Below are positions 1-64,000 of a stretch of DNA of 64,000 nt, piece by piece (position 1 is the stretch's first letter; each line of letters begins with the position of its first letter). The position numbers were made by a program, and so were the translations under genes. The stretch is taken from contig JADJOZ010000033.1 in assembly GCA_016713525.1 (NCBI GenBank), positions 255,007 to 319,006 on the forward strand, in the 5' to 3' direction. The notes below the pieces were generated by a model. The model was not told the DNA's origin. It saw only the letters and a list, made by a program, of their open reading frames with translations, and did no database searches. Source of the stretch: Bacteroidota bacterium (GTDB taxonomy: Bacteria; Bacteroidota; Bacteroidia; AKYH767-A; OLB10).

Positions 1-230
1 AAATAAGTTTGCATAATAGTCAATTAAGCAGATTGCTACACAATAAGGAAGAGCCTAATAAAAATATTCTGATCAGATTAGAAATTCATTCAAATAAGTC
101 CATCCCGGCTATAACTTGGTTTAAGATTTTAGAAAAGCAAAGAGAGGTTGAACTAATTAATGATACAAAACTTAGAGAATCGGAAAAAGCGTTTGTAAAA
201 AGAACTGTGCAACTTGTTCCCAAACGATAA
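1..230 (+). CDS. XRE/HigA-like helix-turn-helix protein, 3' part (5' end lies outside the window)
   Basis: The frame is open from base 3 to TAA at 228-230. '..SLHNSQLSRLLHNKEEPNKNILIRLEIHSNKSIPAITWF' resembles the helix-turn-helix core of HTH_3/antitoxin-type regulators. Confidence 0.45.
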   Translation, partial: ISLHNSQLSRLLHNKEEPNKNILIRLEIHSNKSIPAITWFKILEKQREVELINDTKLRESEKAFVKRTVQLVPKR

Positions 231-322
231 TAGTTGTTTAAAATTATCCCGGTCTATTCGTCGACATTTTTCAACAATTCCCCAAAGCCAAATGCCCAAG
301 AAAAATACTCTATTGAATATTT

Positions 323-350
323 TACATTGGACATTCTACATTTTACATTC
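323..350. repeat. Four tandem 7-bp units (TACATTG GACATTC TACATTT TACATTC), followed by a G7 run at 356-362
   Basis: Read directly from the sequence. There is strict 7-bp periodicity in an intergenic region downstream of the HTH gene, and a further TACAT at 365-369. Confidence 0.7.
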
Positions 351-422
351 CCGAAGGGGGGGCCTACATGAACCCATAATTCACTATTTTATGTAATTGA
401 TATACAATGTTTTGTGTGTCGA

Positions 423-456
423 ATCGTATGTAAATACTAATCTATCGTATGCAAAT
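423..456 (+). promoter_or_regulatory. Pair of direct 13-mers, ATCGTATGTAAAT (423-435) and ATCGTATGCAAAT (444-456), spaced 21 bp start to start
   Basis: Seen directly. The same 13-mer pair recurs at 2131-2163 on the other side of gene 500..2047. Function is unknown; a protein-binding site is a candidate. Confidence 0.4.
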
Positions 457-499
457 AAAACTTCTGAGAGGATGATTATTTTATATGCTGAAAGGCTAT

Positions 500-2047
500 T
501 CAATCTTTCACCACAACTAACTTTATATTAATTGTGTGATTCATTGAACTCATCCTGCAGTTGTAAATTCCCGATGCAATTTCATTTGGCAATTGTATGT
601 CTTGATACGAACTCCATTGTGGCAAATGGAGGTGATAAATTAATTTACCATTCAAATCGTATACTTCCAAACGACCATTTTTATTTTGAGGTAAAAAGTA
701 ACTTATAATAAAATTTCCATTGTTTGGGTTTGGTGATAACGAAAACATAAAATTGTGATCAATTTCATTAATTGAAGTTAAGCTATCACAAATACTTCCT
801 GTTACTGCTCCTAAATTATAATTCGCTGCATTGGGCATCATAAAAGTGTTAAGCGCATCCAACTGTACCTGTTCGTGCACTACATCACATGCAACACCTT
901 GCAAATCTGGTTCATTAATGACGTGCAGAAAATCGGCACTAAACCAGTTCGTCACATAAATCTTCCCATCCGGTGCCAGCAAATGGTGATAATAGGTTCT
1001 GTGAGGGAGTTGCGTGGTATCCCATGTTGAAACAATGCTCCGGGTAGCATTAATGTTTGTATCCCAAGTATCATACTGGTAAATGTTTTTATTGGTACTT
1101 ACATATAACCATCTTCCGCTTGGCGAAAAACTACACCCGCTTGACAGTAAAACAGTATCTGGAATTTCAATTTCCCGATGGTTGCTTAGCAATCCGGAAC
1201 AACGATCAAAATCAAATAAGTCAACAACATTTTCCAACGTCTGTTTATTTACCGTTAATCCGATCACAAATTGATCACCCTGGGGACTAAAGCAGGATTG
1301 CATTACTAAGCGTTCAAAAAGATGAAATCTACCTATATTTTGAGTATAAGGACCTAAAATTCCAGTAGGAGTTACCAGAATGGAATAATATTCATCATCA
1401 TTATAATGATGCACTAAGATCCACCAGTCTCGGCCATTTGCATGTTTAACTCCGGTTATGCGTCCATAAACAAGTGTATCATTTATAGCATTGACGTTTT
1501 TGGTGCCTACGACTATACCCCCAAGACCTCCATCAAGACTCATATCAATTAAACTATATGATAGATTTATTGGAGAAGTCCCTGTTACAGAATCCAGAAC
1601 AACGATTTCTGCAGATTCATAAAATAGTAAATATTGTCCACTATTCCCCGGCTTTGGTATTACGAATGCTCCTTGTGGGATGCCCATACCATATGGTTCA
1701 TAATAATTGGTTGCCCACCCTGGATTAATGCCTGAAGTATTAAATAATGAATCGTGGTTGCGGTTGTATATTACATGACCGTTTGTGTAAAATAACAGTT
1801 GACCTGATGTGTCACATATACTTGCATTAGTTAAGAAAAATGCCAAACCTGAGGATTGAAGATTTGATATAGGACTTATTGTATTAAAATCTAATAATGA
1901 ATGATCAGTTGGAAATTCCCAACCGATCATCCATTGATTATTTTCTTTTTGAGCAGACACTTGTTTGGAGAGCGAAGTAAAAATTAAAAAGCAAGCCAGA
2001 ACCGTGCTTAGAAGAAGACGATCATTAAACCATTTACAAACTACCAT
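500..2047 (-). CDS. T9SS-sorted secreted protein (repeat/beta-propeller-like body, function unknown)
   Basis: 515-aa ORF with an N-terminal signal peptide (..FTSLSKQVSAQ). The C-terminal Por/T9SS type-A tail is 'FSLSPNPNNGNFIISYFL...SGIYNCRM...IKLVVVKD'. Confidence 0.85.
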   Translation of the reverse strand: MVVCKWFNDRLLLSTVLACFLIFTSLSKQVSAQKENNQWMIGWEFPTDHSLLDFNTISPISNLQSSGLAFFLTNASICDTSGQLLFYTNGHVIYNRNHDSLFNTSGINPGWATNYYEPYGMGIPQGAFVIPKPGNSGQYLLFYESAEIVVLDSVTGTSPINLSYSLIDMSLDGGLGGIVVGTKNVNAINDTLVYGRITGVKHANGRDWWILVHHYNDDEYYSILVTPTGILGPYTQNIGRFHLFERLVMQSCFSPQGDQFVIGLTVNKQTLENVVDLFDFDRCSGLLSNHREIEIPDTVLLSSGCSFSPSGRWLYVSTNKNIYQYDTWDTNINATRSIVSTWDTTQLPHRTYYHHLLAPDGKIYVTNWFSADFLHVINEPDLQGVACDVVHEQVQLDALNTFMMPNAANYNLGAVTGSICDSLTSINEIDHNFMFSLSPNPNNGNFIISYFLPQNKNGRLEVYDLNGKLIYHLHLPQWSSYQDIQLPNEIASGIYNCRMSSMNHTINIKLVVVKD

Positions 2048-2130
2048 GATTTTTGCGTAAATATTTTAACCCACTTCGGCATTTATTTGAATAAAAAATC
2101 ATTTAGTTTTAGTATGAACACAAGATAATC

Positions 2131-2163
2131 ATCGTATGCAAATTCACCAAATCGAATGCAAAT
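2131..2163 (+). promoter_or_regulatory. Second pair of direct 13-mers, ATCGTATGCAAAT (2131-2143) and ATCGAATGCAAAT (2151-2163), spaced 20 bp
   Basis: Seen directly. The pair lies 84-116 bp upstream of the start codon (2047) of the minus-strand T9SS gene. Confidence 0.4.
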
Positions 2164-2337
2164 AGGTTCAAAAATATAAACCTCTGCAAGTCACGTGCTG
2201 CAAGAGTTTCAGAAGCTATTTCGATGGCATTAAAATTTTATTTAACCAACCTATCCTGAAGCAGAGTTTTGCAAATTTTCCGCTAGCGCATCGAATTTCC
2301 AAAACACGCTTCAGGATCAGGCCCACCCTGAAGCGTG

Positions 2338-2368
2338 AAATGCCGCACCCTTAAAAGGTGCGGCATTT
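2338..2368 (-). terminator. 12-bp perfect-stem hairpin just 3' of the tRNA (putative terminator or processing hairpin)
   Basis: AAATGCCGCACC (2338-2349) pairs with GGTGCGGCATTT (2357-2368) around a 7-nt loop. It is nested inside a longer inverted repeat (2320-2334 / 2373-2388). Confidence 0.45.
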
Positions 2369-2382
2369 CTCTGCTTCAGGGG

Positions 2383-2456
2383 TGGGCCTACTTGGGCTCG
2401 AACCAAGGACCCACAGATTATGAGTCTGTTGCTCTAACCAACTGAGCTATAGGCCC
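2383..2456 (-). tRNA. tRNA with anticodon CAU (elongator Met, or Ile2 if lysidine-modified)
   Basis: The reverse complement folds by hand into a 74-nt cloverleaf. Acceptor GGGCCTA/TAGGCCC, D stem GCTC/GAGC, anticodon stem ACAGA/TCTGT with loop CTCATAA, T stem CTTGG/CCAAG with loop TTCGAGC, discriminator A. No CCA is encoded. Confidence 0.9.
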
Positions 2457-2561
2457 CAACTATTTTCAGATACTTAAATTCTGAGGTGCGAAATTAGGGT
2501 TATTGCGGGTATTATCCAAATTCGGGAATATAGAATTTACCGGGTAGCAGAGAGTTCATTA

Positions 2562-2589
2562 AAAAAGGCCACCCGAAAGCAGCCTTTTT
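2562..2589 (-). terminator. Putative intrinsic terminator of the SRPBCC gene
   Basis: AAAAAGGC (2562-2569) pairs with GCCTTTTT (2582-2589) around a 12-nt loop, 20 bp beyond the stop at 2609. Confidence 0.4.
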
Positions 2590-2608
2590 AACGCTATATT
2601 TTTATTAA

Positions 2609-3031
2609 TTACCTGATAAAGTAATCATTAAGGGGCTCAAACACATAATCAATCCACCCATCATAATGCTTATCAGCCTCTTCCTGAGAAGGAAATCCTG
2701 TATGGTCAAGCTGTATTTCACTGCCGGCAGAATTGGGTTTTATTTGCCAGGTAACTACTGAATGAGCCGTTTTTTTGTCCCATTCTCCCGGTTTCCAGGT
2801 GTATGAAAGAACTTTTTTCTTTGGATCAAATACTACCACTTTACCTTTTACCCAGCCATCGAATAGTTCAAAGTTGCCATCAACTTTTGGCTCCATTTTG
2901 CCTCCTCCGTCACACCACTCACTAATCAGTGATTCTTTGGTAAGAGTCTCAAACAACTTTTCCGGTGAAGCATAAAGGATGTACTTCATCGATAAAGCAA
3001 ACGTTTTTCGTTGCGTTGCAGCAGCAGACAT
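2609..3031 (-). CDS. SRPBCC-superfamily protein (AHSA1 / activator of Hsp90 ATPase homologue-like)
   Basis: 140 aa. 'ASPEKLFETLTKESLISEWCDGGG..VDGNFELFDGWVKGKV..' and '..LDHTGFPSQEEADKHYDGWIDYVFEPL' match the AHSA1/START-like pattern. Confidence 0.65.
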   Translation of the reverse strand: MSAAATQRKTFALSMKYILYASPEKLFETLTKESLISEWCDGGGKMEPKVDGNFELFDGWVKGKVVVFDPKKKVLSYTWKPGEWDKKTAHSVVTWQIKPNSAGSEIQLDHTGFPSQEEADKHYDGWIDYVFEPLNDYFIR

Positions 3032-3041
3032 GAACTTGAAA

Positions 3042-5129
3042 TTATTTAGTGATTACAACTTTCTGAGTCAGGTCATTACCATCGGCAACGAATCTTACGA
3101 AGTAAAGTCCGCTGTTCAAACTTTCACCGAAAGTATAATTGTGCTGTCCAGACTGCAATTTGTTGTTCTCAATTGTTTGTACAACTCTTCCTGCAATATC
3201 GGTAACTTCAATAGTCATTTCAGCACTTTCTGCCAAACTGAAATTGATATTCGTTAAGCCTGCAGATGGATTCGGGAACACTGCAACAGTTGCAAGGAAT
3301 TCCACATCCTGAATGCCTACATTCGATACACCGGTGACATTGATATCATCGATATAGATATTGTTTCCTGTGTTTTGAGTATATTCAAATTTAAATCTCA
3401 CACTTGGTTTGTTATTGTATGAAACGCTGTTCAGGTTTACTGTTTCAAGTCTCCACTGTGAAGGACCATTTGGAGTGAATGCTGCAGATAATATTCCTGC
3501 AGTCGATAAAGTTAATCCTGTTTTGGTATAACGGATATTCCAGTTTTGTCCACAGTTGCTGGAAGCATAAACTTTCAACTGATCTGTTGAAGCACTGCTG
3601 CGTGCAGCGAAGGCTAATTGGAAAGTCATTCCACCATTAACAATATTGCTGAAGTTATATCCAGGAGTTACAAATGCATCAACGGTTCCATTCGGATTTC
3701 CGGAATGATTTACCAGACGCATAGAATTTGCCCCACTCACAGCAGCAGCAGTTGCTAAACTCCAGGAGTTACCAGTGGCATTCTCAATCATCCAGTCACT
3801 TCCAGATGGAATAGGTCCTGTATTTTCAAAGTCTTCAACAAATGGAACAGCTTGTGCTCCAACAGCACCACTTACAACTATAATCTGAGAGCGGGTAACA
3901 GAGCTACTTCCACCAGCATTAGAAACGGTAAGAGTAACATCATAAACACCTGGAGTATTGTAGGTAATTACCGGATTTTGATCTGGTGATGTTGACGGAC
4001 TTCCACCTGGGAAATCCCATGCCCAATTTGTTGGTGCAGCTTTCCACGACATATCAGTAAATGTTAATGTTGTTCCTGTGCAGATATATTTAATAGCAGT
4101 TCCAAAATCAGCCTGAGGTGCACAAGCGCCACCAACAAATCCATCGTTGGTTCCGGTAGCAATTAAATTTGCAAGTGTAGGTAAATTGTTTCGGTCGCTG
4201 GCATTATTGTTTAGTGCTCCATGCATTCTTGCCTTTTGTCCCTCAGTAAACATGTAGTGACAGCTGGCGTAGTCCATATAATTTTGAACGTTATCTAACG
4301 TACCACAAGTTACTTGTGTAAGATCACAGGAGAAATTCGCAACACCAATTGTGTTTGGTGTATCTGTTACAAAATCATCATCAGAACAATTTTGTGGAAG
4401 GCCCGGGTTATTGGTTCCGCCCCAGGTGTGAGGAAGATTCAGGTAATGGCCAACTTCATGTGTCAGTGAGCGTGCTGAATAATTGGAGCCATTGCTGGTA
4501 CCAATGCTTCCAACATAATCGGAACGGATAACAACTCCATCAATACCACCTGAAATACCAGGGAAGTAAGCATATCCTGCTGCACCACTTGCGATATTTG
4601 CAACTACCCAAATATTGAAATAATTTTCATTTGGCCATCCTATCAAAGCTTTAACTCCATCATCAGCATCATAAGTTTGAGATGATACAGTGCGTGTAAT
4701 TCCGTCAGTACAATTTCCATTAGGATCTAACTGCGCCAAACGAAACTGAACCTGAACATCGGCAATAATAGATTGGAATGCAGGTGCAATTATTACACTG
4801 TCGGCATACAATTTCTGAAAGCTTTTATTCAGGATATCAACGGCATCTTCAATTTGAGCTTTAGAAATATTTTCCGAACCATAGTTATGAATTACATGGA
4901 ATACTACCGGAATTGTGTACAAAATAGTGCCGGAAGTTTTCTGATTTCCCTGCTGTTGAATGAATTGCAGTGTTTGCTGTTGCAATTGTGCCATTCTTTG
5001 CTCGTAACCCGGATCCTGTAATTTGGCTTTTTTAACCATTTCGTCAGTATCGCATGGTCGATATTGTTGTGCATTGACTGTAGTGAATGCAGCTGTGAGA
5101 AGGAATACTGCAAGTAGTAGTTTTTTCAT
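3042..5129 (-). CDS. Secreted zinc metalloprotease, peptidase M43 (pappalysin/cytophagalysin-like), with PKD domain, MAM/choice-of-anchor-like domain and T9SS tail
   Basis: 695 aa with a signal peptide. The zinc site is 'HEVGHYLNLPHTW'. The PKD segment is 'WAWDFPGGSPSTSPDQNPVITYNTPGVYDVTLTVSNAGG'. The T9SS tail is 'VAVFPNPSAGLTNINF..GLYFVRFVADGNDLTQKVVITK'. Confidence 0.85.
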   Translation of the reverse strand: MKKLLLAVFLLTAAFTTVNAQQYRPCDTDEMVKKAKLQDPGYEQRMAQLQQQTLQFIQQQGNQKTSGTILYTIPVVFHVIHNYGSENISKAQIEDAVDILNKSFQKLYADSVIIAPAFQSIIADVQVQFRLAQLDPNGNCTDGITRTVSSQTYDADDGVKALIGWPNENYFNIWVVANIASGAAGYAYFPGISGGIDGVVIRSDYVGSIGTSNGSNYSARSLTHEVGHYLNLPHTWGGTNNPGLPQNCSDDDFVTDTPNTIGVANFSCDLTQVTCGTLDNVQNYMDYASCHYMFTEGQKARMHGALNNNASDRNNLPTLANLIATGTNDGFVGGACAPQADFGTAIKYICTGTTLTFTDMSWKAAPTNWAWDFPGGSPSTSPDQNPVITYNTPGVYDVTLTVSNAGGSSSVTRSQIIVVSGAVGAQAVPFVEDFENTGPIPSGSDWMIENATGNSWSLATAAAVSGANSMRLVNHSGNPNGTVDAFVTPGYNFSNIVNGGMTFQLAFAARSSASTDQLKVYASSNCGQNWNIRYTKTGLTLSTAGILSAAFTPNGPSQWRLETVNLNSVSYNNKPSVRFKFEYTQNTGNNIYIDDINVTGVSNVGIQDVEFLATVAVFPNPSAGLTNINFSLAESAEMTIEVTDIAGRVVQTIENNKLQSGQHNYTFGESLNSGLYFVRFVADGNDLTQKVVITK

Positions 5130-5170
5130 TTTCGAAGTTATGATTTTTTTAAATTTCAGCTTTACTAAAT

Positions 5171-5211
5171 AATAACTGCCGGCAATTCAAAGTTGTTCAC
5201 CGGCAGTTATT
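5171..5211 (-). terminator. Hairpin terminator between the two M43 genes
   Basis: Perfect 12-bp stem: AATAACTGCCGG (5171-5182) pairs with CCGGCAGTTATT (5200-5211). It lies directly after the stop of gene 5218..7326. Confidence 0.6.
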
Positions 5212-5217
5212 GATTTA

Positions 5218-7326
5218 TTATTTGTTTATCATTATTTTTCTTGAAGTAACATATCCATCAGCATTCAAACGAACACTATACAATCCCGCAGCTAATCCTG
5301 AAGGCAATTCAAATTGATATTCGCCTGCTTCCAATGTAGTTTCAGCAATTTCATTTACCAAACGACCCATTACATCCAATACATCAATTCGTACTGTCTG
5401 GCGGGTTGTTAATGTGAAATCAAGAGTAGCAACGGACATGGAAGGGTTAGGATAAACACTGAAGCTTAATGCTTCTTCCAAAACTTCATTGATACCTACT
5501 GTGCCATCTAAGTTTATATCATCAATAAAGATATTGTTTCCTGTATTTTGCAGATATTCAAATTTGAAACGAACATTTGGTTTATTGTTATATGATGAAC
5601 TTGCAATGTTTACTGTTTCCTGACGCCATTGTGAAGCATTTGGAGTGAAGTTAGAAGCAAGTACACCTGCAGTTGATAATGTTGTACCTGATTTGTTATA
5701 ACGAATCGCCCAAAGCTGACCGCAGGAAGTTGAAGCATAAACTTTCAATTGATCGGTGCTTGCGGTAGAACGAGCTGCAAAGGCCAGCCAGAATGTTAAA
5801 TTGGCTTGAGTAACATTTAACAGATTATAGGTAGGTGTAAAGAAAATATCAGAGGTATTCGTAGTATTTCCTGTATAGTTGTTAATGTAAACAGAATTAG
5901 AACCGGTATGACTTGCCAGTGTGGTTTGTGTCCATGTATTTCCACCTCCATTGGTAATTGGCCATTCTGTTCCGGGGAAGGTGATGCTTTCAAATCCTTC
6001 AGCATATGGAACAGCATTCGCACCAAGCGCAGGGACAACAGTTACATTTCCCGTTAATGTTTTCGAATCGGTACCGGCAGAGTTGGTAACGGTAAGTGTT
6101 ACATCATAAACTCCGGCAGTATTATATTGAATGGCCGGATTCTGAACAGTTGAAGAAGCCGGAGTTCCCCCGGGGAAATCCCACTGCCATGATGTTGGAT
6201 CGCCATTCCAGGAACCATCGGCAAAAGTGATTGTAGTACCTTCACAAACAATGTTGATGTTATTTGTAAAATCAGCTACCGGGACACAAACTGCACCCGG
6301 AGTACCAGTAGTACCTGTAGCGATTAGGTTCGCTGATGACCATAAATTATTTCTGCCACTTGTGCTTGAATTTAATGTTGCATTCATACGTGCACATTGT
6401 CCGATTGAGAAAATATTCTGACAATTTCCATTGGTATAATCCATATAGTTGGTGTACATATCGCCATTTGGTCCATTGCTGCAGGTAATGTGTGGGAATG
6501 CGGGACAGTTACTTTGATTTGCTGCTTGTTGTGTAGGTGTATCAGTAACGAAATCATTTCCGCAAACGGCATCACCCCAAATGTGTCTTAGATTCAGCCA
6601 GTGACCAATTTCATGTGTAGCTGTTCTGCCGAAATTTCCTGAACTTGCTGCTGTTCCTATTGAACCTGTAAAATCATTTTTAAGAACAATTCCATCTGTC
6701 AATGCAGAACCTGTTCCCGGGAACTGTGCAAAACCAACTACGATTCCTGCTCCTCCACTGGTATTTTCAATAGATTTTACAACCCAAACATTCAGATATT
6801 TGTCACGTGGCCAATAGCTCAAAGCTTTAACGTTATCACGTGCGTTGTTAGTCAACGTACTGAAAACTCTAACTACACCATCGGTACAATTCCCCTGAGG
6901 GTCGAGTGTTGCGATACGGAATTCAACTTCACAGTCGCCACCTAAAGATTGGAAGGCAGAAGGTGTGTTAGTTGTGTCTGCATTTAACCGGCGGAAATCT
7001 TGGTTCAATGTTTCAAGTTGATTCAGACACTGAGCTCTGGAAATATTTTCAGCACCACCCTCATGTATAACGTGAAACACTACAGGAATTACTTTGACAA
7101 CTCCGGCACTCTTGTTTGCGTTCCCTTGCTTTGAAGCTATATATTGATTAACAAACTTATGCGTTTCAATTTCGAGTTGCTGCTCCTGCTTCAGATACTC
7201 CGGATTTTCTTTGATATACTGCCGATAATAATGATCGGTCAGGCACTTGTCATGATGCTGGTGTTCGGTTTGAGCAAACATTCCAAATGGTAGTATCATC
7301 AGAAGCATCGTGTAAAGCTTTTTCAT
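5218..7326 (-). CDS. Secreted zinc metalloprotease, peptidase M43, paralogue of 3042..5129 (same PKD, MAM-like and T9SS-tail architecture)
   Basis: 702 aa with a signal peptide. The zinc site is 'HEIGHWLNLRHIW' and the PKD segment is 'WQWDFPGGTPASSTVQNPAIQYNTAGVYDVTLTVTNSAG'. It shares runs with its neighbour ('STDQLKVYAS', 'YNNKPxVRFKFEYxQNTGNNI'). The T9SS tail is 'FSVYPNPS..GLYSVRLNADGYVTSRKIMINK'. Confidence 0.85.
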   Translation of the reverse strand: MKKLYTMLLMILPFGMFAQTEHQHHDKCLTDHYYRQYIKENPEYLKQEQQLEIETHKFVNQYIASKQGNANKSAGVVKVIPVVFHVIHEGGAENISRAQCLNQLETLNQDFRRLNADTTNTPSAFQSLGGDCEVEFRIATLDPQGNCTDGVVRVFSTLTNNARDNVKALSYWPRDKYLNVWVVKSIENTSGGAGIVVGFAQFPGTGSALTDGIVLKNDFTGSIGTAASSGNFGRTATHEIGHWLNLRHIWGDAVCGNDFVTDTPTQQAANQSNCPAFPHITCSNGPNGDMYTNYMDYTNGNCQNIFSIGQCARMNATLNSSTSGRNNLWSSANLIATGTTGTPGAVCVPVADFTNNINIVCEGTTITFADGSWNGDPTSWQWDFPGGTPASSTVQNPAIQYNTAGVYDVTLTVTNSAGTDSKTLTGNVTVVPALGANAVPYAEGFESITFPGTEWPITNGGGNTWTQTTLASHTGSNSVYINNYTGNTTNTSDIFFTPTYNLLNVTQANLTFWLAFAARSTASTDQLKVYASTSCGQLWAIRYNKSGTTLSTAGVLASNFTPNASQWRQETVNIASSSYNNKPNVRFKFEYLQNTGNNIFIDDINLDGTVGINEVLEEALSFSVYPNPSMSVATLDFTLTTRQTVRIDVLDVMGRLVNEIAETTLEAGEYQFELPSGLAAGLYSVRLNADGYVTSRKIMINK

Positions 7327-7653
7327 GAGGGATATTGGTTTATAGTTAGATTATTGATTTACAACAGACTGTAGGTAGGTTTGGTTTTTATTCGATAAAA
7401 AAAGATGTCCGAACCGATCAAACATCTCATTTTACCTTCTAAGCCGCTAATTTACAGAAAAAAAAGGCTCAAAAACAAGGTCACATTGTCATGGGATGGT
7501 AAAGCTACTTAAAGCGTTAGGAAGGAAGTCTTATAGTGTTGATATTCAATAGATTGAATTTATAAAGCTAAAAAGGTATTTCATTACCGCATTTGAATTA
7601 TTCTTGGCAGTTAAAAAAGAATGCATTACATTCGTCATAAATATAAATCAACC

Positions 7654-9705
7654 ATGAAAAAAATTATACTATTATTTGCAATGCTGTTTGTGTGCTTAGG
7701 TGTACAGGCGCAATATTATTATTATCCATACACTTATGATCCCGGAATCAATCCCGGAGGATTAAACAACGATGATGAATACCCGGTGGGAGGTGGACTG
7801 GCAACAACCTGGACCACTATTCAGGGCTCAAGCGCAACTCCTGCATGGAGTGCAGTTCAAACTATTCCGTTTCCATTTAATTTTAATGGAAGCCCGGTAA
7901 CCAGCTACAAAATTTCTACAACTGGTATTTTAACATTTGATGTTGTTTCCGCTTTACCAGCACCATCTTCTACATCTCAGTTATTGCCATCGGCATTAAT
8001 TCCCGATAACTCTGTTTGTGTTTGGGGATTACAGGCAACCGGTGCTAACGATAATATAGTTGTAAAGACTTTTGGAACTGCACCAAACCGTCAGTATTGG
8101 ATTTTCTTCACATCCTATTCTATTCCAGGCAATACTGCAGGCTGGACCTACTGGTCAATTGTTCTTGAAGAAACAAGCAATAAAATTTATCTTGTTGATC
8201 AGCGCACAAACGGCTTGTTGAATATGTCGCTTGGTATTCAATTGAACAGCACAACAGCATTTCCTGTTGCAGGTTCACCGAATATCGCAACTCAGGGTGC
8301 AAATGATCCTACCCGTGGCGACAATAATTACTATGAATTTATGTATGGTGTTAATCCTGCATATGATGCAGCAACATATAAAATTACCACTTATCCTTAT
8401 CTCACTTTAGGATCAAATGATATTTCTGGTACGTTGATTAACTATGGAACTACAACTATTACATCCTTAACTTTAAATTACACAATCAATGGTGGTGCGC
8501 CTGTAACTGATGTTGTTACCGGAGTTTCAATTGCACAATTTGCATCTTATAGTTTCACACATAGTACTCCATGGGTTTCAACAGGAACAGGATCGTACAC
8601 AGTTACATGTTATGCTACCAATCTGAATGGTAATGCTGATCAGAATACAGGAAATGATGTTGCAACAAAAGAGTTAAGTATTTTAACATCGCTTGTGCAA
8701 CGTACGCCATTGTTTGAAATTTTTACGAGCTCAACATGCCCTCCTTGTCTTCCCGGTAATACCAATTTCCACAATATCATAGATACGATTCCTCAATCAC
8801 AGCATGTGGTTATCAAGTTTCAGCAGGATTTCCCCGGAAGCGGTGATCCTTACACCACCGATGAAGGTTTGGCAAGACGTGCATATTATGGAATTAATTC
8901 TATTCCCCGTCAGGAAAACGATGGTGGTTGGGATGGCAATTCCAATACCTTTTCTTATCAACTTTATAGTGATGCCCGTGAAGTGCCTGCGCAATATATG
9001 ATTGATGGAACCTACTCGGAAGATACCATTGCAAGAACATGGGCGGCAACAGTTCGGTACTCACCATTATTCGATGCGTTAGGTTCTATTTTACAGGTTG
9101 GAATTATTGAAAAAAGAACGGAACTAAATGTGAAGACAAATCTGGAAACGGAATTTTTTAATGTGATGAAAAAGATGTTACCTACAGAATTTGGAACAAC
9201 ATTACAAAATATTCCCGCAGGAACATGGGACAGTGTTTCTGTTGCTTATACATTTAATGGCAATTACCGACTCCCGCCCAACGGACAAACCAATCTGATC
9301 AATCATGCTATTGAACACTCAGTTGAAGAGTTCAGTGATCTGGCAATGACTGCATGGATTGAATCACCATCAAATCCAAAACAGGTTTATCAGGCAGCTA
9401 ACCTGGTTAAAACATCTGCAACAGGAATATTTACCATGAATCAAACTATAGATGCAATTGACATTTATCCAAGTCCAGCAACCGACTTCACCTTTGTGGA
9501 AATCGCATTGAATAACACTGAAAAACTTAAAATTCAATTGATGGATGCATCAGGTCGCACCATCGAAGTTCGTAACATTACTGCTGTAGCAGGAACAACC
9601 ATCGAGAAATTTGATGTGAGCTCTCTTGCAGGTGGATTATATCACCTTGCTGTAAGCGATAGCAAAAACAATTCGTTTGTAAAACGGATTGTTGTGGTGA
9701 AATGA
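7654..9705 (+). CDS. T9SS-sorted secreted protein with an internal thioredoxin-fold-like CPPC segment (Omp28-related-like)
   Basis: The ORF spans 7621..9705. The likely start is MKKIILLFAMLFVCLGVQAQ at 7654. 'TPLFEIFTSSTCPPCLPGN' places CPPC at 8737-8748. The T9SS tail is 'IDIYPSPATDFTFVEI..GGLYHLAVSDSKNNSFVKRIVVVK'. Confidence 0.8.
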   Translation: MKKIILLFAMLFVCLGVQAQYYYYPYTYDPGINPGGLNNDDEYPVGGGLATTWTTIQGSSATPAWSAVQTIPFPFNFNGSPVTSYKISTTGILTFDVVSALPAPSSTSQLLPSALIPDNSVCVWGLQATGANDNIVVKTFGTAPNRQYWIFFTSYSIPGNTAGWTYWSIVLEETSNKIYLVDQRTNGLLNMSLGIQLNSTTAFPVAGSPNIATQGANDPTRGDNNYYEFMYGVNPAYDAATYKITTYPYLTLGSNDISGTLINYGTTTITSLTLNYTINGGAPVTDVVTGVSIAQFASYSFTHSTPWVSTGTGSYTVTCYATNLNGNADQNTGNDVATKELSILTSLVQRTPLFEIFTSSTCPPCLPGNTNFHNIIDTIPQSQHVVIKFQQDFPGSGDPYTTDEGLARRAYYGINSIPRQENDGGWDGNSNTFSYQLYSDAREVPAQYMIDGTYSEDTIARTWAATVRYSPLFDALGSILQVGIIEKRTELNVKTNLETEFFNVMKKMLPTEFGTTLQNIPAGTWDSVSVAYTFNGNYRLPPNGQTNLINHAIEHSVEEFSDLAMTAWIESPSNPKQVYQAANLVKTSATGIFTMNQTIDAIDIYPSPATDFTFVEIALNNTEKLKIQLMDASGRTIEVRNITAVAGTTIEKFDVSSLAGGLYHLAVSDSKNNSFVKRIVVVK

Positions 9706-9729
9706 TAATACAATGACTTTATAAAAAGG

Positions 9730-9766
9730 AAGTCCCTGCCATTGATTGGTAGGGACTTTTTTTTTA
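9730..9766 (+). terminator. Intrinsic terminator
   Basis: AAGTCCCT (9730-9737) pairs with AGGGACTT (9751-9758) and is followed by a T9 run, 25 bp after the stop at 9705. Confidence 0.7.
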
Positions 9767-10277
9767 ATTGGAGAAGACTGTGACTTTTTAATTTTTTAAT
9801 TTAATAAGAGTATTTAATCCAATATTTTAGAATTTTATGGCTGACAAAAAAGATGCTAGTAAAATTTGCTCCTCCTGAAATTAAGTTTGGCCGGTCCTTT
9901 AAGGTCATGAATTTTAAATTTTAAATTAGACATCATCCGGCATAGTCCCAAAGTAACCGGTGAACCTATTTACCTTTCCCTCACGCTATCATTCTCAGCT
10001 AATTGAGTGCCTGATAAAGAAGGGAATGCAGAATCAGGAATAGTTGCTTTTTTTAGCACCCGGAGGTCGGACAACGGGCTATATTGAACCATTAAACCGT
10101 TTGTAAATTATGGATAATCAGTCAAATAGCGGATTGGTCAGTGCTTGTACCACTTAAGTAGTATTTACCAGGGCCTGTTTGCCGAAGTAAATTTGTCTCA
10201 TGAATTTAAACAGCGTGATATTGTTTTTATGCAACAGTAAGAGAGTTGAAAACCTTTCTGAATTGGTAATATTCCGG

Positions 10278-11782
10278 ATGGTCTTTTTTATTTTTTGTGT
10301 TGTTTTTTCATATAGTCATGTAAAGGCACAGGTGTTGACTTCAAACAATATTCAGGCTACCATTCTTTCAGGCACACAAGTGAGTGTGAAAGGTGATGTA
10401 TTAATTACCAATGGAGCAACAATCGACAATACAGGAATTATAGACATTTCCGGGAACTGGACTAACAATAGCAGCGCATCAGTTTTGGAATTTCGAAAGG
10501 CACAGTTATTTTAAATGGAGTGAATCAACAAATCAATGGTGCATTTCCAACAACATTTTTTAATCTGAATTTATTCAATGGGATAAAAACTATGAATACT
10601 GATATCACCACTGGTGGCATGGTGAGTTCTCCATCAGGATCATTAAATTGCAATAATGCCATTCTCGATTTGAATTCACATACAGCAATTATTCATAACA
10701 TCAATCCTGCAGGTATTACAGCTTCTACAGGATTTATTCTGAGTGAGGATGCTGATAACAGTTCAAAAGTATGGTGGGAGTTTGTAGGTCAGGGCTTGCA
10801 TACAATTCCTTTTGGAAACTCTTCAGGATCACATGTTCCTTTTTCATTCCTGCCATTGCCTTCAATGAGTGGGGGTGTTTTCAGCGATATGGTTGTATCG
10901 ACCTATGCTACCAATGCTGCAAATATTCCTTATCCGGTTTTACCGGAAACTGTTACACATATGAACGGGTTGGCAGGTATTGATAATAGCAATAATACGG
11001 TTGACAGGTTTTGGCATATTTCAAAGAATGGATCTGCTGATTGTAGTTTTACATATGCACCCGGAGAAAATGCTGCAGCCGGAAATGCAAATATGAGAGC
11101 ACAACGGTGGGAAAAAATTGGTGAAGGTTGGGAATTGCCGACTCTGGGGCAATCGAACCCTACAGCGCAAAGTGTATTTGTTCCTGCTCTGGTCACAAAC
11201 GGTACCTACACAATTGCGGCGCAATCGAGTCCATTGCCGGTTAGTCTTTTATATTTTGAAGCAAAAAAAACCGATTTTAAAAGCGTGATTTGTTCCTGGG
11301 TTACGGCATCTGAAACCGGAAACAATTATTTCGAAGTGGAACGTAGTCGTGATGGGATTTACTTTTCTTCCATAGGAATAGTAGCAGGAGCAGGAAATTC
11401 ATCTCTTCAGTTGACTTATACTTTTACAGATTTAAATCCTCTCAAAGGAATATCTTATTACCGTTTGAAGCAAACCGACTTCAATGGTGCTTTTCAATAT
11501 TCTGAATGGTCAGTAATTTCTTTTGATGCACTTTATACTTTGGCAGTTTATCCGAATCCATCAAAAGGAAATTTTACCATTCAGTTGCCTTATGAAAATT
11601 CCAATAGCGGTGCAATAATTCAAATAACCAACGCATCAGGTATGGTTGTCTACCAGGAACAGGTATCATCTGATCTTAATACGATTAATTTGACAAATAA
11701 AGAAATTGCAAACGGAATTTATACTGTCACTGCGATATATTCACAAGAATTTCACCAAATCAAAATTAACTTGATCAGATAG
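10278..11782 (+). pseudogene. T9SS-sorted adhesin-like protein, split into two ORFs (10200..10514 and 10520..11782) by a 1-nt frameshift at the T4 run 10483-10486
   Basis: The second frame is already open from 10472 and reads 'FGISKGTVILNGVNQQING', continuing 'GNWTNNSSASV' of the first ORF. One extra T restores a single ORF. The signal peptide MVFFIFCVVFSYSHVKAQ starts at 10278. The T9SS tail is 'LAVYPNPSKGNFTIQL..GIYTVTAIYSQEFHQIKINLIR'. Confidence 0.75.
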
Positions 11783-11829
11783 TTAACATAACCAGATTAG
11801 TTCAAATAAATATACTTAAAAAAATCATC

Positions 11830-13719
11830 ATGAAGCATTCAGGAAAAATTATTTTGATAATTTGTTGCATTATCAATATCAGTTTTAGAACAACTGTAAA
11901 TGCGCAAGGAATGGGTATTAACAATGTAAATCCTCATGCATCAGCAATATTAGACCTGACAGCTACAAACAAGGGGTTTCTTGCACCTCGAATGACTGCT
12001 GTTCAGCGAAATGCAATTCCTGCCCCCGCAACAGGTTTGTTGGTTTTTGACACTTCACTAAACAACTTTTATTTTTATAATTCAACTGCATGGCAGCAAT
12101 TAGGAGGATCATTGGGCTGGGAATTGACGGGTAATGCAGGGACTAATCCGTTAATAAATTTTTTGGGCACTGCCGATAATCAACCTTTGGTGTTTAAAAT
12201 TAATAATCAGCCGGCTGGATACATCGATCATATAGATGGTGCCTTTACAGGCAGAAATACTTTTTATGGAAAATTAGCAGGTTCAATGAATACATCCGGT
12301 GGATATGAAAATACCTTTGTTGGTCATAAGACAGGTGAACATAATACCACGGGTGATTTCAATACTGGAATCGGATCCTTTGCATTGCAGGACCTAACTA
12401 CAGGTTATTCGAACCTTGCTCTTGGAGCACAAGCAATGATGCGGGCTACATCAAATTTTCAGAATTGTGCAGTAGGTATTGGAGCAATGACATTCGCCAC
12501 TTCCGGATTTTATAATCATGCCTTTGGTTATCATGCCATGTTCAACACTGCTTCTGCCGGAATAGGAAATCATGCTTTTGGATTTGAAGCACTTTTAAAT
12601 AACACCGGAGCATATAATTGTGCATATGGACAAACTTCCATGCGTGCTAATATTAATGGAAATTATAACGCTGCATTTGGAAGTTCTGCACTATATAATA
12701 ATACAACAGGAAACAATAATACTGCAATGGGAGAGTTGGCATTGGTGAATAATACCAGTGGAAATTTCAACACCGTTTATGGTTCACGTGCAGCTTATAC
12801 CAGTATGACCGGAAATGGAATTGTTGCAATTGGCGACAGTGCGTTGTATGCAAATGTGAGCTCAGGAAACACAGCAGTTGGTTCCAGGGCACTGCGATCT
12901 AATTCTAATGGATTGATGAATACTTCAGTAGGAAGTGAATCACTTTATTTAAATTCAACAGGAAATACCAACACAGCTATAGGGGTAAATGCCTCCCGAA
13001 ATCAAATTATTGGATCCAATAATGTAGCAGTAGGAGCTTTTTCGTTGCAAAATAATTTAAATAACTACAATACTTCCGTTGGAGTATTTTCAGGTTCTGT
13101 GCATAATAATTATTCCTACGGTACATTTGTTGGTTATGGTGCTGATGCTTCTTCATCCGGCTTAACAAATATTACAGCTGTTGGAAGTGGTGCCATTGCA
13201 GTTGCAAATAATCAGGTTAAACTTGGGAATTCTTTTGTTACCACCATTGGCGGAGCTGTTAACTGGAGCATTATATCTGATGCGCGTTTTAAAAAGGATG
13301 TACGCAATGATGTTGCGGGTTTAGATTTTATTCTTGAATTGAAACCTGTTACTTACAAATATGATATTTTGATGTACCGGAATTACACCGGAGAAAGTAA
13401 AATGGATATCAATGGCAATGTAACGAAACTGAATAATAAAGAATTCATCCGGTATTCCGGTTTTCTTGCTCAGGAAGTGGAACAGGCTGCTGTTCGGGCA
13501 GGTTATGATTTCAGTGGAGTCCATCATCCGGAAAACGAAACCGATACTTACATGTTGAGTTATGCTGAATTTGTTGTGCCACTTGTAAAGGCGGTACAGG
13601 AATTAAATTCCAAAATTGAATTGCTGGAAAAACAAAATTCGGAATTACGTTCAGGTTTGTTGAAACTACAAAATAATAAGCCTGATATGAATGCAGACAT
13701 TAGCATTTCTTCTAAATGA
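11830..13719 (+). CDS. Tail-fibre-like protein: signal peptide, ~15-aa periodic Asn/Gly/Ala-rich fibre repeats, and a C-terminal peptidase S74 (endosialidase-type intramolecular chaperone) domain
   Basis: 629 aa. About 25 repeats of the type 'NxAxGxxALxxNTxGxx' occur (e.g. 'NTAMGELALVNNTSGNFNTVYGSRAAYTSMTGN'). The S74 signature starts at 13276: 'SDARFKKDVRNDVAGLDFILELKPVTYKYD...GFLAQEVEQAAVRAGYDFSGV...LSYAEFVVPLVKAVQELNSKIELLEKQNSEL'. Confidence 0.75.
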   Translation: MKHSGKIILIICCIINISFRTTVNAQGMGINNVNPHASAILDLTATNKGFLAPRMTAVQRNAIPAPATGLLVFDTSLNNFYFYNSTAWQQLGGSLGWELTGNAGTNPLINFLGTADNQPLVFKINNQPAGYIDHIDGAFTGRNTFYGKLAGSMNTSGGYENTFVGHKTGEHNTTGDFNTGIGSFALQDLTTGYSNLALGAQAMMRATSNFQNCAVGIGAMTFATSGFYNHAFGYHAMFNTASAGIGNHAFGFEALLNNTGAYNCAYGQTSMRANINGNYNAAFGSSALYNNTTGNNNTAMGELALVNNTSGNFNTVYGSRAAYTSMTGNGIVAIGDSALYANVSSGNTAVGSRALRSNSNGLMNTSVGSESLYLNSTGNTNTAIGVNASRNQIIGSNNVAVGAFSLQNNLNNYNTSVGVFSGSVHNNYSYGTFVGYGADASSSGLTNITAVGSGAIAVANNQVKLGNSFVTTIGGAVNWSIISDARFKKDVRNDVAGLDFILELKPVTYKYDILMYRNYTGESKMDINGNVTKLNNKEFIRYSGFLAQEVEQAAVRAGYDFSGVHHPENETDTYMLSYAEFVVPLVKAVQELNSKIELLEKQNSELRSGLLKLQNNKPDMNADISISSK

Positions 13720-14009
13720 AAAAAATCAGAATTATATCCCGCTTGATACCTTTTAAGGCAATTTACTTAGAATTCCTGATGCAAAGGAATCTGGTACAAA
13801 ATCCGACAGAAGAAATTTTTCCATCTGAATTCACTAATTATCCTGACCTGGCCGCTTATTTAGGGCCATACTTGAGCGATTGCATGCAGAGTTAATTCCG
13901 GAAGCAACGCGAAAGTTATCAGCTATTTATGGTTAATTAATCCTGAAGGTTGATCTTCTTAAGTGGGTATTTTTAACTTAGCTTTGAGTAAAATTAAATT
14001 TTATCTCTT

Positions 14010-14273
14010 ATGAAAAGTAAGTTGATCCTTATTGTACTTTTTTCTCTCACAATGATTCAAGCTATTGAGGTACAAGCATTTAGCGAATATGAATCAACCA
14101 CCCAGGTTGTCACATCGCGGGAAATAGGAGATGATTATTTATGGTTCGCCGATTCAAGAGGTAAGTTATCGATCGTGCAAGTTTCTGAAGGTATCGACAG
14201 GAGTCACCTTAGAAGTGGTTTATATCTGGTTCATGTTATCGACCTAAATGGACATTCCCATCAAACTAAGTGA
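14010..14273 (+). CDS. Small secreted protein consisting of little more than a signal peptide and a T9SS-tail-like segment
   Basis: 87 aa. The signal peptide is MKSKLILIVLFSLTMIQAIEVQA. The C-terminal half, 'GKLSIVQVSEGIDRSHLRSGLYLVHVIDLNGHSHQTK', resembles the last strands of a Por sorting domain. Confidence 0.45.
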   Translation: MKSKLILIVLFSLTMIQAIEVQAFSEYESTTQVVTSREIGDDYLWFADSRGKLSIVQVSEGIDRSHLRSGLYLVHVIDLNGHSHQTK

Positions 14274-14438
14274 TGAAACAGTTAATTACAAATGGGGATT
14301 TAATGTGTATATAGAATTGTTCTGTAGAAAGATTTGCACACTAATGTTAGTATAAAGTATAATAATTGGGGAGTAAACAATTATAATCAAGTGGCATAGA
14401 ATTAGCATGAAACAACCAACTATCTAAAAACAATTATC

Positions 14439-15632
14439 ATGAAAAAAAATTTACATTATTACGTGGCAGCATGGGCCTTGGTCCTTGCCATGTTCGCCTC
14501 TTGCAGTAAAGAGGAAACGAATCAACCGGGTGATGTTAATCAGGTTGACATAAGTGAGGCGGGACAAAATCCGGATGACTTGTTATTAAGCAATCAAAAT
14601 GACAGAATAGCACTAAGTGGGTATCTTTACACTCAAACGAATGCAACTGGAAACAATCAGATTCTTATTTATCGCCACAATTGGACCGGAGCACTGACTT
14701 ATGTTGGAGCGGTTTCAACCGGTGGGTCAGGGAATGGTAAGAGCCTAAGCTCTCAGGGAGCATTGGCAATTGACCGTCAGCAAAACCGGTTGTTTGCAGT
14801 CAATGCCGGATCGAATTCTTTGTCGATGTTTTCAATTGATCCTGCAAATGGAAATTTGACATTACTCGACAATGAACCATTGCAATCAGTAACTCCTGTA
14901 AGTGTTACTGTAAAAGGTAATTTTGTTTATGTGGTTAATGATGGATCAAATAATATCAGAGGATTGCAAGTAATTGGAGGAAATTCAATGGTATTACTTT
15001 CAAATTCCAGCAAAGTATTAAGCTCCAGTGGAGCCGGTCCGGCACAGATTAGTTTTAGTCCAAATGGCAATTGGTTGCATGTAACTGAAAAGAACAAGAA
15101 TTTTATTCGTACATTCCAGGTTAATGCCGGGGGATATGCCCAACCGGGAACTAATACTGCTTCAATCGGGAAAACACCATTTGGTTTTTGTTATGGAAGA
15201 AGTAATACACTCGTAGTGACACACGCAGAAGCCAATGCAGTTGGTCAATCTGTAGGTGCTAGCTACTCCGGGAATAATTCTAATATCCTGGCAACAGTTA
15301 ATGGTTCCATATCAACAGCGCAATCGGGGTCGGGATGTGCAGCAGGAACAATATTTGGCAGATATGCTTTCGTAACGAATAACATAAGCAATAATATTTC
15401 TTCCTATTACATTGCATCTTCGGGTAATCTGGTGCTCGTAAATGGAAGTGCAGCTGCAACCGGTAATGCTCCTACAGATATTTGTTTGAGTAATTCTAAT
15501 TTATTTGTTTATGCCATCAATTCAGGTGATGGAACCATTTCGGCTTATCTAAGAGGAGTGTTAGGTACATTGATTCCAATTGGAACAACTTCCGGCGTAA
15601 CTACTTTCGGGGCCGGACTTGTTAGCTATTAA
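14439..15632 (+). CDS. Lipoprotein, lactonase-family 7-bladed beta-propeller-like
   Basis: 397 aa. The lipobox is 'LAMFASC'. 'NQILIYRHNWTGALTYVGAVSTGGSGNG..LAIDRQQNRLFAVNAGSNSLSMFSIDPANGNLTLL' is typical of 6-phosphogluconolactonase-like propellers. Confidence 0.6.
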   Translation: MKKNLHYYVAAWALVLAMFASCSKEETNQPGDVNQVDISEAGQNPDDLLLSNQNDRIALSGYLYTQTNATGNNQILIYRHNWTGALTYVGAVSTGGSGNGKSLSSQGALAIDRQQNRLFAVNAGSNSLSMFSIDPANGNLTLLDNEPLQSVTPVSVTVKGNFVYVVNDGSNNIRGLQVIGGNSMVLLSNSSKVLSSSGAGPAQISFSPNGNWLHVTEKNKNFIRTFQVNAGGYAQPGTNTASIGKTPFGFCYGRSNTLVVTHAEANAVGQSVGASYSGNNSNILATVNGSISTAQSGSGCAAGTIFGRYAFVTNNISNNISSYYIASSGNLVLVNGSAAATGNAPTDICLSNSNLFVYAINSGDGTISAYLRGVLGTLIPIGTTSGVTTFGAGLVSY

Positions 15633-15655
15633 TCAACATATTTTTTGAATATACA

Positions 15656-15693
15656 GGGTTGAAACTTCTATGGTTGAGGTTTCAGCCCTTTTT
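15656..15693. terminator. Hairpin terminator between convergent genes
   Basis: GGGTTGAAAC (15656-15665) pairs with GTTTCAGCCC (15679-15688), 9 of 10 bp, followed by T5. Confidence 0.6.
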
Positions 15694-15705
15694 ATTTGTT
15701 TGCCA

Positions 15706-16275
15706 TCAATCACGAATGACAATCTGATATTTATTTAGCAACGTAATTACATCAGGCATTGAAAAAATTGCTTTCCGGATATGATTTTTGTCTGGGTCAA
15801 TGATGTAATTTATGGCTGTACTTAAATCGGCTTTTTCTAATATGGTGTTATCGAATACTGCAAGCTGAAGATCACATTGCCTGAAAATAGATGCGGTTAA
15901 ATCGGTTTCACTGAAATCAACTTCTTTCAAAGAACAATCCTGAAAAGAAGTTTTTGATAGCTTTAATCTGTAAAATGAAGATAAATCAAGTTGGCATTTA
16001 TTAAATTTAAAAAATAAAAGAATGTGATTACAATCATCAAAGTGTACACCCATTAATTTGCAATTAGTGAAAATTACATCCTGAAAAGCAGTTTTATGCA
16101 CTTTAACCAGACTCATTTCACAGTCTGTAAAAGTACAATCAATAAATTTCATTTCCGACAGGTTGCAATTTTGAAAATTACAGTTTATGAATTCGCATGT
16201 TTCAAATTCCCTGTAACTGAATCCATCAGCAGAAAACTTTACCTTTTCAAACTTAAAATCATATTGGATCTTCAT
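15706..16275 (-). CDS. Pentapeptide-repeat protein
   Basis: 189 aa with continuous A(D/N)LxF-type quintets ('CNFQNCNLSEMKFIDCTFTDCEMSLVKVHKTAFQDVIFTNCKLMGVHFDDCN..'). Confidence 0.8.
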   Translation of the reverse strand: MKIQYDFKFEKVKFSADGFSYREFETCEFINCNFQNCNLSEMKFIDCTFTDCEMSLVKVHKTAFQDVIFTNCKLMGVHFDDCNHILLFFKFNKCQLDLSSFYRLKLSKTSFQDCSLKEVDFSETDLTASIFRQCDLQLAVFDNTILEKADLSTAINYIIDPDKNHIRKAIFSMPDVITLLNKYQIVIRD

Positions 16276-16358
16276 GGATTTATTTATTTATGTGGTAAAA
16301 ATAAAACAATTTGCTGAATTATTATTTATACTTTGTGCCATAATATTTACAGCATATA

Positions 16359-16823
16359 ATGAGTCAGACACCAGTTCCTTACAAGAATCAATTAGTTAAT
16401 ATTATCAAATCCGCTTTACAAAACCGAATGGCTGAAGCGAATGCAGCAATTATTTCTGCTAAGGATTCGCGTGACAGTGATACAAAGAGTAGTGCCGGCG
16501 ATAAATATGAAACCGGAAGAGAAATGATGCAGATGGAAATGAATAAAGCTGAACTGCAAATGCAGGCTGCCAAAAAGCTGTTACATGAACTCGATAAAAT
16601 TGATTTGAAATCCTCCGGTAACAAAGTTAAACCTGGGTCACTTGTAACTACCAATAGGGAAATCTTTTTTATGACTATTGGATTTGGAAAAATTGAATTT
16701 GAAGGAAAGGAAGTTTTCGTTATTTCCCCCGCATCTCCGTTGGGGACTATCCTTCTGAATAAAGCTACCGGCACTAGCTTTTCCTTTCAGGGAATCGAAA
16801 GACTCATAGTGTCCGTGCTGTAG
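16359..16823 (+). CDS. GreA/GreB C-terminal-domain-like protein with N-terminal coiled coil
   Basis: 154 aa. The N-terminus is coiled-coil-like. The C-terminus 'VKPGSLVTTNREIFFMTIGFGKIEFEGKEVFVISPASPLGTILLNKATGTSFSF' resembles the Gre-factor FKBP-like domain. Confidence 0.5.
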   Translation: MSQTPVPYKNQLVNIIKSALQNRMAEANAAIISAKDSRDSDTKSSAGDKYETGREMMQMEMNKAELQMQAAKKLLHELDKIDLKSSGNKVKPGSLVTTNREIFFMTIGFGKIEFEGKEVFVISPASPLGTILLNKATGTSFSFQGIERLIVSVL

Positions 16824-17103
16824 ATCAGGTGGAGTATAAATCCTGGAAGATGGTGTTTAGTACAATTTCCGGGAGAGTCAACTAACTTTATTCTTAACCT
16901 GCATGTAAGCGGATTGTGTAATTATTTTCATCCGTATTATTCTGAAAAAGAGGTGTAAAATGATTTTCGTGGCAATTCATATATAATTGAATATCAATTT
17001 AAACCGTATTTTTTTGATTGCTAGTTTCGGTTTATGTAACAAAAGTCATATTCCGGCCGGAGTGGTGATGGTAATTTTGTGATGAAATTAAAATATTATA
17101 ATC

Positions 17104-18528
17104 ATGAAAATAGAACAAATATATACAGGATGCCTGGCACAAGGTGCTTATTATATTGAAAGCAATGGTGAAGCAGCAATTGTTGATCCACTGCGTGAAG
17201 TTCAGCAGTATGTTGAACTGGCTGCGAAAAGCGGAGCTAAGATTAAGTATATTTTCGAGACACACTTTCATGCCGATTTTGTTTCAGGTCACATTGATTT
17301 AGCGAAATTAACCGGTGCTCCTATTGTGTATGGTCCTACAAAAATGAGTACTGGTTTCGAAGCTTTAATTGGTACCGATGGTCAGGAATTTAAATTAGGA
17401 AATATAAAGATCAGATTATTGCATACCCCCGGACACACTATGGAAAGCAGCTGCTTTATTGTAACCGATGAGCAGGGAATTGATAAAGCCATATTTACAG
17501 GAGATACATTATTTATAGGTGATGTTGGACGACCTGATCTTGCACAACATGTGATTGCTGAACTGACTCAGGAAAAATTAGCCGGACATTTATTCGACTC
17601 TTTACGCAATAAAATTATGCCACTGAAAGATGATTTGATTGTGTATCCTGCTCATGGTGCCGGATCGGCTTGCGGAAAAAATATGAGTAAAGAAACATCT
17701 GATACTTTGGGTCATCAAAAGGCTACCAATTATGCTCTCAATCCAAAACTTTCCAAAGAAGAATTTATTAAAGAAATTTTAACCGGACTGACACCGCCTC
17801 CTTCTTATTTTCCAAAAAATGTATTGATGAATATTCAGGGTTACGATTCCATTAATGAGGTAATGAAGCGCGGAAGTCAGGCACTAACAGCTGATAATTT
17901 TGAAATGGTTGCCAATGAAACACATGCTCTGATTCTGGATATTCGCAGTGCGGAAGATTTCGCTAAAGGATTTATTCCGAATTCCATTAACATTGGATTG
18001 AAAGGCAACTTTGCTGTTTGGGCAGGGACACTGATACCCGATATTAAACAGGAAATTTTGTTAGTGGCTGAACCAGGTACCGAGAAAGAAGCAATCACCA
18101 GACTGGCACGTGTTGGTTATGATCATACTATCGGATATTTAGAAGGTGGTTTTGAGTCCTGGAAAAATGCACATAAGGAAGTTGATACAATTCCTGCAAT
18201 AACTGTTGAGCAGTTTGCTGCTATTGAAGAAAAGGATCCTTCAATTCTTATTCTGGATGTAAGGAAAAAAAGCGAATACCAGTCGGAGCATATCGTAAAT
18301 GCAATTAATGCGCCTCTCGATTATATCAATGATAGTATGTTGCTGGTTGATAAATCAAAAACATACTACGTGCATTGTGCAGGTGGTTACCGTTCTATGG
18401 TATTTGCATCCATTCTTAAAGCCAGAGGATACGAAAATCTGATTGATGTTGCCGGTGGGTTTACAGCAATTAAAGATTCCGGTAAGTTCAAAGTCACCGA
18501 TTACGTGTGCCCAACAACTTTACTCTGA
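17104..18528 (+). CDS. Persulfide dioxygenase (MBL fold) fused to two rhodanese domains (CstB/PRF-like)
   Basis: 474 aa. The MBL metal motifs are 'ETHFHADFVSGH', 'HTPGHTMES' and 'YPAHGAGSACG'. The middle rhodanese lacks a Cys, and the C-terminal rhodanese has the active loop 'HCAGGYRS'. Confidence 0.8.
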   Translation: MKIEQIYTGCLAQGAYYIESNGEAAIVDPLREVQQYVELAAKSGAKIKYIFETHFHADFVSGHIDLAKLTGAPIVYGPTKMSTGFEALIGTDGQEFKLGNIKIRLLHTPGHTMESSCFIVTDEQGIDKAIFTGDTLFIGDVGRPDLAQHVIAELTQEKLAGHLFDSLRNKIMPLKDDLIVYPAHGAGSACGKNMSKETSDTLGHQKATNYALNPKLSKEEFIKEILTGLTPPPSYFPKNVLMNIQGYDSINEVMKRGSQALTADNFEMVANETHALILDIRSAEDFAKGFIPNSINIGLKGNFAVWAGTLIPDIKQEILLVAEPGTEKEAITRLARVGYDHTIGYLEGGFESWKNAHKEVDTIPAITVEQFAAIEEKDPSILILDVRKKSEYQSEHIVNAINAPLDYINDSMLLVDKSKTYYVHCAGGYRSMVFASILKARGYENLIDVAGGFTAIKDSGKFKVTDYVCPTTLL

Positions 18529-18547
18529 AACAGGAATTTATTTTAGT

Positions 18548-18589
18548 AAATACGTCTCTTGCACAATTTTGCAGGAGACGTATTTTTTT
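18548..18589 (+). terminator. Intrinsic terminator after the dioxygenase gene
   Basis: AAATACGTCTC (18548-18558) pairs with GAGACGTATTT (18575-18585); with the stem's own TTT, the T run extends to 18589. Confidence 0.65.
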
Positions 18590-18651
18590 CTACATTTGAA
18601 AAACATTATTCCAGATGTTGTTCTTCCATTCAACTTATAAACTTACTTACT

Positions 18652-18996
18652 ATGGTTTCAATTCAAAAAGTTAACGATAATTTTGTATTCGAATTAAAAG
18701 GGATGCACAAGCTATGGGCACTCACCAGTCAGTTGGTTATTCCGGCTTCAAATATCAGCAAAGCACACAATGATTTTTCTAATGTTGGGTGGTGGAAAGG
18801 CTGGAGGGCACCCGGAACCAGCATCCCATTTGTTCTGACGGCAGGAACTTTTCATCTTGATGGCGATAAAATATTCTGGGATGTGATGAATCAGGATAAA
18901 AGTATTATAGTGGAATTACATGATGAAGAATACAAAAGGCTGATTATTGAAGTTGCCGATCCTATTGTGGCAATGGAATTATTGAATGCCGGCTAG
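18652..18996 (+). CDS. Hypothetical small cytoplasmic protein (possibly bacterial PH-like fold)
   Basis: The ORF spans 18559..18996. The likely start is MVSIQKVN at 18652, after the terminator. I recognise no catalytic motif. Confidence 0.55.
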   Translation: MVSIQKVNDNFVFELKGMHKLWALTSQLVIPASNISKAHNDFSNVGWWKGWRAPGTSIPFVLTAGTFHLDGDKIFWDVMNQDKSIIVELHDEEYKRLIIEVADPIVAMELLNAG

Positions 18997-19044
18997 TAGT
19001 CTGCTTCTTTTATTCAGATTTTCTGGTGTTTCGAACTAAAATTA

Positions 19045-19076
19045 AATGGCTATATATCAGTTATATAGCCATTTTT
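19045..19076 (+). terminator. Intrinsic terminator
   Basis: Perfect 12-bp stem: AATGGCTATATA (19045-19056) pairs with TATATAGCCATT (19062-19073), with a 5-nt loop; the T run (including the stem's terminal TT) extends to 19076. Confidence 0.7.
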
Positions 19077-19253
19077 ATGGAATAAAATTTTCCTTATGTA
19101 ACTAAAGTAACTGAACGGTGGAAGTTGTCGCTGTAATTTTGTATCATAATATTGGTCGGGTTACCATTCCTTCTGATAATTTCAGGTGAAGGAAACAGTT
19201 AATGGGTTAAGTGGGAAATTTAAAGAAGGTGGTTGCCCGACCATATTTCAAAT

Positions 19254-19460
19254 ATGAAACAATTCAACACATTCATAATTACAACAATTGGGGTTATTGT
19301 TGGAGCTATTGCCGGATATGCATATTACCATTTTTATGGATGCGCTTCCGGTACTTGCGCAATAACATCGAATCCATATATCAGTACTGTTTACGGAATG
19401 ATGATGGGTGGATTGTTTGTTAATACATTTATAAGTACAACAAAAACATCAAAAAAATGA
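19254..19460 (+). CDS. Small two-TM membrane protein with a CxxxxC motif (DUF6132-like)
   Basis: The start MKQFNTFIITTIGVIVGAIAG is at 19254. 'YGCASGTCAITSNP' lies between two hydrophobic helices. Its stop overlaps the next start (ATGA at 19457-19460). Confidence 0.6.
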   Translation: MKQFNTFIITTIGVIVGAIAGYAYYHFYGCASGTCAITSNPYISTVYGMMMGGLFVNTFISTTKTSKK

Positions 19461-19732
19461 TGCATACAACATTTAAAAAAGAAGATCATCCCACCATTGT
19501 GGATGTTCGTTCATACGAAGAATTTATGGGTGGTCATGTAGCTGGATCAATTAACATTCCATTGTTTGAAATTCCTGACAGAGTGAACGAATTCAAAGAA
19601 ATGAAAAGTCCGCTGATTCTTTGCTGTGCTTCAGGGAATCGTAGTGGTCAGGCGCAACGTTTCCTGATGCAGCATGGCATAGAATGCCATAATGGAGGCT
19701 CCTGGATGGAGGTCAATTTTATGGTTGCCTGA
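19457..19732 (+). CDS. Single-domain rhodanese sulfurtransferase
   Basis: 91 aa with 'VDVRSYEEFMGGHVAGSINIP' and the active loop 'CCASGNRSGQA'. Confidence 0.85.
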   Translation: MMHTTFKKEDHPTIVDVRSYEEFMGGHVAGSINIPLFEIPDRVNEFKEMKSPLILCCASGNRSGQAQRFLMQHGIECHNGGSWMEVNFMVA

Positions 19733-19767
19733 AACTTGTTTTACTATTTTTAAAACTATAATTATTT

Positions 19768-20085
19768 ATGTTAACTGCAATAAAAAAATTACTGGGAATC
19801 GGCCCCCCAACAAACTACAAACAACTTCTGGATGAAGGTGGAATTATTCTTGATGTAAGAACAAAAGGAGAATTTGCATGTGGTCATATTAAAGGCTCTG
19901 TAAATATTCCTGTTGATCAGTTGAGCTCACAGCTTTCCAAACTGAAAAATAAGAATCAACCTATAATTACATGCTGTGCCAGTGGCATGCGAAGTGCATC
20001 TGCCAAAGGGATTCTTGCTGCCAACGGTTATTCACAGGTATATAATGGCGGAGGTTGGAATTCGCTTCATGCCAAGTTGAAATGA
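19768..20085 (+). CDS. Single-domain rhodanese sulfurtransferase
   Basis: 105 aa with 'LDVRTKGEFACGHIKGSVNIP' and the active loop 'CCASGMRSASA'. Confidence 0.85.
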   Translation: MLTAIKKLLGIGPPTNYKQLLDEGGIILDVRTKGEFACGHIKGSVNIPVDQLSSQLSKLKNKNQPIITCCASGMRSASAKGILAANGYSQVYNGGGWNSLHAKLK

Positions 20086-20330
20086 ATTGGTCATTACTGA
20101 TTTCGAACTGGAATCTGATGAGGGTAGTCAGGTTTATCATTGGAATTATTATTCTGATAGAAGGTATAAATTCCAGGCAATGGATTCCAGGAATAGTGGG
20201 AGGAATATTTCTGATTCAGGCAATTCTGAATGTGGGGTGTTGCGGTTCTGAGGGTTGCAATGTTCCTGAATCAAAGGTTGACCCTGATAAAACAGAAACA
20301 GTACGTTACGAAGAAGTTAAAGTTAAATAA
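20082..20330 (+). CDS. YgaP-like/DUF2892 membrane protein with a Cys-rich tail
   Basis: The start ATG at 20082 overlaps the upstream stop (ATGA). 'RVVRFIIGIIILIEGI..IVGGIFLIQAILNVGCCGSEGCNVP'. Confidence 0.55.
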   Translation: MNWSLLISNWNLMRVVRFIIGIIILIEGINSRQWIPGIVGGIFLIQAILNVGCCGSEGCNVPESKVDPDKTETVRYEEVKVK

Positions 20331-20332
20331 TT

Positions 20333-20767
20333 ATGGATGCACATTATTATCAGATAAATTTACATTGGGAAACAGATCGGCAAGGCTTAATTTCATCTCC
20401 TGAATTAAATCAGTCTTTTGTAGTGGCAACTCCACCACCATTTCAGGGTGGGATTGAACGAACCTGGTCGCCGGAACATTTATTAACGGCTTCGGTTAAC
20501 AGTTGTTTTATGACAACATTTTTAGCAATCGCCGCAAATTCTAAATTAGAATTCAGTAAATTTGAGTGCGAATCGAAAGGAAAACTCGAGCAAGTGGAAG
20601 GGAAGTATCTGATGACAGAAATAACACTGTCCCCCATACTTACTATTAGCAAGGCAAGCGATCAGGAACGTGCAGAACGTATTTTAATGAAGAGCGAAGC
20701 AGCATGCCTTATTTCTAATTCTATAAAATCTAAAGTAGTTTTGCATCCAACAGTAATTGTAAATTGA
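20333..20767 (+). CDS. OsmC/Ohr-family thiol peroxidase-like protein
   Basis: 144 aa. The two conserved Cys contexts are '[19 protein letters not shown]' and '[13 protein letters not shown]'. Confidence 0.7.
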
Positions 20768-20768
20768 T

Positions 20769-21074
20769 ATGTCAGCTTCATTCTCAGATATAATTAACAG
20801 CAACAAACCAACACTGGTCGATTTTTATGCCGAGTGGTGTGGGCCTTGCAAGATGATGAAACCTATTTTGGAAGATTTGAAATCCCGGATAGGTGAGAAG
20901 GCTACAATCATAAAAGTTGATGTCGATAAAAATCCTGCCGCCGCCAATGCCTATCGGATTCAGGGGGTTCCTACTCTGGCACTTTTTAAGAATGGTCAGA
21001 TTGTGTGGCGGCAATCGGGTGTGGTACAGGCTGCTGTTTTAGAACAAATTATTAATCAAAATACGAATTCATGA
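20769..21074 (+). CDS. trxA: Thioredoxin
   Basis: 101 aa with '[20 protein letters not shown]' and '[12 protein letters not shown]'. Confidence 0.9.
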
Positions 21075-21778
21075 AGCAATTATTTATTGTCGTTTTATTT
21101 TTCGGATCCCTTATTTCCAGCTGTTCCAACGGACAGCAAAATGCAGGATTTCAATTGGATCCGGTTGCTTTTGATAAAAAATTAAAGGATACTCCCAATG
21201 CTATTCTTTTAGATGTCAGAACTCCCGGCGAATATACGAAAGGACATCTTTCGGATGCCCTGAATACCGATTGGAATGACGCAGCGTTCAGCAATCAGAT
21301 TAAAGCACTAAATAAGACCGAACCCGTCTTTGTGTATTGTATGAGTGGTAATCGTAGCGGATCTGCTGCCACATCCATGCGTGCTGACGGATTTACTCAG
21401 GTGTATGAATTAGCAGGTGGAATTATGAAATGGAGGGGTGCTAACATGCCTGAAGTCACCAAAAATGTTTCCACGAATTCTGGAATGTCAATGGCCGATT
21501 TTAACAATCTACTGAATAATGAAAAATTAGTGCTGGTCGATTTTTATGCCGACTGGTGTGCTCCCTGCAAAAAAATGAAACCATACCTTGATGAAATAAG
21601 TCGCGATATGGCTGCAACTGTAACTGTTGTCAGAATTAATGCCGACGAACATCCCGGTTTGTGCAAGTCACTCAATATTGATGCAATTCCCGTTTTGCAG
21701 GTTTATAAAAACAGGGGAATGACCTGGATGAATGAAGGTTTCATTGACAAAGAAGAAGTAGTAAAACAACTTAAGTAA
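21071..21778 (+). CDS. Lipoprotein fusing a rhodanese domain and a thioredoxin domain
   Basis: 235 aa. The lipobox is 'LISSCS'. The rhodanese part shows '[14 protein letters not shown]' with loop '[10 protein letters not shown]', and the thioredoxin part shows '[17 protein letters not shown]'. Its start overlaps the trxA stop (ATGA). Confidence 0.8.
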
Positions 21779-21834
21779 AATAATTTACTTTTTTCCCGAA
21801 AATAGGTTTCCTTTGTAGTTCAGCTCATACTGCT

Positions 21835-22625
21835 ATGGATACTTCTCAACCGGTTTATAATGCGATCGGTAAAAATTATAATGTCACCCGAAGTGCCGAC
21901 CCTTGGATTGCCGATAAGATGCTTTCATTGCTTCTGCCTGATAAAAATGGCTTGTTCCTGGATGTAGGATGTGGTACCGGAAATTATCTGGAAGTTTTTC
22001 TTGATAAAGGCTTTAAATTTTATGGTGTTGAACCCTCTGAAGTCATGCTCTCGAAAGCGAAAGTCCGGTGTAATACTATCATTGAAAATGTTTTTGTGGA
22101 ACAGCTTCCATTTGATGATTCATTTTTTAACGGAGCAACGGCAATGTTCACATTTCATCACTGGAAAGATAAACAGAAAGGGCTAAATGAAGTTTTTCGT
22201 GTTCTGAAACCGGGTTCCAGGTTGGTTTTTTTGAGTTTCACTCCCGAGCAACTTTTTAATTATTGGCATGTGCACTATTTTCCAAAAATGATTCGCAGGT
22301 CGGCAGAAATAGTTCCTGAAAAGCAAGAAATGATTTCCTGGTTACGGACTGTTGGCTTCTCTGCTGTTTCAACAGAAAATTATTTTGTGCATGATGAACT
22401 TACAGATCATTTTTTTATTCCAATAAACGCAGGCCTGAAAAATATCTTGATCCTGAAATAAGAAACGGAATTTCATCATTCACTGCTTTTTCAGATCCTG
22501 ATGAATTAAAAAGTGGTTTGATTCAACTCGAAAAAGATATCGCCTCCGGTGAAATTGCTGATATCATGAAAAAATATGAAAATGATATTGGCGATTATAT
22601 ATTTTATGTTGCAGGGAAAAATTAA
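21835..22625 (+). pseudogene. Class I SAM-dependent methyltransferase, frameshifted at the T7 run 22410-22416
   Basis: Motif I is 'FLDVGCGTGNYL'. After the T run the -1 frame continues without a stop as 'YSNKRRPEKYLDPEIRNGISSFTAFSDPDELKSGLIQLEKDIASGEIADIMKKYENDIGDYIFYVAGKN*', ending at 22625. One extra T restores a single ORF. Confidence 0.75.
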
Positions 22626-22859
22626 CAATTGATTTAACAACAGAAACGTCCCTTTTTTAAATCAGAACCTGCTTCATATTTTCATAATTTAACTTTTTTG
22701 AGCCGGTTTCTTTCATGTATTCAATATTATTGGAATGTTAATTTGTCAATGGTTAATTTGATATGATTCTAATAATTAAGGTGATAAGTAGTCGCTTTTG
22801 CTGTATAGAGCAACGCCCATGCTTTTCTGGTTACTATTGCAGAAGTTGAAACTAATTTG

Positions 22860-22867
22860 TAAGTTTG
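22860..22867 (+). promoter_or_regulatory. Bacteroidota -7 promoter box TAAGTTTG (consensus TAnnTTTG)
   Basis: Exact consensus match 29 bp upstream of the ATG at 22896. An overlapping TAATTTG lies at 22853-22859. Confidence 0.4.
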
Positions 22868-22895
22868 ATTACCCCTAACCATTAAATTCCACATC

Positions 22896-25800
22896 ATGCT
22901 TCTCAGATTATTTGCTTCGTTCCGGTTTGTTCCGGTTACAGCTTTACGACTTCAAATTATTTTGATAATAGTTTGTTCAGCTTCTTCCAATTTATCGGCA
23001 CAGTGGCTCGATTGGCAGGATGAAACCGGTCCCAGACTTACTTTAACATCAGTTGCTAATAGTGACCCTGAAGAAAAGGATATGTGGCCTGCCGATTTAA
23101 ATAATGATGGTAAGGAAGATTTGATAGTTGTAAGAAAGCAACCATTTTCAACATCCACACAACCTGGTAAATCAAATTTATTATTGATGAATACCGGAGG
23201 GATGTTGGTTGATCAGACTGCATTGTATGCACCGGAATTTATTTCATCGGTCAATTTCGCACGTGACGTTTATGTAGGAGATTTTGATGGCGATAATTGG
23301 AAGGATGTAATTATTGCAAATACATTTAGCCAGCAGCCTACCTATTATAGAAATTTAGGAAATGATGGTTCAGGTAATTGGCTTGGTTTGGTGAATGAAT
23401 CGGCTACACGTTTTCCGGTATTGAGTGATGATACACCATTATTTTGTGCGGTATGGGGTGGAGATGTGAGCGGCGATGGATCTCCTGACATTTATTTTGT
23501 TAATTATAAAGTTAATTCAGGCGGTGGTACTGCAAAAGATTATTTATTGATCAATAATGGTTCTGGAGTTTTTACCAATGAGAGTGCGGCACGTTTGGGA
23601 ACATTACGAAATTCAGCATTTGGTACAGCAGTTCAAATTGCCGATATGGATAATGATGGGGATAATGATATCATAAAAAATACCACCCTGTATAATGTAG
23701 CACCCTGGAATGCACGGGGCGTAATAGTGTTGTTTAATGATGGCACAGGAAATTTTGTCAATTGGCAGAATTTAGTTCCAACTTCATCACCATACATGTT
23801 CGATATTGCCGATTTTAATCAGGATGGTAAAAAAGATTTGTATGTCGTAGATGATGGAACCGACTACCTGTTAACAGTTAATTCTTTTGTTGCAAATACC
23901 AGTTTGAATGTGACGAAAACGAATTTAGGATTTACCAGCACCGGTGGATTTGGAGGAAATGTTCATGCAGCTGATCTGGATCTTGACGGTGATATGGATA
24001 TAGGAATAGCAGATGTTGATGTAGATATTCCTCCTTGCAATAGTAGTAGAAGAATGGCAATTTATCGTAATGATAACGGAGTGTTTTCCGACCCATATGG
24101 ATCAACAATATTTACCTGGGCTGATAACAGTTATGATTTTGCATGGATCGATATTAACGGTGACGGATTAAAAGATTTTGTTACCGGATTTTGTGGAGGA
24201 TATGGGTTAATCATGAGTGATAATTGCGGACTTGCACCTAATCCTTCCGATTATGATCAGGATGGTTTACCTGATGCCTGCGATCCTTGCCCAACCAATC
24301 CCGATCCCGGCTGTGCGCCACCAACAGATTATCCTACTGTGAGTACAAACAACAGTGTTGCCCGACAATGGAATGAATTGTTGCTTGCATCTATAAGGCG
24401 AGATTTTGCGCGCCCAACAGTACATGCAAGGAATTTATTTCATGTTTCTGCAGCAATGTGGGATGCATGGTCGGCGTATGATAGTATGTCGTGCGCATTT
24501 TTACTTGGTAAAACGGTGGATGGTTTTACCTGTCCATTTACCGGAATTCCGCCTTCTTCAACTGTTGAAACCGACCGCAATACGGCCATCAGTTATTCAT
24601 CATACCGATTATTGAAACATCGCTTTGCTTCATCACCACAGGCACACTTATTAAATATAGCCTATAATGTTCACATGGACACATTGGGTTATGATACTAC
24701 ATTTGTAAGTACTGATTATTCGACAGGTAACCCTGCTGCATTAGGAAATTATATAGCTCAATGTTATATTAATTTTGGAATGCAGGATGGGTCGAACGAA
24801 CAAAATGGTTATTCAAATACCAGTTATACACCGGTTAATCCTCCTCTTAACGTTGATATTCCGGGCAATCCTAATATCAATGATTTGAATCGTTGGCAAC
24901 CTTTAACACTTGATTTATTTATTGATCAGAGTGGTAATCCGATTCCCGGCGCAACTCCCCCATTTCTTAGTCCTGAATGGGGACAAGTTAAATCATTTGC
25001 TTTGAAAAGTACCGATCTGATTGTACATCAACGCAATGGATTTGATTATAAAGTTTATCATGATCCGGGTTCACCACCACTCTTACAAACCGATGGCAGT
25101 GGCAATTCCGATCAGTATAAATATAATTTTGCTTTAGTATCAGTTTGGTCATCACATCTTGATGCCACTGATGGTGTTACATGGGATATTTCTCCAGCCA
25201 CTCAGGGAAACAGGAATGCACTTCCTACTTCTTATAATGATTATCCTTCGTTTTATAATCTGACAGCAGGAGGAACTACCAATGTAGGGCATCCTGTAAA
25301 TCCGGTAACCGGTTCTCCATATACTCCGAATGTGGTAAAGCGTGGCGACTACGCAAGAGTTCTTGCTGAATTCTGGGCCGATGGTCCCGATTCTGAAACA
25401 CCTCCCGGCCATTGGTTTACCATTTTTAATTATGTCTCTGATCATCCATTACAAACCAAACAATATAAAGGTACAGGAACGCCTTTAAATGATCTCGAAT
25501 GGGATGTTAAAGGTTACCTGGCATTAGGTGGTGCAATGCATGATGTTGCAATTACTGCATGGGGCATGAAAGGTTGGTATGATTACATTAGACCAATTTC
25601 TGCTATTCGGGCAATGGCTGAATTTGGACAAAGTTCTGATTCAACTGCATTATCTTTTCATCCGGCCGGACTACCACTTATACCGGGATACATTGAGCTT
25701 GTACTGCCAGGCGATCCTTTGGCTGATGGTTCAACCAATGTAGGAAAAATAAAATTGTTTGCCTGGAGAGGTCATAGTGTAATTAATAATGTTGACACCG

Positions 25801-27311
25801 ATGAAGCAGGATCAGGATGGATACTTGCTGAAAATTGGATGCCTTATCAAAGACCTTCTTTTGTAACACCTCCTTTTGCCGGTTTTATTTCAGGTCATTC
25901 TACTTATTCCAGAGCAGCAGCAGAAATTTTAACAGACTTCACCGGTAGCCAGTATTTCCCCGGTGGGTTAGGAGAATTTACTGCCGAACAGGATGAATTT
26001 CTTGTTTTTGAAGATGGACCAAGTCAGGATGTAACTTTACAATGGGCAACCTATCAGGATGCAGCAGATGAATCTTCCATGTCAAGAATTTGGGGCGGTA
26101 TTCATCCTCCCTGTGATGATATTCCGGGACGACTTATTGCTGTTGAAATAGCTGAAGATGCATTCTCTAAAGCCGAAAGTTTCTTCTCTTGTTGTCAGAC
26201 AATTGCACCTGCAAAACCAAATGCTATTCAGGCAATAGGAGGTAATTCTATGGTGTGTCCCGGTGAAACAAAAACTTATTTCGTAGCGGCTGTTTCTGGC
26301 GCAACTTCTTATACATGGTTTCCTCCTGTTGGAGGCGTGATAGTAAGCGGGCAGGGAACAAATTCCATTGTTGTGAATTATACTTCTGCATTTACTGCAG
26401 GTGATTCATTAAAAGTTGTTGCACATAAAGGTTGTGCAACAAGTATTCACAGAAGTACTATTATCAGAAGAAATTCTCCTGCCATCCCCGGCTTAATAAG
26501 TGGCATTAATTTTGGCTTATGTAATATGAACAATGTTCCATATTCTATTCCCATTTACCCCGGAGTTACTTACAATTGGAATATTACAAATGCATCCGGT
26601 TCTGTCATTTCATCCGGGCAAGGTTCAAACGCTATTGTTGTAAATTATTCACCAACATTTGTCTCAGGTAATTTAACAGTTACAGCTAATAATGCCTGCG
26701 GAATAAGTAACGCAAGGGTATTAAATGTTAAAGCAACACCTGCCACTCCTCAATCTATAACGGGACCTTCTTCAGTTTGTATTCTCCAACAAGGAGTGCC
26801 ATATTCTATTACTCCTTTGGCTAGTACTAATGCATACGTGTGGACAGTGCCCTCCGGAGCCAGAATATCCGATGGAACTACATTATCAACAAGTGCAATA
26901 TTTACTACCACTTCACCACATGTTTTTGTGAATTTTAAAACTACTCCCGGCAAAGTAATTGTTAAAGGAGTGAATGCATGTGGTAATGGGGCTGCACGAA
27001 ATTTAGTTGTTGCATTCACTTGTCGTGAAGGTTCCTTAAATGATATTTCCAGCTCCGAATGGAGTGTTTCAATTTATCCAAATCCTTCATCTGATGATTT
27101 TCTTGTAACCTTATCTGATTTTGATTTTACAGACGGAAATAGTATTCCAGCCATAGATGTCATTGATGTGTTAGGGCGAAAAATTATAACGGAATCTTTC
27201 TCGGATAACGAATACAGATTATCAGGAGCCGCTTTAAATCCCGGTATTTATACCGCAATTATTACTATTGGTGATGAAGTTAAATCTGTCAAAATTGTAA
27301 AGGCAGAATAA
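22896..27311 (+). CDS. Mosaic T9SS cargo: FG-GAP/VCBS repeats, TSP3-like Ca-binding segment, vanadium-haloperoxidase-like/PAP2 domain, 3 PKD-like Ig domains and T9SS tail
   Basis: 1471 aa. The FG-GAP repeats include 'DLNNDGKEDLIVV', 'GDFDGDNWKDVII', 'ADMDNDGDNDII', 'ADFNQDGKKDLYVV', 'ADLDLDGDMDIGI' and 'IDINGDGLKDFV'. The TSP3-like segment is 'DYDQDGLPDACDPCPTNPD'. The three PAP2/haloperoxidase motifs are Kx6RP 'KGWYDYIRP' (25569-25595), 'SGH' (25890-25898) and SRx5HxxxD 'SRIWGGIHPPCDD' (26082-26120). The T9SS tail is 'VSIYPNPSSDDFLVTL..GIYTAIITIGDEVKSVKIVKAE'. Confidence 0.8.
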   Translation: MLLRLFASFRFVPVTALRLQIILIIVCSASSNLSAQWLDWQDETGPRLTLTSVANSDPEEKDMWPADLNNDGKEDLIVVRKQPFSTSTQPGKSNLLLMNTGGMLVDQTALYAPEFISSVNFARDVYVGDFDGDNWKDVIIANTFSQQPTYYRNLGNDGSGNWLGLVNESATRFPVLSDDTPLFCAVWGGDVSGDGSPDIYFVNYKVNSGGGTAKDYLLINNGSGVFTNESAARLGTLRNSAFGTAVQIADMDNDGDNDIIKNTTLYNVAPWNARGVIVLFNDGTGNFVNWQNLVPTSSPYMFDIADFNQDGKKDLYVVDDGTDYLLTVNSFVANTSLNVTKTNLGFTSTGGFGGNVHAADLDLDGDMDIGIADVDVDIPPCNSSRRMAIYRNDNGVFSDPYGSTIFTWADNSYDFAWIDINGDGLKDFVTGFCGGYGLIMSDNCGLAPNPSDYDQDGLPDACDPCPTNPDPGCAPPTDYPTVSTNNSVARQWNELLLASIRRDFARPTVHARNLFHVSAAMWDAWSAYDSMSCAFLLGKTVDGFTCPFTGIPPSSTVETDRNTAISYSSYRLLKHRFASSPQAHLLNIAYNVHMDTLGYDTTFVSTDYSTGNPAALGNYIAQCYINFGMQDGSNEQNGYSNTSYTPVNPPLNVDIPGNPNINDLNRWQPLTLDLFIDQSGNPIPGATPPFLSPEWGQVKSFALKSTDLIVHQRNGFDYKVYHDPGSPPLLQTDGSGNSDQYKYNFALVSVWSSHLDATDGVTWDISPATQGNRNALPTSYNDYPSFYNLTAGGTTNVGHPVNPVTGSPYTPNVVKRGDYARVLAEFWADGPDSETPPGHWFTIFNYVSDHPLQTKQYKGTGTPLNDLEWDVKGYLALGGAMHDVAITAWGMKGWYDYIRPISAIRAMAEFGQSSDSTALSFHPAGLPLIPGYIELVLPGDPLADGSTNVGKIKLFAWRGHSVINNVDTDEAGSGWILAENWMPYQRPSFVTPPFAGFISGHSTYSRAAAEILTDFTGSQYFPGGLGEFTAEQDEFLVFEDGPSQDVTLQWATYQDAADESSMSRIWGGIHPPCDDIPGRLIAVEIAEDAFSKAESFFSCCQTIAPAKPNAIQAIGGNSMVCPGETKTYFVAAVSGATSYTWFPPVGGVIVSGQGTNSIVVNYTSAFTAGDSLKVVAHKGCATSIHRSTIIRRNSPAIPGLISGINFGLCNMNNVPYSIPIYPGVTYNWNITNASGSVISSGQGSNAIVVNYSPTFVSGNLTVTANNACGISNARVLNVKATPATPQSITGPSSVCILQQGVPYSITPLASTNAYVWTVPSGARISDGTTLSTSAIFTTTSPHVFVNFKTTPGKVIVKGVNACGNGAARNLVVAFTCREGSLNDISSSEWSVSIYPNPSSDDFLVTLSDFDFTDGNSIPAIDVIDVLGRKIITESFSDNEYRLSGAALNPGIYTAIITIGDEVKSVKIVKAE

Positions 27312-27340
27312 TTCAAGGTCCTTTCAGAATTATTTCCTAT

Positions 27341-27374
27341 ACCCGGAATATATGTTGTATTCCGGGTGTTTTTT
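27341..27374 (+). terminator. Intrinsic terminator
   Basis: ACCCGGAATA (27341-27350) pairs with TATTCCGGGT (27358-27367), followed by GTTTTTT. Confidence 0.7.
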
Positions 27375-27492
27375 GAATTCTGATTTAGGAATTTTTATTA
27401 GCCGTTTAACTAGTTCAATATCAATATTATAGAAAAGTAAGAATTTATAAAAGCTTACTTTTAGTTTCCTTTTCTATCCTTTCTTTGTATAC

Positions 27493-28645
27493 ATGAATCA
27501 GCCATCATTCGATACATGGACATCTGTATTTTTATTTGCTTCCGTACAGGGACTCTTTGTTTCCATTGTTCTTTTTATAACAGGCAAAGAAAACAAAGTT
27601 GCTAACAGATTATTGGCGTCTTTGATTTTTTTATTTTCGGTTACCTTATTTGAATATGTACTTTATTGGACCAGATACCTTTATTATTGGCCTCATTTTT
27701 TGCAACTGACTGAAAATTTCCCATTGCTTTTTGGGGTAATACTCTTTTTTTATTTTAAATGCGTTTTTGGAACTCAAGCATTTGTGAAAAAAGATTGGTG
27801 GCATTTATTGCCATTCGTACTCTTTACTGTTTATCAGTTCCCTATTCTTTTTTCTTCATCTGAAGTTAAACAGGCCTGGATGGAAGGAAAGCAGGCATTT
27901 CCCTCATTGTTTATGTGGCCCGAACCCATGCGTGGATGGAATTGGCTGGCATGGCCGCGAATTGCACACATGATATTTTATTACTGTTTGATATGGTTCA
28001 CTTTTAAATCGCACAGCACTTCCAATCCGGAAGTAAGAACCTGGTTTAAATGGTTAACCGGATTGTTTTTGGCATTCATAATAAGCTACACCTCATATTT
28101 TGTACTGGTAAGATTTCCATTTTTTAGTGTTGAATGGGATTACATGATTTCTTTCTCTATGATGTTTACTATTTTTTTTCATTGCCTGGTTTGGATATTT
28201 GCAGCCTAAAGTATTCAGTGGTTTTAGTCTTGTTGAATCGGTTCAACTGCCTGTTAAATATAAAACTTCTGCATTATCGCCTGATGTAAGTAATGAGATT
28301 GTTAGTTTACTTGATTCTGCAATGATGGAGAAAAAGTTGTATCAGGATCCGGAAATCAGACTCGAGAAACTAGCTGATGCCATTGGCACTACACGACATT
28401 ATTTGTCACAGGTGATCAACGATCGCAAAGGCATGAGCTTTTTTGAATATATAAACGCACTTCGCATTGAAGAAGCTAAATCACTTTTGGCCAATCCACA
28501 AAAGCATAAAGTGAATGTGATAGAAATTGCCTATCAGGTAGGGTTCAATAATAAAGTAACTTTCAACAGCACTTTTAAAAAGTCTACGGGACTCACACCA
28601 ACGGAATTCCGAAAACAGAATGCTTCACCGGTTTTGAAAGATTAA
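27493..28645 (+). pseudogene. Membrane-anchored AraC-family transcriptional regulator, split into ORFs 27493..28209 and 28199..28645 at the T8 run 28172-28179
   Basis: The N-terminal part has about 6-7 hydrophobic helices. The C-terminal part has the AraC HTH ('LADAIGTTRHYLSQVINDRKGMSFFEYINALRIEEAKSLL..IAYQVGFNNKVTFNSTFKKSTGLTPTEFRK'). The second frame is open from 28163. Removing one T gives '..TIFFIAWFGYLQPKVFSGF..'. Confidence 0.75.
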
Positions 28646-28727
28646 TAAGTAAATATTTTCAGGAAATTCTTGTAAATAAGTAAAGGTTTATCAGAATTAC
28701 CTTTTTAAGTTAAAGCAATGGGTTCAT

Positions 28728-30470
28728 TTGAAGAAAAAACTCATGAAAACATTCTTTCAACTCGTACTAATCTTGTTAGCACCTGGCGAACTGTTATTTG
28801 CGCAAGGCGGATTCACCAAAATTATTGATGCAGCCAATCCTGTAACCACATTCACAACCGCTGGTATTTATAAAGGTGCCGCCTGGGTCGATTTCGACAA
28901 TGACCACGACATAGACCTTTATGCAGCTCCAAACAGATTATTCCGGAATGATGGAAATGGAGTATTTATACAGCTGATAGACCTTCCTTTTTCACCTATT
29001 CAGAATCCGGGTGGTGCCAGCTGGGCCGATCTCGATCAGGATGGTGATCTCGATTGTATCGTTGCTCAGGATCCTTCCGGGGTTTATTTGAATGATGGAA
29101 CCGGCACATTCACCGATGTATCATCTCAGATCCCTGGGCTAAACAACTTTCCTTCCTGGGGGTGCGCTATAGGTAATATGAACAATGATGCCCATCCCGA
29201 TTTTATTTTCGCTCACGCTGCAGGATTTCATACTACCGGACCTTTTCCATCAAAACTTTACCTGAATTCAACTAATACTGTTAATCCCGTTATGTTGTCG
29301 GGTTATACGCTCACCGATTCTGTTAAACCCTACACGGTGCCATATTGGAGCGATTATGATCTCGATGGTGATATGGATTTATTTGTCGCCAGTGGTCCCG
29401 GTGGTGGTCCCGGCCCCGATTTTTGTTACCGGAACATGAAAGTGGAAACCGGTTTTGATTCACTGATATTGATGACCACTGAATTGTTTGCTTCTCAGTT
29501 ACAGGATGGACAATGTTATAATTTTATCGATTATGATCATGATAACGATTTGGATCTTTGCCTTACAAATTACGCAGGTGCCCAAACACGGTTTTATAGT
29601 AACGATGGAGGTATATACGTTGAAAAAGTATTTCCTTTTACAACAACAAATCCAAATCTTACCAATGCATGGGGCGATTATGATAATGATGGTGATCTGG
29701 ATGTTCTTATTTCATCCGATAATGTTCCTGTAAAGTTATATCTGAATAACGGCAACACCACATTTGCAAATGCTATTCAGCTAAGTGTTACCGGTACCTG
29801 TGGAATTGCTAATGGAGATTATGATAATGATGGTGATCTTGATTTATTCATGCATGGAAACGGAGCAGCACGAGCTCTTTTTCGAAATGATAATATAAAT
29901 ACAAATAATTGGGTGATGTTCAAGTGTGAAGGTATTGCATCAGGAACTTCAGCTTTAGGTACTATAGTACGTCTTAAGGCAACTGTTAATGGAATTTCCT
30001 ATTGGCAGATACGGGAATTATCGGCACAAAATAGTTTTCAAAGTCAGCATGATATGCGCTTGCATTTTGGATTAGGTGATGCAACTATTATCGATTCACT
30101 TGAAATCAGATATCCATCAGGCGCTACTACCCTAATAGCCGGAATTGCAGTTAATACAATTTATTGTCATAGTGAAGGTTCACCAACTCTTTGTCTGTTG
30201 AGTGATTTGTTTGAATCCACTGATCCACTGAAAGATTTGAATTTATATCCCAATCCGGCCGATTCATTTGTTAAAATAGAAACTGTTTCGAATCAATATT
30301 ATGATTCCTGGGAAGTTGTTGATATCAATGGGAAGGTATGGATGCAGTATTTTGGTAAAACTAATTTTGCTGCCCCAATTAATGTTAGCATCATTCCCGG
30401 AGGAACCTACCTTGTAAGGGCTTTTGCCGGTAATAAAGTCACTACGTTAAAACTGATTAAAAACAGGTAA
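28728..30470 (+). CDS. CRTAC1-family protein: FG-GAP/VCBS repeats, ASPIC/UnbV domain and T9SS tail
   Basis: 580 aa; the start may instead be the ATG at 28743. The FG-GAP repeats include 'VDFDNDHDIDLY', 'ADLDQDGDLDCIV', 'SDYDLDGDMDLFV', 'GDYDNDGDLDVLI' and 'GDYDNDGDLDLFM'. The UnbV-like part is 'IVRLKATVNGISYWQIRELSAQNSFQSQHDMRLHFGLGDATIIDSLEIRYPSG'. The tail is 'LNLYPNPADSFVKIE..GTYLVRAFAGNKVTTLKLIKNR'. Confidence 0.8.
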   Translation: MKKKLMKTFFQLVLILLAPGELLFAQGGFTKIIDAANPVTTFTTAGIYKGAAWVDFDNDHDIDLYAAPNRLFRNDGNGVFIQLIDLPFSPIQNPGGASWADLDQDGDLDCIVAQDPSGVYLNDGTGTFTDVSSQIPGLNNFPSWGCAIGNMNNDAHPDFIFAHAAGFHTTGPFPSKLYLNSTNTVNPVMLSGYTLTDSVKPYTVPYWSDYDLDGDMDLFVASGPGGGPGPDFCYRNMKVETGFDSLILMTTELFASQLQDGQCYNFIDYDHDNDLDLCLTNYAGAQTRFYSNDGGIYVEKVFPFTTTNPNLTNAWGDYDNDGDLDVLISSDNVPVKLYLNNGNTTFANAIQLSVTGTCGIANGDYDNDGDLDLFMHGNGAARALFRNDNINTNNWVMFKCEGIASGTSALGTIVRLKATVNGISYWQIRELSAQNSFQSQHDMRLHFGLGDATIIDSLEIRYPSGATTLIAGIAVNTIYCHSEGSPTLCLLSDLFESTDPLKDLNLYPNPADSFVKIETVSNQYYDSWEVVDINGKVWMQYFGKTNFAAPINVSIIPGGTYLVRAFAGNKVTTLKLIKNR

Positions 30471-30570
30471 TTTACAACACTGACTTATGGAGTGTGTTGG
30501 TAGTTTGTTGAAGCAGCAACGATAAAGGAGTGTACTTGCTTATTTGGTTGTTTCGGACTATCTTTGGTGT

Positions 30571-31188
30571 ATGATCCGGAATTTGGTTGTTAAGCTGTGC
30601 ATCCTTTATCACTTTTCTTTCTTTCTTCTTTCAAATGTTTTTGGTCAGGATGTTTCTATTTTAAATAACTTCAATGCATTTGAAGCCGAAGGTAGGGTTA
30701 CACTCAATTGGGTAATTAAATCAGGAAGTACCTGTAATGGTATTACCATATTTCGCTCAGTTGATGAAGTAAATTTTGAAGTCATCGGCGATATTCAAGG
30801 TGTGTGCGGAAATCTTTCCCAACCCGAACCCTATTCATTTGTGGATGTGAATCCTGTGAAGAATGCAATCAATTGCTATAAACTTGAATTGGGAAATTAT
30901 GGTTTTTCGGAAGCTGTAAAAATTGAAATTATTGATATCGGAAATTCTGGTTATCAGATAAGGCCTCATCCAATTACTTCAACAGGAAAAATATTCTTCA
31001 GCAATAAGCAATTAAGCAGTCATAAAATTACTATTTACAATGCGGAAGGTAAGGTGGTTTATGGTTCATTCACTGAACAAGATTTCTTTGAAGTAAATAG
31101 TGTAGATTTTTCTTCAGGATTGTATTTCTTTGATATTTCAAATCTTGCAGGAAATGCCAGCATTACGGGAAAAATTGTTTTCAGGTGA
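30571..31188 (+). CDS. Small T9SS-sorted secreted protein (Ig/Fn3-like domain plus tail)
   Basis: The ORF spans 30544..31188. The likely start is MIRNLVVKLCILYHFSFFLLSNVFGQ at 30571. The domain 'GRVTLNWVIKSGSTCNGITIFRS..YKLELGNYGFSE' resembles the one in 10278..11782. The tail is 'YQIRPHPITSTGKIFF..GLYFFDISNLAGNASITGKIVFR'. Confidence 0.7.
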   Translation: MIRNLVVKLCILYHFSFFLLSNVFGQDVSILNNFNAFEAEGRVTLNWVIKSGSTCNGITIFRSVDEVNFEVIGDIQGVCGNLSQPEPYSFVDVNPVKNAINCYKLELGNYGFSEAVKIEIIDIGNSGYQIRPHPITSTGKIFFSNKQLSSHKITIYNAEGKVVYGSFTEQDFFEVNSVDFSSGLYFFDISNLAGNASITGKIVFR

Positions 31189-31378
31189 TATCAAGAATAT
31201 CAGTTAATTAGGCTTTTGGCTAACCAGCTGAAGTAAGTATAAAGTATTAGAAAATGACTTTAAAATCAATTGATGAAAATTCAAGCCATTGAATATCAAG
31301 TAATTCGATATTTTATTTTTATTACAATATCTAAAGTGTTTTTTTTACTTTTACCAAAATTTAAACCCCTTCAAAATC

Positions 31379-32275
31379 ATGAAATTAATTAATGCTCTAA
31401 CTACAGGAATACTTGCTTCCTCAATGTTATTTATGTTTACCGGTTGTAGCAAAGATGACGATAATAATTCATCTAATACTCCAACTCCCGCCGTGGCATC
31501 AATGACTGCCAAAGTTGACGGAGTAACCTGGACTTCCTTAACCAACAAGGTTTCCGCATCAATAATTAGCAATGTCACAAATCTGACAGGTGTTGCAAGT
31601 GATTCTACTTTATTAACGATCACCATTCAAGATGCTGTTGCTGTAGGTGATACAATTGATCTTGGCCCCGGAAGCGGAAATGCCGGTGTGTTTGCATTAA
31701 CTCCTAATGGTACTGCTAATGGATGGTCATCAAATGGAAATGCTGCCTGCTATGGTGAAATGATTATTACTGCCATGGATGTGACAAATAAAAAAATATC
31801 AGGAACATTTGAATATAAAGTTTGGAGAGCAACAGACAATACTTTTAAAACAATTACGGATGGTGTGTTTACCAATGTTACTTATGCCACTTCAATCACA
31901 AGTGGAGGAAATAATACCTTCACCGTAAAAATTGATGGTGTGACATTTACTCCTGCCATTATTTCAGGTACAGCAAGTTTTGGTAATTTGATTATTTCCG
32001 CTGCCGACAACCAAGGTAGTAAAGCAGTAGGAATTACAGTTCCTGAAACTGTTACTCCGGGAACTTATGCAATAGGTACTATCGGCGATTTGTATTATGG
32101 AACTTATAATCCCAACTCTTCAATTTTTACTGTTTCAGATTCTGGTTCAGTAGTAATTTCTTCTCATAATACAACAACAAACAATATTGTAGGTACTTTC
32201 AATTTTGTTTCAAGCCCTTTTGGTGGAGGAACATCTTATGAATTAACTTTCGGATCATTTAACATTACTTATTGA
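31379..32275 (+). CDS. Lipoprotein with two tandem lipocalin-like (DUF6252-type) domains
   Basis: 298 aa. The lipobox is 'MFTGCS'. The internal duplication is 'AKVDGVTWTS...ISGTFEY' and 'VKIDGVTFTP...IVGTFNF'. Confidence 0.6.
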   Translation: MKLINALTTGILASSMLFMFTGCSKDDDNNSSNTPTPAVASMTAKVDGVTWTSLTNKVSASIISNVTNLTGVASDSTLLTITIQDAVAVGDTIDLGPGSGNAGVFALTPNGTANGWSSNGNAACYGEMIITAMDVTNKKISGTFEYKVWRATDNTFKTITDGVFTNVTYATSITSGGNNTFTVKIDGVTFTPAIISGTASFGNLIISAADNQGSKAVGITVPETVTPGTYAIGTIGDLYYGTYNPNSSIFTVSDSGSVVISSHNTTTNNIVGTFNFVSSPFGGGTSYELTFGSFNITY

Positions 32276-32296
32276 TAGAATTTAATTTAAAAAAAG

Positions 32297-32324
32297 AGCG
32301 CAGTCATAAACTGTGCTTTTTTTT
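32297..32324. terminator. Bidirectional hairpin terminator between convergent genes
   Basis: AGCGCAGT (32297-32304) pairs with ACTGTGCT (32310-32317), including one G-U pair. It is flanked by an A run on the left and a T8 run on the right. Confidence 0.6.
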
Positions 32325-32340
32325 ATGGATTAAAATCAGA

Positions 32341-33220
32341 TTAATTCAATACGCCAAATTTTCCTGATTGATATTCCTGAAAGGCTTCCTGTAATTCTTC
32401 CTGAGTATTCATTACAAAAGGACCATACTGCGCAATTGGCTCATCAATTGGTTCGCCACTAAGAACAAGCAACACACTGTTGGTTTCTGCTTTAATGCTT
32501 ATTGATTCACCCTTCGTTTTTGAATATTACAAATTGGTGCGTATCTGCAGCTTCTCCATTGACTTCTACTTTGCCATTAATCACCAGTATGAATGTATTG
32601 TGTTTTTCAGGAGTCTCGAATTCCAAACTTCCATTTGCATTTAATTTCACATCATATACATTTATTGGTGTGAATGTGGATGCAGATCCTGTAACGCCAT
32701 TTAATTCACCGGCAATAATGTTTACATAACCACCATTTTCAGGCAATGTTACTTTATTCATTTTTGCTGCTTCAAGAGCTTGATATTTTGGAGGTGTTAA
32801 CTTGTCCTTTTTAGGTAAGTTAACCCATAACTGTACCATTTCAAATGGGCCACCTGATTTCGAAAATTTCGTTTCATGATATTCCTTATGCAAAATACCT
32901 GCACCTGCAGTCATCCATTGTACATCACCCGGATGTATCACACCGCTGTTGCCACTACTATCATGATGTGCCACACTCCCCTGATAAGCAATAGTTACTG
33001 TTTCAAATCCTTTGTGAGGATGTACATCAACACCTCGGGGTTGATCACTTGGCCCGAAATCGTATGCAGGATTAAAATCAAGCATTAAAAAGGGACTCAC
33101 TAATTTCCGATCAGAAATCATTCCCGGGAAATAGTTGAATACCCTGAAACCATCTCCAACCATGCCATATCGCCCTGGCCGGGATACTACTTGCAATATT
33201 TTCTTTTTCATTCTTTTCAA
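32341..33220 (-). pseudogene. Pirin-family protein, frameshifted near 32510-32512
   Basis: ORF 32507..33220 carries pirin cupin motifs ('HPHKGFETVTIAYQGSVAHHDSSGN', 'VQWMTAGAGILHKE'). The missing C-terminus continues in another frame without a stop as 'GESISIKAETNSVLLVLSGEPIDEPIAQYGPFVMNTQEELQEAFQEYQSGKFGVLN*', ending at 32341. Confidence 0.75.
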
Positions 33221-33443
33221 CCCACTGATTTTTCAGGTCAGGTTGCATCAAAGAAACAAAGTTTTTGTGAAATGGTTTAGTAAATGTACTGCACCTTACT
33301 TGATTTGTTATCTGATAGATAATCAGAATATTACAAGTGTGTTTGCTAATACCGGTTTTTATACACATAACGACCTCGCAGACTTTTATTACTTTTTTTA
33401 AGTATTTTTACCCCAAGCAAATGTTCCCATCCCGAAAGTCAAC

Positions 33444-34127
33444 ATGAATAGCCCCAATTTAATAAATGATATTTTCCAATGGGATGTGAAGGCATGGTCG
33501 ACAGCATTGCCTTTCTGGGAACAAAAAATTAAAGAAATTCCGACAGGTAAAGCGCTTGAATTAGGAGGTCGCCAGGGAGGTTTGTCTCTTTGGCTGGCAA
33601 CAAAGGGTTTCAATGTGATATGCTCGGATCTTAGTGAGAGTGAAGTGACAGCAAAACCATTGCATCAAAAATATCAATTGACAAATATTGGTTATGCAGA
33701 TATTGATGCCACTGCTATTCCTTTTCAGGATCACTTTGATATTATCGTTTTTAAATCCATTATCGGCGGTATTGGCCGCTTTGGCGGGATGGAATTGCAG
33801 CAACAAACATTTGATAGTATTTACAATGCTTTAAAGCCCGGCGGGTATTTATTATTTGCTGAAAATTTAATTGCATCACCATTGCATCAGTTTCTGAGAA
33901 AGAAATTTGTTAAGTGGGGTGATACCTGGCGTTATGTTTCTCTTGATGAATTAAGGACATTCACTAAGGAATTTCGCAATGTTGAAATTCATGCGACAGG
34001 TTTTAAAAGTGCATTCGGACGATCCGAATCTCAAAGGAATTTATTTTCAATGATAGATAAAAGCATATGCAATTCCATTGTACCTGATAACTGGAAATAT
34101 ATTGCATATGGAGCTGCACAGAAATAA
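33444..34127 (+). CDS. Class I SAM-dependent methyltransferase
   Basis: 227 aa. The motif I-like segment is 'KALELGGRQGGLSLWLA', and the post-I and motif II-like segments are 'ICSDLS' and 'FDIIVFKS'. Confidence 0.65.
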   Translation: MNSPNLINDIFQWDVKAWSTALPFWEQKIKEIPTGKALELGGRQGGLSLWLATKGFNVICSDLSESEVTAKPLHQKYQLTNIGYADIDATAIPFQDHFDIIVFKSIIGGIGRFGGMELQQQTFDSIYNALKPGGYLLFAENLIASPLHQFLRKKFVKWGDTWRYVSLDELRTFTKEFRNVEIHATGFKSAFGRSESQRNLFSMIDKSICNSIVPDNWKYIAYGAAQK

Positions 34128-34144
34128 GTTAAACCGCATTCTGT

Positions 34145-35212
34145 TTGATATCTAAGATATTCTTTCCGGCATTAATTTATCTGATTTGCTCTTGCATGCC
34201 TGTGTTTTTGATTGCTCAGGACACGATTTCGAAAAATCGAATCGGTATTTTACCAGTACCATCGTTCGGTTATTCTCCTGAAACAGGAACCTATTTTGGC
34301 GCTGTAGCACTTTTTACTTTTCAAAAAAATTCCGATTCAATTTCACGGGCAGGAAATGCTAAAGTTGAGTTTGTTTATACACTAAAAAAACAAATTATCC
34401 TGGAAACAGAATGGAATATGCCTTTTGATTCTGGCAACTATTTTACCAAAGGATTAATCCATTTTTCCAAATACCCCGATCGCTATTTTGCAAATGAGAA
34501 AGGTGGATCCGATTTCAAAGGATATTATTTTTTGAGTGAAAGAATATCAGCGGAAGCATCTATGCTTAAACGGGTCAGAAAGGAATTTTATGGCGGACTT
34601 AGCTTTAAATTTGTTGACTATTCAGTATTGAGGGATTCTTTCCCGCTAAATATCGGAATTCCTGATGCAAATGCAACTGTTATCGGTGGAGGTCCTACCG
34701 TATTTTTTGATTCAAGAGACCATTTACTAACTCCATCAAAAGGATGGTATATATGGGTTAATGGAGGTTTTTATTCATCGAAAAATGATTATTTTAAACT
34801 GACTTTGGATTTCAGAAAGTATTTTTCAGGTAAGCTGGGTAATACTTTCTCCTTTCGCCTGCTACAGGAATTTAATACATCAAAATCGCCATTTTTTGAT
34901 TTGCCAAGGATTGGTGGAGATGAAATTACCCGTGGCATTTACAGTGGCCGCTTTTTTAATGATCATTCCGCCATCCTGCAAATGGAATACAGATTTAAAG
35001 TATACAGGCGCTGGGGTGTTTCTGTTTTCGGAGGAGGATCAACAGTTTATAATCGCTATTCGGCACTGAACAACCTGGAATTATTTAGTAATGCAGGGTC
35101 TGGCCTAAGGTTTATGATTGATAGAAAAGGGAAAACAAATTTGCGCCTTGATTATGCTATCGGATCTTATGGGAGCTCCGGATTTTATGTGGCATTCGGT
35201 GAATCCTTTTAA
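34145..35212 (+). CDS. Omp85/BamA-family outer-membrane beta-barrel protein (surface antigen D15-like, no POTRA region evident)
   Basis: 355 aa with an uncertain start (TTG at 34145). The C-terminal barrel signature is 'GGDEITRGIYSGRFFNDHSAILQMEYRF..GSGLRFMIDRKGKTNLRLDYAIG..GFYVAFGESF', ending in Phe. Confidence 0.6.
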   Translation: MISKIFFPALIYLICSCMPVFLIAQDTISKNRIGILPVPSFGYSPETGTYFGAVALFTFQKNSDSISRAGNAKVEFVYTLKKQIILETEWNMPFDSGNYFTKGLIHFSKYPDRYFANEKGGSDFKGYYFLSERISAEASMLKRVRKEFYGGLSFKFVDYSVLRDSFPLNIGIPDANATVIGGGPTVFFDSRDHLLTPSKGWYIWVNGGFYSSKNDYFKLTLDFRKYFSGKLGNTFSFRLLQEFNTSKSPFFDLPRIGGDEITRGIYSGRFFNDHSAILQMEYRFKVYRRWGVSVFGGGSTVYNRYSALNNLELFSNAGSGLRFMIDRKGKTNLRLDYAIGSYGSSGFYVAFGESF

Positions 35213-35218
35213 AAAAAA

Positions 35219-35250
35219 ATCGGACAACATAATTTTTTATGTTGTCCGAT
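35219..35250. terminator. Bidirectional hairpin terminator
   Basis: Perfect 12-bp stem: ATCGGACAACAT (35219-35230) pairs with ATGTTGTCCGAT (35239-35250). It lies between the convergent stops at 35212 and 35265. Confidence 0.7.
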
Positions 35251-35264
35251 TAAAATGCTATTGG

Positions 35265-38200
35265 TTACTTAATTTTTAAAACACGTTGTGTAAATGGTAC
35301 TCCATCTATATGGAATATCACCATATAAGCTCCTGGGGCATCTCCTGTAAATTTAAATGTATGTTTTCCGGTCGCAAGTTTTAAATCTCTGGCAAATTCT
35401 TTCACCACACGACCTAACACATCATTTATTTGTAATGAAATCTCTCTTTCACCATTCAATTCAAATTCAATTGTTACATCATCTTTAAAAGGATTTGGTA
35501 ATAATGTAAGAGATGACATTCCTTCGGGCAAATCAATTCCAACCGGCAAAATGACTATGGTGTCGGTTAAGTTGACCACACAGGAGCCTGATGTTACGGT
35601 TAATGTAACAGGATATGATCCTGCTGCAGTGTAAATATGGGTTGGATTTATTAATGTTGACAAGAACCCATCACCAAAATTCCATAAATAAGTTGCGGCG
35701 GTTTGTGTTGCTGCAGTAAATTGCAAGGTTTGCCCGATTTGTTGCAGTCCACTCACTGTGAACGCTGCACTTACCACAGAAACCGTAACTGAAATGGATG
35801 TGCTGTCACTTCCAAATGCATTTGTTGCAACTAATGAAACCTGATATACGCCACTTGAAGCGTATTGATGAGTAGGATTTTGAAGAACCGAGGTTTGACC
35901 ATCTCCAAAATACCATAACCAGGTAGTAGGTAAATTATTCGACCCATCTGTAAAGCTCACAATACCATTGCAATTGTCTATTGAATCAATGGCAGCAAGT
36001 GCAACCGGAGGCAGACTGTTACTGATTACGGTTACAGTATAATCTTCAAATTGTCCGTTTACCAGATTTATACATGGGGAAGGAATCGAATTGACCGATC
36101 TGTCTGACCCGATGCGCATTCGCAACGGAGTATTTAACACAGCAGTTAACGGTATAGTAATGTTTCCATTGTGAGTGCCAATTGCCTGTGAAGCAAAAAC
36201 ATTTTCTGCAGCAGCAAATACACCATCATTGTTGAAATCAATCCAGCATCTCACATTTTCATTGGAAGTAGCACCGGTGGTAACAGCAATAGGATAACTT
36301 AATCCTTGTGTCACAATAGTTGCAGCTGTACATGAATAATCCTGGAAGCCTTGTATGGCATTCTGTGTTGTATTATTTATTGTATTAAATGTAACATTTG
36401 TTATTCCAGCACTACAACAGAAAGCAGAAGTAATAGGACTACATAATGGTGCTGAAGGGCCATTCACTCCAATTATAGTTACCGAAATTGTAATGGAATC
36501 ACATCCTGAAACATTACATGCTATCAGTTTCACCGGATAGGTTCCGGCAGAAATATAAGTGTGAACCGGATTTTCCAAAGTGGAAGTGCCGCCATCACCA
36601 AAATCCCACAACCAAGAGGTAGCTCCATTAACGGTTTCATCGGTGAAATTTACTATCCCAGAACAATTACCTATGCTTGCATAATCAAAATCAGCACAAG
36701 GGTTTGCATTTATACTCATGGAAATATAAACGGAATCTATTGGATTTAAAGGATCATTGCTATTGATTACCAGATATGAATTATAAGACCCCGCAGCTAA
36801 TTGTCCCGAACTTAATGTTACATAAATGAGTGTTGAGTCACCTGGAGTTAATGTATCTGATAAACTACTCAATTGTATCCAGGGTGATAAAGAATTTGAA
36901 TTACCATTTTGTATGATATTCGCAATAATACGTTGTGTAAATGCATTGAATGCGAAGTAATCGAAGCCCAGAAATACTCCTCTTCCGGCTCCTGTATTCC
37001 TGTAGCTGATTACATCATTATTGTTATAGGTTGCTAATGTAACTTTATCAGGATTTGTGAATGAATGATAGAAGGTTGCATTTGGGATAGGAATGCTTAA
37101 AGGAATATTGTCCATGTAGGCATGTGTGGTATCAGTTATAGTTAACGTTCCGGTGTTTACATTGGTAAGGAAGCTACCGGTAAACATACCCATATCATAG
37201 ATTCTGTTGGTACTACCTCCGCCAACTGATCCCAATACCACAACCACTCCTCCTGCATTCATGTAGTTCTGAACTACAGGACCGAATGATGTATAGTGAG
37301 TGCTGGTACCTGTTTCCTGTTCAGGCATCAGCAATAAATCAATGCCATTGAGGAGTCCTGTTAATACACTGGCATCTGTGGTGTTTGATGTTGTAAGGGT
37401 GTACTTGGTGAAATAGGCATTGATAGCTGCAATTGTATTTGGATACTCACCGGTCATGTCAACGCCCTGGGTTAATGCCAACACCCTTACTGTGTCAGTT
37501 AAGTTGTACCCACTGGCATTGAAAATTAAGTCAGGTCCTCCGGTATTGTAAATCCACAATGGAATTGTAACGGAATCAGAGCAGGCGTCCAGATTTACAA
37601 TTATAGAATCCGGAACGGTTAGAATCTGTGGCGCAAGAGTGCTTGTGCCGGTCAGACAAATTACAGTATCAACATCATTGCTCTGTACAGTAAGGAAGCT
37701 GTTGAATGTTCCTGCTGTTTGAGGATTAAATGTTACTGCGACCGATTGTGTAGCACCAGGTGCAATCGAAAGGGTGGTGGGATTCACACTGTAAGCATTG
37801 TTGGCAGGAGTGATTGATGTAATTTGTAATGTGTCGCACCCATTGTTGCCAAATGTTATGTTTTGAGATGCTGATAAATATTGCCCCACCTGACCAAAAT
37901 GTAAGCACGAATCGGAAACTGTCATCAATGGATCGCCTGCCACATTTAATGTAATCGAAATGATCAAAGGTGAATGTGCTGTATCATTTGAGTTAATTAA
38001 TATTTGGCTGGTATATAAACCTGCTGTAAGTCCGGAACTGTTAAATGTCAGATAAACAACAACGGAATCACCCGGTGCAATGGTATCCGACGATGAGGTT
38101 GTTTGCACCCACGGTGGTAAAGCATTAATTCTGCTATTCTCAACAATATTTGCAATAATTCGTTGCGTTTGAGCACTGCTTGCAAAGTAATCGAATCCTA

Positions 38201-41200
38201 AAAACACTGCTCTGCCTGTTCCGATATTGCGATATGATAATACATCGCCTGTGTTATGGATAATCAGGGTTTCTTTATCAGGATTGGTGAAATTATGGTA
38301 GAGTGTAGCGTTTACAGCAGCAACTGTAGGTGGAATATTTTCCATGTATTCATGCGTAGTATCAGTTACCGTCATAATACCTGTATTTGCATTGGTCATG
38401 TAGTTTCCAGTAAACATTCCCATTGTATATACACGATCCTGGCTTCCGGCCCCGACCGACCCCAGCACCAAAGCAACACCACCATTGTTCATGAAGTTTT
38501 GTATGGCTGGTGTGAATAAAGGATATTGGGTGATTGTACCTGATTCCTGTTCTGGAAATAGAACCAGATCCTTACCGGCGAGGAGTGAACTAAAGACTGC
38601 TGAATCGGTGGTGGAGGAAGTTGTCAGATTATATTTGGTGAAATAATTATTTATTGCAGTTATGGTGTTCGGATATTCGGTAGTTAAGTCCACACCATGT
38701 GTCATCGACAATACATTCACAGAATCAGTAAATGAACCACCTGTTGTATTGTAAACCAGGTCACCAGTCCCGGTGTTATAAATAGTATAAGGAATAGTAA
38801 CAGAATCATTACAATTCAATGAAACGCCAAATGAAACGGGATTAACTTCAATATTTGGCATTGCCTGAACAGTGATGTTTTGTGTTAATGTATCAGTAGA
38901 AACGCAATTGGTAACAATCAGTGTTACAGGAAAAACTCCTGAAGCAAAATAAGCATGAGATGGATTTTGTTGTGCAGAAGTTGCGCCATCACCAAAATCC
39001 CAAAGCCATGATTCAGGAGCATTGGTTGAAGCATCTGTAAATGGTACCGGAATAGCGAATGGTGGATTAAAAGAAGGTACACTCCAGTTAGCAACTGTCG
39101 GAATCTGACTACCTATAACCGAAGTCCATGTGGCATAGTAACCGGCAAAAGTTGTGGAACTGTTCGATGTCCATCTAATGAGCATCTTACCGGATGTAGC
39201 AGTAACATTTGCAGGGATGTTTGATCCGGAAGCAGTAAGTATAATGGGATCGGTCAGTTGATCGCCATCATGAACATATAGAATATCACTTCCTTGCGTT
39301 ACAAATTGCAGAAATGAAAGTGTAATACTTGTTGCACATGGTGGGGCAATGATCAGGGAACAATTTTCATTATTCTGATATCCTCCCAGTGGTCCACCTG
39401 AATCGTACAGTTCACCTGTTTGCGAAGATATTGTGGTGGTAGCACCACACATATTTACTGCAGTAACAACTTCAATATATGCAGTTTTAGTAATGGAATT
39501 ATTACCAAATCCGTTCGAAGCAGTTAGTGTTACAGGGTAAATTCCCGGAACGTTATATACTATTGATGGGTTTTGGTCTGTTGATGTAGTTGTAACTGCA
39601 CCTGTGAATGTCCACGACCAGGCTGTGGGAGCATTAATGGTGAGATCGGTAAAGTTTACTGTAGCGCCAACCGGAACCGAAACCTGATCGGCGATAAAAT
39701 CGGCAATTGGAGGTAAAGTATTTGCAATAAAAGTAATGGTATAATCTTCAGCTTGTCCATTGGCAGGATCATAACATGCTGAAATAATCGTATTTGCAGC
39801 AACATCATCAATGACACGCATGCGTAGTGGTGTGTTCAGGACGGCCGTTAGTGGAGTCTGCACAACACCTGTATGATTTCCGGTTTTATTATCTGAAATA
39901 AATACCAGTTCATCGGTATTATTAAAGCTTCCATCATTATTGTAATCAATCCACATTCTTACATCTTCAAGTACACCGGTACCTGTTGTTACAGATACCA
40001 GAACCGGGTCGCCCGCAGTTACTGTTGTAGCTGTTCCACATGTAAAATCTTTATACCCTTCACTGGCATCAACCGTTGTATTGTTGATGGTATTAAAGTT
40101 CACGTTCGTTATGCCGGCATTACAGCAATAAGACAAAGTTACCGGAGAACAGGAAGCTGAAACCGGACCCCCGCCATTTGTTATTGTGATGTAATTTGTT
40201 TTGGTCACAGTATCTGAAGTTCCACACAATCCGGTACCATAGGTAATCAGTTCCACTGTGTAAGTTCCTGCAGCAGTGTATGTATGACCGGGTGATGTTT
40301 GTGTTGATGTGTTACCATCACCAAAATCCCAGCTATAAGTGCAGCGATTCGTGGATTGATTTATGAAATTTACAGTTCCGGGCACTGTACAAACAAAATT
40401 GATGTTCGAACTAAACTGTGCTACCACCGCATTACTGAACAGACCGCCAACACCAGCTGCATACCAGGCATTAGTTACCTGAATTTCTTCATCAGAACAG
40501 CTACCGAATAAATCAATAGCCGATTGAATAGCATAAAATCTGGCATCTGCATAAGTTGCATTTGGAGTTAGGTACACGGTTAGATTCCGATAACTGATTT
40601 CGCTTGCATGGTCCATGCCAATAGGAACAATAGAATATGTATCGCCATTATCGTTTGTTCCCGATCCGCCCTGACAAAGTAAATAGTAATAGTAATTCAT
40701 AACTCCACTGTTGGTATGAACTGCTCCTGCAGAACTCCAGAAATTACCCAAATAGGTATCAGGGTGACTATACTGATTCGGATTCGACATATTCCGGAAT
40801 GGAATGCCACTTATATTTACCTGATCTCCTTCAAGAAAATTTGCTGTTGTTGGATTTTTAAAGAAATCGATTGATACTCCGAAACAATCACTGAATGACT
40901 CATTCAATGCTCCCGATTCATTGGCATAAACAAGTGCTGCAGAAAATTGCGTAACTGCATGCGTGATTTCATGACCTACAATATCAAGTGATGTAAGTGG
41001 AGTAAAATCTACCCCATCACCATCACCATAAGTCATGTAATTTCCATTCCAGAAAGCATTCACATAATTATTTGAATAATGAACATAAGAAACCATTTGT
41101 GCTCCTGCATTGTCATAGGAATTTCTTCCAAAATTAGTCAGGTAAAATTCATGAGTGGCTTCAGTACCAAAGTGTGCATCGTATGCATATTTATCGATAC

Positions 41201-42071
41201 CGGTTGAATTCCACAAGTTATCAGTGTCAGTAAATTCAACTGCGGTTGCATAGTTCGTTCCATTGTTCAGATTTAATGTCCTCACACCTCCAAAACCAAT
41301 ATCCGCTTTAAGTCTGTAACTACCCGGAGAAATACTATCGGTTGTCATGGTACGGATACCATTGTAAGCTGTAACTGCAGTAGCCGGTACATCGGTAGCG
41401 CAAATACGACTGATTTCATCAAGCGTTTCCCCTGTTTGTGCATCTATATAAATGTAAACTCTTTTTAATGGAATTTCACTGTAGATATCAAATTTGTAAG
41501 CTAATCTGTTTCGTTGTGCTTTTTGATAAATTACCAGTTCGCCTTTTTCTTTAGCACCTTCAAGTCCATTGTCAACGTGGTCATTATATTTTTCTGATGG
41601 AACAGCAGCAAGTGCTTTAGCAAATGCAGCGTCTGTAGACAGTGTTGGAGATGTTTGTGTCATGATATTTATATACCATTCCCCATTTGCAGAAGTAACA
41701 TATCCGTTTTTAATATGTACATAGTAAACTCCGTGTTCTACTCTTATACCATTATAAAATTGTTGGTATCGATAATGCGTATAGCCATGCAAATCACGTT
41801 CTGTTTTTTCAAGCCGCAATTCTTCTGCTTGTGTTAGTTGCAATAATTCATCACGCAACCAGTTCATGTGAGTTGCTTCTGAAATTTGCTGCGAATTTCC
41901 GGGTTTAAAATAATCAACGCTCTTCCTTTCTTCACTGATTTTTAATAATGAAGCTCCTTTTACAATTGCTGATGCTTCTGCATCTCTGTAAATCTGAGAC
42001 ATCCCTGTAAAGGGTATCAGAAAAGTAATTGCAAGAAAGAAAAAGGTTTTTAAAATGAATTTTGTTTTCAT
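35265..42071 (-). CDS. Giant T9SS cargo: M4 (thermolysin-like) zinc metalloprotease with propeptide, followed by 6 PKD, 2 GEVED, 1 CUB-like and several Ig/ASH-like domains, two copies of an unassigned ~200-aa module, and a T9SS tail
   Basis: 2268 aa. It has a signal peptide and an FTP/PepSY-like propeptide. The catalytic motif 'VGHEITHAV' places HEITH at 40959-40973, followed by 'GALNESFSD'. The PKD motif 'WDFGDG' occurs repeatedly. The GEVED ends are 'GQAEDYTITF' and 'GQFEDYTVTV'. The CUB-like part is 'CGATTTISSQTGELYDSGGPLGGYQNNENCSLII'. The tail is 'LTLLPNPFKDDVTIEF..GAYMVIFHIDGVPFTQRVLKIK'. Confidence 0.85.
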   Translation of the reverse strand: MKTKFILKTFFFLAITFLIPFTGMSQIYRDAEASAIVKGASLLKISEERKSVDYFKPGNSQQISEATHMNWLRDELLQLTQAEELRLEKTERDLHGYTHYRYQQFYNGIRVEHGVYYVHIKNGYVTSANGEWYINIMTQTSPTLSTDAAFAKALAAVPSEKYNDHVDNGLEGAKEKGELVIYQKAQRNRLAYKFDIYSEIPLKRVYIYIDAQTGETLDEISRICATDVPATAVTAYNGIRTMTTDSISPGSYRLKADIGFGGVRTLNLNNGTNYATAVEFTDTDNLWNSTGIDKYAYDAHFGTEATHEFYLTNFGRNSYDNAGAQMVSYVHYSNNYVNAFWNGNYMTYGDGDGVDFTPLTSLDIVGHEITHAVTQFSAALVYANESGALNESFSDCFGVSIDFFKNPTTANFLEGDQVNISGIPFRNMSNPNQYSHPDTYLGNFWSSAGAVHTNSGVMNYYYYLLCQGGSGTNDNGDTYSIVPIGMDHASEISYRNLTVYLTPNATYADARFYAIQSAIDLFGSCSDEEIQVTNAWYAAGVGGLFSNAVVAQFSSNINFVCTVPGTVNFINQSTNRCTYSWDFGDGNTSTQTSPGHTYTAAGTYTVELITYGTGLCGTSDTVTKTNYITITNGGGPVSASCSPVTLSYCCNAGITNVNFNTINNTTVDASEGYKDFTCGTATTVTAGDPVLVSVTTGTGVLEDVRMWIDYNNDGSFNNTDELVFISDNKTGNHTGVVQTPLTAVLNTPLRMRVIDDVAANTIISACYDPANGQAEDYTITFIANTLPPIADFIADQVSVPVGATVNFTDLTINAPTAWSWTFTGAVTTTSTDQNPSIVYNVPGIYPVTLTASNGFGNNSITKTAYIEVVTAVNMCGATTTISSQTGELYDSGGPLGGYQNNENCSLIIAPPCATSITLSFLQFVTQGSDILYVHDGDQLTDPIILTASGSNIPANVTATSGKMLIRWTSNSSTTFAGYYATWTSVIGSQIPTVANWSVPSFNPPFAIPVPFTDASTNAPESWLWDFGDGATSAQQNPSHAYFASGVFPVTLIVTNCVSTDTLTQNITVQAMPNIEVNPVSFGVSLNCNDSVTIPYTIYNTGTGDLVYNTTGGSFTDSVNVLSMTHGVDLTTEYPNTITAINNYFTKYNLTTSSTTDSAVFSSLLAGKDLVLFPEQESGTITQYPLFTPAIQNFMNNGGVALVLGSVGAGSQDRVYTMGMFTGNYMTNANTGIMTVTDTTHEYMENIPPTVAAVNATLYHNFTNPDKETLIIHNTGDVLSYRNIGTGRAVFLGFDYFASSAQTQRIIANIVENSRINALPPWVQTTSSSDTIAPGDSVVVYLTFNSSGLTAGLYTSQILINSNDTAHSPLIISITLNVAGDPLMTVSDSCLHFGQVGQYLSASQNITFGNNGCDTLQITSITPANNAYSVNPTTLSIAPGATQSVAVTFNPQTAGTFNSFLTVQSNDVDTVICLTGTSTLAPQILTVPDSIIVNLDACSDSVTIPLWIYNTGGPDLIFNASGYNLTDTVRVLALTQGVDMTGEYPNTIAAINAYFTKYTLTTSNTTDASVLTGLLNGIDLLLMPEQETGTSTHYTSFGPVVQNYMNAGGVVVVLGSVGGGSTNRIYDMGMFTGSFLTNVNTGTLTITDTTHAYMDNIPLSIPIPNATFYHSFTNPDKVTLATYNNNDVISYRNTGAGRGVFLGFDYFAFNAFTQRIIANIIQNGNSNSLSPWIQLSSLSDTLTPGDSTLIYVTLSSGQLAAGSYNSYLVINSNDPLNPIDSVYISMSINANPCADFDYASIGNCSGIVNFTDETVNGATSWLWDFGDGGTSTLENPVHTYISAGTYPVKLIACNVSGCDSITISVTIIGVNGPSAPLCSPITSAFCCSAGITNVTFNTINNTTQNAIQGFQDYSCTAATIVTQGLSYPIAVTTGATSNENVRCWIDFNNDGVFAAAENVFASQAIGTHNGNITIPLTAVLNTPLRMRIGSDRSVNSIPSPCINLVNGQFEDYTVTVISNSLPPVALAAIDSIDNCNGIVSFTDGSNNLPTTWLWYFGDGQTSVLQNPTHQYASSGVYQVSLVATNAFGSDSTSISVTVSVVSAAFTVSGLQQIGQTLQFTAATQTAATYLWNFGDGFLSTLINPTHIYTAAGSYPVTLTVTSGSCVVNLTDTIVILPVGIDLPEGMSSLTLLPNPFKDDVTIEFELNGEREISLQINDVLGRVVKEFARDLKLATGKHTFKFTGDAPGAYMVIFHIDGVPFTQRVLKIK
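36705..37634 (-). repeat. Intragenic repeat unit 2 (aa ~1480-1789 of the M4 mosaic protein)
   Basis: See unit 1. The core module is aa 1526-1722 (36906-37496), matching aa 1116-1312 (38136-38726). Confidence 0.8.
37938..38858 (-). repeat. Intragenic repeat unit 1 (aa ~1072-1378 of the M4 mosaic protein)
   Basis: It aligns by eye with aa ~1480-1789 at a constant 410-aa offset ('VTIPYTIYNTG' vs 'VTIPLWIYNTG'; 'GRAVFLGFDYFASSAQTQRIIANIVEN' vs 'GRGVFLGFDYFAFNAFTQRIIANIIQN'). The matching nucleotide stretches are about 1230 bp apart. Confidence 0.8.
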
Positions 42072-42446
42072 GATGTGCGGGGGTTAAAAGTTCTGTAAAT
42101 AACTTCTAATGATAAAAGTAATCCCTGACTTATCCAAACACTTTTTGGTGAATTATTACATTTCTGGTGTGAATAGATTGGCACACAATTGTAAAAATGG
42201 TTAATTATTTCTCATATTTTTCGTATCTAATTGAAATATAGTAGGATGTAAATATGTTAAAGGTTGAATTGCAAACGCATATGGGAACGAATATTTGGTG
42301 AGGTTTTCGACCTTTTTATTGATATTCTAAGAAATTAAGTGACAATTATGGGAAAGCTTCCGTGCTTAAAAAACTTATGAATAGTTGGAATGCTATCTGG
42401 AATTCATTATTTTAGTGCCATATCATTTTGAAAAGTTTATATCTTT

Positions 42447-44645
42447 ATGCTTATGTATAATAAAGAATTTAAAAAAAATATTTTGCAATTGACAGTTTTA
42501 ATTGCTGCTTTATTGTTGATTAGCTCAGAAATTGTTAAGAGCCAGGCACGACAAATCGGATCATTTAGTTCAGATAGTTATGGTGGACTTTCAACTTCTG
42601 TTCAGGCTGGAAACATTATTTTTTTCAGTGCAAATACACAAACATACGGACGTGAACTTTGGCGTACTGATGGTACCGAAGCAGGAACTTTCATGGTTGC
42701 TGATATTAACCCCGGATTAGGTGGAAGTATAATTGGATATTTTGAATATACCTCTCATGTAATGAATGGTATTATTTATTTTCGTGCCGATGATGGTGTT
42801 AATGGAATAGAGTTGTGGCGAAGTGATGGTACTGCTTTGGGAACTTATATGGTATTAGATATTGTTCCCGGTTCGGGCAGTGGTGCTCCCGGTGGATTTA
42901 CTCACACTAATAACATGCTTTTTTTTACTGCCGGCACAGGAAGCTCTTTGTGGCGTAGTGATGGCACTACCGCTGGCACGTTTTCTATTGGTTCTTTCCA
43001 AATAGTTTCTAATCTAACCGGCTTCAATGGTAATGTTTATTTCTCTGCCGATATTAATAACAGTGGTCAGGAGTTATGGAAGAGTAACGGTACTGTTGCA
43101 GGAACACAATTATTAAAGGATCTCAATGGTGTATTTGGTGCTTCCTTACCATGTAATTTTCATGTTACACCAAATATACTTTATTTTATGGCTAACACAA
43201 ATGATGGATGGGAATTGTGGAAAACAACCGGAAGTAATGCATCTACCGTGCAGGTGAAAGATATTAATCCCGGAAATGCAGGAGGTGTTTTGTCGGTTTA
43301 TAGTGTAGCTAATGCCGGCAATATAGGTAATACACTTTATTTTAGTGCTAATGATGGAGTAACGGGATATCAGCTTTGGAAATCTGATGGCACTGATGCC
43401 GGTACCGTTCGAATTTCTAATTTGGCAAATGGGGTTGACCAGAATGGTGCATTTCCAGTTGTTAATGGTAAGGTATTGGTAAATAATTATGCCAGTGAAT
43501 TCTTCTGGCAGTATGATCCGGTAACTGATATCTTTGATGAGTCTGCCTATCCTTCCCGAATTTGGTTTAATAGCTATGAAGGGAAATACATTTTTTCAGG
43601 TAACGAAATGTATTATACAGATAAAGATAGTGTTTTTGGTTGTGAAATATATTATGCTGATGGGAATACTGGCACATCCCCATTCTTTCTGGAATCGCAT
43701 TTAACCGATAATTGGTTTTTCAGCTCTACGCAAGGTTTTAATACCATATGTGGAATTTCAGGAACAAACCTTATTTTTTCTCAGGCTCGTTCTCCCTACA
43801 ATGCAGTTATACCACTTTTTTCAATAGACCTTTCTGCTTCTTCCAGTTGTTCATATCCTTCCGTGGTTTTTCCAGTACCTTTATCATTTACGAGTGCTCA
43901 CTTTGTATGGAGTTATATTCCTGATGCATCACAGTATGAGTTGCAGTATCGTTTGCAGGGAAACCCTTCCTGGAACTCAGAAATAACCGCACAAACTTAT
44001 GTCGCCTTAAATAACTTAACAGATTCAGCTAATTATGAATATCGGATCAGGGCTTACTGTAATGGTGCGTGGACAGCGTTTTCTGATATTAAAAATTATA
44101 ACTCCGGACAAACTGTAAATGATTATATCTTGCATATATTAGCTAATAAATCAGAAAATGATTCTACTCACAGAATATACTGGCTCAAAACCCCTCAAAT
44201 AACCAACATGCAAATAAGATACCGTGTTGCGGGTACTACAACATGGCAGACTGTTAGCAATTCTAATGGGTATCGACGACTAACAGGATTAATACCTGAC
44301 ACATTTTATGAGTATCAATGGCGTGCTAACTGGGGTGGTACCTGGGATCAGTGGTTTCCTTCAACGTTGTATTTTTATACGAAAAATGAAACTCTTACCG
44401 GTGTTGCCGACATAATTCCTGACAACATGGTGCCATTGATTTATCCGAATCCAGTATCAAATAATTTGCAAGGTAATTTTCCTGATGAAACGGAGTACTA
44501 CATCACCGATATCTCAGGTAGAATTTGTCAACAGGGTTTCTTTAATAACAATAATGTAAATGTAACATCGCTCGAATCCGGATTATATATACTTATTGTA
44601 CATGGTGGCATCTCCAACAGCTCAATTAAGTTTGTGAAAAAGTGA
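42447..44645 (+). CDS. ELWxxDGT-repeat protein with Fn3-like domains and T9SS tail
   Basis: 732 aa. The repeats include 'ELWRTDGTEAGT', 'ELWRSDGTALGT', 'LWRSDGTTAGT', 'ELWKSNGTVAGT', 'ELWKTTGSNAST' and 'QLWKSDGTDAGT'. The tail is 'PLIYPNPVSNNL..GLYILIVHGGISNSSIKFVKK'. Confidence 0.85.
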   Translation: MLMYNKEFKKNILQLTVLIAALLLISSEIVKSQARQIGSFSSDSYGGLSTSVQAGNIIFFSANTQTYGRELWRTDGTEAGTFMVADINPGLGGSIIGYFEYTSHVMNGIIYFRADDGVNGIELWRSDGTALGTYMVLDIVPGSGSGAPGGFTHTNNMLFFTAGTGSSLWRSDGTTAGTFSIGSFQIVSNLTGFNGNVYFSADINNSGQELWKSNGTVAGTQLLKDLNGVFGASLPCNFHVTPNILYFMANTNDGWELWKTTGSNASTVQVKDINPGNAGGVLSVYSVANAGNIGNTLYFSANDGVTGYQLWKSDGTDAGTVRISNLANGVDQNGAFPVVNGKVLVNNYASEFFWQYDPVTDIFDESAYPSRIWFNSYEGKYIFSGNEMYYTDKDSVFGCEIYYADGNTGTSPFFLESHLTDNWFFSSTQGFNTICGISGTNLIFSQARSPYNAVIPLFSIDLSASSSCSYPSVVFPVPLSFTSAHFVWSYIPDASQYELQYRLQGNPSWNSEITAQTYVALNNLTDSANYEYRIRAYCNGAWTAFSDIKNYNSGQTVNDYILHILANKSENDSTHRIYWLKTPQITNMQIRYRVAGTTTWQTVSNSNGYRRLTGLIPDTFYEYQWRANWGGTWDQWFPSTLYFYTKNETLTGVADIIPDNMVPLIYPNPVSNNLQGNFPDETEYYITDISGRICQQGFFNNNNVNVTSLESGLYILIVHGGISNSSIKFVKK

Positions 44646-44833
44646 TCCGCATTATAATTCTAAGATTTCCTGTTTGTCTATTAAAGAATGATTTTTCAAA
44701 GTACTTCATTTTTTAGAAAATCAAGATTAGAATTTATCCTTACTTTGGATTTGAGGCATTCTACCAATTATTGTATTCGATTCGCCAAAATTATTTTATG
44801 GCATTTGCTAAAACCTTAATTTTATAAAGCAAA

Positions 44834-44841
44834 TAATTTTG
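44834..44841 (+). promoter_or_regulatory. Candidate -7 box TAATTTTG
   Basis: TAnnTTTG match 56 bp upstream of the ATG at 44897. Confidence 0.3.
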
Positions 44842-44896
44842 TATCACATGCGTTGCAACTTGACCTAACCCTCTCATCTAGCCCCCCAAATGATTT

Positions 44897-45304
44897 ATGC
44901 ATCATTATCCTTTTTTGAATTCACGCCAATGGCTGCTGGTAATTAGAATTGTAACAGCTTTATTGCTGGTAGCACATGGGTTTATCCGTGTCTATGAAGG
45001 TACTGTAAGTGAATTTGGAGAATTCCTGAATGCAAATGGATTTCCATTGGCCATTTTCCTTGCATGGGGAATTACGGCTTTTGAAATTATTGGTGGTTTA
45101 ATGATGGCCGCAGGACTTTTTCGAAAAGTTATTGCTACTATATTTATATTCGAATTATTAATGGGAATTATCCTGGTTCATGCTGGCCGGGGCTGGTTTG
45201 TAGTAGGACATAGCACAGGAGGAATGGAATATAGTGTGTTGCTTATTGTCTGCCTTCTTGCTATTGCAGCAACTGAGCAAAAACCCGAAGAAAGTAATTA
45301 TTGA
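44897..45304 (+). CDS. DoxX-family membrane protein
   Basis: 135 aa with four hydrophobic helices. 'LLVIRIVTALLLVAHGFIRV' and 'GITAFEIIGGLMMAAGLF' are typical of DoxX. Confidence 0.65.
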   Translation: MHHYPFLNSRQWLLVIRIVTALLLVAHGFIRVYEGTVSEFGEFLNANGFPLAIFLAWGITAFEIIGGLMMAAGLFRKVIATIFIFELLMGIILVHAGRGWFVVGHSTGGMEYSVLLIVCLLAIAATEQKPEESNY

Positions 45305-46060
45305 AATTCGTAGCTACCTTTTGAATTTACCGATACCTGCAAGGGTTTCTTAGTTTTCTCGAACAAGCGTGAGCCCTCACTAAGTTTATTCCAAAAATTA
45401 ATCATCGTTTTGTTGCTCTTATAATCGGCTAGTAGCGATGCATAGTACTTTCCATCAAACCGTGCAGGAAAAATATAAACTGGAATTTTTAATTGACCAT
45501 TAGTTCGTGCTTCGGTAGCAAGCACATACAGCTCTTTAATTTTTTCATCGGTCAATGGCAAACATCCAATAGTAACACATTTGCCATGAATAAAAATATC
45601 GCCACCCGGATTTAATCCTTTACTACGAATGCGATCTGCTGCGTTCGGATAATTTATTTTAAGTGATAAATGATAACTACTGACGGGATTAAAAGTGCTG
45701 ATATGATAGAATCCCTCCGGCACTTGCAGATCACCCGATTTAACTTTGGGCCCTGCAACACCTGAAGCGGCACAAACGGGATAAGTAATTATTTTTTAAA
45801 AAAGTGGAGTGCTTGTTATCTGTTGCCCAAACCTCGAGTTCCTGTTCTGCTTTATAAGCGATCAGAAGCAGATGCACACTCTCTATGTTTAGGGCATTCG
45901 ATTTCAAAACCGATTTCACCACAGCTTCCTTATCAGCATAAGCCTCACGTACGCGTACATACTTCTTTTGCTCCGATTTAAAATCAGAAGTCAGAAAGCT
46001 GATTAGCAGTAACGGGATAAAAAGTAGGGTGGTAAGATTCATTATTTCGAAACGCTGCAT
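45298..46060 (-). pseudogene. L,D-transpeptidase-family (YafK/ErfK-like) protein, frameshifted in the T6A6 tract 45792-45803
   Basis: ORF 45740..46060 (signal/TM and N-terminal domain) ends in out-of-frame 'FLKNNYLSRLCRFRCCRAQS*'. The alternative frame reads 'KIITYPVCAASGVAGPKVKSGDLQVPEGFYHIS..' and runs straight into ORF 45298..45723, which has the catalytic 'IFIHGKCVTIGCLPL'. Confidence 0.7.
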
Positions 46061-46295
46061 GCGTGTAAATATTTTAGAGTGTAAGGAGTTTTCCCTTTTG
46101 ACCGTTTACTGAATTTAATGACGCGGCTTTGCCGTCAATGACCCAATGACGCAGCTTTGATGCAAATTTATCCATCTGCCAACCTATTTGGGGAATTATA
46201 AAAAATTGATTGTCAGTTACATATCAGTCTGTCCATATTCCATCAAAATTTAGTTAGATCAGTTCGGAGCGAATTATTTTGACTATACTTCTTTG

Positions 46296-46303
46296 TATAT
46301 TTG
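46296..46303 (+). promoter_or_regulatory. Candidate -7 box TATATTTG for the toxin-antitoxin operon
   Basis: Exact TAnnTTTG match 20 bp upstream of the ATG at 46323. Confidence 0.35.
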
Positions 46304-46322
46304 TTTTTTAAAAATTATTCTC

Positions 46323-46553
46323 ATGACAACGACAGCAATAAAAAAGCAAGTAGACAATTACCTTCCGTTACTTTCTGCAAAACAACAGGCATTGATACTT
46401 GAAATGATTAAGAGTTTCTTAAATGTAGATAAGGATACCAAACGGATGTCCCGAAAGCAATATAACAAAGAAATCAAGGATGCTGTTTCTCGAATCGAGA
46501 AAGGCACTTCAGTTTCACACAAAGATGCGCTTAAGGAATTGTCTAAATGGTAA
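46323..46553 (+). CDS. Putative antitoxin of a type II TA pair
   Basis: About 76 aa starting at MTTTAIKKQV. It is small and charged, and it overlaps the downstream RelE/ParE-like gene by 7 nt (46547-46553). Confidence 0.55.
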   Translation: MTTTAIKKQVDNYLPLLSAKQQALILEMIKSFLNVDKDTKRMSRKQYNKEIKDAVSRIEKGTSVSHKDALKELSKW

Positions 46554-46858
46554 ATCCCAGGTTAAAAATAGTCTGGGACAGAAATGCTCTTGACCATTTT
46601 AAGGAAATTCTAAATTTTCTTGAAAAACAAAGTCATCAAGCTCCTAAAATTGTAAAGAGTGCTATCATAGCCAGGCTTAACCTAATTAAAATAAACCCAC
46701 TCATTTGTGAGTTGGACAAATTAAAAAACTCTCCAAACAAGGAATTTCGAGCTTTTGTAGTTTTCAGTTATCGTGTGACATATCAAATTAAAACTGATGC
46801 AAAAGAAATTCGAATTCTCAGAATTAAACACACTAGCCAAGAACCTCTTGGTTATTAA
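46547..46858 (+). CDS. RelE/ParE-family type II toxin
   Basis: 103 aa. 'IVWDRNALDHFKEILNFLEKQSHQAPKIVKSAI..L..NP' and the C-terminal 'EFRAFVVFSYRVTYQIKTDAKEIRILRIKHTSQEP' match the ParE/RelE pattern. Confidence 0.7.
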   Translation: MVNPRLKIVWDRNALDHFKEILNFLEKQSHQAPKIVKSAIIARLNLIKINPLICELDKLKNSPNKEFRAFVVFSYRVTYQIKTDAKEIRILRIKHTSQEPLGY

Positions 46859-47082
46859 AGCTAGTTGTGACGCCAAGCTAAATAATGATAAGCATAAAAA
46901 ATCCTCTGCGATGTTTTGGAAAAATTCGTGTCCACTTTGACCGATCAGGTTTATCTGAACTCAATATTTTCTTAATCGCCCACTTTTTGTTTTAAAGACA
47001 CACGCTTACAATATCTGCAAAATTTTCCCCGACGCCACCAACCCCATTTAAAGCAGAATTTTCAAAAAAAATTTTCAACACC

Positions 47083-47105
47083 CAAGGGTTTACCCTTGTT
47101 TTTTG
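47083..47105 (+). terminator. Orphan terminator-like hairpin in a 590-bp non-coding gap
   Basis: CAAGGG (47083-47088) pairs with CCCTTG (47093-47098), followed by T6. It lies 225 bp downstream of the toxin stop, with no ORF of 60 aa or more in between. Confidence 0.4.
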
Positions 47106-47451
47106 TTCTTTATGATTTTATAAAGTATTGATATTTAACCTTATGGAATATTTGAAATTAGCAGTCTAAAATTAGGTTGGTTGATTTTGATGGTGTAATT
47201 TTAACAGATGCCAACAGAGAATCAGAATGGCTAAAATAAATCCTGACAATACCAATAATGCAATCAATAAAAGCGATTCATATTATACAAAAAGTGAAAT
47301 TATAATAACAGATATACGAAACTCCCAACAATTATTAATCAAATGATTTGTATTCGATTAAGAATAGGTGGAGATTCAGATGGTTCGTGTAATGATGGTA
47401 ATCGGATATGCTTTCCCTCCAAATAAACCGTATTGTTAAATTCAAACTGAT

Positions 47452-49314
47452 ATGAAAACTTTCTCTTTATTAATTTCAATTTTGTTAATAATTCAATTAG
47501 CAAACGCCCAAATTCCTTTCCAAAAAAGTTTTGGAGGAACAAATACAAATAGTGGCAACTCAGTTCAACAAACAAACGATAACGGATACGTTGCAGTTGG
47601 ATATACAGCAGCTTTTGGTGCAGGTGCCTTTGATGTTTTTATTATTAAAACAGACTCATCAGGTAATCCTGTTTGGAAAATAGCGATTGGTGAAACATCG
47701 AGCGATTTTGCAAATGACGTTCAACAGACAAGCGATAGCGGATTTGTTGTATGCGGATATTCCAATTCTTCTTTCAGCGGAGGTTTTGCAGGTGAAAATA
47801 TTTATCTGATAAAGTTAAATTATAACGGAAGCATTTTATGGTCTAAAATTATTGGTGGAGCAGGGAACGAAAGAGCCAACTCAGTTAGGCAAACATCGGA
47901 TGGCGGTTTTTTAATTGCAGGAACAACTGATAGTTGGGGAGCCGGAGGTAATGATTTTTATCTCGTTAAAACCGATGCAAGTGGTAATGTTAGTTGGACA
48001 AAAACATTTGGAGGGGCATTTGATGATGTGGCAAATTCAGTGAAACAAACTTCTGATGGCGGTTACATTGTTGCGGGTGAAACAAACAGTTTTGGTGCGG
48101 GAGATATAGATTTCTACCTTATTAAAACTGATGCATTTGGTACTCTTACCTGGTCAAAATCATTTGGAGGAGGAGGCGGTGATTGGCTGTATTCCGTGGT
48201 TCAGGCATCGGATAATGGTTATGTTATGGGCGGTTATTCAATTAGTTTTTTAGGTGCTGGTGAAGCTGATGCGGTTGTAATTAAAACGGATAGTTTAGGA
48301 AATATTCTTTGGAGCAAAACATATGGCGAACAATATGGAGACGTTGCTTCATCAGTTGTGCGAACAAATGATAATGGTTATGCTTTATGCGGTGGCCAAT
48401 CAACTTTTCCTGTTTCAATGGTTGACAAAGGGCTTCTTTTCAAGATTGACAGCTTGGGTAATTTCATGTGGGCAAATACTTTTATAAATAGTAATGATGT
48501 TCAAAGGAGCGTTTGTAAAACAAGTGATGGAGGTTATATTTTAACTGGTGATAGATTTCCCGTTTCAGGAATTGACTTAGTCATAATCAAGACAAATGCA
48601 AATGGAACAGGTGGATGCAATGAACAATCTACAACTTTAACATCAACAAATATTTTTCCGCAAGTTTCAATTCCAGCAACGTTAAGTTCAAGTGGAGGAA
48701 CGGCATTAACCGTAACTTCTATATCAAGCAGTGGAGGAATCGTTTCAAACCCATGCAGTTGCTCATCTTATTTTACGCTATTTCCTGATGCAATTCCTCA
48801 TAATTGGATTGCAGTAAATCAGGCAACTGGTCAACCACCTATTACTTATAGTTGGAGCTGGGGTGATGGTTCAGCTAGTTCTTCGGGTCCAACACCCTCT
48901 CACACGTACAGTACAGCAGGATACTATAACATTTGTCTTTCCATTACGGATATTGCAGGATGTACAAGCACATACTGCGATTCTTCAACATATTTGTTCA
49001 AAAGCAACGGAACGATGGTTAATATGAATGTAATATTGCCTACAGGTATTAATATTATAGAACCTGAAAAAAATACAATTTCTTTTTCCCCAAATCCGAC
49101 ATCAGGAATATTTGTAATCAACTTTCCTGAAAATTTCCAAAAAGGTAAGATTGAAATTCATAATGTATTGGGGGAACTAGTTTATGTTGATAGGATGGAT
49201 GAAATAAACAAAAAAGAAATAAATCTAAAAAATATTAACTCGGGGGTTTATTTTGTGAAAGTGTTTGACGGAGAAAGGAGTTACTGCAAGAAACTAATTG
49301 TGGAACAAGATTGA
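47452..49314 (+). CDS. T9SS cargo with seven ~50-aa propeller-like repeats, a PKD domain and a T9SS tail
   Basis: 620 aa with signal peptide MKTFSLLISILLIIQLANAQ. The seven repeats are of type 'NSV(Q/K)QTSDGGY(I/V)xxGxTxSFGAGxxDxxLIKTDxxGxxxWxKxxGG'. The PKD segment is 'WSWGDGSASSSGPTPSHTYSTAGYYNICLSITD'. The tail is 'ISFSPNPTSGIFVINF..GVYFVKVFDGERSYCKKLIVEQD'. Confidence 0.85.
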   Translation: MKTFSLLISILLIIQLANAQIPFQKSFGGTNTNSGNSVQQTNDNGYVAVGYTAAFGAGAFDVFIIKTDSSGNPVWKIAIGETSSDFANDVQQTSDSGFVVCGYSNSSFSGGFAGENIYLIKLNYNGSILWSKIIGGAGNERANSVRQTSDGGFLIAGTTDSWGAGGNDFYLVKTDASGNVSWTKTFGGAFDDVANSVKQTSDGGYIVAGETNSFGAGDIDFYLIKTDAFGTLTWSKSFGGGGGDWLYSVVQASDNGYVMGGYSISFLGAGEADAVVIKTDSLGNILWSKTYGEQYGDVASSVVRTNDNGYALCGGQSTFPVSMVDKGLLFKIDSLGNFMWANTFINSNDVQRSVCKTSDGGYILTGDRFPVSGIDLVIIKTNANGTGGCNEQSTTLTSTNIFPQVSIPATLSSSGGTALTVTSISSSGGIVSNPCSCSSYFTLFPDAIPHNWIAVNQATGQPPITYSWSWGDGSASSSGPTPSHTYSTAGYYNICLSITDIAGCTSTYCDSSTYLFKSNGTMVNMNVILPTGINIIEPEKNTISFSPNPTSGIFVINFPENFQKGKIEIHNVLGELVYVDRMDEINKKEINLKNINSGVYFVKVFDGERSYCKKLIVEQD

Positions 49315-49621
49315 AACGACGGATTTTCATGGATACAGTGGCACAACTGATAAAAGGTAGATCTAAAGGAAATAAAAAAAGAACGACTTTGAGGGATAAA
49401 AAATGATTTGCTGTTGCTAAACAGTGTAGGTAAAACAGTTTGGAGTTAGCAGAAAGTTTGTATCTTCGTCTAAACTTTTGTACTGAAAAGCCAGACCATC
49501 ACCAATATGCAAATCGTTAAGCACATTTTTAGTATAGCATTTTGCCTTTTGTCTGCATATTAGGTATCTTTCATATATTTACTCCGTTATTTGCAGACTT
49601 TCAGTCAACATCCTCATCAAA

Positions 49622-51331
49622 ATGAAAAAACCACAAATCAGAAGAAAGCAAGCCCAATCCGTTTTCCAGACCATTTACCTTCTTGCCTTAGCGATAGTTG
49701 TGTTAAATACAACTAGTTTTGCTCAGGCTCCTGTCTGGAACTGGGCCAAAGCTGGTTCTGGTGCCTTCGCCGACAATTCAAGCAGAACCGTTACCGATAA
49801 CAGCGGAAACGTATATGTAGTCGGTTCCTTTGCGAGCACAACCATTACTTTTGGTGCTATAACACTCACGAATGCAAGTGGCGGCATCGCCGATCTCTTC
49901 ATTGTAAAATATGACCCCAATGGGAATGTGATATGGGCAAAAAGTGCCGGAGGGGCATCTACTGATTACGCATCTGCTATTGCGATTGACAACAACAATA
50001 ATGTTTGTATTGCCGGATCTTTTTCATCAGCTTCTCTCGCATTCGGACCGATATCCATCACCAACAATACAAGTGGGTCCAGTGATATTTTTCTGGCCAA
50101 ATTTGATTCACTCGGGAATATCATCTGGGCAAAAAGAGCAGGTGGAACTATCTCCGACTTTTGCAATGGGATAGCGATAGTTGGGAATGGTAATATTTTA
50201 ATTACAGGATCATTCGCATCATCTCTTATTTCATTTGGTTCAACTGTTTTAACAAATCAGGGTTCAACGGATCTTTTCGTTGCAAAATACGACCAAAACG
50301 GTAATGTTATGTGGGCAAAGAGCCATGGTGGCAGCGATTGGGATATTGGTCTGAGCATTAAATCAGATGTTTCCGGCAACGTTTTTGTCACCGGTTATTT
50401 CAAAAGCAGCGCAATAAATTTTGGTTCCATTTCCTTAACAAACTCATCAGGTAGTAGTTTTTCAGATCTGTTCTTAGTTAAATACGACAGTAATGGAAAT
50501 GTGCTATGGGCTCAAAATCCACAAGGCCTATTTAATAAATCAGGAAATGATCTTGCAACAGATGTTAACGGCAATGTATATATCACCGGATATTACCAGG
50601 GTCCAACGCTCGATTTCGGTACAATTACAGTTACCAATAATTCCCCTTCATACAGCGATTCGTTTACGGCAAAATATGACAACAATGGTAATGTTATATG
50701 GGCCAACTCCACAGGTGGTGCATTTTATGATGTTGGCAATGGAGTTTCAGTGAATGCCAATGGAGATGTATTTGTTGTCGGTTATTTTGAAGCCCCGTCA
50801 ATTTCATTTGGCAGTAACACACTTGTCAACTCAGGGAGCAGCGACATATTTATTCTAAAATTTGCTAGCAACGGAACCCCTCAGTGGGGAATCAGCACAG
50901 GCGGGCCATCCCAGGATTGGGGCAATCATCTGGCAATCAGCAATACAGGAGAAATTTATTTGACAGGAATATTCCAAAGCCCCACCGTTACTTTTGGATC
51001 CACCACGTTGACTAACGCCGGTGCCTCCTTTGATGTCTGGATTGCTAAACTCAGCGAGCTTACCGGAATTCATGAACACAGCCAATTGGCTACTTTTCTT
51101 CTTTCTCCGAATCCGGCAAGTAATCAATTCAGCATAAACTTAAATGGAAGTTTTGAAAATGCAGAAGTTCAAATTACAGATGTTACCGGAAAAGAAGTTT
51201 TTCGTAACACTTTTTATGAAAACGAACAGCTCATTCTAAACACTGCAGAACTTGCTGATGGTCTGTACACGGTTAATATCACAACACGAGAATTTACCGG
51301 GAGTAGCAAATTGATAGTTCAAAAAAAATAA
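49622..51331 (+). CDS. SBBP (beta-propeller) repeat protein with T9SS tail
   Basis: 569 aa. The seven repeats are of type 'GNVYVxGxFxSxxIxFGxxxLTNxxxxDxFxxKYDxNGNVxWAKxxGG'. The tail is 'FLLSPNPASNQFSINL..GLYTVNITTREFTGSSKLIVQKK'. Confidence 0.85.
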   Translation: MKKPQIRRKQAQSVFQTIYLLALAIVVLNTTSFAQAPVWNWAKAGSGAFADNSSRTVTDNSGNVYVVGSFASTTITFGAITLTNASGGIADLFIVKYDPNGNVIWAKSAGGASTDYASAIAIDNNNNVCIAGSFSSASLAFGPISITNNTSGSSDIFLAKFDSLGNIIWAKRAGGTISDFCNGIAIVGNGNILITGSFASSLISFGSTVLTNQGSTDLFVAKYDQNGNVMWAKSHGGSDWDIGLSIKSDVSGNVFVTGYFKSSAINFGSISLTNSSGSSFSDLFLVKYDSNGNVLWAQNPQGLFNKSGNDLATDVNGNVYITGYYQGPTLDFGTITVTNNSPSYSDSFTAKYDNNGNVIWANSTGGAFYDVGNGVSVNANGDVFVVGYFEAPSISFGSNTLVNSGSSDIFILKFASNGTPQWGISTGGPSQDWGNHLAISNTGEIYLTGIFQSPTVTFGSTTLTNAGASFDVWIAKLSELTGIHEHSQLATFLLSPNPASNQFSINLNGSFENAEVQITDVTGKEVFRNTFYENEQLILNTAELADGLYTVNITTREFTGSSKLIVQKK

Positions 51332-51459
51332 ATTATTTTCAGAACATGCATAGAACTAATTTTCAGGAACGTTTGAAGCAATCAAGATTGTTGGGATATT
51401 AATAAATTCCAAAACACTTATACAATATAGCAAATTGCTGATTCCCATCGCAGACTATA

Positions 51460-51717
51460 TCAATGCAATTCTATAACACTAACCTCCGGAATATTTTTTA
51501 ACTCAAGTTGTAAGTGCCGTTGACGGGTTTTGGAACGGAATTCCTGAAATATTTCGAGTATGCCGTGATCAATGTTAATACTTCTTGTTCCGTCAATTGT
51601 AACAATAGAGTAGGGTGGGATGCGATCCAGAGCTTCCTTGATTTTTCGTTTGTTTTGGAAGCTGACATTTAATGCCAGCTCCATATTCACGTGCATCGTA
51701 TGTCTGTCTGTCAACAA
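51460..51717 (-). pseudogene. Displaced 3' fragment (STAS-domain end, last ~80 codons) of a SulP transporter gene
   Basis: By eye it is about 94% identical at the nucleotide level (~15 mismatches in ~245 bp) to 52424-52671, the 3' end of the intact sulP gene. The similarity starts exactly at the stop codon. No N-terminal part is present. Confidence 0.8.
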
Positions 51718-51856
51718 CTGTTGTTAGCCCTTTTATATCGACTAGGTTGGTGAAACATGGGAAATACGATTAAGCCCTGAGTCAAACCCTGTGATAATCT
51801 ACTTTTTTAAATAATTGACTATCAATGTGATGTATTGATTATTAATGTTTTAGAAC

Positions 51857-51894
51857 AAAATAAACAATTTTGTGTAAACAAAATTGTTTATTTT
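51857..51894. promoter_or_regulatory. Perfect 17-bp inverted repeat (candidate operator) abutting the HTH gene start
   Basis: ACAAAATAAACAATTTTGT (51856/7-51873), a GTAA loop, then ACAAAATTGTTTATTTT (51878-51894). The arms 51857-51873 and 51878-51894 pair perfectly. A TAnnTTTG box (TATTTTTG, 51889-51896) overlaps the right arm. Confidence 0.55.
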
Positions 51895-51900
51895 TGTAAT

Positions 51901-52353
51901 ATGGAAAATTTAATAACTATTATAAAAGGTATTCACCCGGGATTTGTTCTTGACCGTGTACTTAAGAAACGCCAAATTCCAAAAGGAAAATTTGCAATTT
52001 CATTGAATGAATTTCCACAAACTATAGTTGCTATTACTAAAGGGAAAAGAAGAATGAATATCAATTTAGCCTTAAAAATAGAGCATGCTCTTGATTTAAA
52101 CGAAGGATATTTAATGACATTGCAAGTATTTTATGACATCAAAGAAGCAAAGAAAAAACTTTCCAAAAGTCCTGATTTATCAAAATTAAGGACTGCCTTG
52201 TTTTGGGATACTAAAATAGACGAAATAGACTGGAGCCAACAAAAGAATGCCGTTATCAAAAGAGTTTTTGAGAGAGGAAATGAAGAGGAGAAAATGGAAA
52301 TTACTAACTTTTATGGAGAAGAAGCAGTAATTGATTTTTTTAAAACACGATAA
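51901..52353 (+). CDS. XRE/HigA-like HTH protein with a C-terminal extension (no toxin partner adjacent)
   Basis: The ORF spans 51835..52353 and the likely start is MENLITIIKGIHPGFVL at 51901. 'IHPGFVLDRVLKKRQIPKGKFAISLNEFPQTIVAITKGKRRMNINLALKIEHAL' is HigA/VapI-like. The C-terminal part is 'LFWDTKIDEIDWSQQKNAVIKRVFERGNEEEKMEITNFYGEE'. Confidence 0.7.
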   Translation: MENLITIIKGIHPGFVLDRVLKKRQIPKGKFAISLNEFPQTIVAITKGKRRMNINLALKIEHALDLNEGYLMTLQVFYDIKEAKKKLSKSPDLSKLRTALFWDTKIDEIDWSQQKNAVIKRVFERGNEEEKMEITNFYGEEAVIDFFKTR

Positions 52354-52423
52354 TCATGAAGCTTTATTCACTGTTCATGTGTTCGCGGGCGGGGGGGTTG
52401 CAGAAATTTAGATACGAATCCTT

Positions 52424-53980
52424 TCAATGCAATTCTATAACACTAACCTCCGGAATATTTTTTAACTCAAGCTGTAAGTGCCGTTGACGGGCTTTGGAAC
52501 GGAATTCCTGAAATATTTCCAGTATATCGTGATCAATGTTAATGCTTCTTGTTCCGTCAATTGTAACAATAGAGTAGGGTGGGATGCGATCAAGTGCTTC
52601 CTTGATTTTTCTTTTATTTAAGAAGCTGACATTTAATGCCAGCTCCATATGAACATGCATCGTGTGCCCCTGAACATTTTCTGAAATGGTGTATCCTGCT
52701 TTGTAAGTGTTACGAATAAGAAAATACAAACTGTAAACGATTCCTATAAGTACTCCTATTAGTAAATCGGTTGCAAGCATGGCAACTATAGTGACTATGA
52801 ATGGCAGGAATTGTTCTTTACCCTGTTTGTATATATTCAGAATCATTGCAGGTTTGGCAAGATTGTAGCCGGTTCTGACAAGTATAACGGCTAGCACTGC
52901 ATATGGAATATAGTTTACTAATGAAGAGGCCAGAACAATTACCAGAAGTAACCACACTCCATGGAAAATCCCGGATAGCCTTGTTCGTGCTCCTGCTTCA
53001 GCATTTGCAGCACTTCTCACAATAACTGCTGTAATAGGTAACCCTCCTAAAATTCCACTCAACAAATTCCCGGTTCCCTGAGCAATCAATTCTCTGTTTT
53101 GTGGTGTGATTCGATTTTGAGGATCAATTTTGTCAATTGCTTCAATACTCAGTAATGTTTCCAATGAAGCCACCAGCGCAATCACTATTCCGTATTTCCA
53201 TATCGATGGAGTTTCGAGCAGCAAATGAAATTTCGGTATTTGCATTTGATCGAGAATAGTTTTTGGGATGGTGACATACTGATTTGGTGTAAGGCTCAAC
53301 GATTGTGTAGATGCAAATGCCAAGGCCAGCAATGTTCCCACAAGTACTGTTACAAATGAAGTAGGAATAAAAGATATCCTGTATGCTGCATATTTTTTCC
53401 AAAGTATCAGCACAGCAATTGATGCAGCTGCCAAAATCAAGGAGCCTGGTGAAAGTTTGTGGTACAGATTATCGATGTGCTGAAAGGCGTGATCGAAAGT
53501 AATGATATTGAAAAATTCGTTTCGCCAGAAATCAGGTTGGTCATAGCCGATTATAATGGGAATTTGCTTTGAAATGAGCAGGATTCCAATGGCAGCAAGC
53601 ATGCCTTTAATTACGGAAGAAGGAATGAGATGGGTGAAGCCACCAAGCTTCAGTGCACCGGTAATTACCTGAATAATGCCCGCTAATGACACTGCCAGAA
53701 AGAATGCCTGCAACGATCCCGTTTCAGCAATTGCTGTAGCACAAATTGCTGTAAGGCCTGCAGCCGGTCCGCTTACACTTAAAGGAGATCTGCTGATTGC
53801 GGAAACTACAATGCCTCCAATAATCCCTGAAAGTAATCCTGATAATAAAGGTGCGCCTGAAGCAAGTGAGATTCCCAGACACAAGGGCAGTGCAACGAAA
53901 AAAACCGTAATGCTGGCTTTAAGATCGTGTTTAAGAAAAGAAGAAAAGTAATACTGTTGTCGCCTGCTGAAGAGATTCAT
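52424..53980 (-). CDS. SulP-family inorganic anion transporter with C-terminal STAS domain
   Basis: 518 aa and polytopic. 'DLKASITVFFVALPLCLGISLASGAPLLSGLLSGIIGGIVV' and 'ELIAQGTGNLLSGILGGLPITAVIVRSAANAEAGARTR' are typical of SulP. The STAS end is 'VTIDGTRSINIDHDILEIFQEF'. Confidence 0.85.
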   Translation of the reverse strand: MNLFSRRQQYYFSSFLKHDLKASITVFFVALPLCLGISLASGAPLLSGLLSGIIGGIVVSAISRSPLSVSGPAAGLTAICATAIAETGSLQAFFLAVSLAGIIQVITGALKLGGFTHLIPSSVIKGMLAAIGILLISKQIPIIIGYDQPDFWRNEFFNIITFDHAFQHIDNLYHKLSPGSLILAAASIAVLILWKKYAAYRISFIPTSFVTVLVGTLLALAFASTQSLSLTPNQYVTIPKTILDQMQIPKFHLLLETPSIWKYGIVIALVASLETLLSIEAIDKIDPQNRITPQNRELIAQGTGNLLSGILGGLPITAVIVRSAANAEAGARTRLSGIFHGVWLLLVIVLASSLVNYIPYAVLAVILVRTGYNLAKPAMILNIYKQGKEQFLPFIVTIVAMLATDLLIGVLIGIVYSLYFLIRNTYKAGYTISENVQGHTMHVHMELALNVSFLNKRKIKEALDRIPPYSIVTIDGTRSINIDHDILEIFQEFRSKARQRHLQLELKNIPEVSVIELH

Positions 53981-54006
53981 AGAAGCAACGGAATTCCTTG
54001 GTGAAT

Positions 54007-54702
54007 TTATTTGTTTATTTCAATGAAGCGCTCTATATCTCGTACCAATCCGAATACAATAATAGTATCCGATTCAATAAGTACTGTTTCTGAATTTGGA
54101 ACACCAAGAATATGTGCTTCTTTTAGTACTTCGCCATCTTTAATAGCTTCCGTTTCGCGCTTCAGCGTAATCAGATTTAAATTGTATTTGCTTCGCAGAT
54201 TAATATCTCCGAGACTGCGGTTCGCCATTGTTCTTGGAGTTTTAATTTCAACAATTTCATAATTGTCGGGAAGCATCAGTGAGGTTAGGATATTTGGATT
54301 CAACAATCTTTCCGCAACAGCTAAACCTACATCGTTTTCAGGGGAAAGGATTTCGGATACTCCAACTTTCTCCAGAATCTGTCTCTGATGCTTGCCGTTG
54401 GCGCGTGCCATAATTCTTTTCACTTTTAATTCCATCAACTGAACCACACATAACATCAGCGCTTCAAAATCTTCTCCAATGGCAACCACCACGGCATCCA
54501 TATCCTGAACATTTTGAGAGCGAAGCACTCTGATATCTGTAGCATCCATACATACTGCATAGGAAACTTCTTCCTTAATATCTTCAATGTGCTCTTCATT
54601 ACTGTCGATTGCAAGAACTTCAGCTCCACGAATGGCCAGAGTGCGGGCAATGGCATTTCCAAATTGTCCCAGACCAATTACTGCAAATTTGTATTGTGAC
54701 AT
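54007..54702 (-). CDS. TrkA/KtrA-like RCK protein (TrkA-N NAD-binding plus TrkA-C domains)
   Basis: 231 aa. The Rossmann motif is 'FAVIGLGQFGNAIARTLAIRGAEVLAID', with a TrkA-C-like C-terminus. It lies 26 bp upstream of sulP on the same strand. Confidence 0.8.
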   Translation of the reverse strand: MSQYKFAVIGLGQFGNAIARTLAIRGAEVLAIDSNEEHIEDIKEEVSYAVCMDATDIRVLRSQNVQDMDAVVVAIGEDFEALMLCVVQLMELKVKRIMARANGKHQRQILEKVGVSEILSPENDVGLAVAERLLNPNILTSLMLPDNYEIVEIKTPRTMANRSLGDINLRSKYNLNLITLKRETEAIKDGEVLKEAHILGVPNSETVLIESDTIIVFGLVRDIERFIEINK

Positions 54703-54740
54703 TTTTTAAAGTTTCTGTTTGCTGTGAATAGAAATGTGAA

Positions 54741-55886
54741 TTAACATGCGTCCAGTGCCTGCTTCAAATCTGCAAGCAGGTCTTCGATATCTTCAATACC
54801 AACACTCAAACGAATGAGTGAATCTACCACTCCCGATTTTTCACGCTCAGCTTTTGGTATGCTGGCATGTGTCATTGATGCAGGATGACCCGCTAATGAT
54901 TCCACACCACCCAACGATTCAGCCAGTGAAAATACTTTGAGTGCTGATGCCATACGAAAAGCAGCTTCCATATCATTCCCCTTCATGGTGAATGATATCA
55001 TTCCTCCAAAGTCGCGCATCTGTTCTTTTGCTATCTGATGATTCGGATGATCTTCGAATCCGGGCCAGAATACTTTGTCTATTTTTGGATGTGTTTTCAA
55101 ATAATGTGCAATTTCCTTTCCGTTTTTACAATGCGCCTGCATTCTTACATGTAAAGTTTTTATACCACGCATTACCAGAAAACTATCCATTGGTCCCGGT
55201 GTTGCACCACAGGAGTTTGCTATGAAAGCCAGTTCTTCATATAGGCTGTCGCTGTTAGTACATAATGCTCCCATCACCACATCGGAATGTCCTCCCAGAT
55301 ATTTGGTTGCTGAATGCATCACAATTGCAGCACCCAGATCAAGTGGATTCTGCAGATATGGCGATGCAAAAGTATTATCAACAACAAGAATCAGTTTATT
55401 GTCATCTGCAATTTTAGCACATGCCTTTATGTCGATGATTTTCATCAATGGATTGGTTGGTGTTTCCACCCAAAGCATTTTTGTTTTAGGATTCAGATGC
55501 TTCTTAATTTCATTGGCATCATGCATGTTTACAAAATGGAAAACGATGCCGTAGTGCGCAAAAATTTTAGTGAACATGCGGTAAGAACCACCATATAAAT
55601 CATCTGTAGCAATTACCTCATCGCCAGGCCGCAATAATTTAATGATCGCATCTTCAGCACCCTGACCACTGGAAAAACATAAGCCATGCTTTGCATTTTC
55701 AATTGCCGCAATACATTTTTCAAGAGCAACACGGGTTGGATTTTTACCTCTTGCATAGGCATAGCCTTTGTGTTTTCCCGGTGACTCTTGCACATAAGTG
55801 GAGGTTTGATAAATCGGAGTCATGATGGCTCCGGTGGATGGATCAGGTTCCTGACCGGCATGGATGGCTTTTGTACCGAATTTCAT
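54741..55886 (-). CDS. PLP-dependent transsulfuration enzyme (cystathionine gamma-synthase / gamma-lyase / beta-lyase family)
   Basis: The ORF extends to 55913, but the likely start is MKFGTKAIHAGQ at 55886. 'TGAIMTPIYQTSTY' is present, and the PLP lysine context is 'HSATKYLGGHSD'. Subfamily cannot be assigned by eye. Confidence 0.8.
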   Translation of the reverse strand: MKFGTKAIHAGQEPDPSTGAIMTPIYQTSTYVQESPGKHKGYAYARGKNPTRVALEKCIAAIENAKHGLCFSSGQGAEDAIIKLLRPGDEVIATDDLYGGSYRMFTKIFAHYGIVFHFVNMHDANEIKKHLNPKTKMLWVETPTNPLMKIIDIKACAKIADDNKLILVVDNTFASPYLQNPLDLGAAIVMHSATKYLGGHSDVVMGALCTNSDSLYEELAFIANSCGATPGPMDSFLVMRGIKTLHVRMQAHCKNGKEIAHYLKTHPKIDKVFWPGFEDHPNHQIAKEQMRDFGGMISFTMKGNDMEAAFRMASALKVFSLAESLGGVESLAGHPASMTHASIPKAEREKSGVVDSLIRLSVGIEDIEDLLADLKQALDAC

Positions 55887-56074
55887 ATTGTTCATTTGAT
55901 GCAAAATTATCAATATTTAATGGCTCTGTCACGCCTGTTGGCAAATATAATTGGCTGTAAAAAGGGTAGTTGCGGAATTTCAAACTTATTTATCCTTCAG
56001 CACCATAAACTAACTGACTTAACCGTTTGTTAACGAATTTGTGCATTTCCGACTGTGGGTTACCGGAAATTTCG

Positions 56075-56082
56075 TAATTTTG
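56075..56082 (+). promoter_or_regulatory. Candidate -7 box TAATTTTG for dxs
   Basis: TAnnTTTG match 23 bp upstream of the ATG at 56105. Confidence 0.35.
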
Positions 56083-56104
56083 TTAATTCCTTGTCTTATT
56101 TTAA

Positions 56105-58023
56105 ATGGAAGTACAACCAGGCGAACTCCTTAAAAGCATCAACTTTCCGGAAGATCTGCGGAAGCTGAAAGATGATCAGCTAAAGCAGGTTTGTGATGAA
56201 TTACGTCAGTTTATCATTGATATTGTTTCAGTTAACGGCGGCCACTTTGGAGCCAGTCTGGGTGTTGTGGAACTCACCGTTGCCCTTCATTATGCTTTTA
56301 ATACCCCCTACGATCAACTTGTCTGGGACGTCGGCCATCAGGCTTACGGACATAAAATTTTGACAGGCAGACGAGATGTTTTTCATACGAACAGAATTTA
56401 TCAGGGCATCTCAGGGTTTCCGAAACGCTCTGAAAGTGAATATGATACATTTGGAGTTGGGCATTCTTCTACCTCCATTTCTGCCGCCCTTGGTATGGCT
56501 GTTGCATCCCGGTTAAAAGGGGAAGCCAACCGCCAGCATGTAGCCATTATTGGCGATGGCGCCATGACCGCCGGCCTTGCATTCGAAGGTCTTAATCATG
56601 GTGGTGTTGAGGATTCCAATTTACTGGTGGTACTGAACGATAATTGTATGAGCATAGACCCTAATGTGGGTGCTCTTAAAGAATATCTTACCGATATAAC
56701 AACATCTCACACTTACAATAAAGTGAAAGATGAAGTTTGGAATATACTGGGCAAAATCAGCAAGTTCGGTCCAAATGCCCAGGCCATTGCTCAGAAGTTT
56801 GAAAATGCCCTGAAATCGGCCGTGTTAAAACATAGTAATATGTTTGAATCATTGAGGTTCAGGTACTTTGGACCAATCGACGGTCATGATGTGAACCACC
56901 TGGTAAAGGTAATGCGTGACTTAAGAGATATTCCCGGACCTAAAATTTTACATTGTATTACTGTCAAAGGTAAAGGGTTTGAGCTGGCCGAAAAAGATCA
57001 AACTAAATGGCATGCTCCCGGACTGTTCGATAAAATTACCGGTGAGATTTTTAAACCGGTTATTACAAAACCATCCCCACCAAAATATCAGGATGTTTTT
57101 GGAAATACACTGGTTGAGCTTGCTGTAAAGAATAAAAAAATAGTTGGGGTTACTCCTGCAATGCCTTCCGGATGTTCTATGAATATTATGATGAAGGCCA
57201 TCCCCGAAAGGGCATTCGATGTGGGAATTGCAGAGCAGCATGCAGTTACGTTTTCAGCCGGAATGGCAACACAAGGAATGATCCCTTTCTGTAATATTTA
57301 TTCCTCATTCATGCAACGTGCTTTCGATCAGGTTGTGCATGATGTGGCACTGCAAAATCTGCATGTGGTTTTTTGTCTCGATCGAGGCGGACTTGCTGGT
57401 GCGGACGGACCAACTCACCATGGTGTATTCGATTTCGCTTATTTCAGATGTATCCCCAATATGGTGGTCGCATCTCCAATGAATGAAGAGGAACTTCGTA
57501 ACATGATGTTCACCGCATCCCGTCACAACGGACCATTTTCGATTCGCTATCCACGTGGAAATGGTGTTATGGTAGAGTGGAAAACACCTCTTAAAGAAAT
57601 GAAAGTTGGTACCGGTCGCTTATTGCGGGAAGGCGAAGAAGTTGCGATTCTTTCTGTTGGCCATCCCGGAAATTTTGCTGAGGATGCCTGCAATCAATTA
57701 GCTAAGGAAGGGTTTTATCCCGCACATTATGACATGCGTTTTGTAAAACCGCTTGATGAAGAAATGTTGCACGAAATTTTTTCAAAATATAAAAAGTAAT
57801 TACGGTTGAAGATCATGCCATACAGGGTGGTTTTGGAAGTGCTGTCTCTGAATTTATGGCCGACCATAATTATAATGCAACTATGACCCGACTTGGAGTT
57901 CCCGACAGGTTTATTGAACACGGTGAACAAAAAGAACTCTATAATGAATGCCATTTTGATGCTACTGCAATCATGAATGCCGTCCGTCAATTGGTAGGTT
58001 CAGAATACCTGGTGCATCACTAG
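56105..58023 (+). pseudogene. dxs: 1-deoxy-D-xylulose-5-phosphate synthase, frameshifted as sequenced at the A5 run 57791-57795 (probably an artefact)
   Basis: 'GGHFGASLGVVELTVALHY', the TPP motif 'GDGAMTAGLAFEGLNH' and 'AEQHAVTFSAGMA' are present. ORF 56105..57799 stops at '..EIFSKYKK*'. With one extra A the frame continues 'VITVEDHAIQGGFGSAVSEFMADHNYNATMTRLGVPDRFIEHGEQKELYNECHFDATAIMNAVRQLVGSEYLVHH*' to 58023. Confidence 0.9.
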
Positions 58024-58193
58024 AAAAACTTCTACTCTTAATCAAGTTATTGATATTCAAATAGTTAATATTTGTTAAGTTGCCTTTGGCAGGATGGTTG
58101 TTAAAGAAATGGCCCTTATACTTGATTTATTAAAGAATTTGCTTTACTTTTAAAGTTCGAAATTCAAATTAAACCCATAAATAATCTATCAAA

Positions 58194-58619
58194 ATGAAAT
58201 ATTTCAAAACCCTATTGGTACTTGTTGCCTTGTTCACAATTGGAACAGTTAATGCACAAACATCACGGTTAACCGGAAAAAGCTACACTTTTGTGATGAA
58301 AGATGCTGTAAACGGTGGTGAAGAAACTTTTGATCAGTTTACTTTTGAAGCCGACCAAGTGGTATCCGATGCATTTGGTAAAAAAGGATTTACCAGCAGC
58401 AAAATTATCGAAAAACAAAGTGTGAATACAACCAACTTTGAAGTAACATTGAAAAGTGCTACTGAAGGAACTCGCTTATATCGCGGACGTGTTGATGGTA
58501 GCGCAATTGATGGAACTATCATTATTACTGATAAATCAGGAAATCAGGTAACGTATGCTTTCAGAGGTATGCTTACTGAAGACTGGAATAAAGCAATGGA
58601 AATGAAAAAAGGTAAATAA
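58194..58619 (+). CDS. Hypothetical secreted protein
   Basis: 141 aa with signal peptide MKYFKTLLVLVALFTIGTVNAQ. I recognise no motif. Confidence 0.6.
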   Translation: MKYFKTLLVLVALFTIGTVNAQTSRLTGKSYTFVMKDAVNGGEETFDQFTFEADQVVSDAFGKKGFTSSKIIEKQSVNTTNFEVTLKSATEGTRLYRGRVDGSAIDGTIIITDKSGNQVTYAFRGMLTEDWNKAMEMKKGK

Positions 58620-58635
58620 TATTTACCACGTTCAT

Positions 58636-58671
58636 AAAAAAAGGGTCGCTTCGAAAAGCGACCCTTTTTTT
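58636..58671. terminator. Bidirectional intrinsic terminator
   Basis: GGGTCGCT (58643-58650) pairs with AGCGACCC (58657-58664). It is flanked by A7 and T7 runs, between the convergent stops at 58619 and 58691. Confidence 0.75.
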
Positions 58672-58690
58672 ATTGTAGTTGATTAATGGA

Positions 58691-60112
58691 TTATTGAATT
58701 ACTATTTTTTGATGGAATTGTTTTTGGTTTTCTGTGATGATTGTAATTACATAAATCCCCGAAGTGAATTCACGAACATCAATAAGCTCTCTGTTTGATG
58801 CTGATGAAACCTCTTTGATTTTTCTTCCTGTAAGGTCACTTATATTTAAAGAAATTACAGTTGCATTAGTTTGCAGATGTATGTATTCGGAAGCAGGATT
58901 AGGAAATAAATAAACCGGAAGATCATCAATTGTAGCAAGGGAAGTTGTGACAATAATTGAAGCAGATATTGCAGTGCAACCATTTGAATCGGAAACAGCA
59001 ACTTCGTATATGCCTCCTGTGGTAGTGAGATAACTGTTGTTGGTAGCACCTGAAATAGCAACTCCATTCAATGACCACTGATAAGTTGCAAATCCCGGAG
59101 TAGCAAACAAGGTATCGCCACTCACAGTTATAACAGGTGCACCGGGAATAGCATTCACAATCATGGTTGCGGCAGTGAGTGTGTCGGAACCTCCGGGACC
59201 GTTAACTATAAGAGAAACAGGATAATTTCCCGGAGAATTATAGCATACTGCTGTCGGATTTTGTGAAGTCGAAAAACTTGGTGTTGCACCTGAAAAAATC
59301 CAGAACCATGAAGTCGGGTTTCCGGTTGAGAGATCGGTGAAGTCGACACAGGTATTAGCACAAACACTGCTATCACTCACACTAAATGCTGCTACAGGTG
59401 CGGCGGCGGTTGATTTACCAATGATGTGTATTTCATCTATTCCAAAGCCCGGATCATTCGCAGTCAGCGACACCTGATTTACAAAGCGAAAACCGATGCG
59501 GAAAGTAGTGGTGCCCGGAGCGATGGACATAGTAACTGCTTTGTTTGCCCATGTTGGTTGATTGCGGTATTGTGCCGTGCCTCCGGTAGCAAGTGTCCAG
59601 CTGATACCACTATCAGTGCTGTAGTATAACTCACCATAAATATTCTGACTTCCATCGCATAGCCATATGAAAGTGGTGGTAACCGAATCATACCCTGCAA
59701 CATTAATATCCTGATTCATAGCAGTGAAATTAAATTCTGCATTGCCACATAAACCATTTGCTGCCAGATAGGAGCAATTATATATGCCTGCTGCAGTTGC
59801 TGCATCACTGGTGATGTGCATATAAAATGTTGATGATCCGCCTGTAGTGCCAACGGGCTGTAATTGCGTATTTGGAACCGTAAAAGTGGTTGGAATGCCC
59901 AGGCATACCAATTGACCGGTTCCACCATCATAAGCATCATTAATAACCCATTCATTGTATCCGGTTGTGCCGGCACTGCTACTCATATCGGCAGTATTTA
60001 ATGTAAAGGAGGTTCCACCGGTCTCGAAATCTTCATGGTAAAGTGTATCGGCTGTTTGCGAAATACCTTCAAATCCTGCAAGGAGCATTAGTAATAGTAG
60101 TAGTTTTTTCAT
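58691..60112 (-). CDS. T9SS cargo: N-terminal MAM/choice-of-anchor-like domain, PKD domain, Ig-like domain and T9SS tail
   Basis: 473 aa with signal peptide MKKLLLLLMLLAGFEGISQ. The PKD segment is 'FTDLSTGNPTSWFWIFSGATPSFSTSQNPTAVCYNSPGNYPVSLIVNGPGG'. The tail is 'VYLFPNPASEYIHLQ..GIYVITIITENQKQFHQKIVIQ'. Confidence 0.85.
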   Translation of the reverse strand: MKKLLLLLMLLAGFEGISQTADTLYHEDFETGGTSFTLNTADMSSSAGTTGYNEWVINDAYDGGTGQLVCLGIPTTFTVPNTQLQPVGTTGGSSTFYMHITSDAATAAGIYNCSYLAANGLCGNAEFNFTAMNQDINVAGYDSVTTTFIWLCDGSQNIYGELYYSTDSGISWTLATGGTAQYRNQPTWANKAVTMSIAPGTTTFRIGFRFVNQVSLTANDPGFGIDEIHIIGKSTAAAPVAAFSVSDSSVCANTCVDFTDLSTGNPTSWFWIFSGATPSFSTSQNPTAVCYNSPGNYPVSLIVNGPGGSDTLTAATMIVNAIPGAPVITVSGDTLFATPGFATYQWSLNGVAISGATNNSYLTTTGGIYEVAVSDSNGCTAISASIIVTTSLATIDDLPVYLFPNPASEYIHLQTNATVISLNISDLTGRKIKEVSSASNRELIDVREFTSGIYVITIITENQKQFHQKIVIQ

Positions 60113-60254
60113 ATTCCGGTTATTTAAGGTAGCTAATGTAGTGAACTATTTCCGGAATTTAAAATTTACTTTGAAAGTAGCAAGGTGGAATTTTATTCCC
60201 GGAACAAAATGCAGATTTATTGTAAAATCAGTTTGGAAAAACTATTTTTGAAGA

Positions 60255-62731
60255 ATGATTATAACCACCAAACATCATTTTGTATTATTCACCTTCCTTT
60301 ATTGCTTTTTCTCCATTTTGAATGTTCAGGCCTTCACTGTTTCTGGTCGCGTGACAGGTAACAACGATGAACCCCTGGCCTTTGCAAATGTTTATGTAAA
60401 AGGTACATCTACCGGTACTACCACCAATCTGGATGGTTACTATAAGCTGGAGCTAACAGATTTGCCATGCGAACTGGTGTACCGCTATCTGGGTTACAAA
60501 TTGCGGATTGAAAAAATTGGTATGCTGACGGAGCCACTTCAGTTGAATGTGAAACTTGAGCCTGAAAATTTTACATTGGCGGGTGTAACCATCAAAGCCG
60601 ATTCTGAAGACCCTGCTTACGCTATTATCCGTAAAGCTCAGGCAAAACGCAAATTTTATCAGGATCAGGTGGATGCATTCAACTGCGATGTTTATATCAA
60701 AGGACTTCAGAAAATTACAAAGTACCCTAAGAAAATTTTAGGTATGGAGGTGAATTTCGGAGAGTTTGTTGATTCTGTTTCCGGTATTATTTATTTGTCG
60801 GAGTCGGTTTCAAAATATAGTTTTAAAAAGCCCGATGATGTTAAGGAAGTAATGGTTTCTTCGCGCGTGAGTGGCAGTAATAAAGCATTCAGCTTTAATC
60901 AGGCTTCCGACATGGACTTTGATTTTTATGAAAATATTATGGCTGTTGGTGGAATCAGTCAGCGTGGTTTTATTTCTCCAATTTCCGGAAGTGCCATGTT
61001 CTACTATCGTTATAAGCTCGAAGGTTCTTATCTCGAAAATGGAAGATGGGTGAATAAAATTGCAGTTATTCCCAAACGAAAAAATGATCCTGTATTTGCA
61101 GGTTATATTTACATTCAGGATAGCACCTGGCGGATTCATAGCACCGATTTATATCTTACCAAAGATTCACAAATTGAATTTGTGGATACACTCCGTGTGA
61201 ATCAGGTTTTTATTCCTGCCGACAAAGCTGAAGATATCTGGAAACCCGGCTCTGTAACCTTCCGTTTTGTTTTCAGTGCGCTGGGAATTGAAGGGAATGG
61301 AAATTATGTTGGGATTTATTCCGGCTATGATATCAATCCTTCTTTTAAAAAGAAACATTTTAGCGGGAGTGTAATGGTTGTTTCTGAGGAATCTAATAAG
61401 AAAGATACTACCTATTGGGAAACAATTCGACCAATTCCATTAACCACAGAAGAAGTTACCGATTATATCAAGAAGGATTCATTGCGCGAAATAAAAGAAT
61501 CGAAACCATATCTCGATTCGCTTGACAGGATTTCGAATAAGTTTAAAATTTCGAAATTAATAATGGGCTATGATTACGCCGACAGGTATACAAAAACAGA
61601 ACTTAGTGTTTCAGGATTATTGGATAACGTTCAGTTTAATACCGTGGAAGGATTAAACATCGGTGTGGTTACCCAGTTTGTAAAACGATACGAAGATCGC
61701 CGTAGCTGGAGAACTGAATTAAAGGCACGCTATGGTTTTGCAATTGAAGAGCCTTCGGTTACCGGTTCAGCACAATATGTTTACAATAACAAAAAGTTTG
61801 GTAGTGTGAAGTTGCATGGAGGAAGTGAACTTATTCAATTTAATGAAGCAGAACCCATATCGCCACTCATCAACACCAGTTATTCACTTTTTGGTGAGAA
61901 GAATTATATGAAGCTTTATCGCAAATCGTTCCTTAATTTGGAATCGGGACTCGAACCGGTAAATGGAGTAAGGTTTGGTGCAGGAATAAGTTTTTCGGAA
62001 AGAGATGCAGTGAAGAATCATTCTGATTTCACTTTCATGGATGATAAAAAAAGAGAATACACTTCAAACAACCCTTGGTGCCTTCAAGTGACTTGCTGTT
62101 TTTTCCTACCAATAATGCATTTAAAATTATGGCAAATGCACGGATCCGAATCAAACAAAAATATATCGATCGCCCGGATATGAATTATATTTTGGGATCA
62201 AAATATCCGACCTTTTTTGTCAATTATTCGAAGGGAATTGCTGATATCTTCGATAGCGATGTTGATTATGATAAACTGGAAGGTGGAGTAGAAGATGATA
62301 TTCGTTTAGGGATGCTGGGAACATTGAGCTACTATGGTGTTTATGGAAAGTTTCTGAATAATAACCGCGTTTACTTTATGGATGCTGCTCATTTTAATGG
62401 TAATAAAACATCCTTTTCTGGATTTGAACAAAAGCGTTTCGACTTACTCGACTATTACACCTACAGCACTGCCGATGAGTACGGTCAGGTGTTTCTGGAG
62501 CATAGTTTCGGTGGATTTATTCTCAACAAAATTCCGTTGTTGCGTAAACTTAAGTTAAATGAACTGGCTGGCTTTAGAGCACTTTATGTTCCGGATAGAG
62601 ATACTTACTTTGAGGCATCATTCGGATTAGAAAAGCTTGGCTTCATTCGTGCCGACATTGTTTTTGGATTCGATGAAAATGGAAATACCAAAACAGGATT
62701 TGTATTTGGAATCAGAGGACTCATTGAATAG
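60255..62731 (+). pseudogene. CarboxypepD_reg-like domain / DUF5686-type outer-membrane-associated protein, frameshifted between 62046 and 62077
   Basis: The N-terminus 'FTVSGRVTGNNDEPLAFANVYVKGTSTGTTTNLDGYYKLEL' is a carboxypeptidase-regulatory-like fold. ORF 60255..62183 ends in an out-of-frame tail. The second frame (ORF 62075..62731) is open from 62048. The candidate slip sites are the A7 run 62046-62052 and the CCC at 62072-62074. Confidence 0.7.
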
Positions 62732-62756
62732 CGTCAATTAGTCCTCTGTATTTTTC

Positions 62757-63173
62757 TTATTGCTGAATATTTTTCTTGTACTTTAACAATGAGGCTTTAA
62801 CAACAATATCTTTTTTAATATCCGTGCGTCGTTTAGAGCCTGAAACACTGCCATTATCGCCTGCAGAAGTAGCGCCGACTCCAGTTGTTACAAATCCTCC
62901 GGTCGTCTGATCAAAATTGTCTATAATAAGTGCATCAGCACCTTTTGAGCGTGCAATTGCCATTACCTTCGACTGAATTTTATTCATGTTCATGCTACTC
63001 GGAAGCGCTACATCAAGTTTTCCCATCACTTCATAAGGTTCAACAACATCTGCTTCACGAAAATATAACTTTACTACCGGTGTTGGCACATACGCTCTTC
63101 CCAGATATTTATAAGGTTTAGCACAGGCAATCAATAAAGTTGAAAGGGTCAGTACAAAAAGTAATTTTCTCAT
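62757..63173 (-). CDS. Hypothetical lipoprotein
   Basis: The ORF extends to 63263. The likely start is MRKLLFVLTLSTLLIACAK at 63173, with the lipobox 'LIAC'. Confidence 0.55.
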   Translation of the reverse strand: MRKLLFVLTLSTLLIACAKPYKYLGRAYVPTPVVKLYFREADVVEPYEVMGKLDVALPSSMNMNKIQSKVMAIARSKGADALIIDNFDQTTGGFVTTGVGATSAGDNGSVSGSKRRTDIKKDIVVKASLLKYKKNIQQ

Positions 63174-63276
63174 ATTGTCTAATTTTAGTGTGGTTAACCG
63201 TGATTCGGCATACGTTGTAAAATTAGGTACTTTTTCGGGTTTTGCCAAAAGGGCCACTTTCAATCTTCAAAATCTG

Positions 63277-63893
63277 TTAGAACTGAAGCGATAATCCACC
63301 TCGGGCAATTCCATGGATGCCGTATCCAACTTCTACAAATCCACCTAACATCCCGCCAAAGCGGATGCCTACCGGAGTAAATTGCAGTGCAAACTCATTG
63401 AATTGGGTGTTCCTGACAATGTTTCCGGTAAACGTTTCTCTTAAAACCAGTTTACGCCCAATTCCGAAAGTGGTGTAAAAAGAAAATCCCGGTTCTTCGT
63501 GCCAGGTTAATTTGCCTTGTGCCATTATACCAATAAACCGGGTCCTTTCTCTGATGTCGGGTTCCAGGGTATAATCATATTTTTCGGTCACCAACAAGTG
63601 AGTTGCAAATACCCCGAGAGCAATATTTTCTTTCACATCATACTGATAACCACCGAAGAAGGTGCCTGAAGCACGTATGTCGTAAGTATAAGGGTCATTT
63701 CCTTTTACTTGCCAGAAATCATCGAAAAAGAGGCTAAAACCGGCGATGCCAATATGCCAAAACCAGCCGAAACCTCATGTTTTGGAAATTCCTGAGCCTC
63801 ACTTAGAGCCGTTATGCCCACCAAAAGCACCAAAGCGCCTGTTAATGAACACAAGCTATTTTGATATGACGCCATTTTTGTCGATTTTTGCAT
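63277..63893 (-). pseudogene. Small outer-membrane beta-barrel protein, frameshifted around 63740-63775
   Basis: ORF 63705..63893 supplies the signal peptide ('ALVLLVGITALSEAQE'). The frame of ORF 63277..63636 is open upstream to about 63775 ('GIAGFSLFFDDFWQVKGNDPYTYDIRASGTFFGGYQYDVKENIALG..'). It ends with the barrel signature '..GIARGGLSLQF'. Confidence 0.6.
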
Positions 63894-63901
63894 CCTGAAA
63901 T

Positions 63902-64000
63902 ATGATACGCCTCACAAAGATATTCAATTTTGAAATGGCTCATGCCCTTTACGGGTATGATGGGCCTTGCAAAAATATTCATGGGCACTCCTATGAATTA
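63902..64000 (+). CDS. queD: 6-carboxy-5,6,7,8-tetrahydropterin synthase, 5' part (runs off the window)
   Basis: 'MIRLTKIFNFEMAHALYGYDGPCKNIHGHSYEL' matches the QueD/PTPS N-terminal signature (FxFxxAHxL...C...HGHxY). Confidence 0.65.
   Translation, partial: MIRLTKIFNFEMAHALYGYDGPCKNIHGHSYEL

Follow-up and report, generated by a model that had tools for sequence, protein, structure and literature searches.

The fold of the class-I glutamine amidotransferases (GATases) is found in several described systems. ThuA of the thuEFGKAB trehalose-utilisation system is a stand-alone protein whose gene lies next to those for a ThuB-type oxidoreductase and a sugar ABC transporter; the ThuA-like chains 1T0B, 4JQS and 4PXY are likewise stand-alone proteins, of ~240–245 aa, and a search of the literature on ThuA/ThuB chemistry and on DUF7408 found nothing usable. 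The fold also occurs in the catalytic class-I GATases and in the C26 and C56/DJ-1 peptidases, in which a nucleophilic Cys at the elbow after β4 has a His (and Glu) partner, and, as a non-catalytic domain without the triad, in the middle of certain glycosidases (Glyco_hydro_42M, LBP_M; GH35 7VKX; GH164 6T5O), where it packs on a TIM-barrel catalytic domain and serves oligomer assembly. An α/β domain nested in a β-rich one is familiar from integrins, whose I (vWA) domain is a doubly wound α/β domain set in a loop of a β-rich cell-surface domain, with acidic residues atop its sheet. Finally, CBM87 is the N-terminal α/β/α domain (aa 141–364) of Aspergillus fumigatus Agd3, defined in part by binding to GalNAc/GalN-rich polymer, and its ligand-binding role in that protein has been demonstrated experimentally (PMC7229062).

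Here we describe a giant secreted protein of a Bacteroidota bacterium from wastewater, encoded in a 64,000-nucleotide stretch of DNA (the window), that is predicted to carry two such domains, each set inside an Ig-like domain. What the analysis shows to be new is a recurring ~400-aa repeat, an Ig domain with an inserted ThuA-like α/β module that has its own conserved polar site. The module family is large and unnamed and the fold itself is already known; the result concerns a domain family and brings no new biological principle.

Architecture of the host protein

The original prediction, made from the sequence by eye, had described one ORF joining a complete thermolysin-type unit to six PKD, two GEVED, one CUB-like and several Ig-like domains and a T9SS tail. 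Pfam bears this out, recovering PKD in six stretches, GEVED twice, CUB once, one HYDIN/VesB Ig domain and Por_Secre_tail (Table 1). The HEXXH motif (HEITH, aa 367–371, nt 40959–40973) is followed shortly after by the downstream Glu motif (GALNESFSD, from aa 387); with both M4 domains and the FTP propeptide, these features identify the whole protein, at the level of sequence, as a putative M4 (thermolysin) metallopeptidase. The sorting domain recognised by Pfam and the signal peptide judged by eye similarly mark it as a predicted T9SS cargo; TIGR04183 scores the tail at 21.7 bits, slightly under its cut-off of 23. The Pfam scan found no glycosidase domain in the 2268-aa protein. Neighbouring genes encode pirin, a methyltransferase, T9SS cargo proteins and unknowns.

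Table 1. Features of the ORF, in window coordinates (nt) and protein positions (aa)
Feature	Position (aa)	Position (nt)	Strand	Description or basis
ORF, ATG start	2268 aa	35265..42071	-	Putative pre-pro M4 metalloprotease, long multidomain stalk, T9SS C-terminal sorting domain
Signal-peptide-like hydrophobic N-terminal segment	1-25	41997..42071	-	Translation judged by eye
FTP/PepSY-type propeptide region	60-225	41397..41894	-	Pfam FTP 49.6 bits at aa 83-131; PepSY weak
M4 thermolysin-type catalytic unit	225-545	40437..41399	-	Peptidase_M4 128.3 bits; Peptidase_M4_C 132.1 bits
PKD1, GEVED1, PKD2, CUB-like, PKD3	555-627, 640-790, 794-869, 870-985, 1002-1071	38859..40409	-	Pfam
Split Ig-like domain a, N-terminal half	1072-1112	38736..38858	-	Excised-chimera match
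ThuA-like module copy 1	1113-1323	38103..38735	-	ThuA 32.6 bits; family HMM 246.8 bits
Split Ig-like domain a, C-terminal half	1319-1378	37938..38117	-	Excised-chimera match
Intact HYDIN/VesB/DUF1573-type Ig-like domain between both units	1379-1471	37659..37937	-	PF22544 65.6 bits; Ig HMM 104.4 bits
Split Ig-like domain b, N-terminal half	1481-1522	37506..37631	-	Excised-chimera match
ThuA-like module copy 2	1523-1733	36873..37505	-	ThuA 34.4 bits; family HMM 256.6 bits; AF2; Foldseek
Split Ig-like domain b, C-terminal half	1729-1790	36702..36887	-	Excised-chimera match
PKD4, GEVED2, PKD5, PKD6	1795-1869, 1876-2024, 2025-2100, 2104-2175	35547..36689	-	Pfam
T9SS C-terminal sorting domain	2185-2268	35268..35519	-	Por_Secre_tail (PF18962) 30.6 bits at aa 2192-2255, cut-off 27

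Two maintained copies of one unit

Two units (nt 37938–38858 and 36705–37634) share 60% identity in a 293-aa alignment with a single gap (E = 5e-110), and their 211-aa cores are 64% identical. The motifs HGVD/QGVD (aa 1125/1535) and GGVxxVLGS (aa 1197/1607) give an offset of exactly 410 aa. All of this had been read correctly by eye, from the coordinates, offset and motif string to an estimated identity of 55–65%, as had the lack of a Cys pair in the core; neither core has any Cys. Mutually 64% identical and at most 48% identical to any copy from other sampled lineages, the window copies are closer to each other than to those copies, and the duplication is therefore lineage-specific, not ancestral to the family.

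The suggested comparison of dN/dS between the copies was carried out and is uninformative, with third-codon-position identity at 39% and dS saturated or undefined; because of this saturation it was replaced by comparison with an orthologue. A scan of a genome collection with the two window copies had returned one locus, 90% identical, in a Bacteroidia MAG. Against this orthologue, the modules have dN/dS values of 0.033 and 0.041, the M4 domain 0.024 and the gene as a whole 0.058. Both modules are under purifying selection, near the level of the M4 catalytic domain. The earlier reading, of an old duplication with both copies maintained, is upheld, given saturated synonymous sites between the copies and a dN/dS of 0.03–0.04 for each.

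Predicted fold of the module

The original prediction could place the module in no family. This was too strong: an ordinary Pfam scan puts it, marginally, in ThuA (PF06283), at 56.2 bits for the whole protein and at 32.6 and 34.4 bits for copies 1 and 2 alone (cut-off 33.4). An AlphaFold2 (AF2) model of copy 2, built on 58 homologues (pLDDT 95.1, pTM 0.91), has the order β1-α1-β2-α2-β3-α3-β4-α4, followed by a β-rich half. Its best Foldseek matches in the PDB are the ThuA-like 4PXY/4JQS and 1T0B (E 6e-9 to 7e-8, TM 0.63–0.66), then GATase subunits; 82 PDB structures match at E ≤ 1e-3, and GH164 and GH5 enzymes with GATase-like domains are also among the fold matches. Pfam and AF2/Foldseek together show each copy as a predicted autonomous α/β domain of ~205 aa with a class-I-GATase-like (ThuA-like) fold, and the three-layer α/β/α arrangement of the model, with its mainly parallel central sheet, places it at fold level in the class-I GATase-like superfamily.

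These scores and matches bear out the earlier guess of a flavodoxin-like or class-I-GATase-like fold of ThuA type. Pfam models matched among 58 diverse family members (E ≤ 0.01) were ThuA (14 members), DUF7408 (9), Glyco_hydro_42M (6), LBP_M (5) and ABC_transp_aux (1); the ThuA part of the guess stands, but its DUF4159 part does not, as DUF4159 matched none of the 58 at that threshold. Nor did any family-specific Pfam or NCBIfam model match a scanned member, and a PDB sequence search from a single copy gave a chance match only.

Nesting inside an Ig-like domain

A single-sequence AlphaFold model of the 310-aa unit reached a pLDDT of 34, so nesting was tested by excision and not by model: the module was cut out in silico and the joined flanks were scanned. 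Chimera 1 (aa 1069–1112 joined to 1319–1380) matches PF22544 colinearly over profile positions 18–98 of 100, at 33.0 bits (cut-off 25.5), and DUF1573 at 26.3 bits (cut-off 26.1). Chimera 2, for domain b, scores 19.7 bits against PF22544 (E 1.1e-3), under the cut-off, and 24.1 bits against a family Ig HMM trained on 201 intact neighbouring Ig domains, with a match that crosses the junction. Family-wide, a single junction-spanning match was found in 161 of 293 excised chimeras. These profile matches show that the module sits within a loop of an Ig-like domain of HYDIN/VesB/DUF1573 type, and it is because the module (~205 aa) interrupts one such domain that the unit reaches ~310 aa. The lack of an Ig signature, noted by eye for the core, accordingly does not hold for the ~310-aa unit, whose first ~40 and last ~60 residues are the halves of one Ig-like domain.

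Elbow position and conserved polar residues

The GATase elbow position (91 in module numbering, at the end of strand β4) is Leu in both window copies (Leu1203, Leu1613); family-wide it is Cys in 68% of cases, otherwise Leu, Thr or Ala. Since both window copies lack any Cys, no GATase, C26 or C56 chemistry is possible in them, and the absence of the nucleophilic elbow Cys from both cores sets them outside the catalytic class-I GATases and the C26 and C56 peptidases. An elbow Cys serving a cryptic Cys–His enzyme was considered and rejected: Cys91 does not covary with His128 in the family, the position is often Leu, Thr or Ala, and both window copies have Leu there. A structural disulfide, Cys91–Cys100, is feasible in just 38 of 245 instances.

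The full signature D16-E20-E62-E64-D182-N196 is found in 150 of 245 instances; both window copies have it (D1128, E1132, E1174, E1176, D1294 and N1308 in copy 1; D1538, E1542, E1584, E1586, D1704 and N1718 in copy 2). In the AF2 secondary structure, D16/E20 lie just after β1, E62/E64 after β3, D182 after the last sheet strand and N196 in the C-terminal helix; judged from these positions alone, the residues would be surface-exposed and clustered as a patch.

Sites that follow sheet strands, as those of D16/E20, E62/E64 and D182 do, are the place of GATase-fold active sites (triad location: PMC7229062). The Asp/Glu cluster, perhaps with a metal, might therefore form a hydrolase, esterase or lyase site for matrix polymers, a non-cysteine chemistry that would make the window protein a bifunctional enzyme; the module's dN/dS, near that of the M4 domain, would fit, as would proteins in which the module is the sole non-β-sandwich domain. 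We consider such a catalytic role distinctly unlikely, however, given that both copies lack Cys and the family shows no Cys–His co-conservation, that the full signature is missing from ~39% of instances, a high figure for an active site, that the two same-fold domains of extracellular or periplasmic location that the literature search turned up (CBM87 of Agd3, PelA) are described as non-catalytic, and that no enzyme family is matched beyond the level of the fold. It is very unlikely that the active-site edge of the GATase fold has been re-used for an Asp/Glu, possibly metal-dependent, centre, making the module a new catalytic domain acting on exopolysaccharide or another matrix polymer; if so, the giant T9SS proteins would be bifunctional, combining protease with matrix-modifying activity, and the architectures listed below as enzyme-free would be enzymes themselves.

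A widespread family of repeats

A word-index homologue search found nothing useful with one copy and two irrelevant matches with a 58-sequence profile; the family was gathered by exhaustive HMMER search. It comprises 550 representative clusters at E ≤ 1e-3, and 124 at E ≤ 1e-30. Modules number 1–7 per protein, with a period of ~400 aa, and the sequences show a mobile repeat unit of ~400–410 aa in which a split Ig domain with its module is followed by an intact Ig domain. It occurs in giant extracellular proteins, mostly of T9SS type, from Bacteroidota and a few other phyla. As to whether the module stands with other catalytic domains, a question already raised by the original prediction, an M4 head is present in 42 of the best 150 family proteins, and heads of C25, S8, FG-GAP/ASPIC, Calx-beta and DUF7948 type also occur, as do enzyme-free CUB/PKD/module/CTD proteins, and minimal forms such as module plus CTD.

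Set within long arrays of generic β-sandwich domains, freely variable in copy number and in some proteins recently amplified in tandem (P0002 copies are 88–95% identical), the module might be an inert spacer or decoration that merely adds bulk or stiffness to a stalk and binds no ligand. But specific polar residues are kept in a set of instances with a median identity of 34% to window copy 2, and dN/dS against the same orthologue is lower in the modules than in the Ig, PKD, GEVED and CTD domains around them, which makes an inert module highly improbable.

Searched against PDB sequences, the family profile finds as its best match the GATase-like domain of the GH35 β-1,2-glucosyltransferase 7VKX (E 2e-6), with Glyco_hydro_42M-type domains and IFT52 next in line. 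Together with the Glyco_hydro_42M and LBP_M matches (6 and 5 of 58 members) and the GH164 and GH5 fold matches, this could indicate self-association, the modules pairing within or between molecules to build multimers or a lattice on the surface, much as the GATase-like domain builds the oligomer of GH42, GH35 and GH164 enzymes; with two to seven regularly spaced copies, molecules could pair like a zipper. Such a role nonetheless seems unlikely. The 7VKX alignment is without the family signature (D182 is replaced by Ala and N196 by Lys, and elbow position 91 is Tyr), so the residues conserved here are not those that the glycosidase domains use; the TIM barrel on which those domains pack is missing here, and single-copy and minimal proteins occur.

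A possible role in ligand binding

Of the roles considered, the most likely is that of a non-catalytic ligand-binding module, on the model of CBM87, which has the same fold in Agd3; the case for and against this reading we find about evenly balanced. After T9SS export, the protein would form a long stalk of β-sandwich domains from whose host Ig domains the two ThuA-like modules would stick out sideways. Each would show an acidic and aromatic patch at the C-terminal edge of the central sheet (D16, E20-Y21, E62, E64, D182-Y183, N196), which might bind a sludge or biofilm matrix polymer, most plausibly a glycan and possibly via a bound cation, and binding could anchor the protease, or the whole cell, to its substrate. 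Counting against ligand binding, the best sequence-level PDB matches (GH35 7VKX and GH42-type 'trimerisation' domains) point to self-association, and the very low dN/dS, taken with a conserved polar cluster at the edge where this fold has its canonical active site, would be compatible with an enzyme as well.

Wastewater and sediment communities abound in giant T9SS-secreted proteins from uncultured Bacteroidota, whose annotation goes no further than 'PKD domain-containing protein'. The module accompanies three unrelated protease families as well as occurring in enzyme-free proteins, and is a testable candidate for floc or biofilm matrix recognition by proteases and adhesins. A binding role, if true, would extend CBM87, the one characterised GATase-fold carbohydrate-binding module, to bacteria.

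Comparison with known systems

The ThuA-like proteins (PF06283; BACUNI_01602, 4JQS/4PXY; Bacillus stearothermophilus, 1T0B) share the fold and are the best structural matches, at a sequence identity of just 12–14%; of 58 family members, only 14 match ThuA at E ≤ 0.01. Unlike these proteins, the window module is extracellular, lies within an Ig domain, is repeated, and shares its chain with a protease and a T9SS tail. The ORF's neighbours include no thuB-like or sugar-transport gene, and the module, internal to a 2268-aa T9SS cargo, is not the ThuA of a thuEFGKAB system. With the catalytic class-I GATases, C26 and C56/DJ-1 the family shares its fold and, in its consensus, the Cys at the end of β4, the place of the nucleophile elbow; the window copies appear to have 'GFDY' where GATases have 'HPE', if the topological alignment holds. 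The resemblance to the integrin I domain, a member of another superfamily, is architectural only, that of a nested α/β domain with conserved acidic residues, and the module is without the MIDAS motif.

Among solved structures, the GATase-like middle domains of glycosidases are the nearest relatives by sequence profile, although in the 7VKX alignment they are without the family's signature residues. PF08532 (Glyco_hydro_42M) matches neither window copy and gives weak matches in 6 of 58 relatives, and the module is probably not an oligomerisation domain of that type.

CBM87 differs from the module in that it occurs once, at the end of its protein beside a CE18 deacetylase, with no host domain around it. 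Trp residues line its cleft, where the module's patch is mainly Asp/Glu with Tyr, and no sequence similarity between the two was detected (no Agd3 chain appears in the family-profile PDB search at E ≤ 10); both points count against a ligand-binding role. Yet CBM87 too has a GATase1/ThuA-like fold without the Cys-His-Glu triad, carried on an extracellular enzyme whose substrate is a polymer of the biofilm matrix (PMC7229062), and it has the fold neighbour 4JQS in common with the module. By analogy, CBM87 is its best functional counterpart.

Module identity and fold

Translation and Pfam confirm the ORF of the original prediction, together with its HEITH coordinates, domain mosaic and T9SS tail. 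The repeated module, which that prediction could not place in any family, is recognized by an ordinary Pfam scan: ThuA (PF06283) scores 56.2 bits on the whole protein (cut-off 33.4), with the single copies lying at the threshold (32.6 bits for copy 1, 34.4 bits for copy 2). The flavodoxin-, class-I-GATase- or ThuA-like fold proposed for it is upheld. An AlphaFold model of copy 2, built from 58 aligned rows (56 diverse instances and the two window copies, mostly 21-45% identical to copy 2), reached a mean pLDDT of 95.1 and a pTM of 0.91. Foldseek searches of the PDB with this model returned the ThuA-like structures 4PXY/4JQS (Bacteroides uniformis) and 1T0B first (E 6e-9 to 7e-8, TM 0.63-0.66), followed by the GATase subunits 2A9V, 1QDL and 8HX9, STM3548, and GATase-like domains of GH164 and GH5 mannosidases; the best PDB sequence match of the family profile is the GATase-like domain of the GH35 beta-1,2-glucosyltransferase 7VKX (E 2e-6). 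Together, these matches place the module in the class-I-GATase-like (flavodoxin-like) superfamily, as a divergent, unnamed branch nearest to ThuA. Fold and superfamily are already known, and Pfam ThuA borders on the module; but Pfam and NCBIfam both lack a dedicated model for this branch, the module is covered by no NCBIfam model, and PMC7229062, which mentions ThuA-like domains, does not describe the branch. Pfam matches among the 58 rows are divided between ThuA (14), DUF7408 (9), Glyco_hydro_42M (6), LBP_M (5) and ABC_transp_aux (1). Self-association in the manner of GH42-type domains is a rival reading of the module's role that we consider unlikely.

Features of the 2268-aa protease, with dN/dS relative to the orthologue L001
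Feature	Residues (aa)	Nucleotides	Basis	dN/dS
Whole gene (2268-aa ORF, ATG start)		35265-42071, minus strand		0.058
FTP propeptide	83-131		Pfam	
M4 catalytic domain (Peptidase_M4 + M4_C)	232-541		Pfam	0.024
HEITH	367	40959-40973, minus strand		
GALNES	387			
PKD	six stretches		Pfam	
GEVED	two stretches		Pfam	
GEVED2				0.102
PKD-GEVED-PKD block, first	555-869	39465-40409		
PKD-GEVED-PKD block, second	1795-2100	35772-36689		
CUB	875-981		Pfam	
Module 1	1113-1323			0.033
Module 2	1523-1733			0.041
HGVD/QGVD	1125/1535			
GGVxxVLGS	1197/1607			
Module position 91	1203, 1613			
Split Ig halves				0.052 and 0.083
HYDIN/VesB-type Ig domain	1381-1468		Pfam	
T9SS tail (sorting domain)	2192-2255		Pfam	0.072

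A module nested in an Ig domain

Aligned pairwise, the two ~310-aa units are 60% identical across 293 aa with a single gap (E = 5e-110) and their 211-aa cores 64% identical; the motif copies lie exactly 410 aa apart, in agreement with the predicted offset and 55-65% identity. The module is absent from every other ORF of the 64-kb window. Around each core, ~40 preceding and ~60 following residues resemble a DUF1573/HYDIN-type beta-sandwich split into two. When the module was removed in silico and aa 1069-1112 were joined to aa 1319-1380, the resulting 106-aa copy-1 chimera matched PF22544 as a single colinear hit over profile positions 18-98 of 100 (33.0 bits, cut-off 25.5), and DUF1573 with 26.3 bits (cut-off 26.1). 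For copy 2, the chimera matched PF22544 more weakly (19.7 bits, E 1.1e-3, cut-off 25.5). The ThuA-like core has no Ig signature, as had been noted; the ~310-aa unit around it includes a split Ig domain. Across the family, an Ig HMM made from 201 intact neighbouring Ig domains matched 176 of 293 excised chimeras, 161 of them in a single junction-spanning match. As read from these sequences, the repeat unit runs from Ig strands through the ThuA-like module and the remaining Ig strands to an intact Ig domain, an order that explains the 400-410-aa period throughout the family. The second unit of the window protein has no intact Ig domain at its end and is followed by PKD4. The PKD-GEVED-PKD block, also present twice, represents a second internal duplication.

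Family distribution and genomic setting

When 1.84 billion representative proteins were searched exhaustively with HMMER and a two-copy profile, 550 clusters matched at E<=1e-3, of which 124 reached E<=1e-30. A word-indexed protein search missed the whole family, including the cluster of the window protein itself, although the collection contains that cluster, so its negatives are unreliable for low-identity repeat proteins of this kind. Among the 150 best of the 550 representatives, proteins carry 1 to 7 modules, and 42 share the M4 head in a largely colinear architecture, the closest (P0019) being 46% identical over its full length. The module also occurs with other heads and in near-minimal proteins: there are gingipain-type C25 heads (P0015, P0062), subtilisin-type S8 heads (P0051, P0016, P0140), further heads of FG-GAP/ASPIC, Calx-beta/DUF11, DUF7948/SBBP or MAM type, a recurrent enzyme-free architecture of ~1830 aa (P0009, P0020; two CUB domains, three nested modules, PKD, T9SS tail), and near-minimal forms that join a module to a T9SS tail (P0112) or to a signal/TM segment (P0150). 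Among the named sources are MAGs of Bacteroidia, Salibacteraceae, Candidatus Sumerlaeia and Myxococcales. The window protein itself sits in a 90% cluster of 25 from Bacteroidota MAGs, annotated as "PKD domain-containing protein", "M4 family metallopeptidase" or "Zn-dependent metalloprotease/plastocyanin".

The region around the gene is dense in T9SS cargo genes. Five more nearby ORFs end in a T9SS sorting domain (22896-27311, 28728-30470, 42447-44645, 47452-49314, 49622-51331), their other domains being FG-GAP/PKD_6/DUF6851, FG-GAP/ASPIC, fn3, PKD and SBBP. Two plus-strand ORFs, 27493-28209 (238 aa) and 34145-35212 (355 aa), have no Pfam match at E<=1e-5; the latter lies immediately next to the 3' end of the protease gene, which runs on the other strand.

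DNA of the gene occurs in many wastewater, activated-sludge and bioreactor metagenomes. Short metatranscriptome contigs suggest that it is transcribed, although they may come from contaminating DNA. In two runs, long contigs of 2.3 and 5.1 kb share no more than stretches of 18-25 nt with the gene (36591-36615 and 40315-40332) and may derive from a related gene with short conserved words in common.

Duplication history and constraint

Comparing the two copies gives a dN of 0.28 for the core and 0.54 for the split Ig, with 39% identity at third codon positions and saturated dS. The duplication thus counts as old on a neutral scale, as had been proposed, and the suggested copy-to-copy dN/dS carries no meaning. 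Relative to L001, a gap-free, 90.3% identical orthologue from a Bacteroidia MAG, both module copies are kept under strong constraint (see the table), which bears out their predicted maintenance. An inert spacer is very unlikely, the modules' ratios lying below those of the split Ig halves and the T9SS tail. The window copies are mutual nearest relatives (64% identity vs at most 48% to any instance elsewhere), so the duplication arose, or was homogenised, within this protein's lineage. Within-protein copy identity elsewhere ranges from 35% to 95%, indicating that copy number is evolutionarily dynamic. In P0002, a 2703-aa Salibacteraceae MAG protein with modules at aa 789-2222, three of five modules are mutually 88-95% identical, a sign that the ~400-aa unit was amplified in tandem very recently there.

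A conserved site and its possible function

Neither window core contains Cys. Over 245 family instances, position 91, where strand beta4 ends, is most often Cys (68%), with Leu in 9% (including both window copies) and Thr in 7%; by topology it corresponds to the GATase nucleophile elbow. Cys91 is not associated with the half-conserved His128 (52% vs 44%) and is the sole Cys in 78 instances; it was accordingly rejected as a nucleophile and seems to be a buried relic. In 38 instances position 100 is also Cys and could pair with Cys91 in a disulfide. Conserved instead are glycines 85, 86, 172 and 174 and a polar set, D16 (83%), E20 (81%), E62 (71%), E64 (72%), D182 (88%) and N196 (96%), adjoined by the aromatics Y21 and Y183; all six polar residues occur together in 150 of the 245 instances, both window copies among them. 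A new, non-cysteine catalytic centre might be sought in such a set, but is quite improbable in our estimation. According to the secondary structure of the model, D16/E20, E62/E64 and D182 directly follow strand beta1, strand beta3 and the last sheet strand, and N196 lies in the C-terminal helix, positions from which the signature residues would cluster, exposed, at the C-terminal edge of the sheet. This edge is the usual ligand site of the GATase-like fold.

What is shown of the module is its identity, its nesting, its lack of Cys and its constraint; its function is inferred. By analogy with Agd3, the leading proposal, at about even odds, is that the module binds matrix polymer: the two modules would project from the Ig stalk of a T9SS-exported protease and bind the polymer, possibly via a cation, tethering enzyme or cell to flocs. 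What is new concerns the domain family: the module's place inside an Ig domain, a repeat unit of ~400 aa, the module's association with proteases of three families and an acidic signature specific to the family. The GATase-like domain of 7VKX lacks the signature positions in alignment, which makes the site specific to the module family. Among functional precedents, the nearest one found is Agd3 from Aspergillus fumigatus, whose N-terminal alpha/beta/alpha domain founded CBM87 and has 4JQS and 3RHT as its nearest structures (PMC7229062); 4JQS is a structural neighbour of both that domain and the module.
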